Below are positions 1 through 35,090 of a DNA stretch of 35,090 nucleotides, piece by piece. Under the pieces are notes generated by a model. That model had not been told where the DNA came from, searched no databases, and worked only from the letters and a program-made list of their open reading frames with translations. Numbering within the stretch: the stretch's first letter is position 1; the number at the start of each line of letters is the position of its first letter. Source of the DNA: a virus (taxonomy: Duplodnaviria > Heunggongvirae > Uroviricota > Caudoviricetes); the IMG/VR virus record IMGVR_UViG_2671180963_000003; one strand, written 5' to 3'. The position numbers were made by a program, and so were the translations under genes.

Positions 1-94
1 AACGCGTTATAAATAAATGTATGAAGGGTGTTGAACGGGTCAACGCCTACGGGGGAGAACATCCCCCGCTTAACTTTTAAGAGGATATAAAACT

Positions 95-379
95 ATGGCT
101 ACTTTTATTACCTATGCTGTCATCATTACTATTCTGGCTGCTATCTCTGCTTATAAACTCGGAACCGAACCGAAAGAACGAGGCGAATTATTCTTAGGTG
201 CGTTTGTTGCATTTGCTAGCCTTGCGTTAATTGTCGAAGGAATTTCTTATATTGTTGGCCTAGTTAGTATGACACTTTTTAACTTCCATCCAACTATTGC
301 TATGCATTTGATGATGACCGTACTCTGGGTATATTGCTTAATCGAATTTTTAACGTTTGTTTTCAAACAGACTAAATAA
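95..379 (+). CDS. small integral membrane protein, function unknown
   Basis: 94 aa ORF with GAGGA Shine-Dalgarno about 8 nt upstream of the ATG; three hydrophobic stretches consistent with transmembrane helices; it is the only plus-strand gene in the left arm. Confidence 0.45.
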   Translation: MATFITYAVIITILAAISAYKLGTEPKERGELFLGAFVAFASLALIVEGISYIVGLVSMTLFNFHPTIAMHLMMTVLWVYCLIEFLTFVFKQTK

Positions 380-537
380 TAGTGTAATCTGCCTTTTCTC
401 CTTATGGTTATTAACAGGGGATCTTCTTTGAGGATTCCCGATTAAAAGCCATAAAACACACTCCAGTACAGTGTTTTCATAGTCAGTGATCTATACAACA
501 TAAAAACATAACAAGTATAGATTGAGTGTTAATCCTC

Positions 538-564
538 CCGCCCCTTCGGGGCGGTTATTTTTCT
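538..564 (+). terminator. rho-independent terminator (6 bp GC stem, CTTCG loop, T-rich tail)
   Basis: CCGCCC-cttcg-GGGCGG followed by TTATTTTTCT, read directly from the sequence. Confidence 0.5.
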
Positions 565-639
565 GGCTTTAAAGAATAATGTAGCATTATGTTCATTATA
601 ACCTCATCTTTGTTGTGCAAACCTAACCTAAACTTACTA

Positions 640-663
640 GGGACTCTTCGGAGTCCCTTTTTT
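640..663 (+). terminator. rho-independent terminator (7 bp stem, UUCG tetraloop, T6)
   Basis: GGGACTC-ttcg-GAGTCCC followed by TTTTTT; lies 7 nt from the 3' end of the minus-strand gene 670..1011, so it may act in both directions. Confidence 0.55.
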
Positions 664-669
664 ATTGTC

Positions 670-1011
670 TTAAGCAACAAGACGCAATCCTTTGTTTTTC
701 ATCTTCTGTATTTTCTTTTCTTTAACGGACTTTTCTCTATACCCTTTCAATTCTTCAAGTAGTTTAATCTGTTCCCTCAATGATTTCTTGTAGTCTTCTT
801 GCATGGCTTTAAATCCTTCACCAAGTTTCACGTAATTATCATGTAAGGATTTGTACTTTTCCATTAGCTCATTGCATTCTTTCTCTTTAATCGAAAGTTT
901 AATGGTCAAAAATTCACACTCAGCATTAGTCTGTTTTAGCGTTTCAGAAAGAATCATGTTTTTCTCTTTCAGAGTTTTACGGGACAGTGCTTTTTCGTTT
1001 AAAGTTGCCAT
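670..1011 (-). CDS. coiled-coil protein, function unknown
   Basis: 113 aa ORF, K/E-rich heptad-like sequence, GGAG Shine-Dalgarno upstream on the minus strand; follows the 320 aa gene in the same orientation. Confidence 0.5.
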   Translation of the reverse strand: MATLNEKALSRKTLKEKNMILSETLKQTNAECEFLTIKLSIKEKECNELMEKYKSLHDNYVKLGEGFKAMQEDYKKSLREQIKLLEELKGYREKSVKEKKIQKMKNKGLRLVA

Positions 1012-1037
1012 AGTAGGGTCTCCAATTAAATTAAAAA

Positions 1038-2000
1038 TTAAGCTGCTTTGCGAACGTCGAACACATTTTCGAACGCATCAAAAACTTTAACTGTCATTAA
1101 ATCGATGAATTGAACGGAAGAACCATTTTTCTTAATCAGGTATTTGTTCCATTCTGCAACGTCTGCAACAGTACGCTTTTCGTTAAGCAGAATCCAAAGA
1201 GCTTGTTTGTCTTTAGATTCAACCGCTTGAGTAAAGAAGTCTTTAGATTCAACTTCCCGATCTGCTTCAACAGCAACCGGAGCAACTTCTTTAGCTTTCA
1301 GTTCTTCAATCTCAGCTTTCTGTGCTTCGATGATCTGGTCTTTTTCTTTCAGTGCAGCTTTCAGTTCTGCGATCTGTGCTTCCAGTGCAGAGAAACGATC
1401 TTCAACAGCAACCGGAGAAACAGCATTAACCTGTGCTTCCAGTTCTACGAAAGCGTCGCAAGATTCAATACGTGCTTTTTCTTCACCTTCATATGCAACC
1501 AGTTCTACTACTTCTTTCTCAGTAGCGTGGCTGTTAAAGAATACAGCAAAGTAAGGATTGCCGGATTTGGTGAAGTTCAGTTTAGCTTTTCCGGTAACTT
1601 CTTTACGACGACCAAAGGTAATGTTGCAATCAGCGGTATCCTGAAAATCCATGTTAGGAGCGGAAACGATAGCAGTATCACCAGCAATCACTAGGTGGAA
1701 CAGTTCAGAAGAGTTCTTAACGGTGAAAGTAACGATGTGGTCTACTGCAACGTCTTTAGCAGGTTTAACGCGGTCGATTGCTTTACGAATGCCGTTAGGC
1801 AGTTTACCGTCAACACCAAAGCCAGCCGCGATCAGTGCTTCACGATGTGCTTTAAAGCCAGCGAAAGCGGATTTCTGCTGCGCAAAGGAAACATGAGCAA
1901 CAACTTTCGGCTGAATCTTCTTGTTTGCTTCGGTGCCAAATTTGATAACTGCTTTAGCGTTGGTTACTTCGTTAGTGAAAAAGTTAGCGGAAAATAACAT
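1038..2000 (-). CDS. hypothetical protein with a central coiled-coil segment, function unknown
   Basis: 320 aa ORF, AGGAG Shine-Dalgarno upstream on the minus strand; N-terminal domain, central A/E/K-rich coiled coil (AQIAELKAALKEKDQIIEAQKAEIEELKAKE), C-terminal domain; no family recognised by eye. Confidence 0.55.
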   Translation of the reverse strand: MLFSANFFTNEVTNAKAVIKFGTEANKKIQPKVVAHVSFAQQKSAFAGFKAHREALIAAGFGVDGKLPNGIRKAIDRVKPAKDVAVDHIVTFTVKNSSELFHLVIAGDTAIVSAPNMDFQDTADCNITFGRRKEVTGKAKLNFTKSGNPYFAVFFNSHATEKEVVELVAYEGEEKARIESCDAFVELEAQVNAVSPVAVEDRFSALEAQIAELKAALKEKDQIIEAQKAEIEELKAKEVAPVAVEADREVESKDFFTQAVESKDKQALWILLNEKRTVADVAEWNKYLIKKNGSSVQFIDLMTVKVFDAFENVFDVRKAA

Positions 2001-2044
2001 TATAAATACTCCTGTGGAAAGTTAGTTTTAATTGTTCATTTCAA

Positions 2045-2082
2045 GCCTCCCTTGTTGCAGCAAAGGAGGCTTTTTCTTTTTT
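2045..2082 (+). terminator. hairpin followed by T-run (terminator-like, plus-strand polarity)
   Basis: GCCTCC...GGAGGC imperfect long hairpin followed by TTTTTCTTTTTT; it sits in the 5' leader region of the minus-strand 320 aa gene, so its role is ambiguous. Confidence 0.3.
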
Positions 2083-2114
2083 AAAGCCATCATATAATTC
2101 TCAGTGAAAGTGGA

Positions 2115-2294
2115 TTAACAAACTTGAACGTTAATCTTTACCTGAATTTCGTATTTCTTCATTAGCTTGTAGAATCCGCTTCTATCAATTCCTTCCTTCT
2201 TAAAGAAGTTTTCCCCGCCTCGCTCAGTGTCGCTGTAAAAGCGTTTAGCAATATCAACAATCATTTCACGAGTGAACTTAACAGGTCTAGCCAT
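2115..2294 (-). CDS. small HTH DNA-binding protein (paralog of 5690..5917)
   Basis: ATG at 2294 with GAGGA 9 nt upstream; the ORF track began at an upstream GTG. Motif RPVKF...DIAKRFY...GIDRSGFYKLMKKY aligns with the 76 aa protein RPARF...DIAYAYY...GISIAQFYKNMKKL. Confidence 0.5.
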   Translation of the reverse strand: MARPVKFTREMIVDIAKRFYSDTERGGENFFKKEGIDRSGFYKLMKKYEIQVKINVQVC

Positions 2295-2395
2295 CAGTCG
2301 ATTCCTCACATGTGGATTAATAATTTCTTAAAAAGAGCATTTCGCTCTGAACACTTGTATTTATAAAATGATTTTCAGAAAACCCTGTAAAACCA

Positions 2396-2411
2396 CTGTA
2401 TATCCGATCAG
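2396..2411. promoter_or_regulatory. LexA (SOS) box-like site CTGT-N8-TCAG
   Basis: CTGTATATCCGATCAG; matches the CTGT-N8-ACAG consensus with one mismatch; abuts a candidate leftward promoter. Confidence 0.35.
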
Positions 2412-2480
2412 TGGGAGCACGAATTGCTAAAGAGAAGATTAATTATTAATCAATTCGTACAATATTCAACCGAAAAAGCA

Positions 2481-2496
2481 CTGTATATCTAACCAG
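2481..2496. promoter_or_regulatory. LexA (SOS) box-like site CTGT-N8-CCAG
   Basis: CTGTATATCTAACCAG; the first 12 nt are nearly identical to the site at 2396. Confidence 0.35.
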
Positions 2497-2498
2497 TG

Positions 2499-2514
2499 CT
2501 GTATGAATTAGCAG
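2499..2514. promoter_or_regulatory. LexA box-like site CTGT-N8-GCAG
   Basis: CTGTATGAATTAGCAG, immediately adjacent to the previous site. Confidence 0.25.
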
Positions 2515-2635
2515 TGAATCAGGAGATTTTCAGAAGTGAACAATCATTTCACACATGTATTTATAACGTGGAAATTCTTGCTTATCATCTATATGGGGAC
2601 TGTTTAGAAAATTTCAACCCCCACCAGTGAGAAAA

Positions 2636-2664
2636 AGTATAAAATAATCCTTGACAGTTGTCAA
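2636..2664 (-). promoter_or_regulatory. sigma70-like leftward promoter (TTGACA-17-TATACT)
   Basis: On the minus strand, TTGACA (2664..2659), a 17 nt spacer, TATACT (2641..2636); the -35 is one half of the palindrome TTGACAgtTGTCAA (2651..2664). Confidence 0.5.
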
Positions 2665-2859
2665 TACACTTGACCCAAGCGAGAAATGACTATCAAAATT
2701 TTTGTTTGAAAATGGTAGATCAGGATTATCAACCTTTATAACCTATTATAGCACGGAGACCTTTTGACAATTCTTTTTAAATCATTAACTTACGCCACTT
2801 TTTGGTGATTTTTTGATTAAATAATATACAAGAATTTTCTATCAAAATATTTGATGGGA

Positions 2860-3056
2860 ATTGCCCCTGAAATTCTGAATTTTTGCCCCCGAATAAAATC
2901 CCCAAGATTCTACTATCCCATTTTTGCCCCTGAAACCTACTATTTTTGCCCCTGAAATTCTGGGAAACAGTGATTTTGCCCCTCATTTTTGCCCCTGAAA
3001 TGCCAATAATTGCCCCTGAAAATCTAATTTTTGCCCCTGAAATTTGCCCCCGAAAA
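2860..3056 (+). repeat. array of about 9 direct repeats of TTGCCCCTGAAA (variants TTGCCCCCGAA) plus one inverted copy near 3100
   Basis: Copies start near 2860, 2883, 2924, 2946, 2977 (truncated), 2988, 3010, 3031 and 3045; GGGGCAAAA in inverted orientation at about 3100; an AT-rich segment precedes the array at 2800-2858. Confidence 0.8.
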
Positions 3057-3459
3057 GGATTGGTGAGAAAAACTCTTTATAAAACATTAAATTAGTGAGG
3101 GGCAAAAGCGGGTGATGCGGCGTACATAGATATTATATAACACATTCGCTACGCTCATGTGTAAAACTAAAAACAACAAATAACCAGAAAGATATTAGGA
3201 GGGCTTTAGCCCGACTGCGCGAAGCGCCAACCAATTGCTTCTAGTAACAACTAATTTAAACTAGATGATACTAGATGGTCTTAGAAGGAATTAACTAGTT
3301 TGCTCGCTCGCTTCGCTCACTCTCAAACGTCTGCGACGCCACTGCGTGGCATCGAGAATCACTTCTGAAAGGATTTTCTCGAAAGGGATTTTAAACTAGT
3401 TACTAACTGATTCTAGAAAGATAGTAATAATCACTTTAATGATCATGAAAGGTATTGGT

Positions 3460-3488
3460 ATCCCTTCGGGATTGCAACCTTCGGTTGC
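3460..3488 (+). other. two tandem short hairpins with CTTCG loops (possible RNA structure or weak terminators)
   Basis: ATCCcttcgGGAT and GCAACcttcgGTTGC in tandem, followed by a T-rich tract. Confidence 0.3.
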
Positions 3489-3686
3489 TAAATTGCTTCC
3501 TGATTATTATTTCTCCAAAAGAAAGATTCTTATATTCTAAAGATACTTCTTCGTTTTGACGATGATTTAATCAAAAATCATGAAGGAGGCGAAGCCGACT
3601 GAATCCAATCACCTTTCATAATAACAAGAATTTTCTCTTTATAAATAATATTAGATTGATTCACTTTCTTTTTAGAGGATACCACT

Positions 3687-4127
3687 ATGATCAATACTAA
3701 AACTCCTTTCGTACTTCTGGGTCTGGACTCTGAAAACTACGGCAACTTCCATATGCTAGAAGTTTTCGCTAATCGTGGTTATAACATCATTCGTCATTCC
3801 GAAGACTCCAACTACTCAACTGCTTTCTACGCTTTAAAACGAAATGGTCGTCCTACTGTGATCATCGACTGTCTTACTGATGAAGGTCGTCTTCAATACA
3901 ACGATATTCCAGCAATTATTGTTCGTGATGACCTGCCGTTTGATGTTCGTGAATACGACGTTGATTTAGGCTCTTACTATGGGATCGCCGATCTTGACCA
4001 GATTATGGCTGATTACGGTAAAGAAACCGCTCAGGAAGCCCCGGAAGATGACGAAGACTACGCTCCAATCTGTTTCTCTTCTCAGAATGGCTTCTACGGT
4101 TACGATGAAGGCTTAGATATGCTGTAA
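3687..4127 (+). CDS. strongly acidic early protein, function unknown (possible DNA-mimic/anti-restriction candidate)
   Basis: 146 aa ORF, AGAGGA Shine-Dalgarno; about 27 Asp/Glu versus about 10 Lys/Arg; first rightward gene after the large control region. Confidence 0.55.
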   Translation: MINTKTPFVLLGLDSENYGNFHMLEVFANRGYNIIRHSEDSNYSTAFYALKRNGRPTVIIDCLTDEGRLQYNDIPAIIVRDDLPFDVREYDVDLGSYYGIADLDQIMADYGKETAQEAPEDDEDYAPICFSSQNGFYGYDEGLDML

Positions 4128-4149
4128 GTTAGGTCAACCCTTTGGCATC

Positions 4150-4169
4150 TTGTCAAGGGGTATTGACAA
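4150..4169. promoter_or_regulatory. palindromic operator-like site TTGTCAA-N6-TTGACAA overlapping a promoter -35
   Basis: Perfect 7 bp inverted repeat with a 6 bp spacer; its right half-site is the -35 of the promoter at 4163-4191. Confidence 0.4.
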
Positions 4170-4191
4170 AATTTTATGACTTTTTTATGAT
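4163..4191 (+). promoter_or_regulatory. sigma70-like rightward promoter (TTGACA-17-TATGAT)
   Basis: TTGACA at 4163-4168, 17 nt spacer, TATGAT at 4186-4191; further TTGACA/TTGACC motifs at 4200 and 4217 suggest tandem promoters. Confidence 0.5.
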
Positions 4192-4247
4192 TATCGCACT
4201 TGACAACTTTGAACCTATTTGACCTAGATTTGTAAAGAGAATGTAAC

Positions 4248-4397
4248 ATGAAAGAATTTACCATCACTAAATCCCTGTATGACTGGACTGTTAAAATCTC
4301 CGGCAAAACCGTTTCTGTAACCCCTAGCCATGTAGAAAATGATTGGGTGTATCCCGTGAAACTATCTCCCGTAGTATGCATGTTCCGTTTGATCTGA
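4248..4397 (+). CDS. small ORF (49 aa), hypothetical
   Basis: ATG at 4248 downstream of the promoter; weak Shine-Dalgarno; absent from the ORF track because of its size; overlaps the next ORF by 22 nt in another frame. Confidence 0.25.
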   Translation: MKEFTITKSLYDWTVKISGKTVSVTPSHVENDWVYPVKLSPVVCMFRLI

Positions 4398-4579
4398 TGT
4401 CCTTAACTGGTATTCATGCAATGCTGGAAGTTCGCGAGCAATTCGAAGCTGGTAATCACAATGCAACTCCAGTTAGCAATCACCTTCTTACTAATGAAGA
4501 ACGTGAAATCATCGAAAACTGGCGTTATGAATATGCGATTCCTTATTATGAAGAAGACCAAGTAGAAATCGATTGGTAA
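4376..4579 (+). CDS. small acidic protein, hypothetical
   Basis: ATG at 4376 in the frame of the 4343..4579 track ORF (which starts at a TTG); no clear Shine-Dalgarno, so it may be translationally coupled or frameshifted to the preceding small ORF. Confidence 0.35.
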   Translation: MHVPFDLMSLTGIHAMLEVREQFEAGNHNATPVSNHLLTNEEREIIENWRYEYAIPYYEEDQVEIDW

Positions 4580-4668
4580 TAAATTTCTATTATAAATAAA
4601 ATTGTTCCGGTGGTGATGCCGGAACTAGGAGGACCAAATCATTAAACCGTTTAAGGGGAATTTTTACT

Positions 4669-5496
4669 ATGAATACTGTTACCGTTATGAATACTGCTAA
4701 AACTGCTTCCGTGTCTCTGGTTGTTGATAACACCAAACCGCTGACCATGTCTTCTCGTCAGATCGCTGAATTTGTTGATAAGCGCCATGATAACGTTGTT
4801 CGCGATATTCGTAAGATGCTGAACGAGTTAGAAAAAGATGTCCTCAAATTTGAGGGCATCTATCTTGACCAATATGGACGCGAGAAAATCGAATATCACT
4901 TAGACGAAGAAATGACTCTGACTCTTGTCACTGGTTACGATGTTAAGCGTCGAATGATCGTTATTCAGGAATGGAAGCGACTGAAAGAAGAAAATGAAAA
5001 ACTGCGTTCTCAGCAAATCAACCCTTACGCAAACATGACTAAGCTCGACTGGATTCGTGAGGCAATGGAATTGGAAGCCGCAAACGAACAACTGATTCAA
5101 GAAAAGAAACAACTGGTTGAATTGCATGTTCGTAAAGCTATCGACACACACAGTCTTAGCCGCTTATTAGGCGAAAAACGAGGCTCTACGACGGTACAAA
5201 TGATTCTGAAAGGTTTATGTGCTGCTGGTGTTCTTGAGCGTCGTCTGGATGCTTCTGGTAAGCCTAAAGGCTATGATCTGCTTCCTCCTGGCTATATGTT
5301 CGCTCGTATGTCGGCACACGGTCAGATCGAGTTCACTGCTGATGCTATCCCGCATCTCGTAAAACTCGGATTGCTTGAAGAAGAAAAGGCCGCAACTTTG
5401 AAATTGCCACAGCCGAACAACTCACGAGCAATCATTAATAACACTGCTTTGCTGATTCGTCAGAATGCTGGCTCTCTGGAAGTCTTCGGACTGTAA
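4669..5496 (+). CDS. Rha-family phage regulatory protein (antirepressor-like)
   Basis: N-terminal motif LTMSSRQIAEFVDKRHDNVVRDIRKM resembles the Rha domain signature as recalled from memory; 275 aa; AAGGGG Shine-Dalgarno. Confidence 0.6.
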   Translation: MNTVTVMNTAKTASVSLVVDNTKPLTMSSRQIAEFVDKRHDNVVRDIRKMLNELEKDVLKFEGIYLDQYGREKIEYHLDEEMTLTLVTGYDVKRRMIVIQEWKRLKEENEKLRSQQINPYANMTKLDWIREAMELEAANEQLIQEKKQLVELHVRKAIDTHSLSRLLGEKRGSTTVQMILKGLCAAGVLERRLDASGKPKGYDLLPPGYMFARMSAHGQIEFTADAIPHLVKLGLLEEEKAATLKLPQPNNSRAIINNTALLIRQNAGSLEVFGL

Positions 5497-5504
5497 TAAT
5501 TTTT

Positions 5505-5529
5505 GCCCCTGAATTTCAGGGGCTTTTTT
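5505..5529 (+). terminator. rho-independent terminator built from the repeat motif
   Basis: GCCCCTG-aattt-CAGGGGC followed by TTTTTT immediately after the Rha-like gene; the stem contains the same GCCCCTGAA motif as the repeat array. Confidence 0.7.
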
Positions 5530-5689
5530 GTATCTGTAGATGCGCTGAACTTTAAGCGCATCCCTCCAGATTTGGATGCATCTATAGATCAGTCCAGATT
5601 TGGACTCAACTTAGAGATGAGCGCAGTTTTGCGCCGATTGTTTTACATACAAAAAAGCCACTCCGAAGAGTGGCAAAGAGAATCAAAAC

Positions 5690-5917
5690 TCAAAAACCTG
5701 TTGCTTCTACGATCTGACCATCACCGATCTGAACATAGAATTTAATGTCTAACTTCTTCATATTCTTATAGAATTGGGCGATTGAGATCCCATGTTCACT
5801 AAGAATCTGTTCTTTCGCTTCCTTACCACGATCCGCTGTATAATAAGCGTAGGCAATATCAGCCATTTGTTCAGCGTTAAAACGGGCAGGGCGACCGCGA
5901 GTAGCTTTAGTAGTCAT
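5690..5917 (-). CDS. small HTH DNA-binding protein (paralog of 2115..2294)
   Basis: Likely start ATG at 5917 (GGAG 9 nt upstream) rather than the track's GTG at 5950; ends with a Hin/resolvase-like HTH, GISIAQFYKNMKKL. Confidence 0.5.
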   Translation of the reverse strand: MTTKATRGRPARFNAEQMADIAYAYYTADRGKEAKEQILSEHGISIAQFYKNMKKLDIKFYVQIGDGQIVEATGF

Positions 5918-5952
5918 AGTCATTTTCTCCAAATTAAAGTGAATGTTCACCT

Positions 5953-6555
5953 TTATTTAGAGGACTTACATTTTATCGGAAAAAGTTCTCCATCGTCAAC
6001 CGACATAAAGAACTCTGCCTTAATCCCGTACTTCTTCAACCGTGAATAGTATGTACCCCGACTAATATCAACCTTGCGAAGCACTTCAAAGAACCCTTTA
6101 GGATCGTTGTAATAGTGGCTATAACGCACGTTAGCGAGTTCAACGAATAGTTCCCTTGTATCACCATAGCCTTTCTTGAAAGCCTCGTTACGATAGCGTG
6201 TAATTGCGTGATTCAATCTCTTCTGTTTCAACACTTCTCGGATCGGCTTCCACTGCAACCGATAGATAGGACCGTCATCAATGCGATAATAACGCTTGAT
6301 ATCAAAATCAAACCAATCTCGGACTCTCCGAAACTCTGTATGCGATGTTCTATGCTTCTTAAAGAAGTTGTGAACGTCTGTATAACCATTATCACGGTAA
6401 AATTCTATTAAAATCTCTTTCGCTTCCTCACGGCTAAAACCGGATGTTGTGTAATCAGTCTTTAAGTGCTTATGTTTTACTGGCAAACGATATTCATGAT
6501 CGGTACAAGACAAGGCTAATTCTAATTCATCTCTTTGTTGCTGATTAATTAGCAT
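5953..6555 (-). CDS. basic protein with HTH-like segments, function unknown
   Basis: 200 aa, AAGGGGG Shine-Dalgarno; C-terminal [16 protein letters not shown] resembles the HTH of the two small paralogs; antisense to the flanking Rha-like and terminase genes. Confidence 0.55.
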
Positions 6556-6642
6556 ACAACCCCCTTAAATCTTAATACCCGTATTTATCAAAAAATCAAC
6601 AATTTAATAAATACCTTCATATTTCGTAATGAGGGTAATTAC

Positions 6643-8550
6643 ATGAAACTAATTTCTAATAAGGCCAAATTAAAAAAGATTCTCAAAAATGCAGCCAAAT
6701 ATATTACGCCACCGCCTAAACTCCTTCCATCGGAATGGTGCGAAGCTAATATGGTGCTGGTAGATGGTCCTCAAGCTGGGGATAAAGTTAAATTGCTGTC
6801 ATTCCAGAAAGGTATGATTGATGCTCCTTTCCTTGAGAACAAGAAAAAGTATGTTCTGATGACCAGTGCGCAGATCGGAAAGACTACCATCTTGAACGGC
6901 ATCCTGTTTAACCAGATGGCTAACGATCCATGCAATATGATTATCGGACAATCAACCGCTAAAGAAATGTCTCAATATCTCGCTGGTAAGATCCGACCGT
7001 CTATCGAAGCATGTGATGCATTAAAAGACGTGGTTACAGACAAGAATGATCGCAATGCGGTTAACAACAATAACCAGCTACAGCTAAAAACGAATCACTT
7101 CCTGTACATGGTATCGCTAACCAGTCCATCGACCCTGCGCGGTAAGACTGCAAAGGTCGGACTACTAGACGAAATCGATGCTGCTACAGCCTCAGAAGAA
7201 GGTGATCCGGTGGCACTGGCTGCTAACCGTTTAACTACCTTTGGCGACGAAGGCCGATTAGTCGTATCCAGTACCCCGACCAGTAAGCTGGGAAGCATTA
7301 ACCAGCAATGGTTATCAAGCGATATGCGTATGTTTTTTGTTCCGTGTCCTCATTGCGGGGAACACCAGGTGATCGAGTGGGAAAACGTTCAATTTGAATG
7401 GCGTAACATCGATGGTAAGAACTTACCCGATCCTGATACCGCTCGTTATATTTGCCCCCACTGTAAGAACGCATGGACAGAAGGAGAGCGGATCAGGGCG
7501 GTGGCTGCTGGTGAATGGCGAGTAACCCGTGAAAGTGAAGTAGCCGGATTCTGGATCAGCCGTCTGTATTCACCATTCAGCACGATCCGCGCTTGTGTGG
7601 TTGATTTTAGTCATGCGTGGCAATCCTTTGATCTACAATCATTTTATAACACCGTGTTAGGCAAGGTATACGACGATCAGGACACGGCAGTAGAAGCAAA
7701 TGAACTGGAACAACTCAAAACAGATGTTTCTATCGAGAATATCCCTGATGACGTGATTTTCTTGTGTTCAGGAATTGACCAGCAATTGGACCGCGCAGAA
7801 TCTACCATCTTAGGTGTAGCGAAAGATAAGGTTTACATTCTGGATCACCGCAGCTTTTACGATCATAACTGTGAACGATATGAATCACCTGTTTGGGATC
7901 GCCTGGTTAACTTCAAGAAAACCAAATTCTATAACGTTAATGGTGAACGTGTACCAATGCTCGCCAGCTTCCTTGATACATCGAACGGTCGATTCACTCA
8001 AGCCGGATACCGTATTTGCGGCAAGTGGAAGAATCTACACGCGATCAAAGGTAGTTCATCTGGTAATGCTCCAGTGATTCCGGTTAAACCTACCCGCACA
8101 GGTGGTCATGAATTGCTTATGCTGGGTGTTAACGTTGGTAAATCCGCTGTTCGTGAAATGCTGGTTAGAAACCTGAAAGATAATCCTCATATTGGCTTAG
8201 AAATATCAGAAACCGTTCCTGATGATTATCTCGATCAGCTTTTGAGTGAATCCATCAAGCGTACTACTACTGGCGTGCGTTGGGTGAAAAATCCAGGTAG
8301 TACCCGAAACGAGGCTCTCGACTGTCTGGTTTATAGCTATGCTGCTTCTCGCTACGTTCTTTCAAAAATGTCATGGGATAAACTCATTGCAATGAAAGAC
8401 AGCTTAAACCGTGTTGTCGAAGAATCCGTAGAAGCTCCTAAATCGCAATCTGACGAGCAAATAGAAGAAACTAAGCCAATCACACGACCACAACGTCAAA
8501 ACATCGCCAGACGTCCAAATAGAGGCCGTAGCTGGGTAACATCGTTCTAA
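6643..8550 (+). CDS. terminase large subunit (lambda GpA-like)
   Basis: 635 aa; Walker A-like SAQIGKTT near residue 75; paired Cys motif CPHCG...CPHCKNAW typical of GpA-type terminases; sits at the head of the morphogenesis module; GAGGG Shine-Dalgarno. Confidence 0.8.
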
Positions 8551-8556
8551 TAACTC

Positions 8557-8576
8557 GCCGTCCTTCGGGGCGGCTT
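8557..8576 (+). terminator. UUCG-tetraloop hairpin (weak terminator or RNA-stabilising element)
   Basis: GCCGTCC-ttcg-GGGCGGC with one G-U pair; only a short T tract follows. Confidence 0.35.
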
Positions 8577-8622
8577 ACTCCTAAATATTGTTAATCCAAT
8601 AACAATTAAATAAGGGGTAATT

Positions 8623-9117
8623 ATGAGTTTAGAACTAATTCCCTTAGTAATTCGTAAAGGCGAAAAAATCACGCTGGCGAATGAAGAGGGTGTGACAATT
8701 CAGGTAGGAAATAGTAAAGGTATCATTTATCAGGTTGATGATTCTCCGGCTAATCATGAGATTAAAACCTTAGATTTTGCCGAAGGTAAATATACCATCG
8801 TAATAACTTTGGAAGAAGAACTGGTATCAATGCAGGAATTAACTGTATTGCCAGTATTCGCCAAACAATCCAAAAAAGAATATCTGCGGGAAACTATCGC
8901 CTTAATCGAGCAAGTTATTTTCGCCCGTTTATCTGGGGACGAAGCCGCATTATCTCAAATGACCGTGAAAGGGAATACTTTCGCCTATGAGTCATTGGGT
9001 GTTCTCCAGGCTCTAAAAGTCGATTATGAACGTCAGTTATCAAAATTAATTCAAGCCGAACGACGTAAACAGGGAATTAGCCCGATTAAAAATATTAAAG
9101 TACGTCTTACGCGATAA
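8623..9117 (+). CDS. head-tail joining protein candidate (gpW-like C-terminal region with N-terminal extension)
   Basis: Lies between the terminase and portal genes as gpW does in lambda; the C-terminal segment NTFAYESLGVLQALKVDYERQL loosely resembles the gpW pattern from memory; AAGGGGTAA Shine-Dalgarno context. Confidence 0.4.
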   Translation: MSLELIPLVIRKGEKITLANEEGVTIQVGNSKGIIYQVDDSPANHEIKTLDFAEGKYTIVITLEEELVSMQELTVLPVFAKQSKKEYLRETIALIEQVIFARLSGDEAALSQMTVKGNTFAYESLGVLQALKVDYERQLSKLIQAERRKQGISPIKNIKVRLTR

Positions 9118-9127
9118 GGGGTAAATC

Positions 9128-10639
9128 ATGTTTAATCTTTTTCGACGCAATAAGGCGGTAGAGACTCCAGTTAAAACTAATCACCGCCAGCAACAACAAA
9201 AAATCTTTATCGACAAACAAGTAGAAAAATTCCAGAAAGATTTGTCTAAGCGTTCTTTGGGCTTGGTCGGTGATCGCATTGATGGATCGCTTCAACAAGA
9301 TACCATTACAGGAACCTTCAATAAGGCTCTCAAATCGAACGGTAAGCGCCTTTATGATCAGGGTCGTACTCTGGCCTTAAACACTTCCGTAGGCAGTCGC
9401 TACACGCAATACATAACCGATATGGTGGTAGGTACTGGCCTAGATCCGAAGCCGTCAGTTGTTAAATCAAACGGCAAACTTGATAGCGCACTGAATAAGC
9501 AGATCGAGAATGCTTTCTGGAAGTGGGCGCAGAATGCTAAACGCTTCTCTCGTAACGGTCGCTTTAACTTCCGTGAACTGCTGGTAATGGCTGAACGTGA
9601 GCGCGTTATGGGTGGTGAGTGCTTCATTGTTTTAACCAAAGAAAACAATGAGTTAAATGTTTCTATCCTGTCTGCTGATAAGTGCGACTGGACACTCAAC
9701 CGTGAAGTAAGCAAAGAACGCGCTATCTATCAAGGTGTGGAGTATGACGTGGACACAATGCGCCCTGTTGCATACTGGTTTCGTAAAGTCAATCTACTGA
9801 CTCAGACCTACACTGGTGATAACTATCGTGTCGATGCTTCGCAAGTATGCCATTATTATCAACCACTTGCGGCTGAATCTCTGCGTGGTGTGACTGACTT
9901 CCTACCAGTGATTAAGGATATCGCACATCAAGACGCATTCCGCGAAACTGCGATCATCCAGAAACGCATTGCAGCTAGCTCTATGGGCTTTATCGAACGT
10001 CCGAAAGATTCTGGTGACGATTTTGATACTGGTGAAGAGGATGAACAATATCAAGCGCCGGAAGTAGTACAGGATTTTGCACCGGGTACTATTCAGGAAT
10101 TGCCGGAAGGGGCAACGATCAAGAGCATCCAGGCGACGCAAAGCGGTGATGACTTCAATTCCTTTAACGATGCGATGTTTACTAGCGTATCAATGGGCTT
10201 AGGCGTGTTTAAACAGGGCTTGACTGGTGACACTAGCCAAATAAATTACTCATCAGCACGCTACGGCGAATTACTTCAACGCACACGCATTAAAGCACTG
10301 CAAAACAAATTAATTGAAACAGTGGTATTGCCAATTTTTGAAGCGTATCTACGCCATTATTCCGCGCGTGGTATTGTTCCGATTCGTATTACTGCAATTC
10401 CGCATATTATCGACAACACTACTATTATTCGTCCGCGTTTTGAATCCGTCGATCCTATTAAAGACGTAAACGCCGAGATTGCTTTAATTGATAAAGGACT
10501 TAAATCACGTACTGCCGTTATATTAGAACGTGGTGATGATCCTGAAAAAGTATTCTCAGAGATTCAAGCCGAAAAGAGCGCACTAAATATTATCGTTGAT
10601 GGCGAGGGTGAAGAAAAAAATTCCCCAGCCGATCCCTAA
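9128..10639 (+). CDS. portal protein (by position and size)
   Basis: 503 aa ORF immediately after the terminase/gpW-like genes and before the protease-capsid gene; AAGGGGTAA Shine-Dalgarno; no motif-level confirmation. Confidence 0.6.
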   Translation: MFNLFRRNKAVETPVKTNHRQQQQKIFIDKQVEKFQKDLSKRSLGLVGDRIDGSLQQDTITGTFNKALKSNGKRLYDQGRTLALNTSVGSRYTQYITDMVVGTGLDPKPSVVKSNGKLDSALNKQIENAFWKWAQNAKRFSRNGRFNFRELLVMAERERVMGGECFIVLTKENNELNVSILSADKCDWTLNREVSKERAIYQGVEYDVDTMRPVAYWFRKVNLLTQTYTGDNYRVDASQVCHYYQPLAAESLRGVTDFLPVIKDIAHQDAFRETAIIQKRIAASSMGFIERPKDSGDDFDTGEEDEQYQAPEVVQDFAPGTIQELPEGATIKSIQATQSGDDFNSFNDAMFTSVSMGLGVFKQGLTGDTSQINYSSARYGELLQRTRIKALQNKLIETVVLPIFEAYLRHYSARGIVPIRITAIPHIIDNTTIIRPRFESVDPIKDVNAEIALIDKGLKSRTAVILERGDDPEKVFSEIQAEKSALNIIVDGEGEEKNSPADP

Positions 10640-10684
10640 TAACCAACGGGGGCGCAATGCCCCCAATTAATTAAAGGTGATTAA

Positions 10685-12688
10685 ATGCTTAAATTTCGCC
10701 GCGAACTTAACGGTTACGGTGGAGTTATTAACGAAGGGCATAACGATCAATACGAATTTGAAATTGCTTTCTCCAGTGAACAGCCGTATCAGCGCCAATT
10801 CTGGGATGAGCAAAATCAAGAAATGGTGGTATTAGATGAAATTCTGGTACATACACCGGAAGCGGTTGATCTGTCTCGTCTGAATAATAACGCTCCGTTG
10901 CTGTTCAATCATAATTTCGATAATCATTTAGGTGTCGTTTGTAACGCTCGAATCGATGCGGATAAAGTAGGCCGTGCGACCGTTAGATTCTCTAAGCATG
11001 GCACTTTGGCTAATGATATTCGTAATAAAGTCATTGAAGGTACGATGGAAAAAATTTCTGTCGGCTATGACATTAAAGAATATCACATCGATTATGCCAA
11101 AGGACAATTGATTGTTACTAAGTTTGTTCCTTTCGAATTAAGTTTTGTTACGGTCCCGGCGGACGATTCGGTCGGTTTAAATCGCTCTCTAAATACTATC
11201 ACAGTTAATTTGGAGGCTAAACGCGATATGACTAAAGAACAAATCGAAGAAATCAAAGAAGAACAAGAATCCGCTCAGGTTGAAGAAACTCCGGTAGAAG
11301 AAAATAAAGAATCGGAAGTTGAAGAAACTCAAGAGCGCCAAGTTGAAGAGAATGAAGAAAATGAAAATCTCGAAGACGGAAAAGACGCTGAACATCCTGA
11401 AAGTGTTGATGATGATAGTTCAACTGTTCGGGAAACAGAAGAAGTAAAAGAAGAACGTGAAGCCGCTCCGGTTGAAGAAGAAAAAATCGAAGAAGTGGCT
11501 GAACGTTCCGAAGAAGACGAATTAGAAATTCGCGAAATTGCACGCGAACTAAATATTGACGACGAAGAATTAAAACGCGCATTGGCAGTTAAAGATATGA
11601 CGCCGGAAGCATTCCGCACTAAGGCACTAAATAATCTCGTCAATGCTCAACGTAATAACGAACAAATTAATAAGGAACAAATCATGGAAAAAACTTTTGA
11701 CCTGAACAACGTAATTCGCTCTCTGGTAGATGGTGAAGCTCTGGGTGCTAACGAAGCCGAGTTTTCTGCAATGGCTGCTACTGCAACTATGCAGCGTGGT
11801 CGTGCTGCTCGCGGTGGCTCTGTATTCGTTCCGACTGCTGCTATGCGTGCTGCTGCTGATGGTAACACCAAAGCTACTCTGACCGCTGTAACCGACGAAA
11901 AACTGCTGAATGATTCCTATGTAGCGATGCTGTTGCCGGAATCCGTTCTGGGTCGTCTTGGTGTGAAAGTCCTGTCTGGTCTGACTTCTCCGACTGCTAT
12001 TCCGAAAATGACCGCTTCCAGCGTTGAATCTTTCGGCTTCGTTGATGAAAACGGTGCTGCACCGGAAGGTAAAGCTGAATTTGCAAACGTGAAAATGGCT
12101 CCGAAAACTTTTGCTGGTGGCAACCCGATCAGCCGTCAGTCTCTGAAAACCGTTCCGGGCATCGCTACCCTGATCACTGATCACATTAACCAAGCTGTTC
12201 GTGTCAAACTGGAACAACTGATTCTGTCTGATAAAGAAAATGCTCGTGGTCCGGCTGGTGTGATTAAGCAACTGGTTGATGCAAGCCGTGTTGAGAAGAA
12301 AGCTGCTTTCTCTTACAAAGACTTCCTGAAAGAAATTGCTAAACTGACCGACGCTGGCGTTCCTGCTCAGGCGATCAAGTTTGCGATGAGCGGTGCAACT
12401 GCTGCTGAACTGGAATCTACCCTGAAAGATAACGGTGTTTCCGGTTATATCATCGAAAACGGTAAACTGGCTGGTTACGACGTAGTTACTTCTGGTGTTA
12501 TTCCGGTAGACCACATCGTTCTGGGTGACTTCTCCGCTATTACCATCGGTGAATGGGGCGGTCTGGAACTGGACATTGACGACACTACCTACCGCGCACA
12601 GTCCGCAATTGTTCCGCGTATCTGGGTAGATCTGGATTATGTAGTTACCCAGCCGGAAGCTCTGAAAGTTCTTCACGTCTCTGAATGA
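10685..12688 (+). CDS. prohead protease - acidic linker - major capsid protein fusion (HK97-like)
   Basis: N-terminal ~170 aa carries LLFNHNFDNHLG and KISVGYD, resembling the prohead protease (S78) His and Ser motifs; residues ~190-300 are an E/K-rich low-complexity linker (scaffold/delta-like); the C-terminal ~350 aa has composition and length expected of an HK97-fold capsid protein. Confidence 0.7.
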   Translation: MLKFRRELNGYGGVINEGHNDQYEFEIAFSSEQPYQRQFWDEQNQEMVVLDEILVHTPEAVDLSRLNNNAPLLFNHNFDNHLGVVCNARIDADKVGRATVRFSKHGTLANDIRNKVIEGTMEKISVGYDIKEYHIDYAKGQLIVTKFVPFELSFVTVPADDSVGLNRSLNTITVNLEAKRDMTKEQIEEIKEEQESAQVEETPVEENKESEVEETQERQVEENEENENLEDGKDAEHPESVDDDSSTVRETEEVKEEREAAPVEEEKIEEVAERSEEDELEIREIARELNIDDEELKRALAVKDMTPEAFRTKALNNLVNAQRNNEQINKEQIMEKTFDLNNVIRSLVDGEALGANEAEFSAMAATATMQRGRAARGGSVFVPTAAMRAAADGNTKATLTAVTDEKLLNDSYVAMLLPESVLGRLGVKVLSGLTSPTAIPKMTASSVESFGFVDENGAAPEGKAEFANVKMAPKTFAGGNPISRQSLKTVPGIATLITDHINQAVRVKLEQLILSDKENARGPAGVIKQLVDASRVEKKAAFSYKDFLKEIAKLTDAGVPAQAIKFAMSGATAAELESTLKDNGVSGYIIENGKLAGYDVVTSGVIPVDHIVLGDFSAITIGEWGGLELDIDDTTYRAQSAIVPRIWVDLDYVVTQPEALKVLHVSE

Positions 12689-12825
12689 ACTAACGTAGAA
12701 CCTTCTGAACCTTCCCCCGATTTGGGGGAAGAAAATCTGATTCCATCTCAGGAAGAAGAAGTTCAAGAGGTTACGGCGAAAGCCACAGTTAAAAAAGAAC
12801 GTAAGACTAAAGCAAAATAATAATT

Positions 12826-12852
12826 AGCCCTGCCTAACGGTGGGGCTTTTTT
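12826..12852 (+). terminator. rho-independent terminator after the capsid gene
   Basis: 9 bp stem AGCCCTGCC/GGTGGGGCT (two G-U pairs), TAAC loop, TTTTTT. Confidence 0.6.
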
Positions 12853-12882
12853 GTATGTAAATACTCCATAAAGGGGGTAACT

Positions 12883-13173
12883 ATGTTCAAATTATCAGAA
12901 TCACAATTATCAAGAATGTTTAAGAGTGCTCCTGTATTTTCGGTGGAAGGTGGTAAATCAATTCGTGCTTATCATGAAATTACTACTACCGACGAACAAG
13001 GGGTAATTACAGAATCAGAATTTCTATTTTGTCGTGAGGGAGACTTAAATCAGGGTGATGTTGTCATTGTAGACGGTGAACGCTTCAAAGTTCAATACGT
13101 TAAGCGCAATGGTGATAATACTTCTGATTGCTTTATTGCTCGTGCAGGGGGTACACATGCTCGCTACCGTTAA
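12883..13173 (+). CDS. head-tail connector/head completion candidate
   Basis: 96 aa ORF, AAGGGGGTAA Shine-Dalgarno, directly downstream of the capsid gene; assignment by position only. Confidence 0.4.
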   Translation: MFKLSESQLSRMFKSAPVFSVEGGKSIRAYHEITTTDEQGVITESEFLFCREGDLNQGDVVIVDGERFKVQYVKRNGDNTSDCFIARAGGTHARYR

Positions 13174-13579
13174 TAATATGCCTAGACTGAAAATCAAACG
13201 CGCCTTGCAGGATATTATCGAACAAGATTTAGGTCTGGCTTTAAACGTAGAACAAACTCAGCAAGGCTTTAGTGATGACGTGGTTTGTTGGATTACTGGA
13301 ATGAATGAGACTTACACTAGGGTCCGTGGTGGTAATGCAATGCAAGCTGAATGCGTTATCGAAATGCAGTTGTATTCTCAGAATCATGAAACCAAAATTC
13401 ATGAGGGTATTTGCCAGATAATCCAGATTCAGCCGGATAACCCACGTTTTAAAGATTTGGGCTTCTCTATTTCAGATATCACTCCAGTAGCCTCTAATAC
13501 CGATTATGACGATGATTCTAGTGATGGGGGTATCGTTGGGACACTTAGCCTTAAATTTTCTTATGTAGCGCGTTTTTAA
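13157..13579 (+). CDS. neck/tail completion candidate
   Basis: Start moved to the ATG at 13157 (AGGGGG Shine-Dalgarno 6 nt upstream), overlapping the previous gene by 17 nt; 140 aa; assignment by position only. Confidence 0.4.
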   Translation: MLATVNNMPRLKIKRALQDIIEQDLGLALNVEQTQQGFSDDVVCWITGMNETYTRVRGGNAMQAECVIEMQLYSQNHETKIHEGICQIIQIQPDNPRFKDLGFSISDITPVASNTDYDDDSSDGGIVGTLSLKFSYVARF

Positions 13580-13588
13580 GGGGTAATA

Positions 13589-14422
13589 ATGAATATTACA
13601 CAAGATAACTTAGACATTTTCACGGGGTCGCATGTTGAAGTCTCCGTGTCTACTATGGTGGATAACCAGCCGGACTTTTTCGATCCTGCATTTAGTCCTA
13701 TCGAGAACATCGCAGCATTCCCTACGATCACCGAATCCACAGAGATCCAGACGTTAGAAGAATATAACCATGATGTTACTGGTAAGTTGGCTGGCTATCG
13801 TAAACTTGAATCAACAACACTCACAGTAAACCGTGTTCTGGATGATGAACATCAAGCAATGTTGATGAAAGCGGTAGAGGATAAAACCCCTTTACGCTTC
13901 CGTATGTTCTATGTTGTGAACTCTGGCTATAGTGCTGCTAACACAGGATACTACGTCATTTTTGATGCATACGTCACATCACACAAAACCCGTGGTAGCG
14001 ATAACAAAGTTACTACCATCGAATTTAAATTAGATCCTGATGGTGGGATTCTCGACCGTGGTATTGCCACCGAAGGCCGGATCTTACGTCAAGGTGATTT
14101 TGGTTTGGGCGCTGGTGTACATCCATTCACAGGTCCGATTGATAGCGAAGCATTAGCCGGAAACCGTTTCGTAACTTATCAGGGATCGAGCGTATCTAAT
14201 CCATTTAGTGCTGATACTTCACTAATTCACGTTCAACCTAATGAAGATGGTGGATGGCAATTAACTTGCACCGCTTCCGGCGCACCACGTTTACGAGTTC
14301 GCACAGTCCAGAAAGACGGTAATTCTGGATGGGTGAAAGTGTATTCCACAGAAGAAAAACCGACACCAGCCGAGATTGAAGCCGTTTCTATCCATGACCG
14401 GATCGACTTCGGGGAATACTGA
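13589..14422 (+). CDS. structural protein of unknown role sharing a motif with the tail fibre
   Basis: 277 aa, AAGGGGTAA Shine-Dalgarno; C-terminal EEKPTPAEIEAVS parallels GDKPTPAEIGAYS in the tail fibre around residue 368. Confidence 0.45.
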   Translation: MNITQDNLDIFTGSHVEVSVSTMVDNQPDFFDPAFSPIENIAAFPTITESTEIQTLEEYNHDVTGKLAGYRKLESTTLTVNRVLDDEHQAMLMKAVEDKTPLRFRMFYVVNSGYSAANTGYYVIFDAYVTSHKTRGSDNKVTTIEFKLDPDGGILDRGIATEGRILRQGDFGLGAGVHPFTGPIDSEALAGNRFVTYQGSSVSNPFSADTSLIHVQPNEDGGWQLTCTASGAPRLRVRTVQKDGNSGWVKVYSTEEKPTPAEIEAVSIHDRIDFGEY

Positions 14423-14495
14423 TTGCTTCTCTAAATAAAACATGACGCGGGAGGTTAACGCCTCCCTTATTCCTGTTTTATAGTGAGGTGATTCG

Positions 14496-17400
14496 ATGCA
14501 GTCGATCCAATTTAAACGAACAAATGTTTCTGGCAAAAAACCAACGCCGGAACAATTACAGGTCGGTGAGGTAGCAATCAACCTTAAAGACCATGTTATT
14601 TTTACCAAAGACCGAGATCATGAAGTAGTTCAAATCTCTGTTTCTCCTGAAACTCACGCGGCACTAGAATCTAAAGTTGATGCTAACAAACAAGAACTGG
14701 ATAGTACAATTGCAGTAAATGACCGCAATATTCACGCTAAAGTAGATGAAATTAAACAAACTACTGATGCAACCATCGCAGCAAATCACGTAGAAATTAA
14801 CAATAAAGTTGATGTAATTAAACGCGAAACCGACGCGACAATCGATGCCAATAAAAATAAAGCTGCTTCCGACCTTGCTGGTGTTAAAGCTGAATTGTCG
14901 GATACTATCAACGCTAATAAAAATGCGGCTGCTGTAGCAACACAGGAACTGGACACCCGCATCAATAAAAAAGTTGATGATATTAAATCCCGTACCGATG
15001 CAACCATCGCAAGCAATGACAAAGCAATCAATGACAAGGTTGATTTGATTAAGGCCGAGACTGATCGGACTATCGCAGCAAATAAAGCCTATGCGGAAAA
15101 TCAGTTAACTGACACCTACAATAACCTTACTGGTGTGATTGCAGCCAATAAGCAAGAGGCAGCGGATAACGTCGCAGCATTAACCCGTGATGTTGAAGCC
15201 AAAAATTCAGCAATTCATAGCAAAGTTGACAATAACAAGTCTTACACCGATTCCGAACTTGCACGTTTAGAAAGCCGTATTGATGCAGCCGATGGATCTA
15301 GTGACGGTAAGTACATCAAAAAACACGTAAACACTTATACTGATGGTTATTTGCTGTCTAAGACCGCAAACTATTTTGATGATCCAGGTGCTCGTAATCT
15401 TGATTACTTTGGTGCATTCCGTACCAATGATCTAGCTGATCATATTGCAATGATCTTGCATGTTCCGCACCCATCCGGTGTTAATCATGCTCGTGGTTTT
15501 GAGTTCACTTATGGGTCTAATCCACATGCTACGGTAAGAACATACGGCTATGATGAATTGGGTCATTTGGCATATTCTCACCGCATGTATCATGAAGGTG
15601 ATAAACCTACTCCTGCCGAAATTGGCGCATATTCGAAAGCAGAAATTGACCGACTGTTCCAGAAGACGCTTAATTTTGGTATCGAGGGTGGTTGGTTTAA
15701 ACTAGGCACTTTGACAATGCCACAACAACACGGTCGCACCGCTAAGATTCGTTTGGTTGGTGGTAACGGTTATAACGTCGGACAGAATGGACAAGCCAAT
15801 GTTATTGAACTGGTGATCCGTTGCGGCAACAATAGCCCGAAAGGTGTTGTATTCAATGCTTATTATAGCATTTGGTATTACGAACAATATTTTTGCGCAA
15901 TTCCTACCGATGGCGATAATTACGATCTTTACGCTTACTACGGTGCACATACAGGATTTGTTTTAGCAGAATATCAAGTTTCGTCCGGTGGTGTTTCTTT
16001 AAACCTGTTGGATACTCCTGAATATCTGGGTGGTGAAAAACCTGTTGCAGATGAAATTTTTGATGCTCTTAACATTTCATCATTCAATAACTTTAGCAAC
16101 CGTGGAACGTTAAATTTTGGTGGAAACCATCAAGGCCAATATGACATTGAGCATTTGAACGAACAACAAACAAATGCTAAGAAAAAGTTGCGTCGCTTCC
16201 GTAGTTCCGCACCCGCTACTATCTGGCATGAAACTGTAGATGATCAGAATTATCGTCTTGCTACTGGATACGATGATGTAAACCAACAATTATTGCTGTC
16301 GGCTGCATCCGGTTTGCATATTCGTAGAATGACCATTGATGGCGGTTTAGGTGGAAACTCAGCAATTGATTTTCGTCGTGGTCCAAATGAATCATGTCAT
16401 TTAAACTTCTTTGATTATCGCACTGGTACAGATGTTCGTAATGGCTGGTTTGGCTTCGGTGATGGTCAGACCAAAGATTTTATTTGGTGGAACGACAACG
16501 GTCAAAACTCTATAAACCTGATTGAAGACGGTGAATTACATATTACTGGCGGTAGAGGCCAGAAAATTGTAATGAATAGCGAAGTGGCATTATCTGAAAA
16601 TGCTCGTTTGGCTGTCAAAGGTGGTAACTATGGTTTAATCCTTCGTAATGATGGTTCTAGCTTCCATATTCTTACTACCGATTTAAAAGATTCCTTTGGG
16701 ACGTGGAACACTCGTAGACCATTTAGTTATGATTTCGCCGAAGGTGGATTAGATCTAGGTGGCACAGCTACCGCACGCTGTTTACATCTGGGAATTGATG
16801 GTAGCACCCGCATCGAAGATAATATGGTGTTTAGATCAGGGTCTCGTCAGTCAATGGACTATATTGAATTAATCCATTGGGGTAACAGTAATACAGGACG
16901 CAATAACGTTTTGAGTATGCGAGATTCCAAAGGTTTCTTGGCTGAATTTGAACGCGTGGGGGGTACTAACGGCGTTAAAACCAGATTCTTTGGCGAAACA
17001 TTCACTGATGGTACATTATACCTAAATCAGATGAATAATAGCTCTGAACGATTCTCTATTAATAATTGGGGAAATTCAGAAGTTGGTCGCGCGGCAGTAA
17101 TGGAAGTTGGCGATTCCAAAGGTTATCACTTCTATACTGAACGTAGGACAGATGACACCGTTTTATTTGATGTATCTGGTGCTTTGACCGTGCATGGACC
17201 TAACGGAATAACCGTCAAAAACTCAACTGGTGCACGCCATATCTGGTTTAGAGATGATAGCGATACGGAAAAGGCTGTTATCTGGGCTACAGATGAGGGT
17301 ATTTTACATATTCGCAATAACCACGGTGGACAATTTACACATCACTTCCAGGGCGCGATGATTAAACTGGAAGGGCGTGTTCCTTATGCCGCAGATCAAG

Positions 17401-18020
17401 GACTTATCCGTGGTGAGGTTTCTGGTGGTGCATATGTTGCATGGAGAGACCGACCTGCTGGTTTGTTGGTTGACTGTCAACAAAGCGTTGATAGTGCTCA
17501 TGCTATTTGGAAAGCGGTTGATTGGGGGCGTAACTACATCGCTGCTATGGACGTTCATTGTCCCGGTGATAGTAATAATACTGCGGCAGCGGTTCTTCAT
17601 GTTCAGGGTGCTGATTATCAATTCCATGCAAGTGGAGAATTTCATGCCACTGGTAACGGAAACTTTAACGATGTTTATATTCGTTCCGATCGTCGTCTGA
17701 AAATTAATGTTGAAGATTACGAAGAAAATGCGGTGGATAAGGTAAATAAACTCAAAGTTAAAACCTACGATAAAGTTAAATCTCTTAATGACCGAGAAGT
17801 TATAGGTCATGAGATTGGTATTATCGCACAGGATTTACAAGAGGTATTACCGGAAGCTGTTAAAACCGCAAAAATTGGTGGTTTTGATAACCCAGAAGAA
17901 ATTTTAACAATTTCAAACTCCGCAGTGAACGCGCTTTTAATTAAAGCGGTCCAAGAAATGAGCGAAGAAAATAAACTTCTTCGTGAACGTCTTGCTGCAA
18001 TTGAAGCTAAATTAGGGTAA
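14496..18020 (+). CDS. tail fibre with C-terminal intramolecular chaperone (S74-like) domain
   Basis: 1174 aa. N-terminus MQSIQFKRTNVSGKKPTPEQLQVGEVAINLKDHVIFTKD resembles the T4 gp37-type fibre N-terminus from memory; repeated KVDxIKxxTDATIxAN units; WGNSEVGRAAVMEVGDSKGYHFYTERR resembles a T-even fibre domain; C-terminal DRRLKINVEDYEE...IAQDLQEVLPEAV...coiled coil resembles the self-cleaving chaperone of endosialidase/T5 pb1-type fibres. Confidence 0.8.
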   Translation: MQSIQFKRTNVSGKKPTPEQLQVGEVAINLKDHVIFTKDRDHEVVQISVSPETHAALESKVDANKQELDSTIAVNDRNIHAKVDEIKQTTDATIAANHVEINNKVDVIKRETDATIDANKNKAASDLAGVKAELSDTINANKNAAAVATQELDTRINKKVDDIKSRTDATIASNDKAINDKVDLIKAETDRTIAANKAYAENQLTDTYNNLTGVIAANKQEAADNVAALTRDVEAKNSAIHSKVDNNKSYTDSELARLESRIDAADGSSDGKYIKKHVNTYTDGYLLSKTANYFDDPGARNLDYFGAFRTNDLADHIAMILHVPHPSGVNHARGFEFTYGSNPHATVRTYGYDELGHLAYSHRMYHEGDKPTPAEIGAYSKAEIDRLFQKTLNFGIEGGWFKLGTLTMPQQHGRTAKIRLVGGNGYNVGQNGQANVIELVIRCGNNSPKGVVFNAYYSIWYYEQYFCAIPTDGDNYDLYAYYGAHTGFVLAEYQVSSGGVSLNLLDTPEYLGGEKPVADEIFDALNISSFNNFSNRGTLNFGGNHQGQYDIEHLNEQQTNAKKKLRRFRSSAPATIWHETVDDQNYRLATGYDDVNQQLLLSAASGLHIRRMTIDGGLGGNSAIDFRRGPNESCHLNFFDYRTGTDVRNGWFGFGDGQTKDFIWWNDNGQNSINLIEDGELHITGGRGQKIVMNSEVALSENARLAVKGGNYGLILRNDGSSFHILTTDLKDSFGTWNTRRPFSYDFAEGGLDLGGTATARCLHLGIDGSTRIEDNMVFRSGSRQSMDYIELIHWGNSNTGRNNVLSMRDSKGFLAEFERVGGTNGVKTRFFGETFTDGTLYLNQMNNSSERFSINNWGNSEVGRAAVMEVGDSKGYHFYTERRTDDTVLFDVSGALTVHGPNGITVKNSTGARHIWFRDDSDTEKAVIWATDEGILHIRNNHGGQFTHHFQGAMIKLEGRVPYAADQGLIRGEVSGGAYVAWRDRPAGLLVDCQQSVDSAHAIWKAVDWGRNYIAAMDVHCPGDSNNTAAAVLHVQGADYQFHASGEFHATGNGNFNDVYIRSDRRLKINVEDYEENAVDKVNKLKVKTYDKVKSLNDREVIGHEIGIIAQDLQEVLPEAVKTAKIGGFDNPEEILTISNSAVNALLIKAVQEMSEENKLLRERLAAIEAKLG
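14676..15080 (+). repeat. imperfect tandem ~66-69 bp repeats within the fibre gene
   Basis: At least four consecutive units encoding (H/N/K/D)KVD(E/V/D/L)IK(Q/R/S/A)(T/E)TD(A/R)TI(A/D)(A/S)N; a coding repeat, not a separate element. Confidence 0.6.
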
Positions 18021-18058
18021 TTGGAAAGCGGGGAGAAATCTCCGCTAAGGATTCTTAT

Positions 18059-18355
18059 ATGGGATATTGGGTAAGTAGTGAAATTAATACTAAAATCGAT
18101 GCTTTAAAATGGCATGTATTTGATATTCCTAACGGCTATGGTACTGCTCGTGCTGGTGTCGCTGTAATGCGTCATAATGCTGGTGGTGGGTGGTCTGATG
18201 CACATATTAACGTAGATGGTTTGACCGTTGCTCGTCGTCGTGGTGGGACCAATTGGGGATCTACTATAAATTCGTTTGTTCCTGCTGGCTGCACCGTCTC
18301 CTTTGGTTTAGGGGGTGAAGGTGGTGTTGAATATTTTAAATTCATGGAGTTTTAA
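18059..18355 (+). CDS. Gly-rich small protein, paralog 1 of 3 (FDIPNGW family), function unknown
   Basis: 98 aa; AAGGA Shine-Dalgarno; shares FDIPNG(Y/W), a G-rich core and a C-terminal TVSF..G....YFKF with the next two ORFs. Confidence 0.5.
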   Translation: MGYWVSSEINTKIDALKWHVFDIPNGYGTARAGVAVMRHNAGGGWSDAHINVDGLTVARRRGGTNWGSTINSFVPAGCTVSFGLGGEGGVEYFKFMEF

Positions 18356-18357
18356 TT

Positions 18358-18663
18358 ATGGCTGGATGGATAAATCAAAGAATGTCAAACGCTATTAGTA
18401 TTTGGGCTAATGGTGGATATTTTGATATCCCCAACGGCTGGGTTACTGATTCATGCGGAATTGTTTTTGCTCATATGGAAGCCATTAACGGTGCTGGTGA
18501 TCTTGATTCTGAATTGGCTGTAAATGGATTGATTGAATCAGGTCATCATGCTGGTGATGCTGGGAGTTGGGGCGCTAGTTCTTTAGTTGGCGCTGGTGCT
18601 ACCGTTAGCTTTACATTGGGTAAAGGTAGTTTGCATTATTTTAAATTCAGGAGAATGCACTAA
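18358..18663 (+). CDS. Gly-rich small protein, paralog 2 of 3 (FDIPNGW family)
   Basis: 101 aa; GGAG Shine-Dalgarno; starts 3 nt after paralog 1 ends. Confidence 0.5.
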   Translation: MAGWINQRMSNAISIWANGGYFDIPNGWVTDSCGIVFAHMEAINGAGDLDSELAVNGLIESGHHAGDAGSWGASSLVGAGATVSFTLGKGSLHYFKFRRMH

Positions 18664-18965
18664 TGGCATTTTGGGTAGATGGCGCTTTGGGGAATAGGGC
18701 GGGTAAAGCAAATCAAGGATGGTTTGATATTCCTAACGGTTGGACAGCCGACGCTTTCGGGACTATTTCATTCTGTGCTCATTCTTCCGGTGGTGGCGGT
18801 GGTGACTCTGAATTGCTTATTCATGGTTTGTGTGTTTCTGGAAGCCATAAGGGTCATGATTGGGGACAGATTCATTCTTGTATTGCACCGCAAGGGGCGG
18901 TAATTACCGTTAGCACAAATAGGGGGATCGCTCATCTTCGTTATAGACGTTTGAGCAACCGCTAA
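18663..18965 (+). CDS. Gly-rich small protein, paralog 3 of 3 (FDIPNGW family)
   Basis: 100 aa; AGGAGA Shine-Dalgarno; start overlaps the stop of paralog 2 by 1 nt. Confidence 0.5.
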   Translation: MAFWVDGALGNRAGKANQGWFDIPNGWTADAFGTISFCAHSSGGGGGDSELLIHGLCVSGSHKGHDWGQIHSCIAPQGAVITVSTNRGIAHLRYRRLSNR

Positions 18966-19019
18966 ATAAATAGAATTACGGGTATGTGCCCTATTGTTTA
19001 AAATAGAAGGAAAAGAATA

Positions 19020-19490
19020 ATGACTACTAAATTTGATATTTTTTCTGGTGGCCTCGTTGGTCTGTTTCTGCATGAAGAAGTAACTAACACCGATCTTGAC
19101 AGTGAAAGCTATCTGGAAATTCCAGAATGTGCGGCTTTCCCGGAAACTGGTGTAGAACGTTCTACTGTCGATGTTCCTAACTTCGGTGGTCCGTATAACC
19201 GTAAGCTGGTTGGTCGTATGTCTGTACCGGATATCGAACTTTCGATCAACTACATGCCGGGTAACGAAGTACACGAAAAACTGATTAAAGCAACCGAAGA
19301 CGGTAAGCGCGTACAGATTAAAATTGCTTACTACATCGACGCTACGAAAAAATCTGGTGTACATATCGCTTATAACGGCTTCCTGTCTAAAACTACCATG
19401 ACTGGTGGTGAGGATGCTGTAGTAGGCCGTACCTTCACCTTTGTAGTAGATGGTGCTCCGGTTAAACAAGCTGTTTTCCAGAAACTCTAA
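19020..19490 (+). CDS. major tail tube protein
   Basis: 156 aa; immediately upstream of the chaperone pair and tape measure gene; followed by a strong terminator; AGAAGG Shine-Dalgarno. Confidence 0.65.
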   Translation: MTTKFDIFSGGLVGLFLHEEVTNTDLDSESYLEIPECAAFPETGVERSTVDVPNFGGPYNRKLVGRMSVPDIELSINYMPGNEVHEKLIKATEDGKRVQIKIAYYIDATKKSGVHIAYNGFLSKTTMTGGEDAVVGRTFTFVVDGAPVKQAVFQKL

Positions 19491-19499
19491 TATTATCTA

Positions 19500-19523
19500 G
19501 CCATCCTTCGGGGTGGCTTTTTT
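19500..19523 (+). terminator. rho-independent terminator after the tail tube gene
   Basis: GCCATCC-ttcg-GGGTGGC followed by TTTTTT. Confidence 0.65.
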
Positions 19524-19572
19524 GTTTCCAATTCTAAATAAACATATCTAATTAACTTAAGAGGAAACAATA

Positions 19573-19881
19573 ATGAATATTAATGAAATGTTAGCCGCAC
19601 TTTCTCCGAAACGCGAATCTCTGACCATCGGTGGATTTACGTTCTATGCTCGCCCTATGTCGGTGCAAGAATATAATGAACATGTTTTCAATACTGATAA
19701 AAAAGACCGAGATGAACGTTCTATTTTTCGTTGTATTGAAGATGAAGACGGTAAGCCAGTATTTGAATCTATGGAACAAGTTAAGGCATTGTATACTAGC
19801 GTCCGTAGCGAATTAATCGGCTTAGTTGCTCAAGTGTCATTGATGCAAGATCCGGCAGTAATTGAAAACGAGGTAAAGTAA
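19573..19881 (+). CDS. tail assembly chaperone (gpG-like)
   Basis: 102 aa ORF between the tail tube and tape measure genes; GAGGAAA Shine-Dalgarno. Confidence 0.55.
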   Translation: MNINEMLAALSPKRESLTIGGFTFYARPMSVQEYNEHVFNTDKKDRDERSIFRCIEDEDGKPVFESMEQVKALYTSVRSELIGLVAQVSLMQDPAVIENEVK

Positions 19882-19910
19882 ACCCGCTTCTGTGTTTCTA
19901 TTTCCGGCAA

Positions 19911-20252
19911 ATGATGAGATCGGGGCTTAGTAAAGATGAAATGGATAATATGCCAATCACTCTGTTTTGGAAATTATATATTTTCGATACATACTTAGAA
20001 CCACAAAGCCCTGCGTTTCATGATTTACAGAATGCGATGTTGCAATATTCCATGTATATGACGTCGCAAGGAATGACACGCGAAACTGCACGCAAACTCA
20101 AGCCTAGCCAATTCCAATTAATTAGAGAAGAAAAACTCTTTAAAACTAAAGAAGAACTGGAAGAACTTGCACGCAAGAAAGAAGAAGAACGTAAAGCGGC
20201 AATGCTGAACATGTTTGATCCATCTTTGCTTGAGAAACTCAGAAGCGGTTAA
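19911..20252 (+). CDS. tail assembly chaperone T-like segment (possibly expressed as a G-T fusion by frameshift)
   Basis: ORF in the -1 frame relative to the gpG-like gene, open from 19866; no Shine-Dalgarno before its first ATG; positional analogy with lambda G/G-T. Confidence 0.45.
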   Translation: MMRSGLSKDEMDNMPITLFWKLYIFDTYLEPQSPAFHDLQNAMLQYSMYMTSQGMTRETARKLKPSQFQLIREEKLFKTKEELEELARKKEEERKAAMLNMFDPSLLEKLRSG

Positions 20253-20263
20253 AGGGGTAATTT

Positions 20264-22693
20264 ATGACAAAACATATAGTAACAATAGAAGGGGATAATA
20301 AAGGGCTAAAGAGAAGTACCAATGAAGCCGCCGACCTTCTCGATAGTTTGTCTGAAAAGGCAAGTAATATTGATTTTGGTGGTGGCTTATCTGGTCTGAC
20401 TGGATCTCTTCGTGGGATCGCTGGCTCTGCTGGTTTAGCTGCTGGTGGTATCGGCTTAGTTGCGACCGCAGTGGTTGCAGCCGCTAAAGCTGGCGCGGAA
20501 TACGTTAAACAATATTCAGAAGTATCTAAGGCGACCGGACTCTCGATTGAATCCCTTCAAAGACTGGAAAAGGAATTTTCTGGTACTGGCCTAACAGTTG
20601 AAAAATTCGGTGATATCAACAAAGACACCTTAGATAAGATGGGTGATGCATGGGCTAACGGTGGTGGTATTGCTGATGACTTAGAATCGGTTGGCCTTAA
20701 GTTAGAAAACTATGCTCACTTCATGACTGATCCGCAAGGTGGTATGAAAGCGGCGATCCAAGTGTTCTATGACATGAAGAAAGCCGGAAAATCAATGGCT
20801 GAAATCAAGTTCATGATGGAATCTTTAGCCAGTGATTCAAGCCATATGACCAGCCAGCTTGAGAAATATAATACTGCTCAAGAGGCGATGATCGCTATTC
20901 AGAATCAATCTGTTAACGTCACCGAAGAAAACGCTAAAAAATATGATAAATTTTCTCAAAATATCAATAAGCTGGAAAATAACCTGAAAGGTGTCGGTAT
21001 GACCATTTCTGGTCCGCTGGTTGATAGTTTAAACTGGTTATTTGACTGGTTTAATATTGATTGGGAAAAGAGTTCTCTATTCAGGGCATTAGATCGACTG
21101 AATAAAGAAGGCAAGACCGCAACTGGCGGTATTCTTAACGCCAACCATAAAGACGCTCAAAAAATTATTGACAAGTACAATAAAGAAAAGCGTTGGAATA
21201 ATCTGGCAGATTGGGAAAAGGCCGCGATCCGTGGTGCTGGTGTCGATCCTCGTACTGCTGGCTTTGATGTTGAAGGATTTAAGAAACGTTTTGGTGATTC
21301 TTATAAGAAAAATGGCTCTCTGATTGTTGTCGATAACGGGGAACATCTAACCCGCAAGGCAGATCCTAACCGTGATTTGACTATACCAAATAAACCAGTA
21401 AGACCAGAATCATTGGGTAAGTCTGGTAATGAGAAGAAAGCCGAAGAAGAAGCACGCAAGAAAGCGGAAGAGGCAGCTAAAAAGGCTAAGGAAGCCGCAG
21501 AAAAAGCACAGAAAGCACGCGAGGATGCAATCAAGCGACTGAATGCACTTGATGTTAAATTGCAAGGGCAAGTTGCAGCGTCTATCACTTCTCAAAATAG
21601 CCAGTTGCAAAACAGCTTAAAAGATGTGAACGACGCGTTAGCTCTGGGCTTAATCTCTCAGGAAGACGCAGCCGCGAAACGCCAGGCGCTAATCGATCAG
21701 AATACTGAAAACGTTTATAAAATGATGTTGGGTGCTGATCCGATTGATGCTCTGAATGCTTTAACACAATTGCAACAAATCAGGGACAACGAGCTAGAAA
21801 GCCATAAACGGTTACTTGATGGTAAAGCTATCTCCTACGAAGAATATATGCGTCGTGTGAACGATACCGAGCAAAACTATTCTCAGATTGAAAATTCTTT
21901 ACAGGGAATGGATGGTTATAAAACCAATCAATTAACTAGTAGTTATGATTATCAAGACTCAAATAATCCGTTTGCTAAATTTAATGCAATCGATAAAGAG
22001 AAATCGGATGCTGAACAAGATTATAAGACCGATAAACTCAAGATTGATGGGATCACCGATCCGGCTAAACGGATGGAAGCATTAGAAAAACTCAATGAAA
22101 ACCATCAAAAACGAATGGCTGCAATTGAGAAGAAATATGCTGATGCTCGCCAGTCAATAGCCGATGATATGTACGGCGGTTTTGCTGCTGCAATGACTCT
22201 CTTCGGGCAGGAAAACACTAAAGCAATGCAGATGGCTTTCAATGCTCATAAAGCATTCTCCATTGGACAAGCGACGGTGAACATGTGGACGGCTGCTACC
22301 GATGCATGGAACGATCCGACCAACGTCACCACAGGACAAAAGATCGCTGCTGCTGCATTGGCTGTTTCTCAGAACATGGGGAGCATTGCAAACATCAAGT
22401 CTACTAGCGTTAGCGGTATGGCTCATGATGGTATCGATAACATCCCGCGTGAGGGTACATGGTTGCTTGATAAGGGTGAACGAGTAGTTGATCAGCGTAC
22501 TAACGGTGATTTGAAAGACTTCCTTGCTGCTCAAAAATCAGGTGGTGGTAACTCTCAGCCGATTGAAGTTAATGCGCCTTTGAACATTAACGGCAACGTT
22601 AATAGCTCAGACAAAATGGTCATGGATGCTATCAAACGTCACGCTAAGTTAGTTGCTCAGGCGGTAGAAGACGCACAGCGTCGTAAGATGTAA
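20264..22693 (+). CDS. tape measure protein
   Basis: 809 aa; N-terminal Gly/Ala-rich hydrophobic segment, long K/E/A-rich helical region, position after the chaperone pair; AAAGGGGTAA Shine-Dalgarno. Confidence 0.8.
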   Translation: MTKHIVTIEGDNKGLKRSTNEAADLLDSLSEKASNIDFGGGLSGLTGSLRGIAGSAGLAAGGIGLVATAVVAAAKAGAEYVKQYSEVSKATGLSIESLQRLEKEFSGTGLTVEKFGDINKDTLDKMGDAWANGGGIADDLESVGLKLENYAHFMTDPQGGMKAAIQVFYDMKKAGKSMAEIKFMMESLASDSSHMTSQLEKYNTAQEAMIAIQNQSVNVTEENAKKYDKFSQNINKLENNLKGVGMTISGPLVDSLNWLFDWFNIDWEKSSLFRALDRLNKEGKTATGGILNANHKDAQKIIDKYNKEKRWNNLADWEKAAIRGAGVDPRTAGFDVEGFKKRFGDSYKKNGSLIVVDNGEHLTRKADPNRDLTIPNKPVRPESLGKSGNEKKAEEEARKKAEEAAKKAKEAAEKAQKAREDAIKRLNALDVKLQGQVAASITSQNSQLQNSLKDVNDALALGLISQEDAAAKRQALIDQNTENVYKMMLGADPIDALNALTQLQQIRDNELESHKRLLDGKAISYEEYMRRVNDTEQNYSQIENSLQGMDGYKTNQLTSSYDYQDSNNPFAKFNAIDKEKSDAEQDYKTDKLKIDGITDPAKRMEALEKLNENHQKRMAAIEKKYADARQSIADDMYGGFAAAMTLFGQENTKAMQMAFNAHKAFSIGQATVNMWTAATDAWNDPTNVTTGQKIAAAALAVSQNMGSIANIKSTSVSGMAHDGIDNIPREGTWLLDKGERVVDQRTNGDLKDFLAAQKSGGGNSQPIEVNAPLNINGNVNSSDKMVMDAIKRHAKLVAQAVEDAQRRKM

Positions 22694-22698
22694 TTAAA

Positions 22699-22743
22699 AG
22701 CCCCCATAGTCATAAATAATCATAAAACTATGGGGGCTTTTCT
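22699..22743 (+). terminator. long hairpin (11 bp stem) with T tract after the tape measure gene
   Basis: AGCCCCCATAG ... CTATGGGGGCT followed by TTTTCT; ends immediately before the next ATG, so it may be an attenuator rather than a full stop. Confidence 0.45.
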
Positions 22744-23304
22744 ATGTTCAAATCCAAGAATATTAAAATCACAGATTTTACTCTTAAATCAAAACAGCCT
22801 TTCTTCAAGGCGCAATCTATTTCTGGTAAGTTCCAGCGTCGCTTTACTGGCATTCATTTTTATGAAGCAGAATATACAGCTAATTTCATGGCTCAGGATA
22901 TTAACGAAGTAAAAGAATTTGTAGCACGTCACCTTTTTGGTCGTCCTTTTAGTGTGCCACTGTCTTACTTTTCAAAATATACAGGCGATGTACGCCAGAT
23001 GGTTACGGCTGTTGCTGGTACTGCTCGCGGTGGGCGTAAGGTAAGACTCTCCAACTTCACCGGAACACTGAAAGCGGGAACTATCATCCAGTTTGAGAAC
23101 CACAAGAAAATCTACACGATCACCGAAGACGTGAAATCAGGTGGTGAAATGAAACTCTTCCCTAACTTGCGTCAGAACGTCCTAGCGGGTGAGGTGATCA
23201 AGTATCAGAACGTTGAGGGTGAATTTCTTCTCAAAACTGAAAACATCGATTGGAAGATCGCCCAGATCGGCAAGATGAAATTCGAATTAGTGGAGAATGT
23301 ATAA
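22744..23304 (+). CDS. distal tail protein candidate (gpM position)
   Basis: 186 aa ORF directly after the tape measure gene; no Shine-Dalgarno because of the hairpin; assignment by position. Confidence 0.45.
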   Translation: MFKSKNIKITDFTLKSKQPFFKAQSISGKFQRRFTGIHFYEAEYTANFMAQDINEVKEFVARHLFGRPFSVPLSYFSKYTGDVRQMVTAVAGTARGGRKVRLSNFTGTLKAGTIIQFENHKKIYTITEDVKSGGEMKLFPNLRQNVLAGEVIKYQNVEGEFLLKTENIDWKIAQIGKMKFELVENV

Positions 23305-23957
23305 TGGCAACTATTCAGGAATCATTCAGCAAACTATGCACTAATCTGGACTTCATCGAGGTATACAACGACCAGACAGGTCAGAACGTGTCTAGATTGA
23401 CGCTACCGCAGCTTTTCTCCACTGGATCGATGTTTCACATTATCGAAGTGATTACCGCGTCAGGGGACGTTCTACGGCTTACAGATGGGTATTTCGATTT
23501 GGACTATAACGGATTTACGTATCTCGCAACGGGTGATTTTCTTCAAATCTCATCGAATACCGAAGAGAAGGAGATCAACAACAACGGGATCAACGTAACC
23601 GTTTCTAACGTTCGCGAGGAATACATTACTCTCATTCGTAACAAGCAATTCGATAAATCTGATGTGAAAATCGAGATGGTTTTCCTTAACCCCAACACGG
23701 GCAAGGTTGAAACCACTTACCCTGTTTTCCGTGGGGTAGTCGATTCCATCGGTATTAACATCGAACATGAAGATGATGAGTGTAAAAACGAATCAGAATT
23801 TCAGCTTAATAGTATCTGGGAAGTTCTAGATAAAAACGCTCGTAGTCATGCCTCAGATGGTATCCACCGATCCTATGCCGGAAACGAGAATGATCTATTC
23901 TTCTCAAGGACCGGGCGCTGGCAATCGGAAAGCAAGTGGCATTCATCGAAGAAATAA
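23304..23957 (+). CDS. minor tail/tip protein candidate (gpL position)
   Basis: ATG at 23304 overlaps the upstream stop (TAATG); GGAGAA Shine-Dalgarno; 217 aa. Confidence 0.5.
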   Translation: MATIQESFSKLCTNLDFIEVYNDQTGQNVSRLTLPQLFSTGSMFHIIEVITASGDVLRLTDGYFDLDYNGFTYLATGDFLQISSNTEEKEINNNGINVTVSNVREEYITLIRNKQFDKSDVKIEMVFLNPNTGKVETTYPVFRGVVDSIGINIEHEDDECKNESEFQLNSIWEVLDKNARSHASDGIHRSYAGNENDLFFSRTGRWQSESKWHSSKK

Positions 23958-24003
23958 TCCCTTCTCCCTAAGCCTAGTAAATAACAGCATGGAGGTATTC
24001 AAC

Positions 24004-24423
24004 ATGCTAAAAACTAGGCTTATCACCGATTACATCAATTCTTTAATAGGTCAGGAGTTCGTTCAAGGCGAGAATGATTGCAATATAATTGCATGTAAGA
24101 TCATCGATATTCTCGCTGGTACTGACCTATATAATTCTCTTTATAAAAAATATTCAACTAAAGAAGAAGGCTTGAAAATCTGCAAAGAATTAAGCGGATA
24201 CACAAATATCCTTCAACCAATTAAGAAACATTTCAAATTAGTCACTGATGATTTACAGGACGGCGACTTACTGGTCACAGCCCACAAATTAGGAAACCGC
24301 AAATATTATTCCGTAGTTCCTCATTATTCCGGTTATGGCCTCGTTGAAGAAGATGGTATCTGGATGACCATTCCTGTTTCAGACATTGACTATGAACAAG
24401 TTTATAGATTCGGGGGTGAATAA
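24004..24423 (+). CDS. tail tip assembly protein candidate (gpK position, possible NlpC/P60-like fold)
   Basis: Start moved to ATG 24004 (GGAGGT 8 nt upstream); the Cys in GENDCNIIAC and the His in PHYSGYG are compatible with a Cys/His peptidase; 139 aa. Confidence 0.4.
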   Translation: MLKTRLITDYINSLIGQEFVQGENDCNIIACKIIDILAGTDLYNSLYKKYSTKEEGLKICKELSGYTNILQPIKKHFKLVTDDLQDGDLLVTAHKLGNRKYYSVVPHYSGYGLVEEDGIWMTIPVSDIDYEQVYRFGGE

Positions 24424-27400
24424 TGGGATTTGAAATATTAGTAGGCGCGGTTATTGCTGGTGCGTCTGCTGGGATGGCTGCTGCTGCAACATTTTCTGTT
24501 ATGACCGCAGTCGCTATCGGGATGGCTGCAGGTGCAATGACCTTGATCGCTTCCACTGTAGGCGCACCAAAAACACCGAAAGTACAAAGCCCAGATAATG
24601 CGGTGACACTAGGAACATCAAACGATCCGAAAACAGTATTACCCGTTCTTTTTGGTACTACCCGCACGGGTGCAATCTGCGTTTACAAGGCAATTTCACA
24701 GCGTGAAAATAACAAGCTGGTACAAATTTTTGCTATTGCCGAAGGTGAGATCGATCACTTTAAAGCACTGCACATCGATAATAAAAACGTTCTCATTAGC
24801 CAGAATATGACAATTCGTGATGGCATTCTCGATAAAGGAAACATTAAAGACGAATACCGCAAAGTTTTAGAAGTCGAGTTTCGCACGGGTAAAAATCCTA
24901 ACACTGCATTGGATTTAGCTAAACATCATTTGGGCGCTGATTGGGATGATCGGTATCAGGGTAACGGCATTGCGACCATGTGTATTGTTTTACGTCGTGA
25001 TGACAAATCTTTGGCTGCTGGTGTTGATATTCTCCAGCCTAATAGCCAGGTAGCGGTCGATGTTATGGGCTTAAAGATTCGTAACCTTGAAACCAATGCT
25101 ATTGAGGCTAGCACTAACGGCGTGGACCAGATTTTCCATTATCTGACAAATACAAAGTATGGTCTTAGTGTACCGATTGAAAATATTAACGTTGATTCAT
25201 TCCTGAAAGTGCGTAAACAAGTACGCCAGATGGATTTACATTCCAACGGTGCATGTGATCCGAACGCCAGCTTTAAAGAGAACTTAACTAGCCTTATGCA
25301 GACTTTCGGCGGGGTGATGTTCGAATCCTTTGGACGTATTACGCTGAAACTGGATGCTCCTGATATTGTTAAGCATACCTTCAATGAAGACAATATCATG
25401 ATGGGAAAAGTATCACTGAAAACAGGTGGCACTAACGGTTATTTCAATACCATTAACGCGATGTATCAAGAACCATCAATCGACTATTCAGAGCAAATGC
25501 TACGTTATCCGGCTGATGCTGAAAACGATGCTACTATTCGTCAAGATGGTCGAATTATCGCTAAAGATATTGAATATCGTTTTGTTAAGTCTAAAGCCCA
25601 GATTGATAAACTTGCGAGTGTAGAACGAAATAAATCTCGTATCACTCAGGTTATCAGCTTTATGACTACTGACGCATTCACCGCCGAAGTATGGGACGTT
25701 ATCAGCGTAACCTATGATGAATTGAAACTGAATAATTCACTTTGGCGCATTACTGCAATTGATCGTTCTATTGATTCTGGTATTGCTGGGATGATGACTA
25801 TCACCGCCACAGAATATAATTCTCAGGTTTATACTGACCTGAACTATGCGGCAACTCCAGACAATAGACCTACTGGTTTACCGGATTCAATGACAGTACA
25901 GAAACCGACTAATTTCAGAATTAAGGCAACTGGTGAGACAATCCACGGTAAAAACGTTACTTTGACATGGGATGCACCGGAAGATTTTAACCGCTACGGT
26001 TTCCAGATTGATTACCGTGTAAGTGGATCGCCTAACTGGATTAAGCTGGGGCAGACTTCACAGCAAATTTTCAATATCAATGCACTGGCAAAAGATCGCT
26101 CCTACGATTACCGCGTTTGTGCTTTCGGTATTATTGCTCGTTCCGAATGGGTGGAACTGGTTAACCAGAATCCTACTGTTACCTATGAATTGCCGACTCC
26201 GGTTATTCGAATCAAAAATCAGGGTAGCACGCCTGGTACTTTCGAAGGCAATGATCTGATTATCGAATGGGAAAATCAGCAACAATTAGATGTGATGATC
26301 AACGGTGAAGCTAACAAGTTTAGTGACCTGTTTGAAGCATACATTATCAAGGTAACTAACAAGGCTGGTAAGTCTATTCAGTACCGTACCCGCGATCCTG
26401 AATCATGGACTTATACGCTTGATATGAACCAGTTTAACGGCCTTTCCCGTGAATTGACGGTAGAAGTATCAGTCAAGGGCTATAACAACTCAGAGAGCGC
26501 CCCAGCGCGTTTAGTGGCTATCAACCCACAACATAAGCCGATGAAAGGTTTTAGTGCGCGTGGTGGCTTTAATACTGCGTTTGTTAGCTGGGCGGATGAC
26601 GTAGAACATGACTATGCAGGGTCAATCATCCAGTATGCAACCGATAATACTTTCTCCGATGCAAGGGCAGTGACTACCAATAGCGTTAGTCATACTTCCT
26701 TTGATTTGGCTGACGGTGATTATTATATCCGTGGTGCTCACTATGATATTTTCGGTATGGATGATGCTGTTTGGTCTGAACCGTATTTCATGCAAATGAA
26801 ATCTACCATTAGCTGGGACGATCAGGACAAAGAAGCACTGGAAGACCTGATTGGTTTACAAGATCGCTTAGATGAAACCATCGCGGATGCTATTGCTCAA
26901 GCTGGCGCTAATGCCGATGCTAAGATTGATGCAATGCATAAACAGATTACTACCGAGACAGGGCAGACGGTCCAAGCCTCAGCCGATACTCTCAAGAGTC
27001 TGATTGCTACCAGTGAGCAAGCCAGCGCAACTAAGATTGATCAGGTTAAAGCTGAACTGAAAGGCGATATCACCAAAGAAGTTAGCGCATCCGCTACTAC
27101 CCTGAAACAAGCAATTGCTACCAGTGAGGCAGCAAGCGCAAGTAAGATTGATCAAGTTCGGGTAGAAATGGATGGCAAGATTGCTGGTGTGAATCAGGAA
27201 GCAGATGTAAAAATCGATGCTTTGAAGGGAACCATTAACAGCAAATATAATCTGGCAGTTAATGCAGATGGTCGCGTGGCTGGTATTCATATGAGCGCAA
27301 CCAATGATCCGGCAGAACCGACAAGAATCATCTTTACGGCTGATAAAATCGCGGTAGCTCCACAAGACGGATCAGAAGTTTGTCCGTTTGGTATCGAAGG

Positions 27401-28199
27401 TAACAAGGTTTATCTCGATAATGCCATGATTCGTAATGGGGCGATCGGAACAGCCCAGATCAACGATGCTAGCATCACCACGGCTAAAATCGGCACAGCC
27501 CAGATTAACGGTGCTCACATCCAGCACGCCCAGATCGGAACAGGTCATATTATTGATGGCTCTATCGATAATGCTAAAATTGGTAACTATATCCAGTCTT
27601 ATAACTGGAATGGTAACGATGGATGGTATATCGGCAAAGATGGCACTTGTCATTTTAGACACGCTAATATTCGTGGTCATTTGGTGGCTGACTCCGGTGA
27701 AATGAACAACGTAACGATTAATTCAAGTTGCCGCATTTTGGGTATGCTTGATGCTAATCAGGTGCGTGGTGACTTCGTGAAAGCTATTGGTCGTCGATTC
27801 CCACATTGGGACGAAAACCCATCATTGGGCTATCCCGGTTATCCGCAAGGTACAATCACTGTTCGAATTGAAGATGATCACCCGTTTGATCGTCAGATTA
27901 TCGTTCCGGCTATTAGCTTTGGTGGTCTTAATGCGCGTGAAGGCTCGAATAACAATACTTACTATGATAACTGTCGCTTGATTGTTCGCAAGAACGGTGC
28001 TGAATTATATAACCGTGCATATGGCAGACAGACTGGATTGTATAGTGCTGTTATTGATATGCCAGCCGGACACGGACCAGTTACGCTAACTTTTGAAGTA
28101 AGTTCAAGCGCAATCAACAACTGGACTCCCAGCACATGGATCAGCGATCTTTCTGTAATTGTTACTAAGAAAGCCGCTACGGGTATTTCTGTTTCTTAA
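24423..28199 (+). CDS. central tail fibre/host specificity protein (I-J-like fusion)
   Basis: 1258 aa; hydrophobic Gly/Ala-rich N-terminus followed by VLPVLFGTTRTG, like the C-terminal part of lambda gpI; fibronectin-III-like segments; C-terminal DDHPFDRQIIV...MPAGHGPVTLTF...VIVTKKAATGISVS resembles the lambda J C-terminal receptor-binding region as recalled from memory. Confidence 0.8.
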   Translation: MGFEILVGAVIAGASAGMAAAATFSVMTAVAIGMAAGAMTLIASTVGAPKTPKVQSPDNAVTLGTSNDPKTVLPVLFGTTRTGAICVYKAISQRENNKLVQIFAIAEGEIDHFKALHIDNKNVLISQNMTIRDGILDKGNIKDEYRKVLEVEFRTGKNPNTALDLAKHHLGADWDDRYQGNGIATMCIVLRRDDKSLAAGVDILQPNSQVAVDVMGLKIRNLETNAIEASTNGVDQIFHYLTNTKYGLSVPIENINVDSFLKVRKQVRQMDLHSNGACDPNASFKENLTSLMQTFGGVMFESFGRITLKLDAPDIVKHTFNEDNIMMGKVSLKTGGTNGYFNTINAMYQEPSIDYSEQMLRYPADAENDATIRQDGRIIAKDIEYRFVKSKAQIDKLASVERNKSRITQVISFMTTDAFTAEVWDVISVTYDELKLNNSLWRITAIDRSIDSGIAGMMTITATEYNSQVYTDLNYAATPDNRPTGLPDSMTVQKPTNFRIKATGETIHGKNVTLTWDAPEDFNRYGFQIDYRVSGSPNWIKLGQTSQQIFNINALAKDRSYDYRVCAFGIIARSEWVELVNQNPTVTYELPTPVIRIKNQGSTPGTFEGNDLIIEWENQQQLDVMINGEANKFSDLFEAYIIKVTNKAGKSIQYRTRDPESWTYTLDMNQFNGLSRELTVEVSVKGYNNSESAPARLVAINPQHKPMKGFSARGGFNTAFVSWADDVEHDYAGSIIQYATDNTFSDARAVTTNSVSHTSFDLADGDYYIRGAHYDIFGMDDAVWSEPYFMQMKSTISWDDQDKEALEDLIGLQDRLDETIADAIAQAGANADAKIDAMHKQITTETGQTVQASADTLKSLIATSEQASATKIDQVKAELKGDITKEVSASATTLKQAIATSEAASASKIDQVRVEMDGKIAGVNQEADVKIDALKGTINSKYNLAVNADGRVAGIHMSATNDPAEPTRIIFTADKIAVAPQDGSEVCPFGIEGNKVYLDNAMIRNGAIGTAQINDASITTAKIGTAQINGAHIQHAQIGTGHIIDGSIDNAKIGNYIQSYNWNGNDGWYIGKDGTCHFRHANIRGHLVADSGEMNNVTINSSCRILGMLDANQVRGDFVKAIGRRFPHWDENPSLGYPGYPQGTITVRIEDDHPFDRQIIVPAISFGGLNAREGSNNNTYYDNCRLIVRKNGAELYNRAYGRQTGLYSAVIDMPAGHGPVTLTFEVSSSAINNWTPSTWISDLSVIVTKKAATGISVS

Positions 28200-28218
28200 A
28201 ATTTAATTCTAATAATTA

Positions 28219-28257
28219 ATCCCGCTTAATTCTTTTGAGTTAAGCGGGATTATTTTT
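28219..28257 (+). terminator. strong rho-independent terminator after the central fibre gene
   Basis: 11 bp stem ATCCCGCTTAA/TTAAGCGGGAT, 10 nt loop, T-rich tail. Confidence 0.7.
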
Positions 28258-28304
28258 ATCTAAATAATTTTGCCATTAAACTATATAAAAATATCGGGGG
28301 CGTA

Positions 28305-28583
28305 ATGACTGAAATTATATATGGCGGTATCGGTGTTATCGCCTTAATTTGCGGTGGATTATGGAGACTTCACCGAAATCAATTAGCAACTGAAAATAGA
28401 TTGTCGAAATTGGAATCCAGCGACGCATTGTTAAACCAGAAGTTTGAGACGATGCAGAATAACCATACTCAGATTGCTGAACGTGTTTACCAAATGGAAC
28501 AAACACTACACGGTATAGAGAAGAAAGTGGTTGCGATGGACGCTAAGTTTGACCAAGTTCTCGACATACTCAAACAAAAATAA
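28305..28583 (+). CDS. membrane-anchored coiled-coil protein (spanin-, holin- or exclusion-like candidate)
   Basis: 92 aa; N-terminal hydrophobic helix IIYGGIGVIALICGGLW followed by a heptad-like region; CGGGGG Shine-Dalgarno. Confidence 0.45.
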   Translation: MTEIIYGGIGVIALICGGLWRLHRNQLATENRLSKLESSDALLNQKFETMQNNHTQIAERVYQMEQTLHGIEKKVVAMDAKFDQVLDILKQK

Positions 28584-28603
28584 TAATAAAAGGGGTGAAT
28601 ATA

Positions 28604-28773
28604 TGAAGAATAAACTTAAGAAATATTTTGGTTATCTCTTGATTGTCGCCCTCACTTATAACGTAGCTATTAGACCTCTGCTAACGTCCTTTGGGCTTGA
28701 ACTCCCGGCTATGACCGTGGATGAACAATTGCTAAGGACACTGGCGGGGGTCTTTTCGTTATTAGGGGGCTAA
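28604..28773 (+). CDS. small membrane protein (holin-like candidate)
   Basis: Start moved to ATG 28604 (AAAGGGGTGA Shine-Dalgarno); 56 aa with two hydrophobic stretches. Confidence 0.4.
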
Positions 28774-28774
28774 C

Positions 28775-29458
28775 ATGGCAACCAGTACCAATAAACGAAA
28801 CGCTCTAAGGACAAAGAAAGCGTTACGCCAATGGACTGATAAAGCAACCGATACATTCGAAAGGGCGATAGGTGAAGGGGCGATCTTTGCTGCTCGTGCA
28901 CTCCAGAAGAAGATTAACAAGAATGTTGATAGACCTACTCGATGGACTCAGCAAGCTGTAGGTAATACCAACTACAAGAACCGATCAGGGACGAGACACC
29001 AAATCTTCATCAAGGGCGCAAGGGATAAGGACAAGAAGATCGGCAGTCAGGATGACTATCTGAAACACTATTTCGATGGGGGAAAAATCAATAAGCTAGT
29101 TCCAATCGCCAACGGTAAGGTCTTAGACGCCCACGGGAACATTAAGGCCATCAAAGGCGGTAAGATGATGCGTAACCTCGAAAACGGCAACTTCATCAAG
29201 GTAGAGAACAAGGAAGGGACTTTTATCATGAAGAAGTACAAGCCTAAGAAATCCCGAACCAAACGCGCTAGGAATGGATCGGCGGTGGCAAAACGTCGCT
29301 TAGAGAAACGCATACAGAAACAGAGCAAGCGAATTGTTGCCGTTAAATCGGATAAAATTTCTACTCGTTATTCGACGCTAGGATCGTGGGAAAGCAACGA
29401 AGCAATGATGCTTGAAAACATCAATAAGCACATTAAATCGCGCATGAAATACGTTTAA
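28775..29458 (+). CDS. basic protein, function unknown
   Basis: 227 aa, K/R-rich; AGGGGG Shine-Dalgarno overlapping the upstream stop. Confidence 0.5.
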   Translation: MATSTNKRNALRTKKALRQWTDKATDTFERAIGEGAIFAARALQKKINKNVDRPTRWTQQAVGNTNYKNRSGTRHQIFIKGARDKDKKIGSQDDYLKHYFDGGKINKLVPIANGKVLDAHGNIKAIKGGKMMRNLENGNFIKVENKEGTFIMKKYKPKKSRTKRARNGSAVAKRRLEKRIQKQSKRIVAVKSDKISTRYSTLGSWESNEAMMLENINKHIKSRMKYV

Positions 29459-29496
29459 TCCATAAATACCCTCATAGAAACTTATGGGGGTATAAC

Positions 29497-29844
29497 ATGG
29501 CTAAAAATATTTTCACTGAATTTCCTACTTATCCGGTCGATCAGCTTTCCGGTATTTTTATTAATGGCATTAGCCCAGAATCTATGACACATGATTTTGA
29601 GGCGAAGAGAGTTAAACATAAACAATATAAAGAATGTATCCGCGATCATGAAAAAGGGACCGTGTTTTGTGTCGCTACATTGGCTAAACGTCCTAAGTAT
29701 CGTTTTCGTGTCGGACAAGAAGTTGATGTGGTTAATCCTTATAGCTTTAACTGTCTGGGCGATGCACGCGCGGTGTGTGTAGGCACTGCTCCTTATTATA
29801 TCAAGGGTATGCGCTTTATTGGTTATATCTTCGAAATGATCTAA
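29497..29844 (+). CDS. hypothetical protein
   Basis: 115 aa ORF with TGGGGG Shine-Dalgarno. Confidence 0.5.
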   Translation: MAKNIFTEFPTYPVDQLSGIFINGISPESMTHDFEAKRVKHKQYKECIRDHEKGTVFCVATLAKRPKYRFRVGQEVDVVNPYSFNCLGDARAVCVGTAPYYIKGMRFIGYIFEMI

Positions 29845-29853
29845 GGGGGTAAT

Positions 29854-30207
29854 ATGTTAAGTAAGCATTTTTCTCGCAAGGAATTTAAATGTAAATGCGG
29901 AAAATGTGATTATGATACAATCGACGCTGAATTACTGGTGATTCTTGAGGATGTACGAGAGCACTTCGGTAAACCAGTGATTATTAACAGTGGCAACCGT
30001 TGCCCGACTCATAACAAGAATGTTGGCGGTGCAACCAATAGCTATCATGTTCGAGGCCGTGCGGCTGACATTGTTATCAAGGGTGTCTCGCCTGATATTG
30101 TTCATGCTTATCTTGATGGGAAATATCCTACTCAATACGGCTTAGGAAAATATAAAACCTTTACGCATATTGATTCCAGATCAAAAAAATCACGGTGGAA
30201 TGGATAA
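29854..30207 (+). CDS. endolysin, Peptidase_M15-type zinc peptidase (D-Ala-D-Ala carboxypeptidase-like fold)
   Basis: 117 aa; motifs SGNRCPTHNKNVGGATNSYHVRGRAADI and FTHID match the His/Asp zinc-binding pattern of this family; AAGGGGGTAA Shine-Dalgarno. Confidence 0.7.
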   Translation: MLSKHFSRKEFKCKCGKCDYDTIDAELLVILEDVREHFGKPVIINSGNRCPTHNKNVGGATNSYHVRGRAADIVIKGVSPDIVHAYLDGKYPTQYGLGKYKTFTHIDSRSKKSRWNG

Positions 30208-30640
30208 AACAAAAGCGCCTCTGGTGGGCGCTTTTTTGTTAGAATATGCTGGCGACGTTAGCTATATTTCTGACCATTTTTTCATTATAGACAAATATAC
30301 CGCAGATGATAAAGTGGTATTCGACGAAGTTGATCCGTCTCTGGTTGAAGCAATGAAAGAACCTGAGATCGTCATTGAAGAAACAAAAGAAGAATCTCCA
30401 GCAGTTGAACCAGTGGTCGAAGAAGTTAAGTCAGATGTTGAAGAAGCACCGGAAGTTAAAGTAGAATCTCCGGTAGCCAACATTTTCTCTGACGAAGCAG
30501 AACATCGTTCCCCAGCACATGACACTGATTCATTTTGCGATCTTACTGGTTTCCGTCCGACCATTTGTTTGATCGGTGGCGGTCGTGGCTACTACTCCTG
30601 CCCGTGGTCTTCAACCATTACAACAAATTTTTCTCAATAA
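30200..30640 (+). CDS. acidic Pro/Glu/Val-rich ORF of doubtful status
   Basis: Long open frame with a plausible acidic composition, but no convincing start site and the terminator hairpin lies inside its 5' end. Confidence 0.25.
   Translation: MDKTKAPLVGAFLLEYAGDVSYISDHFFIIDKYTADDKVVFDEVDPSLVEAMKEPEIVIEETKEESPAVEPVVEEVKSDVEEAPEVKVESPVANIFSDEAEHRSPAHDTDSFCDLTGFRPTICLIGGGRGYYSCPWSSTITTNFSQ
30214..30237 (+). terminator. rho-independent terminator after the endolysin gene
   Basis: AGCGCC-tctggtg-GGCGCT followed by TTTTTT. Confidence 0.65.
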
Positions 30641-30675
30641 ATAGTAGTGAACTTATTATTTTCGAGGACACTACT

Positions 30676-31674
30676 ATGAATACTACTTTAGCAAAGGATA
30701 TCGAATTTACCGCAAAAAGCAAACGTGCGACCCCTCCGGTCGAATATGAAACCAGAATCATTAAAGTTTGTCAAGTGCATGGATGGTTATACAGTGGTTT
30801 TGTGCTTCCTGTAAAGAAACCATTCCAGAACACCAAAGTTTGCATAGAAGTTAACGGAAAGGTTAAAACGCCATGTATTAGTCATGTTCTAACTGGTCAG
30901 TTTACTGGCAAAGATAGAGTATCACCGCCTAAGAAGAAGTTTAGATTTACCGAAGAAGAACACTTAGAAAACGCTCGCAAGTTCTACAAGCCGATAGGGT
31001 GGGATGTGTTAGGTCTGGCTGAACCTTATCAGGGTGTTGACACTAAACTAATTCTTCGTTGTAAGTGCCACGGAAAGATTCACAAGAAAGGTGATTTACA
31101 CAATAACCGCAGACAAGGCGGGTTAACATGCCCTTTGGTTAGGGGTGTACTTAAATCAATTCAGAATGGTAGAAAACAGGTTATCAGAAACAAGTTTGCA
31201 CAGCGCCCTATGCACTTTTATCTAATTCGTGTTGGCGAGAAGTTTTTCAAATATGGAATTACCACTCGCAAAGATCCGGTGCAACGGGTAAGAGAACACC
31301 AGAAGCACACCAGCGAGAAAATCACCTTTGAATGCTCACATTTGTTTAACATTGGATGGAAAGCTGGTGATTTAGAAATGGGGATTAAAAAGAATATTCA
31401 GGGCAAGAAAATCCCACGTAAGGTAATGAATAGCGGATTCACAGAAACGCTACCGATTAGCAAGCTGAAAGATGTTAAATCATTCATCAATGAATACATC
31501 CACACCAACCCATCTAAGCCAATGTATTTTGATGATACCAACGCAATCAATCTGAACAACTACATTAGTGATGAAGACATAGAACGAGATTTATCGCAGT
31601 GGATGAATGCACCGTTAGCTGATTTAACACCGGAAGACTTAGAACTCGATTTAAGCCCTTTAGAGGCTCTTTAA
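30676..31674 (+). CDS. T5orf172/GIY-YIG-like nuclease domain protein
   Basis: Start moved to ATG 30676 (GAGGA Shine-Dalgarno); the C-terminal half carries FYLIRVGEKFFKYGITT...RVREHQ...GFTETLPI (GIY-YIG-like); Cys/His-rich N-terminal region. Confidence 0.6.
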   Translation: MNTTLAKDIEFTAKSKRATPPVEYETRIIKVCQVHGWLYSGFVLPVKKPFQNTKVCIEVNGKVKTPCISHVLTGQFTGKDRVSPPKKKFRFTEEEHLENARKFYKPIGWDVLGLAEPYQGVDTKLILRCKCHGKIHKKGDLHNNRRQGGLTCPLVRGVLKSIQNGRKQVIRNKFAQRPMHFYLIRVGEKFFKYGITTRKDPVQRVREHQKHTSEKITFECSHLFNIGWKAGDLEMGIKKNIQGKKIPRKVMNSGFTETLPISKLKDVKSFINEYIHTNPSKPMYFDDTNAINLNNYISDEDIERDLSQWMNAPLADLTPEDLELDLSPLEAL

Positions 31675-31685
31675 TACAATTAAAT

Positions 31686-31710
31686 TAAAAAGGGGTACAG
31701 ATGTACCCCC
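31686..31710 (-). terminator. terminator between convergent genes (possibly bidirectional)
   Basis: GGGGTACA-gat-TGTACCCC with an A5 run on the plus side, giving U5 after the hairpin on the minus strand. Confidence 0.55.
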
Positions 31711-31748
31711 TTAAAGTGTTTAGCTCGTTATACGTCGATTTAGGCCGC

Positions 31749-33428
31749 TTAAATTCCAAATTCCTGTAATGGACCTGGTATTTCCTCTTCTGGTTTCCAG
31801 TTCTTATCTGTCAGCATGTCTAAACATGGATGCAGAACAAGCCCGTTGCTCTCCAGAATCTGCCTATCATTGATAGTTTTCAAATCAATGAATATCCGGC
31901 CTTTCCTCGTTCCTCTTGAATTTTCTATTACAACTCTCTGGGTCTTTCCATCGATGTATTCCAGTACAAACAAGTTTTTGTTTCTGTCAATCCTGCTACA
32001 CCCGATCCGCTTTAGAGCTTGCTTAATCTTAAACCGGACCTTTAGTCGTTCCTCGTTATAAACATCTTCTAAATCAAATTCTGCGAGCTTCTCCCAGCCT
32101 TGAGAGTCCACAGAATACATTTCCTCTTCTGCCATCTTGATCTGATTGTAGAGTGTTTCACGCTCGCTATTGAGGGTAGTAATCTGATCGGCTAGCTCCT
32201 TCGTTGCTCCTGTCATAGCAGAAAGGGCAATCAGGTTATCAATCTTGCGTGATATTTCATCAACCTGTACTTTCAAAGCCGGAACCGGATTAGCCTTGTC
32301 CTCAGCAATCCAGATTTTATCAGCCAGCAATTGCAATACAGCTTTCTCTAATTGATCACCTCGAAAACTCCAGTTTGGATGCTCGCAATCAAGTCTACGT
32401 GAACGGGTCGCATCACATGTATAACGATACTGGTCAGAACGTTTGTTCGTTCCCTTCACTTTAACCATAGCGCAACCGCAATGATCACATTTCAATAGGC
32501 CAATACCACTAAGCAGGGGGATCGGTTTAACTTCTTCCTTCTCTCCAAAGTTCCATGCTCTAGCACCAATATTTTTCTTAAGGTGATAGAACGTAGCATC
32601 ATCAATAACACGAGGGTAATAATCCTTTAACTCATAGTTAACGCCATCTACAGAGACTTCCTTGATACCAATCAAAGCGCGGGTATGGAACAACCTTTCA
32701 ACCATTGCCCGTGACCATTTTGAATGCTTCTTGTTGCTTACTGCTGGTGGCGGTGTATATGTCTCGTTAAGGTGATCCAGTATTTCGGCGGTTGAACGTC
32801 CATTCTTCCGTAATTCCACAATCTCCTGAACAACAGGGAAGTACACCGGATGAGGCAACACATAACCGGAAGTGGTATCAGTCCACCACATATTCTTTCC
32901 AACTTCCTCGATAGCCACTGCCGGATTTTGTGGATTTTCTTGATGAGCTTTAATCTTAATCAATGCGCTTGAGTTAGTACGATTGCGCTTAGTCTGGCTT
33001 TCCTCATTACCACGGATGAATAAAAGGATGGAGAACATCAGGTCCATCGGGTTAGCGGTAACAGTATCCAGCGAGTAGATCTTGTTATCCATGCCAGTAA
33101 CAATGGTTATTCCCCTACGGATGATTGAAAGGAATAACTCCTGCGCACTGACAATATCGGCACGGGATAAGCGGTCCAAGTTTTCAATGAATAGCCAGCT
33201 ACCAACAGGAACGGATCTACCAATTGCATCAAGGAAACGAGATAGCGCCCCTGTTTTAGAGTTAGCACCCTTAAACGCAGATACACCCAGATCCTGATAA
33301 TCATTTACCAGTTCAAGGTCATACTTTGTCGCAACCTCTCTCGCCATCCTGATTTGTCGTTCATAACTCGAACCATCATTCTGACGCATAGACGAGAAGC
33401 GAATATACGAATACAGTTTAGTTTTCAT
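31749..33428 (-). CDS. large serine recombinase (integrase-like)
   Basis: N-terminal YSYIRFSSMRQ...ERQ and DRLSR resemble the serine recombinase catalytic motifs; Cys cluster CDHCGCAM...C..C; C-terminal coiled coil; 559 aa from ATG 33428 (the track began at an upstream TTG). Confidence 0.8.
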   Translation of the reverse strand: MKTKLYSYIRFSSMRQNDGSSYERQIRMAREVATKYDLELVNDYQDLGVSAFKGANSKTGALSRFLDAIGRSVPVGSWLFIENLDRLSRADIVSAQELFLSIIRRGITIVTGMDNKIYSLDTVTANPMDLMFSILLFIRGNEESQTKRNRTNSSALIKIKAHQENPQNPAVAIEEVGKNMWWTDTTSGYVLPHPVYFPVVQEIVELRKNGRSTAEILDHLNETYTPPPAVSNKKHSKWSRAMVERLFHTRALIGIKEVSVDGVNYELKDYYPRVIDDATFYHLKKNIGARAWNFGEKEEVKPIPLLSGIGLLKCDHCGCAMVKVKGTNKRSDQYRYTCDATRSRRLDCEHPNWSFRGDQLEKAVLQLLADKIWIAEDKANPVPALKVQVDEISRKIDNLIALSAMTGATKELADQITTLNSERETLYNQIKMAEEEMYSVDSQGWEKLAEFDLEDVYNEERLKVRFKIKQALKRIGCSRIDRNKNLFVLEYIDGKTQRVVIENSRGTRKGRIFIDLKTINDRQILESNGLVLHPCLDMLTDKNWKPEEEIPGPLQEFGI

Positions 33429-33440
33429 ACCATTTCCAAA

Positions 33441-33477
33441 CAAAAACGCCCCTACCGCGTATTATAACGATAGGGGC
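33441..33477 (-). terminator. rho-independent terminator (minus strand) upstream of the recombinase
   Basis: GCCCCTA(c)CG ... CG(a)TAGGGGC hairpin with a U-run on the minus strand; the loop contains TTATAAT. Confidence 0.5.
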
Positions 33478-33493
33478 ATTGGTTAGTAAGTCA

Positions 33494-33739
33494 TTAATAT
33501 TTCTTTCCAGTTAGTTTTGCATCACGTTTATTAATATCCTCGATATGACTCCATACACACGCAGTAATAAAGTCGTCATCGTCACCAACTCCGGCAACCT
33601 GTGCTAATTCAGTACACAGTTGATTTAAAGAAGGTGCAACGGCAGCACGCTTGACACTATCACCCTGTACATATTGTTCGGCATTTGCAGCACCAACCAA
33701 ACCCAGAGCAAGAACGATACCAGCGATAATCTTTTTCAT
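33494..33739 (-). CDS. small secreted protein with Sec signal peptide
   Basis: 81 aa; MKKIIAGIVLALGLVGAANA with an AXA cleavage motif; AGAGGA Shine-Dalgarno; acidic DDDD patch. Confidence 0.5.
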   Translation of the reverse strand: MKKIIAGIVLALGLVGAANAEQYVQGDSVKRAAVAPSLNQLCTELAQVAGVGDDDDFITACVWSHIEDINKRDAKLTGKKY

Positions 33740-33768
33740 AATAGAATCCTCTTTGTTATTTGAATTAA

Positions 33769-34110
33769 TTAGTCTTTGAAGTCGATGGTCACGTTACCTT
33801 TAAGGGCAAGTTCCATTAAACAACTGCGCTCGTCCTTCATGCTCTTACACAATTTCATCCCGTAAACAACGAGATTATCTTTCTCTTTCCAATATTTTTG
33901 TTTATCTGCATAAACCTCGCTATATTCACTGTCTTTGAGTGAGAGAGCATTTTCTAACTGGCTAATCTCCTGATTCAGATCCTTAATCTCGGCCTTATTT
34001 GACCGGATAGTCTCTTGATGTTGAGTATCGGAATAGTCATACCCACAAACAAATCCACCGATGCCACCAACACACACAGAAACAATAATTGCGTAGATAG
34101 TCTTTTTCAT
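33769..34110 (-). CDS. membrane-anchored or lipoprotein-like coiled-coil protein
   Basis: 113 aa; N-terminal hydrophobic segment with Cys residues, then a heptad-like region; its 5' context (AAAGAGGATTCAATTATGAAAAAG) is nearly identical to that of the upstream gene. Confidence 0.5.
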   Translation of the reverse strand: MKKTIYAIIVSVCVGGIGGFVCGYDYSDTQHQETIRSNKAEIKDLNQEISQLENALSLKDSEYSEVYADKQKYWKEKDNLVVYGMKLCKSMKDERSCLMELALKGNVTIDFKD

Positions 34111-34151
34111 AATTGAATCCTCTTTGAATGAATTACGATATATTTATATCG

Positions 34152-34277
34152 TTAAAAATTGATGCTAATTACCAGACCAAACACAACCGCACCAATCAAA
34201 TCAATCCAGTTAATACACAATCCGCTATATTCTTTCTTGAATGTCTTGGATGAAATGCCATCATGAAATTGTTTCAT
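34152..34277 (-). CDS. hydrophobic micro-protein (41 aa)
   Basis: MKQFHDGISSKTFKKEYSGLCINWIDLIGAVVFGLVISINF; GGGGTGA Shine-Dalgarno; absent from the ORF track because of its size. Confidence 0.3.
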   Translation of the reverse strand: MKQFHDGISSKTFKKEYSGLCINWIDLIGAVVFGLVISINF

Positions 34278-34280
34278 TGC

Positions 34281-34361
34281 TCACCCCATACTAACGACAA
34301 TATAAGAAAGACTAATCATAGTTGTGAGACTACCTCCCACGAATGAGATAAAAGCTAACAT
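34281..34361 (-). CDS. hydrophobic micro-peptide (26 aa)
   Basis: MLAFISFVGGSLTTMISLSYIVVSMG; GGAGAA Shine-Dalgarno 6 nt upstream; lies directly after a minus-strand terminator. Confidence 0.25.
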   Translation of the reverse strand: MLAFISFVGGSLTTMISLSYIVVSMG

Positions 34362-34378
34362 GTTTGATTCTCCAGTTT

Positions 34379-34404
34379 AAAAAGCGGTGGGAATTACACC
34401 CACC
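34379..34404 (-). terminator. rho-independent terminator (minus strand)
   Basis: GGTGGG-tgtaatt-CCCACC followed on the minus strand by GCTTTTT. Confidence 0.45.
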
Positions 34405-34418
34405 AAATTAGAAATTAA

Positions 34419-34805
34419 TTAAGCACGAACGATGGTCAGAGTATCCAGCAAACCTTTTTCGTATAATTCGAAACACGTTTTATATTGCTCAATCTGGAAA
34501 CCATAGCGGGTGATCTTATTCAGTAGGACAATCGCGCTATTCTCATCTAGGTATTGTCCTTGCTGTCCAATGACATAAGTCTCGCGGGATAGTTTCAGCT
34601 TACGGAAACCTTTAACACCTAATTCCTTAGCCACCGCTTTAATCTCTTTAATCTCACCCTCAGCCGCAACATATTCAGCGTCGATAATCTCAGGTGATGA
34701 TCTCAGTGCTACCAGAACTAAGGCCATTGCTTCTTCTTCTGTACGCGCAACACCAGCTTTCTCGAAAGTCATCTCACCAAATTTACGAATCATGATATTG
34801 AACAT
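34419..34805 (-). CDS. hypothetical protein
   Basis: 128 aa ORF in the minus-strand block; weak Shine-Dalgarno. Confidence 0.45.
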   Translation of the reverse strand: MFNIMIRKFGEMTFEKAGVARTEEEAMALVLVALRSSPEIIDAEYVAAEGEIKEIKAVAKELGVKGFRKLKLSRETYVIGQQGQYLDENSAIVLLNKITRYGFQIEQYKTCFELYEKGLLDTLTIVRA

Positions 34806-34817
34806 TGTTTTGCTGCC

Positions 34818-35090
34818 TTACTTCTTGCTGATAAACTCTTTAGCGATAAAGTTGATTACTTCTTTCAGCTTCTTGTCTGTATCGATGCACGCCGGTAATT
34901 CTTCTTTAATCTCCTGCGGCAGATACACATTGCCTTTAAAGTGGAGGAAACCATCATTACCAATCATGTAGGAGAACATCCATTCACAATCGTTATCCGC
35001 TTCCCAGAACGCTACGGTCTCATCGCCAATCAAGGTAATGTCCATGTTGCGACGTGCTGCGTAGTTGATGATTGCTTTGCCGATGTTCAT
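34818..35090 (-). CDS. hypothetical protein (5' end at the window edge, possibly partial)
   Basis: ORF runs to the last base of the window; the ATG at 35090..35088 may be the true start or an internal Met. Confidence 0.4.
   Translation of the reverse strand: MNIGKAIINYAARRNMDITLIGDETVAFWEADNDCEWMFSYMIGNDGFLHFKGNVYLPQEIKEELPACIDTDKKLKEVINFIAKEFISKK

Follow-up and report, generated by a model that had tools for sequence, protein, structure and literature searches.

Between the head-tail joining genes and the tail tube gene of this E. coli prophage, which has a lambda-like flexible, non-contractile tail, lie a gene for a 277-aa protein and a gene for a 1174-aa tail fibre, and it may be asked how such a fibre is mounted on such a tail. 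We examined the window (the whole stretch of 35,090 nucleotides), of which the prophage element takes up only ~33 kb. The reading that we favour, with a probability of roughly 0.6, is that the gene pair codes for a side fibre in two pieces, a tube-paralogue adaptor and a gp37-type distal half-fibre.

Gene order around the fibre

The main features of the region are the following:

12883..13173, + strand: 96-aa head-tail joining protein, weakly lambda FII-like (Pfam Phage_attach, NCBIfam tail_join_FII)
13157..13579, + strand: 140-aa probable tail terminator (weak matches of positional homologues)
13589..14422, + strand: 277-aa adaptor gene, stop included (ORF call, family, dN/dS)
14449..14466, + strand: G+C-rich hairpin between the adaptor and fibre genes, a terminator-like site with a weak T tract
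14496..18020, + strand: 1174-aa fibre gene, stop included (Krischvirus gp37 orthologue)
18059..18965, + strand: three tandem paralogous genes (98, 101 and 100 aa) in the gp38 slot of T4-like phages
19020..19490, + strand: 156-aa major tail tube protein (phrog_158, E = 3.7e-20; sub-threshold Pfam lambda TTP)
19499-19518: strong terminator-like hairpin 3' of the tube gene
24423-28199: J-type tip gene, downstream of the tape measure gene

Both long ORFs, together with their placement after the head-tail joining genes and before the tube gene, agree with what an earlier sequence-only reading had described. The 96-aa protein matches Phage_attach with E = 2.5e-5 and 25.2 bits (cut-off 26 bits) and tail_join_FII with E = 0.12, and it is kept at the same position in related loci. 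The 140-aa protein of the window itself gave no family match and its hhalign comparison with lambda gpU was not significant (E = 0.43), while its 34 positional homologues yielded weak, convergent matches to tail terminator families (phrog_78, 1.1e-3; phrog_347, 8.9e-3; phrog_176, two members, 0.025; PF12691, 0.023; PF11367, 0.027). The tube gene is followed by chaperone genes (weak TAC and Phage_tail_T matches) and the tape measure gene. As for the hairpin between the adaptor and fibre genes, the record of phage vB_EcoM_G37-3 has a terminator annotated 3' of its gp36 gene.

The distal fibre and its small downstream genes

Judged by its sequence, the 1174-aa protein is a complete orthologue of gp37 of the T4-like Krischvirus phages. 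Its residues 285-1174 are 76% identical to residues 71-954 of G37-3 gp37 (890 aa), residues 1-58 are 36% identical to gp37 residues 4-76, and the protein matches phrog_1699 ('long tail fiber protein distal subunit') with E = 4.5e-139. The following segments were distinguished:

14496..14645, + strand: gp37-type N-terminal segment, residues 1-50, predicted docking site for the adaptor tail
14658..15290, + strand: coiled coil, residues ~55-265, ~9 units of a 22-residue repeat, predicted alpha-helical
15348..15638, + strand: first gp37 globular module, residues 285-381, ending in YHEGDKPTPAEIGAYS
16428..16730, + strand: Gp34_trimer-type shaft domain, residues 645-745 (Pfam PF21446, E = 1.3e-15)
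17358..17684, + strand: variable domain 5' of the putative cleavage site, residues ~955-1063 (drop in DNA identity)
17685..18017, + strand: S74 intramolecular chaperone, residues 1064-1174 (Pfam PF13884, SDRRLK)

The T-even-like N-terminus, internal repeats and self-cleaving chaperone-type C-terminus that had been proposed for this protein were all borne out: MQSIQFKRTNVSGKKPTPEQLQVGEVAINLKDHVIFTKD resembles the N-terminus of T4 gp37, KVDxIKxxTDATIxAN-type units start at residues 82, 104, 159 and 181, and Pfam Peptidase_S74 (PF13884) covers residues 1064-1123 (E = 4.7e-15), with the Ser/Lys dyad present in 'SDRRLK' as Ser1064 and Lys1069. PDB entry 6f45 (Long tail fiber distal subunit) matches residues 1045-1166. 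Over residues 51-270, positions 22 apart show 29% identity, against ~5-10% at most other spacings; the repeat spacing is 66 nt in the DNA, and residues 78-249 give a below-cut-off match to Apolipoprotein (22-mer helix). This coiled coil of ~210 residues is an insertion relative to gp37 and is absent from the G37-3 protein. It is followed by phrog_8378 and phrog_20472 matches spanning residues 268-381. The description of the fibre as a mosaic holds only in part: it is not a patchwork, as it is collinear end to end with Krischvirus gp37 save for the one large insertion, but mosaicism is evident in the gradient of DNA identity along the gene. In the variable domain, presumed to be the receptor-binding tip, DNA identity to G37-3 is 70-74%, as compared to 88-96% in the flanks, and gp37 of phage vB_EcoM_JE01 shows 92% identity to window positions 16975-17975.

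Over window positions 17960-18960, comprising the chaperone end and the three small genes, DNA identity to G37-3 rises to 96-98.5%. Two of the three small proteins differ from their G37-3 counterparts at 1-2 of ~100 aligned residues and the third at about four. These genes are missing from close relatives possessing the same adaptor and tube genes, and the AF2 model of a small downstream protein (pLDDT 82) has a fold like C1q/TNF and fibre-knob jelly rolls. They are not connector genes; they are common to T4-like phages and accessory to the gp37-type fibre.

A tube-like domain and a gp36-type end in the 277-aa protein

Three parts were recognised in the 277-aa protein, which is still best read, as had been suggested, as an adaptor for the fibre:

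13616..14074, + strand: tail-tube-fold domain, residues ~10-162 (phrog_158, BLASTP, profile, AF2/Foldseek)
14075..14419, + strand: T-even-type fibre module, residues ~163-277 (similarity to fibre residues 298-380)
14336..14419, + strand: gp36-type C-terminal connector tail KVYSTEEKPTPAEIEAVSIHDRIDFGEY, last 28 residues (G37-3 gp36 similarity)

The N-terminal domain matches phrog_158 'major tail protein' (E = 1.1e-8) and the 156-aa tube protein of the same prophage (BLASTP E = 1e-5). A profile of the adaptor family scored this tube protein at 92.9 bits and reported neither the distal tail protein nor other neighbours at E<=10. In the AF2 model, pLDDT is 75-94 across most of the domain, with low confidence in the loops at residues 54-69 and 113-115, and the best Foldseek matches are tail tube proteins (9mfe, lambda gpV 8k36, 80alpha and monocin; E ~1e-6). 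The invariant residues E57, L67 and G69 sit in the 54-69 loop, poorly predicted in the monomer; a comparable long loop of lambda gpV becomes ordered only once the tube is assembled. By both sequence and predicted fold, residues ~10-160 are a diverged copy of the tube protein that the prophage itself encodes. The tube-paralogue nature of the N-terminal half had been missed in the sequence-only reading.

Tail terminators share the tube-protein fold, and the gene sits between FII and V, where lambda has Z and U. The 277-aa protein might on these grounds be a terminator or completion protein, bearing true neck fibres in place of the standard terminator; this seems unlikely to us, as terminator-family matches come only from the 140-aa neighbour family, weak but convergent, whereas the adaptor domain is specifically tube-related by both profile score and best fold matches.

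In turn, residues 191-267 of the adaptor align with fibre residues 298-380 at 31% identity (BLASTP E = 0.002, pairwise), and this module region also matches within other long proteins. The C-terminal half was modelled mostly with low confidence, as expected for a trimeric fibre domain treated as a monomer. Over their final 28 residues the adaptor and G37-3 gp36 share 46% identity (pairwise E = 3e-5), and the ends before the stop codon are alike: ...AVSIHDRIDFGEY in the adaptor, ...AVPLNAVIDFGTF in G37-3 gp36 and ...DSVQDFGYY in T4 gp36. In a tblastn search of 50,697 phage records, all of the listed matches that reached the query end belong to Krischvirus-type phages, and the named functions among these were gp36-type connector or generic tail fibre protein, with E-values that are weak at database scale (0.5-0.8). 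The similarity to gp36 is limited to these ~28 residues, and comparison of the 277-aa protein with Pfam gave no gp36 domain. The tail is nevertheless kept in the adaptor family across six genera; longer relatives (446-1209 aa) have gp36-like rods inserted, two of them with the Pfam Phage_T4_gp36 domain, and nearly all retain the gp36-type ending. We found no solved structure of the gp36-gp37 joint.

The heptapeptide KPTPAEI, to which the earlier reading had drawn attention, is indeed common to both proteins, starting at residue 257 of the adaptor, which ends in ...VYSTEEKPTPAEIEAVSIHDRIDFGEY, and at residue 370 of the fibre, whose residues 362-380 read ...MYHEGDKPTPAEIGAYS. Its conservation at the protein but not the nucleotide level was roughly right: 17/21 positions of the 21-nt core and 26/39 positions over 13 codons are identical, with the differences in the core falling at third codon positions. 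This divergence at the DNA level excludes a recent duplication. A shared 5-mer between the two proteins arises in 20% of shuffles, and we estimate, without simulation, a chance of ~1e-3 or less for a shared 7-mer. The segment had been proposed as a shared attachment or adaptor module, through which the two proteins might recognise each other, and the similarity does run over ~80 residues around it. Yet the motif '(Y/F)xxxxKP(T/S)xx(D/E)(I/V/L)' occurs in four copies in G37-3 gp36, with a related copy at the fibre N-terminus, and it also closes modules in T4 gp36 (IYSEYNKPQAADNDFVS); such recurrence is therefore that of a generic domain end. Moreover, the fibre copy lies past the coiled coil, a long way from the N-terminus, which is the end that should point towards the virion. 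A recognition role for KPTPAEI thus appears improbable, and we regard it as a recurrent domain-end motif of T-even fibre proteins with the docking site elsewhere. The sequences point instead to the extreme C-terminal tail of the adaptor and to the gp37-type start of the gene that follows it, and these explain the pairing better.

This pairing is consistent across related loci. The adaptor family comprises 83 clusters in Enterobacterales, and among 42 related split-form loci, wherever both genes are intact, the adaptor gene is directly followed by a gene with a gp37 N-terminus. Both ends vary together (IDFGEY with IQFKRT, IDLGTF with IKFKR, LDAGEF with VRHYRT), and the arrangement is conserved in E. 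coli, Shigella, Salmonella, Providencia, Edwardsiella and Proteus. Over 50 syntenic, more distant prophage-like loci carry the ~250-aa module as the N-terminus of one-piece fibres of ~770-1450 aa, encoded just 5' of the tube gene; several sampled fibres have S74 or Phage_tail_C_2 C-termini. No cultured phage with the adaptor module was found, and the sole database record having it, DCP80, looks chimeric.

These loci bear on two further readings. By analogy with SPP1 gp17.1* and the C-terminal Ig domain of lambda gpV, the 277-aa protein could be a minor tube subunit variant co-polymerised along the whole tail, so that fibres or stubs decorate the shaft. It is a clear tube-protein paralogue within the same transcription unit, C-terminal add-ons are common on tube proteins, and phrog_158 is 376 positions long. 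A trimeric stem, however, requires three nearby arms, which would be rare under random incorporation, the long one-piece fibres borne by the relatives' domain are hard to fit repeatedly along a tube, and a distinct and shorter tube gene, with a strong hairpin and the chaperone genes behind it, is always present; we hold this reading to be unlikely. Very improbable, in our view, is a non-functional remnant of a T4-like phage in a defective prophage. The element is short, no replication or repressor genes are recognisable in its ~33 kb, and IS elements break up the region in some genomes; but the head, tail and lysis gene set is complete, both ORFs are intact and their arrangement is conserved in the six enterobacterial groups and the more distant loci. 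The adaptor dN/dS of 0.09-0.18 (against E. coli prophage variants) indicates that this gene is functional and held by purifying selection.

Proposed assembly and relation to known fibres

In the two-piece arrangement that we favour, the adaptor tube domain would assemble into the tail as a hexameric, tube-like ring, thereby anchoring the fibre. Three adaptor arms, i.e., T-even-type fibre modules, would trimerise, and the conserved fibre N-terminus would dock on the adaptor tail by analogy with T4, where the gp36 trimer attaches to the N-terminal part of gp37 (Leiman et al. 2010, PMC3004832). Beyond the docking segment, a ~30-nm coiled coil, the gp37 shaft and the variable tip are predicted to follow, with the S74 chaperone driving trimerisation and releasing itself by cleavage at Ser1064. 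With six arms, each ring would carry two trimeric fibres and need a symmetry mismatch, similar to those met by flexible linkers in lambda (12 collar subunits/4 fibres) and T5 (12/3). Since a lambda-J-type central fibre is also present, the adaptor-borne fibres would be accessory side fibres. Their position is a matter of tentative judgement: one near the tip, as in lambda and T5, has a little less than an even chance, one just under the neck is slightly less probable, and any other is unlikely. The neck or collar mounting suggested in the earlier reading has evidence neither for nor against it.

In T5, p140 is a tube-protein duplicate forming one ring at the side-fibre level, with p132 as the collar and pb1 as the fibre (PMC10038345). 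Both phages seem to dedicate a diverged tube-protein duplicate to the level of side-fibre attachment, and both fibres have an S74-type chaperone. The T5 duplicate has no fusion partner, and the fibre is held by a distinct Ig-like collar protein present in 12 copies (PMC10038345), whereas the prophage duplicate continues directly into the fibre stem and a collar protein is not evident. The p140 gene lies among baseplate genes (PMC10038345) and the adaptor gene upstream of the tube gene; a sequence relationship between the two proteins was undetectable.

Ur-lambda Stf forms a collar with linkers (PMC12617516). Similar to the prophage fibres, it provides accessory side fibres on a lambda-like tail also bearing a J-type central fibre, its linkers join anchor domains to a trimeric stem, and its distal part is T4 gp37-related. 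Stf is anchored by a small collar domain, a beta-sheet plus a helix, that encircles the tube where gpV meets gpM, and its gene follows J and encodes one polypeptide, assisted by Tfa (PMC12617516). The prophage anchor, in contrast, has a predicted tube fold, its gene precedes the tube gene, and a gp36/gp37-type joint divides the fibre in two. The one-piece prophage fibres share the N-terminal module (24-44% identity) and the gene position, between two small post-capsid genes and the tube gene, but have neither the gp36-type end nor the gp37-type N-terminus of the adaptor pair; the literature searched held no experimental study of them.

The closest known system is the Krischvirus distal half-fibre of G37-3, made of gp36, gp37 and a gp38-slot gene, with an S74 chaperone. 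The prophage shares with it a collinear gp37 with the same N-terminal segment and chaperone, an upstream protein with a gp36-type end, and three nearly identical small genes. Unlike T4-type phages, the prophage lacks homologues of gp34 and gp35 and has neither a contractile tail nor a baseplate; a tube paralogue and one fibre module stand in place of the gp36 body, and the fibre carries the coiled-coil insertion. Because the joint is of the T-even gp36/gp37 type, the distal fibre and its accessory genes may be exchanged with virulent T4-like phages by recombination, in line with the high DNA identity to G37-3 at the 3' end, and mounting a T4-type fibre on a tube adaptor, combined with such swapping, probably represents an undescribed way of equipping a flexible tail with side fibres.

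Structural genes of the prophage

The window is a prophage of Escherichia coli of about 33 kb, located in hicB (9100-42300 in the related locus L003), and its gene order is that of a flexible-tailed phage.

Features of the prophage (window coordinates)
4669-5496: Rha-type regulator
6643-8550: gpA-type terminase, followed by a gene for a 164-aa protein
9128-10639: lambda-family portal
10685-12688: prohead protease-major capsid protein fusion
12883-13173: 96-aa protein, weakly FII-like
13157-13579: 140-aa protein
13589-14422, plus strand: 277-aa protein (the proposed adaptor)
14496-18020, plus strand: 1174-aa fibre, followed by three genes for proteins of ~100 aa
19020-19490: 156-aa tail tube protein, followed by G/T-like chaperones
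Tape-measure position: 809-aa protein without a family match here, followed by the distal tail protein and hub
Tip: 1258-aa protein with a lambda J C-terminal receptor-binding domain
29854-30207: M15 endolysin
31749-33443: large serine recombinase

No replication or repressor genes were recognised by Pfam in the prophage, which may be an intact phage, a defective one or an element that depends on a helper. The protease-capsid fusion is a single 667-aa ORF, with Peptidase_S78 at residues 40-162 and an HK97-type capsid domain at 410-663, and the same fusion was seen throughout the related loci. Strong terminator-like hairpins lie immediately 3' of the capsid gene (12826-12847) and the tube gene (19499-19518). 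A weaker one follows the adaptor gene (14449-14466), and the record of the Krischvirus (T4-like) phage vB_EcoM_G37-3 (hereafter G37-3) annotates a terminator at the equivalent place after gp36. In total, the region holds 12 terminator-like sites, compared with 5.1 +/- 2.4 in shuffles.

Over 12800-19600, the window shares 96.5% identity with a prophage that lies in hicB of strain ETEC1717 and possesses a large serine recombinase gene. Among 50,697 phage records we found no cultured relative, except for part of the odd record PQ671644.1 (Escherichia phage DCP80), which is 141 kb long and classified as a T4-like Gaprivervirus. The start of this record (1-23560; locus L007) holds a siphovirus-type structural module syntenic with the window prophage and composed of terminase, portal, capsid, a 698-aa adaptor, a 745-aa fibre, tube protein and tape measure. 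The record appears to stem from chimeric assembly or from a mixed culture.

The adaptor: a tube-like half and a gp36-type end

Residues ~10-160 of the adaptor are, we found, a divergent duplicate of the tail tube protein encoded by the phage itself. The two proteins match the same PHROG 'major tail protein' family (phrog_158) over the same profile positions and align directly with E=1e-5. A profile made from relatives of the adaptor module gave 92.9 bits for the 156-aa tube protein, and the distal tail protein, the hub and the neighbouring small proteins were not reported at E<=10. The AlphaFold2 model of the adaptor (pLDDT 75-94 across most of residues 12-162 but low confidence in the loops 54-69 and 113-115) has its best PDB fold matches among tail tube proteins, i.e., those of lambda (gpV), 80alpha, monocin and YDC107; fold and sequence homology alike place the adaptor with the gpV-fold/phrog_158 tube proteins. 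The tube subunit encoded directly 5' of the tail assembly chaperones is the 156-aa ORF, and the adaptor is its paralogue. No collar-type domain, such as that of the lambda Stf N-terminus or T5 p132, was present among the top 50 fold matches, which are tube, Hcp and related tube-fold proteins. Pfam and NCBIfam gave no match on the adaptor. Both halves of its gene are under purifying selection (dN/dS 0.09-0.18).

Two structural matches were set aside. The top fold match, the 'YDC107 tail core', is only a generic tube-protein match; the window tube protein has no sequence match to it. A PDB sequence search also linked residues 206-262 to the collar spike of Vibrio phage XM1 (7kjk, E=0.62). Since this match is weak and was not reproduced by the family profile, and the spike binds the neck through an unrelated beta-sandwich, we did not use it as support for neck mounting. 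As for the adaptor being a tail terminator of the lambda gpU type, it matches tube-protein families only, and the weak terminator matches belong to the family of its 140-aa neighbour. Several positional homologues of the latter weakly match terminator families, which makes it the probable terminator and counts against the adaptor in this role. Alignment of the 140-aa family with lambda gpU and gpZ by hhalign was not significant.

The remainder of the adaptor (residues ~165-277) is a fibre module with similarity to fibre residues 298-380 and to segments inside other long proteins. Aligned over their last 28 residues, the adaptor and G37-3 gp36 share 46% identity: the adaptor ends in ...KVYSTEEKPTPAEIEAVSIHDRIDFGEY-stop, G37-3 gp36 in ...ELYHEGHKPTPAEVGAVPLNAVIDFGTF-stop and T4 gp36 in ...DSVQDFGYY-stop. 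The adaptor displays the gp36-type pattern ...KP(T)PxE(V/I)xAV...(I/Q)DFGx(Y/F)-stop, adjoining a gene with a gp37 N-terminus. When the phage collection was searched with the last 43 residues of the adaptor, the matches listed were tail-fibre genes, mostly of T4-like phages; among these, all that reached the last residue of the query came from Krischvirus-type phages, with gp36-type connector or generic tail fibre protein as named functions. Individually, these matches are weak at the scale of the database, as a stretch of 28 residues would lead one to expect. The PF03903 domain (Phage_T4_gp36), matched by G37-3 gp36 and two long adaptor relatives (P0087 and P0088), had no Pfam match on the adaptor even at E<=10. 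The adaptor shares the gp36 connector end but lies outside the gp36 family, the rest of gp36 being replaced by the tube-protein copy.

The gp36 trimer of T4 attaches to gp37 at its N-terminal region (Leiman et al., 2010; PMC3004832). The gp36-type end of the adaptor and the gp37-type N-terminus of the fibre thus appear to constitute both halves of the T-even gp36/gp37 joint, encoded by adjacent prophage genes. No solved gp36-gp37 joint was found in the PDB with G37-3 gp36 or the fibre N-terminus as query.

The sequence-only reading had pointed to KPTPAEI as common to adaptor and fibre at the protein and not the nucleotide level, which we confirmed: the DNA agrees at 17/21 positions in the core and 26/39 over 13 codons, with mostly third-position differences. 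Its view of the motif as a shared attachment or adaptor module was not upheld, as KPTPAEI ends a recurrent fibre domain that is found again in G37-3 gp36, T4 gp36 and the fibre N-terminus. The general motif '(Y/F)xxxxKP(T/S)xx(D/E)(I/V/L)' has four copies in G37-3 gp36 and occurs in T4 gp36, and the copy at the fibre N-terminus reads KKPTPEQL. Judged by sequence, the shared motif shows that both proteins are built of T-even fibre modules, and would not imply contact at that site.

The gp37-type fibre and the genes that follow it

The two ORFs, the KPTPAEI motif, the KVDxIKxxTDATIxAN units, the T-even-like N-terminus and the S74 domain described from the sequence alone were all found. Fibre residues 285-1174 are collinear with residues 71-954 of G37-3 gp37 (76% identity over 891 alignment columns), and the fibre matches phrog_1699 with E=4.5e-139. 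Its first ~50 residues align with the gp37 N-terminus of G37-3, that of T4 gp37 matching too, and contain the gp37-type segment IQFKR...AINLxD...FTKD, predicted to bind gp36. At the other end, PF13884 (Peptidase S74) covers residues 1064-1123 (E=4.7e-15). The Ser/Lys dyad, earlier named as a test of the chaperone assignment, is present as Ser1064 and Lys1069, five residues apart in 'SDRRLK'. The fibre C-terminus has the signatures of an S74 intramolecular chaperone of the endosialidase/T5 pb1 type, and its cleavage is predicted.

The fibre repeats follow a strict 22-residue period over residues ~55-265, with 29% identity between positions 22 apart vs. roughly 5-10% at most other spacings. This region of ~210 residues is the sole large difference from gp37 and is inserted between the N-terminal segment and the first globular module. 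The period and a below-cut-off apolipoprotein-type match suggest a helical coiled coil, which, we infer, would add about 30 nm in length.

DNA identity of the window to G37-3
15360-15960: 65-68%
16360-17360: 83-95%
17360-17760 (domain just before the cleavage site, presumed receptor-binding tip): 70-74%
17960-18960: 96-98.5%

The match with G37-3 stops at 18981, 39 bases 5' of the tube gene, and the tip region is closest (92%) to gp37 of another phage, vB_EcoM_JE01. The identity gradient and the JE01-like tip indicate that the proposed mosaicism is real and proceeds via recombination inside one gene family; a free mosaic, on the other hand, is not what the collinearity with G37-3 gp37 describes. 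That lambda-like and T-even phages exchange gp37-related fibre ends has long been known. No match to the sheath, gp34 or gp35 families was detected in the window, and its lambda-type portal, tube protein, tape measure and J-type tip imply that the fibre is a gp37 orthologue in a different virion context. Unlike T4 gp37, it is not part of a gp34-gp35-gp36-gp37 chain on a contractile-tail baseplate.

The genes at 18059-18965 are three tandem ~100-aa paralogues with a conserved 'FDIPNGW', placed in the slot of gp38 in T4-like phages. Compared with the three genes after gp37 in virulent G37-3, two show only 1-2 differences in ~100 aligned residues, and the third shows about four. Close prophage relatives with the same adaptor and tube genes do not have these genes; the slot holds a gp38 homologue in an Edwardsiella relative and a 263-293-aa ORF in others. 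Their near-identity to G37-3 and their absence in close relatives argue that they are accessories of a particular fibre type and not connector proteins. A small paralogue was modelled confidently (pLDDT 82) as a small jelly roll that carries a helix at its N-terminus. In the PDB the model weakly resembles C1q/TNF heads and carbohydrate-binding modules, and in a viral structure library it matches somewhat better with regions of phage tail fibre proteins (TM up to 0.69), which we take to be head (knob) domains. That the small proteins are stand-alone tip 'knobs' is only a guess. Three paralogues beside a trimeric fibre also raise the possibility of a heterotrimer, by analogy with the C1q head. 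In phage KFS-EC, a single gene seems to have arisen by recombination between the first and third paralogues.

The homologue in the Edwardsiella-like contig (L006, 14524-15294) is a T2/T6-type gp38 adhesin (Pfam Gp38_N and GP38) and directly follows a gp37-like fibre, itself equipped with an S74 chaperone domain. This combination is unexpected, since gp38-type adhesins and self-cleaving chaperones are usually alternatives.

Related loci and the proposed mounting of the fibre

The adaptor family comprises 83 clusters, all from Enterobacterales (E. coli, Shigella, Salmonella, Providencia, Edwardsiella and Proteus), and the C-terminal tail is kept throughout. In all intact cases among 42 related loci of the split form (adaptor and fibre as two genes), a gp37-type N-terminus opens the next gene. 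The two ends covary, as seen in the pairs of adaptor end and fibre start IDFGEY/IQFKRT, IDLGTF/IKFKR, LDAGEF/VRHYRT and IDFGLE/KFKFRR. Longer adaptors (446-1209 aa) carry gp36-like rods between the module and the same ending, with a Pfam gp36 domain in two.

A search of 1.84 billion representative proteins yielded over 80 remote relatives, each a full-length fibre with the same ~250-residue module as its N-terminus (the one-piece form). These fibres are about 600-1560 aa long, mostly 700-1350, and several of those sampled end in S74 or Phage_tail_C_2 domains. Among IMG/VR loci of at least 15 kb, more than 50 one-piece loci are syntenic with the window, with the common order terminase, portal, protease-capsid fusion, two small genes, fibre and ~150-aa tube gene. 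The shared module and synteny indicate that the tube-like anchor and its place 5' of the tube gene are of long standing in a large prophage lineage, within which the E. coli/Salmonella branch is set apart by the fibre split at the T-even joint. A scan of genome contigs for one-piece forms retrieved two loci only (Phytobacter and Yersinia), and when two remote full-length fibres served as queries in a locus search, the matches fell only in their C-terminal or internal parts and not in the tube-like module at the N-terminus.

In E. coli OkiPb01713 (L157, 2245-3282), a gene for a 345-aa GIY-YIG nuclease lies exactly between the adaptor and fibre genes, at a site corresponding to the intergenic 14423-14495 of the window, and in a second relative, CFSAN061761, a GIY-YIG gene lies under the match. 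The nearest phage homologues of the nuclease (about 30% identity, full length) are mostly from T4-like phages, many of them Krischvirus-type. A homing nuclease of the free-standing kind, placed at the joint, could promote exchange of the adjacent fibre DNA.

The most far-reaching reading, with a probability of roughly 0.4, is that a large unstudied Enterobacterales lineage of ~33-kb prophages mounts its side fibres via a dedicated ring of duplicated tube protein covalently continuous with the stem. In the E. coli/Salmonella branch the fibre would be cut at the T-even gp36/gp37 joint, a universal plug for trading ready-made distal fibres and accessory 'knob-like' genes between temperate siphoviruses and virulent T4-like myoviruses, perhaps helped in some relatives by the joint-sited T-even-type GIY-YIG nuclease. 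In the most likely mode of working, the tube-like domain of the adaptor would be built in as one ring of the tail tube, its six C-terminal arms forming two trimeric stems, each of which would hold a gp37-type trimer via the gp36/gp37-type joint, with the S74 chaperone cut off at Ser1064. With the J-type central fibre, this would give a lambda-like two-receptor arrangement. The level of the ring is hinted at from two sides: gene order, after the probable terminator and before the tube gene, favors the neck end, and function together with the lambda and T5 precedents favors the tip end.

Adsorption rate and host range are set by side fibres, and these, like S74 chaperones, are well known. To our knowledge, side-fibre anchoring is understood for only a few flexible-tailed phages, i.e., lambda, T5 and the T5 relative DT57C; if true, fusion of a tube duplicate to the stem would add a third solution, and a simpler one. 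Our literature search, which covered tube-like fibre anchors and second tube proteins of siphoviruses, found no account of a tube-fold anchor fused to a fibre stem or of a siphovirus with a gp36-type connector. The presence of a gp36/gp37-type joint in such a phage would account for the movement of entire distal fibres, and not tips only, between temperate prophages and T4-like phages of the kind used in therapy. It also suggests a route to re-targeting, in which any gp37-type fibre is placed on a lambda-like chassis via the 28-residue connector. The stretch 12800-19600 has matches in 55 of 5,426 complete E. coli genomes (~1%), with at least 80% of it covered in 22, and many of the 55 are listed as ETEC strains from pigs; the prophage is therefore a realistic reservoir of T-even receptor-binding modules.

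In T5, the tube-protein duplicate p140 is the ring where a 12-subunit collar holds three fibres (PMC10038345), and in Ur-lambda 12 collar domains with flexible linkers serve four fibres (PMC12617516). In contrast to both, the tube duplicate of the prophage is covalently continuous with the fibre stem and a separate collar protein is not evident. Whereas the lambda Stf N-terminus and T5 p132 form collar 12-mers of small beta-sheet or Ig-like domains (PMC12617516; PMC10038345), the anchor of the adaptor is a predicted tube fold.

Follow-up and report, generated by a model that had tools for sequence, protein, structure and literature searches.

A fixed set of three small paralogous genes downstream of S74-type tail fibres, a candidate fibre-tip module of phages and prophages

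T-even-type tail fibres are known to end in one of two ways, either with a self-sufficient gp37 tip, as in T4, or with a gp37 that carries a monomeric adhesin, gp38, as in T2, S16 and RB49, gp37 being the distal long tail fibre of T-even-type phages. Genes located directly 3' of fibre genes very often encode chaperones, and the gp38 slot of T4 encodes one. On many phage and collagen-like fibres, jelly rolls of the C1q/TNF type form trimeric distal knobs. In the phages that use gp38 as adhesin, gp37 sheds its chaperone domain and one gp38 then attaches as the receptor-binding protein (PMC9569957). The gp38 of S16 is reported to attach via three short helices, and gp24 of Pam3 combines a helical docking element with a TNF-like domain and Gly-rich recognition loops (PMC9608196). 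Pam3 also has gp25, whose beta-sandwich domain embraces the tip with a 3:3 stoichiometry (PMC9608196), and transient caps have been proposed in Alteromonas phages (PMC10579305). Finally, the heterotrimeric receptor-binding fibre of a virophage, which is made from three consecutive paralogous genes, provides a precedent for a fibre of three different chains (PMC12724248).

Here we analyzed a stretch of 35,090 nucleotides (the window) that is an E. coli prophage and carries three small paralogous genes, S1, S2 and S3, downstream of a side tail fibre gene (Table 1). Strains 14EC017, PK8568 and ETEC1703 carry its triplet region with 100% identity. We propose, with a probability of roughly 45%, that S1-S3 are three non-interchangeable subunits of one fibre-tip module, which would sit as a heterotrimer on the processed fibre tip.

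Table 1. Features of the fibre and triplet region (positions in the window).
Feature	Position	Strand	Size	Remarks
Side tail fibre	14496..18020	+	1174 aa	Pfam Gp34_trimer (E 1.3e-15), Peptidase_S74 (E 4.7e-15)
C-terminal intramolecular chaperone, S74 type	17688..18020	+	fibre residues 1065-1174	Pfam PF13884 at 1064-1123
Conserved intercistronic hairpin	18027..18046	+		AGCGGGGA-GAAA-TCTCCGCT; after the fibre stop codon and ahead of the S1 ribosome-binding site (18047-18051)
S1	18059..18355	+	98 aa	predicted short N-terminal helix and C1q/TNF-like jelly roll
S2	18358..18663	+	101 aa	predicted architecture as S1; start 2 nt past the S1 stop codon
S3	18663..18965	+	100 aa	same family, best-conserved paralog; start overlaps the S2 stop codon (TAATG)
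Tail tube protein, canonical	19020..19490		156 aa	phrog_158 (E 3.7e-20)

Organization of the fibre and triplet genes

The initial annotation had described three back-to-back ORFs, each with its own Shine-Dalgarno sequence. Their coordinates and sizes were verified, and a ribosome-binding site was found upstream of each gene: AAGGA for S1, atGGAGttt in the 3' end of S1 for S2 and AGGAGaatg in the 3' end of S2 for S3. The S2 site is thus contained in the codons for the C-terminal ...FMEF of S1, and the S3 site in those for the C-terminal ...RRM of S2 (AGGAGAATG). Comparison of the junctions in 12 loci indicated that, at nearly every junction, 1-4 nt separate neighbouring S genes or are shared by them (TAATG or ATGA), and that in most loci, all the enteric ones among them, the codons for the conserved C-terminal residues also serve as ribosome-binding site of the following gene (MEF = atGGAGttt; RRM = AGGAGaatg). 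By this arrangement, the three S genes are translationally coupled behind the fibre gene.

The same 12 loci were compared for the hairpin that precedes S1, which has a GAAA tetraloop and is not followed by a T-run. The E. coli/Krischvirus loci and most of the Salmonella-type ones (L001, L003, L012, L023, L024, L027) share its sequence, L026 has a related one, and most of the distant loci (L013, L016, L018) have an analogous hairpin whose position is kept though its sequence differs. The annotation of phage G2248 calls it a putative terminator. It might act as a partial terminator, or stabilise the mRNA, and so set how strongly the triplet is expressed relative to the fibre. A scan for promoters and terminators inside the triplet returned nothing convincing, with counts near shuffle expectation, and there is no GC anomaly over the cassette, the sole signal being a GC skew from glycine codons.

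Gene calls vary between loci. S3 is uncalled but intact in L024-L026. The Salmonella-type S2 (112-129 aa; L012 7944-8001, L023 6001-6390) has an N-terminal extension and a conserved A/P-R-I-P motif; in L012 an in-frame ATG is found 2 nt after the S1 stop codon, which suggests that the called start is too far downstream.

A tblastn search with each S protein against 215 kb (the window plus phage G37-3) retrieved the other two at E 1e-5 to 6e-12, and the paralogy claimed from the sequence is therefore real and well beyond chance. Mutual identity is 25-39% in a whole-length alignment and 22-44% by blastp over ~95 aa. W4, FDIPNG, G33, G-L, W-G and several more glycines are invariant across the three proteins, each of which starts with a conserved M-x-x-W-hydrophobic motif at the N-terminal helix. 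The shared motifs listed in the initial annotation held for FDIPNG(W/Y) and the Gly-rich loops; the TVSF...YFKF end occurs in S1 and S2, and S3 has VITVS...LRYRR instead. The family had not been recognised, in agreement with our finding of zero family matches for S1-S3 in the Pfam, PHROG, NCBIfam and PADLOC libraries. No signal peptides, lipoboxes or transmembrane segments were found in the three sequences. Purifying selection acts on each of the three genes (dN/dS 0.04-0.30 across 23 comparisons of orthologs), and entropy profiles indicate that variability in the family is diffuse, without hypervariable blocks.

The fibre gene upstream encodes a mosaic protein. Its first ~290 aa are confined to this prophage family; the part encoded from position ~15359 on is gp37-like, positions 15359-17975 having 77-92% nucleotide identity to Krischvirus and Tequatrovirus gp37 by Megablast. 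This range of identity to gp37 regions of T-even-type phages extends over the distal three quarters of the fibre gene together with the triplet. The N-terminal part contains coiled-coil repeats and weakly matches the Apolipoprotein Pfam model. From the sequence comparison, the mosaic boundary near 15359 reflects a recent exchange between a temperate siphovirus and virulent myoviruses. That the fibre already has its own C-terminal chaperone, as first proposed, is supported by the Peptidase_S74 match and by a cleavage motif. Autocleavage is predicted after ...GNGNFNDVYIRS and before DRRLK, and the corresponding motif, (V/I)xxRS before the cut and DxR(L/V)K after it, was present in 23/23 fibres examined.

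On the other side of the triplet the presence of a tail tube gene was likewise confirmed (phrog_158), and this gene is followed by genes for tail assembly chaperones and then for the tape measure protein. Upstream of the fibre, a 277-aa protein (13589-14422) matches the major tail protein phrog_158 (E 1.1e-8) over the first half of its length and carries an additional domain at the C-terminus; the fibre and triplet cassette consequently sits between two tail-tube-like genes (13589-14422 and 19020-19490). The location of the side-fibre gene before the tube gene and beside an extended tube paralog suggests a specialised fibre-anchoring ring. The 102-aa tail assembly chaperone encoded at 19573-19881 matches Phage_TAC_13, and its ortholog in L005 (8265-8573) is named 'cytochrome' by RefSeq (WP_089584117.1); because the window ortholog matches Phage_TAC_13, this name, found in several genomes, looks misannotated. 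Elsewhere in the window, positions 10685-12688 encode a major capsid protein fused to a prohead protease (667 aa), relatives of which match Peptidase_S78 and Phage_capsid, and the integrase is a large serine recombinase of 564 aa (31752-33443, minus strand; phrog_95). In several related E. coli prophages, found as relatives of positions 12800-20300, IS421, IS3, ISVsa5, IS903B or a GIY-YIG nuclease gene is inserted in the fibre region, a sign that this region is often disrupted or a target of homing.

Distribution and copy number of the triplet

A profile search of 1.84 billion representative proteins identified ~15 true clusters, all of 97-129 aa. Four additional matches of 979-2715 aa were considered as fusions and rejected as repeat-driven artefacts, so the search provides no Rosetta-stone protein, and a fused fibre-S version was found nowhere among the representative proteins. 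In 50,697 phage records the family occurs four times, always in a T4-like Krischvirus (G37-3, G2248, UPWr_E1 and KFS-EC), and no cultured phage beyond these four isolates was found even when distant family members were used as queries. It is carried by 24 of 5,426 complete E. coli genomes (~0.4%), where 22/22 full-length matches are annotated as three ORFs. Searching IMG/VR with an S3 alignment added nine near-identical loci that are close relatives of the window prophage. Altogether the carriers are sipho-type prophages of E. coli and Salmonella, Krischvirus myophages, one T7-like contig and other metagenomic contigs. On the T7-like contig a fibre with a T7-tail N-terminal domain and an S74 end is followed by the triplet and then by a gp17.5-type holin.

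The initial annotation asked whether copy number varies among related phages, and it does not. In 23/23 undamaged loci S1, S2 and S3 are found in this fixed order, directly after a large fibre gene that ends in an S74-type chaperone, and none of the loci examined has one, two or four intact copies. Identity between orthologs (S1 54-76%, S2 51-76%, S3 61-90%) exceeds that between paralogs (22-44%). In the tree each locus contributes a single member to a clean S1 clade, and S2 and S3 are clean among the enteric loci, with poorer resolution in the most distant contigs. The one-to-one orthologs predate the splits between the E. coli, Salmonella and metagenome lineages. Among seven non-redundant enteric loci, the number of conserved columns is 44 for S1, 36 for S2 and 53 for S3; nine are common to all three proteins, and 21 are conserved with different residues. 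Such a pattern is consistent with three non-redundant subunits that are synthesised in a coupled, equimolar manner, and does not fit a recently diversifying array.

These observations bear on the possibility that each paralog makes its own homotrimeric knob, in which case the S proteins would be alternative adhesins competing for the tips and one phage could have up to three specificities. C1q/TNF-like domains commonly homotrimerise, a divergence to 22-44% identity would allow different specificities, and each gene has its own ribosome-binding site. However, such adhesins would be expected to be gained, lost and shuffled, and we always find three genes in a fixed order with one-to-one orthology across very distant loci. 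The tight translational coupling suggests equimolar production, and the conservation of S3 (61-90%) is unlike that of a host-range determinant. We consider this possibility unlikely, and the 'tandem diversification' into alternative adhesins that had been suggested at first does not agree with the fixed number and order, the old one-to-one orthology and the purifying selection.

Exchange with gp38 and linkage to the fibre end

The position of the triplet, directly after a gp37-type fibre with a self-cleaving chaperone, is that of gp38. In the Krischvirus phages G37-3, G2248 and UPWr_E1 it lies between gp37 and a 79-aa ORF that is followed by holin t, and the equivalent slot holds the ~260-aa adhesin gp38 in Krischvirus Skers and in Tequatrovirus ECML-134 and JE01. 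No gp38 was found within the 98.6% of the G37-3 genome that was covered, nor in the window. Over the 170 aa that precede the cleavage site, the window fibre shares 93% identity with the tip of the gp38-carrying JE01. Triplet-type and gp38-type fibres part only within the chaperone domain, over its final ~20 residues; comparison of the two types of ends indicated that the last ~16 aa (NKLLRERLAAIEAKLG) are specific to fibres preceding a triplet of the E. coli/Krischvirus type. The 79-aa ORF (L001 8426-8665, L003 5660-5899, L011 6554-6793), located between gp38 or the triplet and holin t, encodes a hydrophobic N-terminus and an acidic tail. It is kept in all Krischvirus loci examined (72 aa in KFS-EC) and may relate to lysis.

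Two recombination scars show that gp38 and the triplet have replaced each other. In prophage TO6 and in ETEC4085, gp38 is followed by a 70-aa ORF in which 9 residues from the start of the Krischvirus 79-aa ORF are fused to the 60 C-terminal residues of S3. The lone 'copy' of KFS-EC consists of S1 residues 1-89 and an internal S3 segment (DSELLLHGFCVSGSHKG) with a premature end. The chimeric ORFs (L006 7604-7816 in E. coli TO6; L002 7581-7904 in KFS-EC) are labelled as ordinary hypothetical proteins in RefSeq/GenBank. The triplet travels with the fibre 3' end between genomes of the myo-, sipho- and podovirus types.

The S proteins have been compared to gp38 in terms of sequence as well. In a profile-profile comparison of the S-family alignment with an alignment of four gp38 proteins, hhalign gave a probability of 0.4% over 9 aligned columns, and homology, including to the N-terminal domain by which gp38 attaches to gp37, was rejected. 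A polyglycine-II sandwich with hypervariable segments, as in gp38, was rejected too, since AlphaFold2 gives 7-8-stranded jelly rolls and there are no hypervariable blocks. The link to the fibre and the functional analogy with gp38 drawn in the initial annotation are supported by the slot, the co-travel with the fibre 3' end and the reciprocal replacement; homology to gp38 and a gp38-like fold are not supported. To sum up the likeness, gp38 of the T2/T6/S16/RB49 type (PDB 6F45; PGAP 'receptor-recognizing protein') shares with the triplet the slot after an S74-ending gp37-type fibre and, in Krischvirus, before holin t, the same or nearly the same gp37 tip, a Gly-rich composition and recombinational exchange. 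In contrast, gp38 is one ~260-aa monomer with a beta-helix and a polyglycine-II sandwich, whereas the triplet consists of three ~100-aa jelly rolls without hypervariable segments.

We also considered a rule by which T2-type tips always come with gp38 or the triplet and knob-type tips come without. In the initial sample every T2-type tip was accompanied by gp38 or the triplet, and EC416-type knob tips were followed by nothing or by a decayed set. The rule was weakened by L029 and L034, which have an intact triplet and an EC416-type knob tip, and in the IMG/VR loci near-identical S alleles (98-100%) are found behind JE01-type, G37-3-type and EC416-type tips. Within the sample, where numbers are small, no T2-type tip lacks both gp38 and the triplet, and the sole damaged sets, the KFS-EC deletion and the S2 frameshift of L028, are both behind knob-type tips. 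The latter is a one-base insertion at ~4900-4910 that breaks S2 behind an EC416-type knob tip; either a sequencing error or incipient decay of the triplet could explain it. What is invariably linked to the triplet is the S74 chaperone with its conserved post-cleavage end. This linkage could mean docking at that end, or mere adjacency with crossovers in the conserved chaperone-coding DNA.

The mosaic nature of the region raises the question of whether the triplet is non-structural cargo, a 'moron' for anti-defence, superinfection exclusion or receptor masking that rides a recombination hot spot at the fibre 3' end. Small unannotated proteins in an intensely mosaic region would be compatible with this, as would the survival of KFS-EC with a broken set. 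Against it, the proteins have no signal peptides, lipoboxes or transmembrane segments, PADLOC returned no match, and in each of three virion types the genes lie within late structural operons to which they are coupled. Furthermore, the triplet is exchanged reciprocally with a structural adhesin, its predicted fold is that of a fibre knob and the number three is that of the fibre symmetry. We regard cargo, which has no specific point in its favour, as very improbable; the suggestion of a small anti-defence family, in particular, finds no support in the empty PADLOC search or in the late-operon location coupled to the fibre gene.

Predicted fold and proposed role

AlphaFold2 produced confident models for S1 (pLDDT 87.3) and S2 (pLDDT 85.9), with a pTM of 0.73. 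Both begin with a low-confidence helix within the N-terminal ~20 residues, followed by a compact beta-sandwich of 7-8 strands (pLDDT >90). The modelled jelly roll of ~80 residues superposes on gC1q/THD domains, as expected for a member of that structural superfamily, and the structural matches of both models include many TNF ligands, adiponectin, cerebellin and BclA. Other small jelly rolls scored similarly, namely a pectate-lyase CBM, GOLD and CBM51 domains and the C-terminal domain of a subtilisin. Among predicted viral structures, Foldseek matched tail fibre proteins, C1q-domain proteins and collagen-repeat proteins, so the predicted fold is of the kind that forms trimeric distal fibre knobs. 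By sequence, the PDB returned only spurious 'Pizza' repeat matches, and in Pfam, where C1q (PF00386) and TNF (PF00229) would be the families expected, S1 and S2 had no match to any family at E<=1 and S3 only one at chance level. The structure prediction provided the beta-sandwich that had been asked about, in the form of a C1q/TNF-like jelly roll. Members of the C1q/TNF superfamily (the A/B/C chains of the C1q head, collagen VIII/X NC1, BclA, TNF ligands and the fibre knobs of phages and giant viruses) have 120-150 residues as compared to ~80 in the S proteins. In addition, C1q-like knobs are the C-terminal domain of a fibre polypeptide, whereas the S proteins are free-standing and lack a Pfam C1q/TNF match.

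A fixed set of three, a knob-like predicted fold and the gp38 slot together make it probable that the triplet is an undescribed three-subunit fibre-tip module. From the fixed number, the one-to-one orthology, the paralog-specific conservation and the coupled translation we infer a 1:1:1 heterotrimeric cap. In the proposed mechanism the fibre would trimerise with the aid of its own S74 chaperone, which would cleave itself off after ...NDVYIRS. S1, S2 and S3 would be made in equal amounts and assemble, one copy each, into a pseudo-threefold heterotrimer resembling the A/B/C chains of the C1q head. Three N-terminal helices would anchor the heterotrimer to the distal fibre end that the cleavage has exposed, the place otherwise taken by gp38, and its Gly-rich loops would be the outermost, receptor-facing surface, the triplet acting in place of gp38.

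Two described systems come close to this arrangement. The simplified tail fibre gp24 of Pam3 (PMC9608196), set side by side with the S proteins by description, also has an N-terminal alpha-helical docking element, a TNF-like beta-sandwich and glycine-rich receptor-facing loops. However, gp24 is a single homotrimeric protein with a large glycine-rich domain of 12 motifs that docks to the baseplate, whereas the S proteins are three paralogs with short Gly loops encoded beside a long fibre. The tail proteins of the virophage DSLV2 and of Synechococcus phages that are reported to form a heterotrimeric receptor-binding structure (PMC12724248) are likewise encoded by three adjacent paralogous genes kept as a set; they are gp37-like and form the fibre itself, whereas the S proteins are predicted small jelly rolls proposed to cap a homotrimeric fibre.

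The triplet could instead encode assembly factors or transient caps, which would bind the fibre tip or the S74 chaperone while the fibre folds, or protect the tip up to release, and would be absent from the virion or irrelevant to receptor choice. Genes directly 3' of fibre genes, the T4 gp38 slot included, often encode chaperones, and T4 gp38, Tfa proteins, Pam3 gp25 and the 'cap' chaperones of Alteromonas phages behave in this way. The triplet is tied to the S74 end and not to one tip type, and hypervariable segments are absent from the S proteins. Further points in this direction are the precedent of the beta-sandwich of Pam3 gp25 around the tip (PMC9608196) and the transient caps proposed in Alteromonas phages (PMC10579305). 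As a group, the 3'-encoded chaperones (T4 gp38, the Tfa proteins of lambda, P2 and Mu, Pam3 gp25 and the Alteromonas caps) resemble the S proteins in being encoded directly downstream of the fibre gene and in moving with its distal part (PMC10579305). Nevertheless, the fibre has an intramolecular chaperone of its own, and searches of Pfam, PHROG and NCBIfam revealed no similarity to the Tfa, gp38-chaperone or gp57A families. The predicted fold matches distal knob domains and not known chaperones, and the domain order is the reverse of that in gp25. Moreover, a symmetric chaperone needs no three distinct subunits, and the T2-type tips of G37-3 and of the window would be left without an adhesin. 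We therefore judge a role in assembly to be rather unlikely and retain the fibre-tip module as the preferred reading.

In its most specific form, which we put forward as tentative, the module would be an obligate 1:1:1 C1q-like heterotrimer that caps a homotrimeric, S74-processed fibre, a portable asymmetric receptor-binding knob with genes separate from that of the fibre, interchangeable with the monomeric gp38 on one gp37 tip, that has moved between myo-, sipho- and podoviruses. The literature on Krischvirus and gp38, on C1q-/TNF-like fibre knobs, on S74 fibres with small downstream genes and on the four carrier phages does not describe the triplet. Rare and found across morphotypes, the module thus varies the theme of the fibre-tip adhesin in a way not described before.

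Phage host range is decided by receptor-binding modules, and it is these that phage engineering and sequence-based receptor prediction mainly address. The triplet occurs in Krischvirus isolates of the therapeutic type and across three tail morphologies, and is unannotated in every library. G37-3, G2248 and UPWr_E1 have no identifiable adhesin and, consequently, gp38-based receptor-prediction models will fail on them. Because cultured Krischvirus phages carry the triplet, the model is directly testable there. For T-even-type fibre tips the triplet would represent a third solution. If the model is true, no heterotrimeric adhesin cap would have been described on a homotrimeric phage fibre before, and the C1q head would have a counterpart in bacterial viruses. 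Such a heterotrimer would show how a threefold fibre can present an asymmetric binding surface, and its small size (3 x 100 aa) would make it a convenient cassette to exchange when host range is engineered.

Follow-up and report, generated by a model that had tools for sequence, protein, structure and literature searches.

Which kind of tail tip belongs to a siphovirus whose last tail-operon gene begins like lambda gpI and ends like lambda J, and does a lambda-type end imply a lambda-type receptor? We addressed this for a 35,090-nucleotide stretch of viral DNA (the window), in which the plus-strand ORF 24423..28199 is an intact frame of 1258 aa according to the ORF list and its translation. 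PGAP names its product 'phage tail tip protein', and over 100 homologues, 97-99% identical to it, occur in E. coli chromosomes. The protein is very probably the distal tail-tip protein of a siphovirus residing in ycdX, combining six parts in one chain: a module resembling the C-terminal part of gpI (gpI-C), a hub of the T5 pb3/gpJ/megatron type, three FN3 domains, a helical shaft built of repeats, a beta-helical straight fibre and an exchangeable binding domain of the lambda J type, with the hub split as in RcGTA and phiJL001. Although uncharacterised, it is an ordinary mosaic put together from known parts and would not surprise a phage structural biologist.

The ATG of the ORF overlaps the stop codon of the upstream gene by one base (TAATG), which suggests translational coupling of the two genes. 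A hairpin resembling an intrinsic terminator follows the stop codon, where the tail operon ends; three such terminator-like sites were found against 0.4 expected. The features discussed below are collected in Table 1.

Table 1. Tail-tip gene, its parts and its neighbours, with positions in the window
Feature	Position	Strand	Residues	Evidence or remark
T-even gp37-like fibre	15359-18981			77-92% nt identity to T-even phages
Tape measure protein	20264..22693	+		PHROG 13674, E=3e-67
Distal tail protein	22744..23304	+		PHROG 1302 'distal tail protein', E=2.6e-16; weak pb9 B-domain match
Hub protein with HDI/attachment domain (phiJL001 gp84 / RcGTA g13 type)	23250..23957	+		PF09931, PHROG 2048, PGAP
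Upstream gene in 'gpK position', DUF6950	23848..24423	+		PF22262, E=8e-12; PGAP start ~24004, 139 aa
Ribosome-binding site GGGGGTGA	24412..24419	+		Read from sequence
Complete CDS	24423..28199	+	1-1258	Hub, central fibre and receptor-binding domain; gpI-C::J-type fusion
gpI-C-terminal-like module	24423..24716	+	1-98	BLASTP, profile vs PDB, hhalign
Baseplate-hub domains, HDII-HDIV type (T5 pb3, lambda gpJ, RcGTA megatron)	24717..25862	+	~99-480	Profile, AF2/Foldseek
Three fibronectin type III domains	25890..26807	+	~490-795	Pfam, structure, profile
Alpha-helical shaft	26820..27212	+	~800-930	Self-comparison, homologues, PDB profile
Central straight fibre (Phage_Tail_Tip), 15-aa beta-helix repeats	27213..27623	+	~931-1067	PF09327
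Lambda-J-type junction and receptor-binding domain	27624..28196	+	1068-1258	PF12421 from aa 1123
Intrinsic-terminator-like hairpin, 16-bp stem then T-run	28217..28262	+		Directly 3' of the stop codon

A gpI-like module at the N-terminus

The N-terminal module consists of two hydrophobic helices rich in Ala and Gly (aa ~3-47), followed by a plug-like segment APKTPKVQSPDN (aa ~48-60) and beta-strands VLPVLFGTTRTGAICVYKAIS. BLASTP aligned aa 3-106 with residues 103-222 of lambda gpI (29% identity, E=4e-5). In a search of 177,635 PDB sequences with a profile built from 21 sequences of aa 1-112, lambda gpI was the best match (E=1e-5, 28.9 bits) and T5 pb3 the next (E=0.012), and hhalign against the gpI family alignment gave a probability of 95.9% (E=5e-9, columns 25-99). 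The claim of the preliminary description that the C-terminal part of gpI is fused here to a J-type protein is therefore borne out. The resemblance might instead reflect the composition of an Ala/Gly-rich hydrophobic leader, such as a signal-like or membrane-anchor peptide, with no homology involved; aa 1-47 are indeed of low complexity and hydrophobic, the pairwise E-value is modest, and the PDB search with the single sequence reached an E-value of 0.2 only. We find this explanation hardly credible, because the best-conserved stretch of the gpI match, VLPV(L/V)(F/Y)G..R.G, lies outside the hydrophobic part. The most conserved residues (P52, D58, G64-T65, V72-P74, G78, R81 and G83) are likewise non-hydrophobic and align with the plug and beta-strand region of gpI, which was the first match of the profile across the whole PDB.

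The order along the chain, helices followed by plug and strands, is also identical in the two proteins. The anatomy of gpI (hydrophobic helices H1 and H2, plug, strands) has been described (PMC11101478, PMC10721106), and its residues 117-214, whose beta-strands pack onto the hub domains of J, correspond to aa ~8-98 of the tail tip protein. The hydrophobic aa 3-47, the sole such stretch of the 1258-aa protein, mirror H1 and H2 of gpI (PMC11101478). The AF2 monomer is disordered over aa 1-63, with pLDDT of 85-89 for aa 70-120, so that the roles of this largely unmodelled N-terminus as plug and in membrane insertion would follow by analogy with gpI.

Lambda gpI is encoded by a separate gene and carries a ubiquitin-like N-domain (PF06805), whereas in the tail tip protein the module forms the N-terminus itself and PF06805 is absent; aa 1-136 gave no Pfam match of any kind, even with the threshold relaxed to E<=10. 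Among the 320 six-frame ORFs of the window, a gpI-family HMM matched only this N-terminus (E=7e-4), and the N-terminal half of the HMM, covering the ubiquitin-like domain, matched no ORF in the window; the earlier statement that no separate gpI-like gene is present thus holds. The arrangement recurs widely. Searching 1.84 billion proteins with the N-terminal profile returned at least 128 clusters at E<=0.001, with the match almost always at the N-terminus and mostly in proteins of 700-2600 aa. Ten clusters carrying the module were scanned with Pfam; they are mostly tail-tip proteins, and 6 of the 10 have PF13550, PF09327 or FNIII-A_GpJ. TAPI-TAPJ fusions in prophages were already noted in 2006 by Iyer, Burroughs and Aravind (PMC1779556), but those join TAPI as such to J, whereas only the TAPI-C part is present here.

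Hub domains, FN3 string, shaft and straight fibre

A family profile of the hub region matched T5 pb3 in the PDB (E=2.6e-13), the only hub found by sequence profile. Foldseek searches with the AF2 model (pLDDT 79) identified DT57C/T5 pb3 (E~1e-34) and lambda gpJ (~1e-24; 3e-24), as well as the tips of JBD30, T1 and Chi. PF13550 scores weakly on the hub region (19.7 bits vs a cut-off of 23) and passes in homologues. The FN3 domains that follow are supported by Pfam fn3 at aa 506-575, beta-sandwich secondary structure, Foldseek matches to FN1-FN3 triplets and PDB profile matches to FN3 proteins. This succession of hub-domain fold and FN3 domains is a feature of the siphophage hub/tip class comprising pb3, gpJ and the megatron. 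Self-comparison revealed 37-aa repeats at aa 833-943 in the shaft region, where homologues show a ~36-aa deletion; in the PDB profile search the shaft was matched to helical portions of the T1, 'J-like gp24' and F2-pyocin fibres. The straight fibre is recognised by PF09327 (aa 931-1027, E=3.6e-18) and by a PDB profile match to 9ze4_N, 'J central straight fiber domain', and its DNA contains a 45-nt tandem repeat at 27443-27543.

BLAST detected no similarity between aa ~100-1070 and lambda J, and the match to NCBIfam NF049904 (lambda_TipJ; 212.9 bits vs a cut-off of 1950) is confined to aa 1069-1258. The body, described earlier simply as J-like, resembles J only at the profile and fold level and lies nearer to T5 pb3 than to lambda gpJ. 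Lambda gpJ (PDB 8IYK, 8XCJ) shares with it the hub fold, the FN3 string, a helical shaft, a PF09327 straight fibre, a PF12421 C-terminus and the position as last gene of the tail operon, but the tail tip protein differs in the sequence of its first ~1070 aa, in having gpI-C at its N-terminus and in the loops of its binding domain. T5/DT57C pb3 (PDB 7ZHJ, 8HQZ) is the best fold match, and in both proteins hub domains are followed by FN3, together with a plug closing the tube. In T5, nevertheless, HDI belongs to the pb3 chain, where the present phage uses two chains, and the plug is inserted within pb3; T5 also makes its fibre and receptor-binding protein as separate proteins (pb4, pb5), unlike the corresponding parts here.

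Neighbouring genes and the split hub

The hub gene two positions upstream supplies the other part of the split baseplate hub. Its PF09931 match is borderline (26.2 bits vs a cut-off of 26), PHROG 2048 'tail protein' matches at E=7e-28, and PGAP calls it 'DUF2163 / baseplate hub domain-containing'. The genes run in the order hub protein, small DUF6950 protein and large protein whose N-terminus is hydrophobic, as in the split hubs of RcGTA and phiJL001; for RcGTA this arrangement is described as g13, g14 and megatron g15 (Bardy et al. 2020). The RcGTA megatron also begins with a hydrophobic 'iris/penetration' segment followed by HDII-HDIV, a likeness in arrangement to our N-terminus. It ends in a fibre-binding domain, whereas the tail tip protein ends in a straight fibre and a lambda-type binding domain.

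The gene between them was previously placed in the gpK position; neither BLASTP nor phmmer detected gpK similarity in its DUF6950 protein, and no gpK homologue was found anywhere in the window. A JAB and NlpC/P60 neighbour of the kind that accompanies gpI was likewise sought, and the upstream protein matches only DUF6950 and has no JAB domain. Sequence comparison found no link of DUF6950 to gpK or to RcGTA g14.

The receptor-binding domain

The lambda-like end spans about 190 aa, somewhat more than the ~140 aa first reported. BLASTP aligned aa 1073-1257 with lambda J 952-1131 (41% identity, E=3e-34), the PDB matches cover gpJ 947-1131, and PF12421 (Ig_GpJ_C) matches aa 1123-1258 (E=2.1e-35, 122 bits vs a cut-off of 26, domain positions 2-135 of 135). 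The three framework motifs quoted before, DDHPFDRQI(I/V)V, DMPAG.G.V.LTF and V.KK.A.GISV, are all present. Between them lie four variable segments, presumed loops, all of which differ from lambda in sequence and length and would correspond to loops L1-L4 that enter LamB. With ~53% identity to A8, 50-53% to phage 434 J, ~43% to the lambda LamB binder and at best 54.5% to any member of the phage collection, the domain is, judged by its sequence, a distinct allele; 19 complete E. coli genomes carry it, of which many come from pigs. Residues 1068-1258 are an exchangeable cassette, with a recombination breakpoint at aa ~1121-1129 and unrelated C-termini in the Salmonella and Klebsiella homologues.

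Since all characterised domains of this family bind a trimeric porin, such a porin may fairly be taken as a plausible receptor, in agreement with part of the preliminary description. That description gave LamB as an example, and on this reading the protein would be a lambda J orthologue with LamB (maltoporin) as the target of its C-terminus; the common Pfam family, the framework motifs and the 41-43% identity speak for it. We consider this unlikely: the lambda_TipJ match covers the last 190 aa only, the body lacks BLAST similarity to lambda J, the four segments that we take for loops are all unlike those of lambda, and both of the nearest characterised domains, A8 and 434, bind OmpC. Unrelated tips also bind LamB. 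The C-terminus of HK97, whose receptor is LamB, belongs to a different type (25% identity), and the LamB-specific GpJ tips of Drexlerviridae have little or no homology with the lambda tip. A lambda-J-type tip therefore need not mean LamB, as alleles ~40-53% identical within one domain family use either LamB or OmpC.

OmpC itself, as used by A8 and 434, is a possible receptor that we put forward tentatively. Besides their overall identity and common framework, the window domain and A8 have the motif SSS..NNWTP.T.ISDL in common, and GML.A.QVRGDFVKA and VIVTKKAA.GIS are shared with 434. A8 is an engineered chimera (PDB 9WCA) with the same allele as Stx1 phages, and its use of OmpC was shown in a lamB-deletion background. 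The A8 and 434 domains, however, are just 46% identical to each other, so that the use of OmpC does not go with a common loop sequence; both sit on genuine lambda-like J bodies, the presumed loops of the window domain match neither, and in lambda a few point mutations suffice to switch porin to OmpF. OmpC is the better guess than LamB, although at 43-54% identity and with four divergent segments the specific porin is not readable from the alignment.

Prophage context

The element is an E. coli prophage, a temperate siphovirus integrated in ycdX and adjoining a serine recombinase; it was found in 57 of 5,426 complete E. coli genomes, always on the chromosome. In some genomic copies the tail module contains IS1, IS5 or the gene of a NUMOD3 endonuclease, and not every copy need therefore be functional. 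One could read these insertions as signs of a decaying, non-inducible prophage whose fibre no longer functions. This is quite improbable for the window, where the 1258-codon frame is intact and retains its ribosome-binding site, coupling and terminator, and where the terminase, portal, capsid, tape-measure and lysis genes are intact as well; dozens of full-length copies at 97-99% identity and the active exchange of binding-domain alleles point the same way.

Proposed mechanism and implications

Modelled on the structures of lambda, T5 and RcGTA, a trimer of the tail tip protein would close the tail tube, with its N-terminal plug propping up the C-terminus of the tape measure protein, which would rest on it as in lambda and T5. 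The trimeric binding domain would dock on a protein of the outer membrane, which is probably a trimeric porin, with OmpC a likelier candidate than LamB. A signal might then pass up the fibre and cause the FN3 strings and hub domains to swing outward, whereupon the plug would be released, the hydrophobic helices would enter the outer membrane, and the tape measure protein and next the DNA would leave the tail.

A gpI-C module without the ubiquitin-like domain, recurring in at least 128 clusters and found here in a window with no gpK-like JAB peptidase, may be natural evidence that the virion requires no more of gpI than its plug and membrane-insertion segment. Iyer et al. predicted a dispensable, co-inherited assembly device of ubiquitin-like and JAB domains (PMC1779556). 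The joint proposition that the plug/membrane-insertion segment is the sole gpI part required in the virion, that the ubiquitin-like domain and JAB peptidase form such a device, and that the binding allele in addition recognises an outer-membrane protein other than LamB, OmpC and OmpF is rather doubtful as a whole. A natural minimal gpI, consisting of the plug/membrane module only and fused to J, could help to tell what gpI does in the virion from what it does in assembly, and the uncharacterised binding allele could serve the retargeting of lambda-based delivery particles, as done with A8 and 1A2. The phage also carries the T-even-like side fibre described before, of gp37 type, so that its tail tip draws on three lineages: the split hub is T5/GTA-like, the tip lambda-type and the side fibre T-even-type.

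Gene and tail-operon context

The tip protein, the product of a single 1258-codon frame on the plus strand (24423-28199, from the ORF list and translation; amino-acid numbers refer to this product), is a mosaic siphophage tip protein of a known kind with a new allele of the binding domain. The preliminary description had read it as a fusion of the lambda tail proteins gpI and gpJ (J) with a lambda-type tip, and on both counts it was right. The tip-protein ATG overlaps the upstream stop codon by one base (TAATG) and, taken together with the ribosome-binding site and the downstream hairpin, this overlap indicates that the tip gene is the final, translationally coupled gene of the tail operon.

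Features of the tail operon and of the tip gene (window positions)
Feature	Position	Strand	Remark
Tape measure gene	20264-22693		upstream of tip gene
Distal tail protein gene	22744-23304		upstream of tip gene
Hub protein gene	23250-23957		upstream of tip gene; PF09931 attachment domain
DUF6950 protein gene	23848 or ~24004 to 24423		directly upstream of tip gene
Ribosome-binding site GGGGGTGA	24412-24419	+	precedes tip-protein start
37-aa shaft repeats	26919-27251		aa 833-943
Hairpin, 16-bp stem and T-run	28217-28262	+	3' of tip-protein gene

The DUF6950 gene had been described as occupying the gpK position; the position is correct, but no similarity to gpK is detectable, as BLASTP of the DUF6950 protein against lambda gpK returned nothing and phmmer found no match for lambda gpM, gpL or gpK among all window ORFs. 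Neither the DUF6950 protein nor the hub protein matched any PDB sequence, and an AF2 model of the former from its single sequence was unusable (pLDDT 39). Speculatively, its GENDC motif and helix-then-strand order may hint at papain-like NlpC/P60 peptidases. The mechanical ORFs of the hub and DUF6950 genes overlap by 110 nt (window 23250-24423), and the PGAP start of the latter at ~24004 gives a 139-aa product; the PGAP label of the hub gene varies by genome between a 152-aa 'hypothetical' and 'DUF2163 / baseplate hub'.

A gpI-like N-terminal module

In pairwise BLASTP, aa 3-106 align with gpI 103-222 at 29% identity (E=4e-5). Because the N-terminal region is partly of low complexity, we built a profile of aa 1-112 from 21 sequences, with homologues down to 41% identity. 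Against 177,635 distinct PDB sequences, this profile found lambda gpI chains first (E=1e-5) and pb3, the hub protein of T5, second (E=0.012), and hhalign against the gpI family alignment gave a probability of 95.9% (E=5e-9). A composition artefact as the source of the gpI match was rejected. The columns that are invariant outside the hydrophobic part (P52, D58, G64-T65, V72-P74, G78, R81 and G83) align with the gpI plug and with the beta-strands that augment the gpJ hub domains; in the cryo-EM papers (PMC11101478, PMC10721106) the plug is gpI 159-175. The sole strongly hydrophobic stretch of the tip protein, aa 3-47, mirrors the predicted membrane helices H1 and H2 of lambda gpI.

The resemblance is thus to the C-terminal part of gpI, as had been proposed. 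The tip protein lacks PF06805, the ubiquitin-like N-domain of gpI. A Pfam search of aa 1-136 by themselves gave nothing useful, since PF06805 covers that N-domain only. The gpI-family HMM likewise found no gpI N-domain in any window ORF, which bears out the earlier statement that a separate gpI gene is absent.

Fusion of a gpI module to a J-type protein is not new, having been described by Iyer et al. in 2006 (PMC1779556). Among 1.84 billion representative proteins, the N-terminal profile matched 128 clusters at E<=0.001, nearly all of them at residues 1 to ~115 and mostly within proteins of 700-2600 aa; PF13550, PF09327 or FNIII-A_GpJ was present in six of the ten proteins from these clusters that were scanned with Pfam. 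One 1360-aa protein (P0431), which the profile matches at residues 101-217 and which carries FNIII-A_GpJ and Phage-tail_3, may from its sequence be a complete gpI, including an extra N-domain, fused to J. The 2006 work also predicted a single processing unit made up of the ubiquitin-like domain and JAB (PMC1779556), and the joint absence from the window of the ubiquitin-like domain and of any detectable gpK or JAB homologue would fit that prediction at this single locus.

Body, shaft and straight fibre

Neither BLAST nor phmmer found similarity to lambda J before aa ~870, and the NCBIfam lambda_TipJ model scored the tip protein at 213 bits against a cut-off of 1950. A 31-sequence profile of the tip family matched T5 pb3 at E=2.6e-13; the aligned stretches include profile positions 281-694, which pair with pb3 531-944. 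The profile also hit fibres from T1, from a 'J-like gp24' and from an F2 pyocin. The AF2 model of aa 1-800, built from 32 sequences, had a mean pLDDT of 79, with residues 64-800 folded and 1-63 disordered. Foldseek with this model ranked DT57C/T5 pb3 highest (E~1e-34); lambda gpJ (3e-24) came next along with the tips of JBD30, T1 and Chi, and FN3 triplets ranked below these. These profile and fold matches place the body among the baseplate-hub/tip proteins; it has three FN3 domains and is J-like by fold and nearer to pb3 by sequence. Its layout is that of the split hub of RcGTA (g13, g14 and the megatron g15), matched here by a separate PF09931 hub (hub domain HDI), a small gene and the tip gene, and the megatron also starts with a hydrophobic 'iris/penetration' segment like the tip-protein N-terminus.

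On the 3' side of the FN3 domains follow a helical shaft of 37-aa repeats and then a straight, beta-helical fibre whose repeats are 15 aa long. About 36 aa of the shaft are missing in Salmonella and Providencia homologues and in some 1221-aa E. coli variants; this deletion equals one repeat, so fibre length changes by whole repeat units.

Receptor-binding domain and candidate receptors

The C-terminus is lambda-J-like, as previously described: aa 1073-1257 align with lambda J 952-1131 at 41% identity (BLASTP, E=3e-34), the J receptor-binding domain of Pfam (PF12421) is matched over its whole length (E=2e-35) with PF09327 (tail tip fibre) immediately N-terminal of it, and the three motifs quoted in the preliminary description are all present. 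The top solved-structure match of the tip is 'A8 gpJ 713' (PDB 9WCA) at 171 bits, compared with 120 bits for lambda. A8 is an engineered lambda gpJ chimera that bears a natural E. coli prophage tip and delivers DNA via OmpC in lamB-deletion cells; this tip is 100% identical to the tip of Stx1 phages. Phage 434, whose J is also an OmpC user, shares 50% identity with the window tip across 190 aa.

Characterised members of this tip-domain family all bind a trimeric porin, so a porin is a reasonable, and the probable, receptor. The earlier description had proposed a porin-type receptor, with LamB as its example. Within the domain proper, the window tip is 53% identical to each of the OmpC binders A8 and 434 versus 43% to lambda, which argues against LamB (A8 and 434 share 46%, lambda and A8 44%, lambda and 434 39%). 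OmpC is therefore the likelier of the two, as a tentative candidate, and LamB is an unlikely one. The HK97 tip is of another type, with 25% identity to the window tip; HK97 uses LamB. LamB-specific Drexlerviridae tips show little or no relationship to that of lambda. A literature search for receptor data on the PhiR/ECOR13 set of lambdoid phages yielded nothing relevant. Four segments that separate conserved framework motifs vary among the window, A8, 434 and lambda tips. We infer that these are the loops entering the porin; their assignment to individual LamB-contact loops is likewise inferential, since the text of the structural papers names these only as L1-L4 (PMC11101478, PMC10999833).

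Distribution and cassette exchange

The window belongs to a prophage integrated in the host gene ycdX next to a large serine recombinase of 564 aa; the corresponding positions are window 31749-33443 (minus strand) and 28990-32505 of the genomic locus L003. Of 5,426 complete E. coli genomes, 57 carry the tail-tip module, chromosomally in every case, and public data hold more than 100 near-identical proteins, named 'phage tail tip protein' by PGAP. A nucleotide search of the tip gene against 50,697 phage records gave no match. The nearest phage protein, from Escherichia phage DCP80, is 38% identical and lacks the C-terminal domain. The DCP80 homologue (PQ671644, locus L002 11917-15675) sits within a siphovirus-like tail gene block of a 141-kb record that is filed under Straboviridae/Gaprivervirus and has motA and ndd; the record may be a chimeric assembly or misfiled.

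Relatives with 37-46% identity in Klebsiella, Enterobacter, Pantoea and Serratia prophages share the N-terminus and body and have unrelated C-termini, and Salmonella relatives are 72-73% identical with a different tip. The binding-domain allele of the window is present in only 19 of the 57 E. coli genomes; the others match up to aa ~1121-1129 (window 27783-27806) and diverge beyond this recombination breakpoint, and thus the receptor-binding domain is an exchanged cassette. The exchange point lies close to lambda J position 964, the junction used for engineered gpJ chimeras. In some genomes the tail module is interrupted (loci of hits H56 and H57, and L003 17531-18511): ETEC1703 has a NUMOD3 homing-endonuclease-like gene there, 14EC017 an IS1, and PEC41 an IS5 within its tape-measure region.

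Proposed mechanism

By analogy with the lambda, T5 and RcGTA structures, the trimer would cap the tube, with the C-terminus of the tape measure protein resting on the N-terminal plug. The signal of receptor binding by the trimeric tip would travel along the fibre and the helical shaft, and the hub domains and FN3 strings that receive it would swing open. The plug would be released and the hydrophobic helices would come to the outer membrane. Exit would follow, first of the tape measure protein and then of the DNA.

Other features of the window

A 1174-aa fibre gene and three following ORFs of ~100 aa (window 14496-18965, especially 15359-18981) are 77-92% nucleotide-identical to the gp37 (distal long-tail-fibre) region of T-even phages, among them G37-3, KFS-EC, phiS and JE01. 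Over its N-terminal third the fibre bears no relation to gp37. This similarity suggests a recent exchange at the fibre region between virulent myoviruses and the temperate siphovirus of the window. The major capsid gene (window 10685-12688) is unusually long (667 aa), and the N-terminal half of its product also matches the PHROG 'major head and protease protein', which suggests a capsid protein fused with a scaffold or protease domain.

Follow-up and report, generated by a model that had tools for sequence, protein, structure and literature searches.

Two small membrane proteins, orf92 and orf56, may supply the membrane lesion that a soluble M15 endolysin requires in a temperate siphophage of ~35 kb integrated in E. 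coli ycdX, with lysis and probable virion genes mixed in a single unit; we regard this reading as evenly balanced between right and wrong. The window, by which we mean the whole stretch of DNA that was analysed (35,090 nucleotides), contains a complete complement of genes for head, tail, and integrase, including a serine integrase and a lambda-type terminase. Overall, we see here a modest variation on ordinary phage lysis that can be put to the test. If the membrane pair is the lysis trigger, it would add new families of holins or holin accessory proteins, in a host that is amenable to genetics.

The five genes at 28305-30207 (orf92, orf56, orf227, orf115, and the M15 endolysin gene) are bracketed by two intrinsic terminators (Table 1), and this block reads as one five-gene late unit that closes the tail operon; we infer that it is expressed late. 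The original prediction had described the lysis functions as dispersed, which overstates the case for genes that lie within one terminator-bounded unit. The first terminator is present with four or fewer mismatches in all 24 close relatives and the closing hairpin in 23 of the 24. At the site matching the first terminator, Providencia, Edwardsiella, and Proteus also have a hairpin and T-run, with unrelated stem sequences. When a repeated promoter motif was sought, the conserved TTATCTAAATAATTTTGCC motif was found once in the whole window, and no sigma-70 promoter was found between the first terminator and orf92. All five genes are annotated in RefSeq, are full length and intact in 24 of 24 close IMG/VR relatives (viral contigs of ~35 kb), and occur in the same order in other genera; they are therefore real genes, not chance ORFs. 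Identity between gene homologues across genera is 20-69%, with lengths preserved.

Table 1. Features of the five-gene unit and its surroundings, with positions in the window.
Feature	Position	Strand	Description
Intrinsic terminator after the tail-tip (J-like) gene	28217..28252	+	16-pair stem and T-run; folding energy -27 kcal/mol
Conserved TTATCTAAATAATTTTGCC motif	28256-28275	+	directly 3' of the first terminator
orf92, inner-membrane protein, 92 aa	28305..28583	+	TMD at ~4-20, coiled-coil tail
orf56, small membrane protein, 56 aa	28603..28773	+	one moderately hydrophobic TMD
orf227, basic protein	28775..29458	+	weakly HK97 gp10-like (tail/neck component)
orf115, soluble protein	29497..29844	+	always between the orf227 homologue and the endolysin position
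Peptidase_M15_3 endolysin, 117 aa, soluble	29854..30207	+	Pfam PF08291, phrog_894
orf146, TMD-free	30200-30640		3' neighbour of the endolysin gene
Closing terminator hairpin GCGCC-TCTGGTG-GGCGC	30211..30237		flanked by an A-run and a T-run

The endolysin matched Pfam PF08291 at 1.1e-27 with 96.7 bits (cut-off 23.2) and the phrog_894 'endolysin' family at 1.9e-45, with a weak match to the NCBIfam L,D-endopeptidase MepK. Its sequence contains the zinc motif SxHxxGxAxD...H (H65, D72, and H105) and has neither an N-terminal hydrophobic segment nor a SAR domain, in agreement with the original description of an enzyme lacking a signal or membrane anchor. By established lysis biology, an endolysin with no export signal therefore requires a holin-type lesion. 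The flanking genes were also said to look soluble, and both orf115 and orf146 are indeed free of transmembrane domains (TMDs). Re-annotation in all frames gave no canonical holin adjoining the endolysin and no conserved hidden ORF, again as predicted. Two hydrophobic-looking alternative-frame ORFs, at 29591-29782 within orf115 and at 29990-30145 within the endolysin gene, were considered as hidden holins and rejected as not conserved: when counterparts were sought in two relatives, Providencia had none, and the sole one in Edwardsiella was a +1-frame ORF within the endolysin gene that is not hydrophobic.

The claim that the only small plus-strand membrane proteins are the two ORFs directly after the tail-tip gene (there called the central fibre gene), 1.1 kb upstream of the endolysin gene, withstood re-examination as far as the late operon is concerned: orf92 and orf56 are the only membrane proteins of the late plus-strand operon. 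orf92 consists of a three-residue acidic N-terminal end, a Gly-rich TMD (Kyte-Doolittle value of 2.0), an RLHR junction, and a coiled-coil-like tail of ~70 residues, which bears out the membrane helix and coiled coil first ascribed to it. The charges flanking the TMD are -1 before and +2 after, and an N-out orientation was favoured in six of seven homologues. Topology prediction, which had been suggested as a check, placed orf92 N-out/C-in, with a predicted cytoplasmic coiled coil, and orf56 N-in. Among homologues of orf92, the motif ExRxxxxE is nearly invariant.

Alignment of orf92 with DUF2730 profiles (hhalign) gave a probability of 63.5% and an E-value of 6.8e-5 over only 31 columns, which run from the end of the TMD across the junction and through the first helix. 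Against the Pfam DUF2730 family itself (PF10805; gathering score of 24.9 bits), orf92 and 10 relatives had no listed match, and the only sub-threshold matches were those of a Serratia homologue, which was faint, and of the relative P0146 (17.6 bits). When 11 members of the orf92 family were compared with PHROGs, seven matched phrog_739, an Rz-like spanin family (best 1.3e-4), three matched phrog_1296, a holin family (best 2e-7), and two matched phrog_937, a hemolysin family; orf92 itself matched the Rz-like PHROG weakly (0.036). Non-significant matches of the family were to phrog_937, phrog_1625, and Pfam XhlA, and a profile search of a representative library with the family returned mostly coiled-coil noise. 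We consider orf92 a candidate releasin-like or XhlA-like protein that might act as a holin partner or regulator.

orf56 is the most holin-like candidate. It has a basic N-terminal end (+4), a TMD at ~8-28 that contains the invariant residues N20 and P25, then an acidic loop, and finally a short hydrophobic C-terminal end rich in Gly. Both of the hydrophobic stretches originally reported are present; the first is a marginal TMD (best 17-residue window of 1.63, with R24 inside), and the second, at ~46-56, is too short to span a membrane. The charged cytoplasmic C-terminal tail typical of holins is absent. Eight of 13 members of the orf56 family match phrog_2024, which is of unknown function (best 1.1e-6), and searches of Pfam and NCBIfam with orf56 gave no match. 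Among the curated holin families of Pfam, NCBIfam, and PHROGs, none is matched by orf56 or orf92.

Between the membrane pair and the endolysin gene lie orf227 and orf115. orf227 probably functions in the virion or its assembly rather than in lysis. It matched phrog_1924 ('minor tail protein') weakly (1e-3), no Pfam family, and no PDB entry by sequence or by model; its AF2 model (pLDDT of 72.5) gave a best BFVD Foldseek E-value of 2e-5 at a TM-score of ~0.4, and several of the named BFVD matches were annotated 'HK97-gp10 putative tail-component'. The orf227 family has 48 members across Enterobacterales, all annotated as hypothetical, and a scan of genome contigs with this family found nothing. 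orf115 is likewise probably a virion or assembly protein that shares the transcript. Searches with orf115 gave no Pfam, PHROG, NCBIfam, PADLOC, or PDB match, its homologues are 31-61% identical, and an AF2 model built from the single sequence was unusable (pLDDT of 30).

In the scheme that we propose, in which the holin and regulator assignments are ones we infer, the M15 endolysin would accumulate in the cytoplasm and would need a membrane lesion to reach the cell wall, and orf92 and orf56, encoded at the head of the unit, would most likely make that lesion. orf56, with its predicted N-in topology, would be the hole-forming holin, and orf92, with its coiled coil at the cytoplasmic face, could be a co-holin, could set the timing, or could act as a release factor, as the Mu gp25 releasin or PBSX XhlA does. 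orf227 and orf115 would be virion or assembly proteins carried on the shared transcript. With no spanin encoded, outer-membrane rupture would have to come from mechanical stress or from an unrecognised factor. This scheme is supported by the presence of the pair and the endolysin gene in the same terminator-bounded unit, 1.1 kb apart with two genes between, and by the matches of the orf92 family to lysis-type PHROGs (holin, Rz-like spanin, and hemolysin); an objection to it is that the two genes separating the pair from the endolysin gene are probably non-lysis genes. The original suggestion of a holin/spanin set thus survives in its holin half, which is the best available reading and is plausible but unproven, and fails in its spanin half.

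Several known systems resemble parts of this scheme. The releasin is a protein of ~99 residues with an N-out/C-in topology, in which ~4 residues are periplasmic and a basic pair marks the junction; its gene lies within five genes of the endolysin gene, whether the endolysin is SAR or cytoplasmic, and DUF2730 has been reported only in Mu-like phages (PMC9239132). orf92 shares with the Mu gp25 releasin (DUF2730, PF10805) a length of ~92-99 residues, 3-4 residues before a single N-terminal TMD, a basic junction (RLHR in orf92, MRR in Mu), a helical tail of ~70 residues that in orf92 is predicted to be cytoplasmic, and a late gene within five genes of the endolysin gene; the local motifs are similar, GG.LW..HR...TENRLSKLE in orf92 and GGAVWAMRR..STERVERLE in Mu. 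However, the endolysin of the window is soluble rather than SAR, the orf92 gene lies upstream of the endolysin gene whereas that of Mu lies downstream, and the window phage, a siphophage, does not transpose and has a serine integrase. It is a tentative and on balance unlikely proposition that orf92 is a releasin-type (DUF2730-like) factor outside the transposable phages, forming with orf56 an undescribed two-component holin in a spanin-free lysis that ruptures the outer membrane by an unrecognised route. If true, releasin-like architecture would extend beyond Mu-like phages and to a soluble endolysin.

The PBSX and SPbeta cassettes (xhlA-xhlB-xlyA and bhlA/bhlB-blyA) follow tail-fibre genes and encode a single-TMD coiled-coil protein, a small holin-like protein, and an endolysin. 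The order and placement in the window are the same, and the matches of the orf92 family to phrog_937, phrog_1625, and XhlA, though none is significant, point to the same resemblance, but its host is Gram-negative and two unrelated soluble genes precede the endolysin gene; in addition, the TMD of XhlA is at the opposite end of the protein from that of orf92. The lambda S-R-Rz/Rz1 and T4 sets likewise have a soluble endolysin that depends on a membrane lesion, and in the Edwardsiella relative the same endolysin is accompanied by an adjacent spanin pair of the T4 family. Unlike the lambda and T4 sets, the window has no adjacent holin and no spanin, and its cassette is at the end of the tail operon rather than before the terminase gene. 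In Shewanella phage LambdaSo, the small extra transmembrane protein Lcc6 (65 residues) is encoded away from the lysis cassette and is essential for lysis; it has a single TMD and a cytoplasmic tail, its gene is distant from the holin and endolysin genes, and it is strictly required at the holin step. LambdaSo differs in having a pinholin, a SAR endolysin, and nested spanins, and no sequence relation is evident.

Counterparts of the block are present in Providencia, Edwardsiella, Proteus, and Serratia, and homologues in the same order are present in five other genera. A divergent E. coli lineage shares the five-gene order with Providencia, Edwardsiella, and Proteus, in each case with an M15_3 endolysin. 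Serratia-type loci and phage DCP80 keep the order but have an unrelated Phage_lysozyme at the endolysin position, preceded in DCP80 by one inserted minus-strand gene; this is a non-orthologous replacement of the endolysin behind an unchanged upstream set. DCP80 is the only phage record that carries the gene set, and a tblastn search of 50,697 phage records with orf92, orf56, and orf94 (a three-TMD protein discussed below) gave no match. On this reading, lysis and virion genes are interleaved in this phage family. In all 15 distinct relatives examined, from ~9 genera, the membrane pair directly follows the tail-tip gene or, in the Serratia type, comes two small genes later. A second arrangement, in Klebsiella, Enterobacter, Pantoea, Kluyvera, and some E. 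coli prophages, places the four-gene set next to the tail-tip gene, from which it is separated by a gap of only 34-43 nt, with the tail-chaperone and tape-measure genes, or the integrase gene, on its other side and the endolysin gene elsewhere or unseen. No membrane ORF adjoins the lysozyme gene of this arrangement either, and the pair is therefore the only candidate there too. In the second arrangement the four-gene set is thus tied to the tail tip rather more closely than it is to the endolysin.

This linkage is central to an account that we judge somewhat unlikely, in which orf92 and orf56 serve the tail tip, either by superinfection exclusion or by blocking DNA entry in a way matched to the J-like protein, or else by assisting assembly from the membrane side, and the true holin is another protein or is missing. 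The pair keeps its place after the tail-tip gene in every relative (following two small genes in the Serratia type), even when the endolysin gene is distant or absent, the next gene encodes the tail-component-like orf227, and no holin family is matched. Genes for exclusion, among them cor, llp, and lom, are often located just after those for receptor binding. However, no sigma-70 promoter precedes orf92 after the terminator, and the 34-43 nt gap in relatives with the second arrangement implies late co-transcription and not lysogenic expression; PADLOC, moreover, gave no match for orf92, orf56, orf227, or orf115. An exclusion role, which the original prediction had offered as its alternative, is accordingly not supported by the PADLOC and promoter results, although an undescribed exclusion function would fit the PADLOC result, and it is kept alive by the tail-tip linkage. 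A tail-tip function would also leave the soluble endolysin with no holin candidate in the late operon, and it must be set against the exchange of endolysin type behind an unchanged set. Another protein that could be the holin is orf94, a 94-aa protein with three predicted TMDs, which would act at a distance; its plus-strand gene (95-379) adjoins the attachment site. Its size and three TMDs fit class I holins and its nucleotide identity in E. coli relatives is ~90-95%, but the gene stands alone at the end of the prophage, where it converges with early genes of the minus strand and is not part of the late operon, and the protein has a very short C-terminal tail and no match in Pfam, PHROGs, NCBIfam, PADLOC, or phage records; we consider this assignment quite improbable. 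Such a prophage-end position is typical of lysogenic-conversion morons. That the prophage is lysis-defective or cryptic and the cassette a relic with no working holin or spanin is very unlikely. The failure to find a spanin or recognisable holin and the visible degradation of some relatives by IS elements are consistent with decay, but against it stand the five intact genes in 24 of 24 viral contigs of ~35 kb, the preservation of gene lengths across genera at 20-69% identity, and the full complement of head, tail, and integrase genes in the window.

The reading of orf92 as an i-spanin with orf56 as its outer-membrane partner is largely refuted, and we reject it as extremely unlikely. The TMD and coiled coil of orf92 recall Rz, and there are the weak Rz-like PHROG matches. 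However, orf56 has no cysteine or lipobox, strict and relaxed scans of all six frames for a lipobox or lipoprotein ORF over the whole window gave no credible candidate, and the flanking charges of orf92 favour N-out, whereas an i-spanin is N-in/C-out with a periplasmic coiled coil. Moreover, in the Edwardsiella relative (locus L033), genuine Rz/Rz1-like genes coexist with homologues of both orf92 and orf56: this locus encodes its own i-spanin and o-spanin (phrog_739 at 2.9e-14, phrog_812 at 1.4e-20, and Pfam Phage_T4_Spanin), to which orf92 and orf56 have no pairwise similarity. A unimolecular spanin of the T1 gp11 type, with an N-terminal lipoprotein signal and a C-terminal TMD, is likewise absent, as the window has no lipobox ORF. 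The lipobox pattern matches that did occur were out-of-frame ORFs inside other genes, such as a 27-aa mini-ORF at 6228-6311 on the minus strand, and were attributed to chance.

Other candidates for a spanin were rejected as well. Two minus-strand genes at the right end, encoding proteins of 113 aa (33769-34110) and 81 aa (33494-33739), gave a weak phrog_739 match (0.0024); neither has a lipobox or resembles the Edwardsiella spanins, and one close relative lacks the 113-aa gene. An insert of ~670 bp 3' of the endolysin gene in some E. coli relatives, considered as a spanin pair, is a minus-strand gene for a 197-aa endonuclease-like protein. The phage encodes no recognisable spanin, and annotation of the four conserved 'hypothetical' genes that follow the tail-tip gene as spanins should be avoided. 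In the survey by Kongari et al., which covered 677 phages of Gram-negative hosts, no spanin was found in 91 (PMC6139136). As a temperate phage of E. coli that has no spanin and is present in ~1% of complete E. coli genomes, the present one would be a convenient model for the question of spanin absence.

The genes in the original prediction exist and match its description. The 117-aa endolysin matched Peptidase_M15_3 (Pfam, 1.1e-27) and phrog_894, 'endolysin' (1.9e-45), and contains the zinc motif H65/D72/H105; as had been proposed, its N-terminus is not hydrophobic and bears no signal or anchor, soluble gene products flank it, and no canonical holin adjoins it, re-annotation having given no conserved hidden ORF there. 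The dispersed layout of lysis functions was not borne out. Two terminators bracket five genes (orf92, orf56, orf227, orf115, and the endolysin gene) that were intact in 24/24 IMG/VR relatives, with the upstream hairpin kept in 24/24 and the downstream hairpin in 23/24; thus, the five genes form one operon. With its RefSeq-style start, orf146 overlaps the stop codon of the endolysin gene, and its reading frame passes through the downstream hairpin. Homology to orf146 in ETEC1718 begins no earlier than '..ADDKVVFDEV', downstream of a minus-strand insert of 197 aa, so that the N-terminus of orf146 here has the look of a fusion scar.

Features of the window and of related loci (L-numbers are handles for relatives' loci)
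Feature	Locus	Coordinates	Strand	Detail
orf94	window	95-379	+	94 aa
ORF-poor early region	window	2310-3686		
Lipobox ORF	window	6228-6311	-	27 aa
Side tail-fibre gene	window	14496-18020		
Upstream terminator	window	28217-28252		16-bp stem; upstream end of five-gene block
Junction motif	window	28256-28275		TTATCTAAATAATTTTGCCA
orf92	window	28305-28583	+	92 aa
orf56	window	28603-28773	+	56 aa
orf227	window	28775-29458	+	
orf115	window	29497-29844	+	
Endolysin	window	29854-30207	+	
orf146	window	30200-30640	+	
Downstream terminator	window	30211-30237		GC hairpin + T-run; downstream end of five-gene block
Large serine recombinase	window	31749-33443	-	
Accessory block	window	33494-34361	-	
J-like tail-tip protein	window			1,258 aa
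Lambda-type terminase, portal, capsid-protease fusion, tube, tape measure	window			all encoded
Endonuclease VII/HNH insert	L003 (phage DCP80)	13197-13664		
Endonuclease VII/HNH insert	L028	5320-5817		
Endonuclease VII/HNH insert	L032	6365-6847		
Endonuclease VII/HNH insert	L043	6371-6853		
Second genome plan	L036	15035-24673		with L046 13118-17289; also L035, L042, L043, L044, L028/L030
UvsY- and UvsW-like genes	L045	8643-10448		

The orf227 protein matched phrog_1924, 'minor tail protein', at 1e-3, and its AF2 model (pLDDT 72.5) had no match in the PDB and BFVD matches up to 2e-5, the named ones being mostly 'HK97-gp10, putative tail-component'. This basic family extends to Serratia, Enterobacter, Citrobacter, Klebsiella, Kluyvera, Pantoea, Edwardsiella, and Proteus, and all its members carry 'hypothetical' annotation; orf115 had no match in any database searched. 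The tail-component-like matches therefore suggest that the operon mixes lysis and virion genes. The P2 late operon likewise mixes the two.

Neither orf92 nor orf56 matched NCBIfam or PADLOC. The orf92 protein has a Gly-rich TMD at approximately residues 4-20 and is otherwise coiled-coil-like; in its family, the N-side flank is acidic or neutral and the C-side flank is +1 to +2 in 6/7 homologues, so the positive-inside rule predicts an N-out/C-in topology with a cytoplasmic coiled coil. Pfam returned only coiled-coil noise for this family. PHROG scans of 11 members singly gave matches to Rz-like spanin (7/11), 'hemolysin' (2/11), and holin phrog_1296 (3/11, best 2e-7), and two relatives matched DUF2730 below threshold. 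The predicted architecture is that published for the Mu releasin gp25 (DUF2730), which has 99 aa, about four periplasmic residues, and a basic pair at the junction; releasin genes lie at most five genes from the endolysin, which may be SAR or cytoplasmic (PMC9239132). Alignment of the 11 members with five DUF2730 proteins by hhalign gave 63.5% probability (E 6.8e-5) over just 31 columns, comprising the TMD end, junction, and first helix. Of the two hydrophobic stretches proposed in orf56, the first is moderate and contains R24, and the second, C-terminal one is too short to cross a bilayer. Its family has a basic N-end, an acidic loop, and invariant N20, P25, and P35, with a sole match to phrog_2024, a family without assigned function.

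The suggestion that these proteins form a spanin set is essentially refuted. Lipobox scans of the window, both strict and relaxed and in all frames, turned up no credible ORF for a lipoprotein, and orf56 lacks cysteine. The Edwardsiella relative (L033), which keeps homologues of both genes, has a separate convergent pair right after its endolysin, a 108-aa TMD + coiled-coil protein and an 83-aa lipoprotein, matching phrog_739 (2.9e-14), phrog_812 (1.4e-20), and Pfam Phage_T4_Spanin; no window protein resembles these spanins. Thus, the phage itself appears to lack a spanin, as did 91 of 677 phages of Gram-negative hosts in which Kongari et al. found none (PMC6139136). One minus-strand ORF, in an alternative frame of an early gene of 200 aa, has a perfect lipobox (SIGC); its 27 aa are too few to make an o-spanin, it lacks a ribosome-binding site, and it was attributed to chance.

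Only E. coli, Salmonella, and Providencia yielded homologues of orf92 and orf56 in direct searches. All loci examined have a four-gene set after the tail-tip gene (with two small genes between in the Serratia type); its products are, in order, a TMD + coiled-coil protein of 89-153 aa, a small TM protein of 54-66 aa, a basic protein of 178-239 aa, and one of ~100-115 aa. In arrangement 1, the endolysin directly follows this set, except in DCP80, where one minus-strand gene is inserted between. The window, Providencia, Edwardsiella, Proteus, and a divergent E. coli lineage have a Peptidase_M15_3 enzyme in this place, and Serratia-type loci and DCP80 have an unrelated one that is T4-lysozyme-like; exchange of the endolysin type while the set upstream stays the same speaks for a lysis function of the five-gene unit. 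Arrangement 2, seen in Enterobacter, Pantoea, Kluyvera, and some E. coli, has the set placed after the tail-tip gene and ahead of the genes for tail chaperones and tape measure. E. coli MS 115-1 has its lysozyme at the opposite prophage end, beside inverted distal-tail genes and integrase, with no membrane ORF adjoining. Arrangement 2 shows that the set is tied more closely to the tail tip than it is to the endolysin, and that no alternative holin turns up where the endolysin has moved. In a Klebsiella locus, no endolysin follows the set, which runs straight into the integrase region. Arrangement-2 relatives and DCP80 carry a homing endonuclease gene exactly between the TMD-coiled-coil and small-TM genes.

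Of the roles originally offered for the two small membrane proteins, holin is the best supported. We put at about even the chances that the unit is a non-canonical late operon in which orf56 and/or orf92 would make and time the membrane lesion for the soluble M15 endolysin, with orf92 as a releasin-like or XhlA-like partner at the cytoplasmic face; the phage would then lyse without an encoded spanin. Such a lysis variant is directly testable in E. coli. The main rival, which we consider rather unlikely, is that the pair serves the tail tip, for example in exclusion or assembly, as the tighter linkage in arrangement 2 would suit. Exclusion, however, fits poorly with the tail-tip/orf92 junction, whose features point to probable late expression by read-through or a dedicated entry point and do not suggest lysogenic expression. 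No sigma-70-like promoter was seen between the upstream terminator and orf92. A hairpin and T-run are kept at this junction in Providencia, Edwardsiella, and Proteus with unrelated stem sequences, and a TTATCTAAATAA..TTGCC-like motif follows it in Providencia and Edwardsiella; the window copy, immediately 3' of the tail-tip terminator, occurs once in the window and may serve as a dedicated entry site for regulation. Arrangement-2 relatives have a gap of just 34-43 nt with a short hairpin inside.

Two minor alternatives place the holin elsewhere or dispense with lysis. An isolated ORF at the prophage left end, orf94, has three predicted TMDs and matched nothing in any library or in phage records; it may be a moron, serve in exclusion, or be a remote candidate for the holin. 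Alternatively, the prophage could be cryptic and lysis-defective. The window (35,090 bp) is the complete genome of a temperate siphophage. Among 5,426 complete E. coli genomes, ~55-63 contain near-identical DNA, and in one of these the prophage interrupts ycdX.

Arrangement 2 belongs to a conserved second genome plan that has tail-module blocks in permuted order about the attachment site, namely tube, DUF6950, tail tip, four-gene set, tail chaperones and tape measure, att, integrase, inverted hub and distal-tail genes, and lysozyme. The Escherichia phage DCP80 (GenBank PQ671644.1), a 141-kb record classed in Straboviridae, alone among 50,697 phage records carries a siphovirus-type tail-tip gene with the four-gene set and lysozyme; either chimeric assembly or remarkable mosaicism may account for this. 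In the window, the variable accessory block beyond the integrase encodes an 81-aa Sec-signal protein, two tiny hydrophobic ORFs, and a 113-aa TMD + coiled-coil protein with weak Rz-like (0.0024) and PADLOC DRT-accessory (5e-4) matches, whose gene the PigCaeca_2 copy lacks. Neither strand has an ORF of at least 70 aa across a stretch of about 1.4 kb in the early region, where an origin, a non-coding RNA, or regulatory sites could lie. Nucleotide identity between the side tail-fibre gene and T-even distal long-tail-fibre (gp37) genes is 77-92%, orf146 matches a T4-type 'inhibitor of prohead protease' PHROG, and one relative has genes resembling UvsY and UvsW; all are T4-like segments of a mosaic within a temperate siphophage.

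Follow-up and report, generated by a model that had tools for sequence, protein, structure and literature searches.

In the 35,090-nucleotide stretch of phage DNA analysed here (the window), the minus strand carries four open reading frames of 26, 41, 113 and 81 codons ahead of a large serine integrase gene (int), together with two terminators and a repeated 5′ sequence context (Table 1). All of these were confirmed, and the re-checked coordinates and strand place the four frames and the repeat where the original prediction had put them. In this uncharacterised temperate siphophage of E. coli, the block makes up the accessory region next to the integrase, and its operon begins with a gene at whose start codon the window stops.

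Table 1. Features of the integrase-proximal region of the window, in the order in which the minus strand is read
Feature	Position	Strand	Description
90-aa gene	34818..35090	-	phrog_6147, unknown function; first in the integrase-proximal operon; window stops at its ATG
128-aa gene	34419..34805	-	phrog_14908, unknown function; weak Rho_N/SAP-like motif; present in some relatives only
Terminator-like hairpin and T-run	34385..34405	-	-11.4 kcal/mol, z = -2.75; directly upstream of ORF26
ORF26	34281..34361	-	Predicted 26-aa single-pass membrane peptide; conserved core gene
ORF41	34152..34277	-	Predicted 41-aa tail-anchored membrane protein; conserved core gene
AT-rich hairpin (ACGATAT-AAAT-ATATCGT)	34135..34152	-	-5.7 kcal/mol, z = -2.97; left border of the slot
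Cassette, 371 bp	33756..34126	-	Contains the 113-aa gene and a single copy of the RBS/start repeat
5′ context, copy 1	34102..34125	-	RBS GAGG + ATGAAAAAG of the 113-aa gene
113-aa cargo protein	33769..34110	-	Predicted N-in/C-out membrane anchor, periplasmic helix, C-terminal helix
5′ context, copy 2	33731..33754	-	Part of the slot's constant leader, 81-aa gene
81-aa cargo protein	33494..33739	-	Predicted Sec signal peptide and periplasmic helical hairpin
Strong intrinsic terminator	33445..33480	-	-23.7 kcal/mol, z = -4.7; right border of the slot
Large serine recombinase (integrase)	31749..33428	-	559 aa from ATG; Resolvase, Recombinase and Zn_ribbon_recom domains

We have compared the block with about 60 related E. 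coli prophage loci, all of which belong to one narrow lineage. The relatives are inserted in ycdX, in hicB, or beside a DUF1722 (ybgA-like)/photolyase gene pair, and in them the block lies at the prophage end, adjoining int and the host junction, a typical location of accessory genes; homologues of the 90-aa gene (89–90 aa) are found at the prophage/host junction itself. ETEC and isolates from animals account for many of the strains that carry it. Among sequenced phages, neither the block nor ORF41 nor a close integrase was found, the best integrase match being about 32% identical, and the GTDB representative genomes gave nothing apart from one 512-bp contaminant contig.

The two micro-ORFs had been described as almost entirely hydrophobic. 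This is true of ORF26 (GRAVY 1.64, zero charged residues), but in ORF41 it applies to the C-terminal half only, where residues 21–41 form the transmembrane segment (GRAVY 1.89), whereas residues 1–20 carry six charges and have a GRAVY of -0.93. A Shine-Dalgarno sequence can indeed be read before each of them, GGAG at 8 nt ahead of the ORF26 ATG and GGGGTGA at 3 nt ahead of the ORF41 ATG; the latter contains the stop codon of ORF26, and the gap between this stop and the start of ORF41 is 3 nt. In the relatives L018, L019 and L022, the micro-ORFs share ATGA overlaps with the flanking genes. They are unannotated in the RefSeq record examined, as had been stated; a few GenBank records do list ORF41, under the label of hypothetical protein.

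Every locus analysed contains ORF41 and int, with a homologue of ORF26 ahead of ORF41 in each of them, in a divergent 25-aa version in L023/L024. The length of ORF26 is constant at 26 codons in 13 nucleotide alleles, and that of ORF41 is 40 or 41 codons throughout 20 nucleotide alleles. Across 16 close loci, 13 of the 17 variable sites in the two micro-ORFs are synonymous (for ORF26 among close relatives, four of six). Over larger distances the synonymous sites are saturated (pS 0.84–0.88) at a pN of 0.33–0.41, the most divergent ORF26 pair having pS = 0.88 and pN = 0.41, and homologues of 50–65% amino-acid identity are kept at the same position. The N-terminal 15 residues of ORF41 (MKQFHDGISSKTFKK) are invariant down to 63% overall identity, while the C-terminal transmembrane segment varies; in codons 1–15 the window and L018 are separated by five synonymous and no non-synonymous changes. 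Dual coding behind this invariant N-terminus was considered and rejected, since the ORF in the +1 frame alters wherever the ORF41 frame changes synonymously. This substitution pattern indicates that ORF26 and ORF41 are genuine genes under purifying selection. They form a tightly coupled membrane-protein core in every family member, upstream of the large serine integrase, to which they are tied in every locus compared.

Of the two larger proteins, the 81-aa one had been assigned a Sec signal peptide, and the motif assessment agrees with this: MKK-IIAGIVLALGLVG-AANA, followed by EQ, is of the signal peptidase I type, with cleavage predicted between ANA and EQ, and its charged n-region (MKK), hydrophobic h-region (IIAGIVLALGLVG) and AxA motif (A-N-A) are kept in 16 homologues. 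There is no Cys near the cleavage site, hence no lipobox. The mature part, roughly 61 aa, is a predicted helical hairpin with conserved C42 and C61. Homology of this protein to a 75-aa secreted protein of L018 was also considered and rejected, since the two gave no alignment. In the 113-aa protein, a transmembrane segment (about residues 5–23) is followed by a predicted long periplasmic helix (28–89) and a short helix at the C-terminus, and the Cys pair C88-x8-C97 is conserved. Its N-terminus had been called membrane or lipoprotein-type; the membrane signal-anchor stands, but the lipoprotein does not, because Val precedes each Cys and the distant homologues P0031 and P0032 are without those Cys. 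Both larger proteins are thus probably targeted to the envelope, one exported through Sec and the other anchored in the membrane with a periplasmic coiled coil. Each of their genes has a GAGG Shine-Dalgarno sequence 8 nt ahead of the ATG. The dN/dS is about 0.42 for the 113-aa gene and about 0.17 for the 81-aa gene; for the latter, the values point to fairly strong purifying selection rather than arms-race diversifying selection, the diversity apparently coming from cassette replacement. Both families are tiny, and every word-index match with a named source is an E. coli sequence; an exhaustive HMM search of 1.84 billion representatives, in a library without organism names, gave only four clusters for the 113-aa family.

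The near-identical upstream sequences of the two larger genes, which had been pointed out from the letters alone, are meaningful and not a coincidence. The 24-mer AAAGAGGATTC[A/T]ATTATGAAAAAG has exactly two occurrences in the window, at the starts of the 81-aa and 113-aa genes, and 0 of 100 shuffles matched it even at 3 mismatches. It belongs to a longer 63-nt direct repeat of 75% identity and 371-bp spacing. Among the relatives, a 60-nt leader is 80–93% identical in DNA ahead of the 81-, 77-, 132- and 139-aa genes, and past the leader the identity falls to 21–31% for the 77-, 132- and 139-aa genes, which encode other mature domains; over 51 nt the leader also matches the beginning of an RB49 gene at 88% identity. 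One mature domain is found behind three export leaders (Sec, lipoprotein and transmembrane anchor). These alignments show the shared 5′ contexts to be the constant ribosome-binding site and predicted export leader of a cargo slot between ORF41 and the integrase, in which zero to two interchangeable genes for putative exported proteins reside.

The hairpin that follows ORF41 forms the left border of the slot, and the terminator before int its right border. Across the loci it holds the 81-aa gene, the 113-aa and 81-aa genes together, a 106-aa homologue of the 113-aa protein alone, a 77-aa gene, a gene of 132–139 aa, a 130-aa lipoprotein gene, or nothing; in the window its products are the 113-aa membrane-anchored coiled-coil protein and the 81-aa Sec helical hairpin, both as predicted. 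The 113-aa gene corresponds exactly to an indel of 371 bp between the direct repeats, and this cassette is present or absent as a unit among the relatives, most of which are without it: the gene is found in only 8 of the 58 E. coli genomes carrying the block, and the cassette is present or absent between otherwise near-identical phage genomes. Two junction types were seen, one with the crossover in TAATTCA (L008 and L012) and the other with the crossover within the interval from the RBS to ATGAAAAAGA (L011/L041). Because the indel is repeat-flanked and has two junction types, we infer that homology in the leader allows recombination to add, remove and exchange cargo genes. The original prediction had overlooked the main point, namely that the conserved core consists of the micro-ORFs and that both larger genes are cargo that can be swapped.

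The micro-ORFs do sit just past a terminator, as had been noted, since a hairpin with a T-run lies directly upstream of ORF26. This hairpin marks where the module shared by close relatives begins on its 5′ side, and homology to loci with a different upstream gene starts at it; divergent relatives lack it, and in them ORF26 overlaps the gene before it. The AT-rich hairpin at the left border of the slot shows a compensatory double change in L022 (CGTTAT..ATAACG) and is missing where the slot is empty. The strong terminator that separates the 81-aa gene from the integrase has a loop containing TATAAT and is conserved even where a relative's integrase is only about 75% identical. A promoter scan inside the block gave two weak sites against 5.5 expected by chance, none of them convincing; no plus-strand terminator was found, and the sole plus-strand promoter-like site (34061–34089) falls within the 113-aa gene. 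No Rfam family matched the region. In the relatives, attP sits directly upstream of the operon, and in a phage of the hicB type a TTTACA-18-TATAAT site spans the attP crossover, whereas the split-promoter spacing at the ycdX-type attP is poor. With attP in this position, integration may separate the operon from its promoter, and such a loss would argue against expression in the lysogen and for a role early in infection.

In addition to the comparison of loci, we have checked all four proteins against Pfam, PHROGs, NCBIfam and PADLOC, with nothing above noise; the only matches were generic transmembrane-plus-coiled-coil ones for the 113-aa protein (spanin, RmuC, FtsL). Among the alternative cargo proteins, PHROGs and Pfam matched nothing but the 106-aa lipoprotein of L019/L020, which they placed in a generic family of phage lipoproteins. 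AlphaFold2 models are simple helical periplasmic domains of medium confidence with low-confidence N-termini, and neither Foldseek of the models against BFVD and PDB nor a profile search of PDB sequences gave anything informative. A possible likeness of the 81-aa model (medium confidence, pLDDT 67) to the T4 periplasmic exclusion protein Spackle (Sp) was checked, and Foldseek against PDB and BFVD returned no match with E below 1, nor did the profile search of PDB sequences with this protein return anything relevant. Cor and Llp, which had been named as candidate relatives, are outer-membrane lipoproteins that inactivate the phage receptor (FhuA); neither larger protein has a lipobox or a sequence or fold match to them, and with no match in PHROGs, Pfam, NCBIfam or PADLOC this family assignment was dropped.

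Given polymorphic cargo and products that are all predicted to act in the envelope, the most plausible function, and our best guess, is superinfection exclusion, broadly understood. In an infected or lysogenic cell the products would change the envelope in such a way that other phages stay out, and the small membrane pair would be either a constant part of the exclusion or the bearer of a separate core function. Weighing against this are the missing family, defence-system and fold matches for all four proteins, the want of a convincing promoter within the block, the attP position in the relatives and the purifying selection on the 81-aa gene; in a single narrow lineage, moreover, the linkage of the micro-ORFs with int could stem from shared ancestry and not from functional coupling. 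The explanation as a whole, a conserved core with swappable exported cargo and broad-sense superinfection exclusion as its likely job, seems to us somewhat better than an even bet.

Several other readings have been weighed against it. The cargo genes may be host-fitness or virulence morons like lambda Bor and Lom, altering the bacterial surface to the advantage of a lysogen living in the gut. Their position and export signals fit this equally well, many carriers are of ETEC or animal origin as mentioned above, and no PADLOC defence model was matched above noise; yet the proteins are very small, mostly plain helical hairpins, and bear no likeness to any known adhesin, serum-resistance or virulence family, and the block scan found no promoter for lysogenic expression. 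We consider this reading unlikely, though it has to be taken seriously.

It is more doubtful still that ORF26 and ORF41 are membrane-anchored regulators of the establishment or reversal of lysogeny, expressed with the integrase from the circular genome, with the cargo genes as unrelated passengers. The strict linkage of the pair with int in every locus would suit such a role, as would the attP directly upstream of the operon in the relatives and the TTTACA-18-TATAAT site across the hicB-type crossover, and the invariant, cytoplasmic 15-residue N-terminus of ORF41 suggests a conserved intracellular partner. Against it, the recombination directionality factors known for serine integrases are soluble proteins, two terminators stand between the start of the operon and int, and the ycdX-type attP has the poor split-promoter spacing described above. 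The linkage itself could be mere shared ancestry, because the comparison loci represent one narrow lineage, and may thus reflect common descent only.

Slightly less probable again, and put forward here as a long shot, is an extension of the exclusion reading in which ORF26 and ORF41 would be a constant membrane core cooperating with whichever exported protein occupies the slot, the whole making up a modular envelope system. Its specificity module would be swapped by leader-anchored cassette recombination, and it would be wired to the serine-integrase operon, possibly switched by an attP-spanning promoter.

The original prediction had also offered type I toxin-like membrane peptides. On this reading the micro-ORF products would kill or arrest the cell when derepressed, acting in abortive infection or addiction. 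TisB, ShoB and Ibs are type I toxins and very small membrane proteins of E. coli, and as single-pass hydrophobic peptides of 20–40 residues they resemble the micro-ORF products in size and hydrophobicity, ORF26 being without any charged residue. The micro-ORFs are, however, embedded in an operon and translationally coupled, with good Shine-Dalgarno sites, ATGA overlaps in relatives and tight multi-gene coupling in place of an independent, translationally repressed transcript; they are always paired beside int, and ORF41 has its conserved hydrophilic cytoplasmic head. No antisense promoter/terminator pair was found in the scan and no antitoxin RNA in Rfam, in searches that could miss a novel sRNA, and Pfam, NCBIfam and PADLOC contained no matching toxin family. 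A toxin is accordingly quite improbable.

Even less can be said for a lysis role of the 113-aa and 81-aa proteins, in which an i-spanin-like protein would act with a partner in the periplasm; spanin-like lysis components had been another suggestion. The 113-aa protein does have the shape of an Rz-type i-spanin (N-terminal transmembrane anchor, periplasmic coiled coil and conserved Cys) and a weak match to the Rz-like spanin family phrog_739 (E = 0.0024), and no recognisable spanin lies beside the endolysin. But weak spanin, RmuC and FtsL matches are typical of any transmembrane-plus-coiled-coil protein, and the o-spanin partner is missing: a lipobox scan of both strands of the window found no lipoprotein ORF, none being embedded in the 113-aa gene either, and the 81-aa protein has an AxA signal-peptidase I site with no lipobox Cys. 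The 113-aa gene is moreover outside the lysis cassette, lying beside int on the opposite strand about 3.5 kb from the endolysin gene (29854–30207, plus), and is dispensable in most relatives, being missing from about 50 of the 58 related prophages. We regard a lysis function as very improbable. Finally, a reading of the micro-ORFs as fortuitous open frames within a non-coding regulatory spacer, as their shortness, lack of annotation in the RefSeq record examined and lack of family matches might suggest, is effectively refuted by the substitution pattern, with frame and length kept in all alleles, an excess of synonymous changes, and 50–65% identical homologues at the same position despite saturated synonymous sites, and we give it hardly any credence.

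The slot can be compared with several known arrangements. Recombination at conserved regulatory cassettes is documented in T4-type phages (Arbiol et al. 2010, PMC2839356), where the PeSL cassettes of the hyperplastic regions consist of an early promoter and a stem-loop terminator (PMC2839356). Here, too, short conserved expression signals flank small non-essential ORFan genes and probably act as homology for insertion, deletion and replacement between close phages. The repeated unit, in contrast, is a ribosome-binding site with start codons or a signal peptide, so that exchange would fall within the coding region with the export signal kept, and the setting is a temperate phage, beside int.

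The slot is also reminiscent of polymorphic exported proteins such as those with bacteriocin leaders, CdiA-CT and similar systems, in which a constant N-terminal leader is combined with variable C-terminal domains. In both cases a constant export module is joined to unrelated domains and cassettes are replaced at a fixed junction; the proteins encoded here, however, are tiny (about 55–120 mature residues), have no toxin or immunity signatures and belong to a prophage integrase operon.

With respect to the exclusion reading favoured here, envelope exclusion proteins and morons include HK97 gp15, T4 Imm and Sp, and phi80/N15 Cor (reviewed in PMC11436027), and T4 uses two small proteins together, Imm in the inner membrane and Sp in the periplasm (PMC11436027). 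The slot products resemble these as small membrane or periplasmic accessory proteins whose presence varies among related phages, but share no sequence or fold similarity with them, and have no lipobox, unlike Cor and Llp.

Taken together, the comparison adds two evolutionarily validated micro-protein genes, of 26 and 41 aa, that are uncalled in the RefSeq annotation examined, and provides a natural example, in a temperate coliphage, of a coding-region leader (ribosome-binding site plus signal peptide) that would serve as the joint for swapping exported-protein genes. If the modular-core extension were true, it would amount to a new type of cassette-diversified prophage exclusion or sensing system made from micro-proteins. 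Should the cargo prove to block the entry of phages, new and very small anti-phage proteins that act at the envelope could be drawn from one compact slot, whose constant leader would be a simple sequence tag for finding further ones.

Across about 60 loci taken from isolate genomes, IMG/VR, Logan and metagenomes, the genes around ORF26 and ORF41, the minus-strand micro-ORFs of 26 and 41 aa, follow one invariable order: variable upstream genes, ORF26, ORF41, a slot, a terminator and the integrase gene int. The slot can hold the 81-aa gene alone, the 113-aa and 81-aa genes together, a lone 106-aa protein homologous to the 113-aa one, a secreted protein of 77 aa or of 132–139 aa, or a 130-aa lipoprotein. 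It can also be empty, as in loci L018 and L019–L021, where a gene for a 75-aa secreted protein or a 62-aa protein separates ORF26 from ORF41 and stop and start codons overlap as ATGA. The constant order of the micro-ORFs beside such varied slot contents argues that within the block it is this pair that is conserved, the 113-aa and 81-aa proteins being optional cargo.

Gene order at the integrase end of the window
Feature	Position	Strand
90-aa gene	35090-34818	minus
128-aa gene	34805-34419	minus
Terminator-like hairpin	34405-34385	minus
ORF26	34361-34281	minus
ORF41	34277-34152	minus
Small AT-rich hairpin	34152-34135	minus
113-aa gene	34110-33769	minus
81-aa gene	33739-33494	minus
Strong terminator	33480-33445	minus
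Large serine recombinase (int), 559 aa	33428-31749	minus

Comparison of alleles likewise identifies ORF26 and ORF41 as genes. Among 16 close relatives, 13 of the 17 variable sites in the pair are synonymous. When distant loci are included, ORF26 is exactly 26 codons long in 13/13 nucleotide alleles, ORF41 has 40 or 41 codons across 20 alleles, and synonymous sites are saturated (pS 0.84–0.88, versus pN 0.33–0.41). All ORF41 homologues, down to 63% identity, begin with MKQFHDGISSKTFKK, and between the window and L018 the first 15 codons show five synonymous differences but no replacement; the constraint is therefore on the peptide and not on the DNA or an overlapping frame. The Shine-Dalgarno sites of the original prediction are present in front of both micro-ORFs, and both terminators of the block were confirmed as well, but its description of the micro-ORFs as almost entirely hydrophobic holds in ORF41 for residues 21–41 only, residues 1–20 being hydrophilic.

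The near-identical 5′ contexts noticed earlier for the two larger genes are real: a 24-nt sequence, AAAGAGGATTC[A/T]ATTATGAAAAAG, occurs at both starts and nowhere else, with none expected by chance, and lies at the core of 63-nt direct repeats spaced 371 bp apart. Loci either have or lack, with exact borders, a 371-bp unit made up of the 113-aa gene and one repeat copy. Loci without it show two kinds of junction, one with the crossover in TAATTCA; in L011/L041 the crossover falls within the ribosome-binding site/ATGAAAAAGA stretch and joins 113-type upstream sequence to the 81-aa coding sequence. These junctions suggest that the repeat has recombined independently at least twice.

The same leader serves different cargo. 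The 81-, 77-, 132- and 139-aa genes have a common ribosome-binding region and signal peptide, MKKIIAG[IV]VLALGLVGAANA, with 80–93% DNA identity over 60 nt, while the 77-, 132- and 139-aa proteins have mature domains that are not related to the 81-aa one. Directly past the cleavage site, DNA identity of these three genes drops to 21–31%, the random level, and it resumes at the terminator 5′ of int. The 113-aa gene has only the ribosome-binding site and first codons in common with this leader. A 153-aa protein (P0034) carries the 113-type anchor too, and its periplasmic domain has homologues in the 139-aa Sec protein and the 130-aa lipoprotein; since one periplasmic domain thus stands behind different leaders, leaders and mature domains have been shuffled independently. 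Members of this domain family (L025/L059, 139 aa; L058/L062, 130 aa; P0034, 153 aa) are ~30% identical, have an N-terminal and a C-terminal Cys at the domain edges, and use a Sec signal peptide, a lipoprotein signal (LAGC) and the 113-type transmembrane anchor, respectively. A 51-nt leader stretch (window 33707-33757), comprising the ribosome-binding site and first signal-peptide codons of the 81-aa gene, is 88% identical to the start of phage RB49 gene p262 (NC_005066.1 158651-158701; L003 1501-1551), whose product, secreted and 252 aa long, contains a lysozyme-inhibitor LprI domain; p262-like genes occur in ~47 T-even-type phages. The closest documented mechanism for this cassette behaviour is the PeSL-mediated modular shuffling of RB49/phi1-type phages (PMC2839356).

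As for the cargo proteins themselves, analysis confirmed the Sec signal of the 81-aa protein. For the 113-aa protein, of the two N-terminus types proposed, membrane or lipoprotein, the former stands: it is a signal-anchor, since it breaks the lipobox rules and the Cys is missing from distant homologues. The prediction for the 81-aa protein is a helical hairpin in the periplasm (helices 27–49 and 55–77, pLDDT 67) with conserved C42 and C61, and its gene has a dN/dS of ~0.17. The predicted 113-aa model (pLDDT 69.5; dN/dS ~0.42) runs from a membrane anchor through a 60-residue helix to a short C-terminal helix, which carries a conserved CX8C pair. Both families are very small, all word-index matches bearing a source name are from E. 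coli, and family, defence-system, RNA and fold searches gave no meaningful match.

The slot borders carry further elements. The AT-rich hairpin CGATAT-AAAT-ATATCG, 3′ of ORF41, has two compensating changes in L022 (CGTTAT..ATAACG) and is absent where the slot is empty, suggesting a functional RNA or DNA structure at this border. The terminator preceding int, with a perfect TATAAT in its loop, recurs in L018 (5140-5175), L019, L022, L023 and L025, and is kept even at only ~75% integrase identity; the TATAAT could also serve as the −10 element of an int promoter. No good promoter was found within the block. In relatives, attP (~52 bp, inverted arms TTATTGGGG and CCCCACAATAA) lies immediately 5′ of the operon's first gene, beyond position 35090 and outside the window, as reconstructed from L065 6340-6420 with L001 7366-7440 and from L066 9200-9290 with L002 6876-6960; a terminator abuts its far side. 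In the hicB-type phage a promoter-like TTTACA-18 nt-TATAAT spans the crossover, so that integration would split it; the ycdX-type attP has poor promoter spacing. We regard these attP observations as only a lead.

Among 5426 complete E. coli genomes, 58 carry the window DNA as a prophage in the chromosome, and in the two examined the block forms the extreme prophage end, adjoining the host junction in hicB or ycdX. The L048 and L049 integrases are each 96.4% identical to the window's, with the same pattern of amino-acid differences, at different host sites (beside a DUF1722 (ybgA-like)/photolyase pair, and in ycdX), while that of the hicB-inserted phage (L001 versus L002 comparison) differs from the window's mainly at residues 200–400. 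A 512-bp contig in an assembly of the actinomycete Actinacidiphila cocklensis (L055, JANCAF010000145.1), encoding a protein segment 99% identical to integrase residues 168–337, is almost certainly contamination. The remaining window is of siphovirus type (terminase, portal, major head protein, tape measure protein), with an M15 peptidase endolysin and a T4 gp37-like distal long tail fibre (14496-18020 and ~15360-18980), the latter carried by a temperate siphovirus-like prophage. There the DNA is 77–92% identical to T-even and Krischvirus phages, indicating recent exchange between temperate and virulent coliphages. Neither strand of the ~1.7 kb at 2000-3687 contains an ORF of ≥70 aa, the window yielded no tRNA, and none of the sequenced phages searched is close to it.

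The evidence supports the structure and evolution of the locus well. Our best guess for its function, envelope-level exclusion of other phages, is drawn solely from location, export and polymorphism. A role in host fitness, or one of the micro-protein pair in lysogeny control, is a live alternative. Of the candidates first proposed, a Cor/Llp-like protein fails on the lipobox, a type I toxin on operon coupling, no antisense RNA having been found either, and a spanin on the missing lipoprotein partner, the wrong position and the gene's absence from most relatives. Possible lysis genes lie apart from the block, at 28305-28773 and 29497-30207: besides the M15 endolysin they encode proteins of 92 aa (a transmembrane segment plus coiled coil), 56 aa (two hydrophobic segments) and 115 aa (function unknown). 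The whole window contains no recognisable spanin pair. The closest functional analogues are small exclusion proteins that act on the envelope, for example T4 Imm and Sp, or Cor (PMC11436027).
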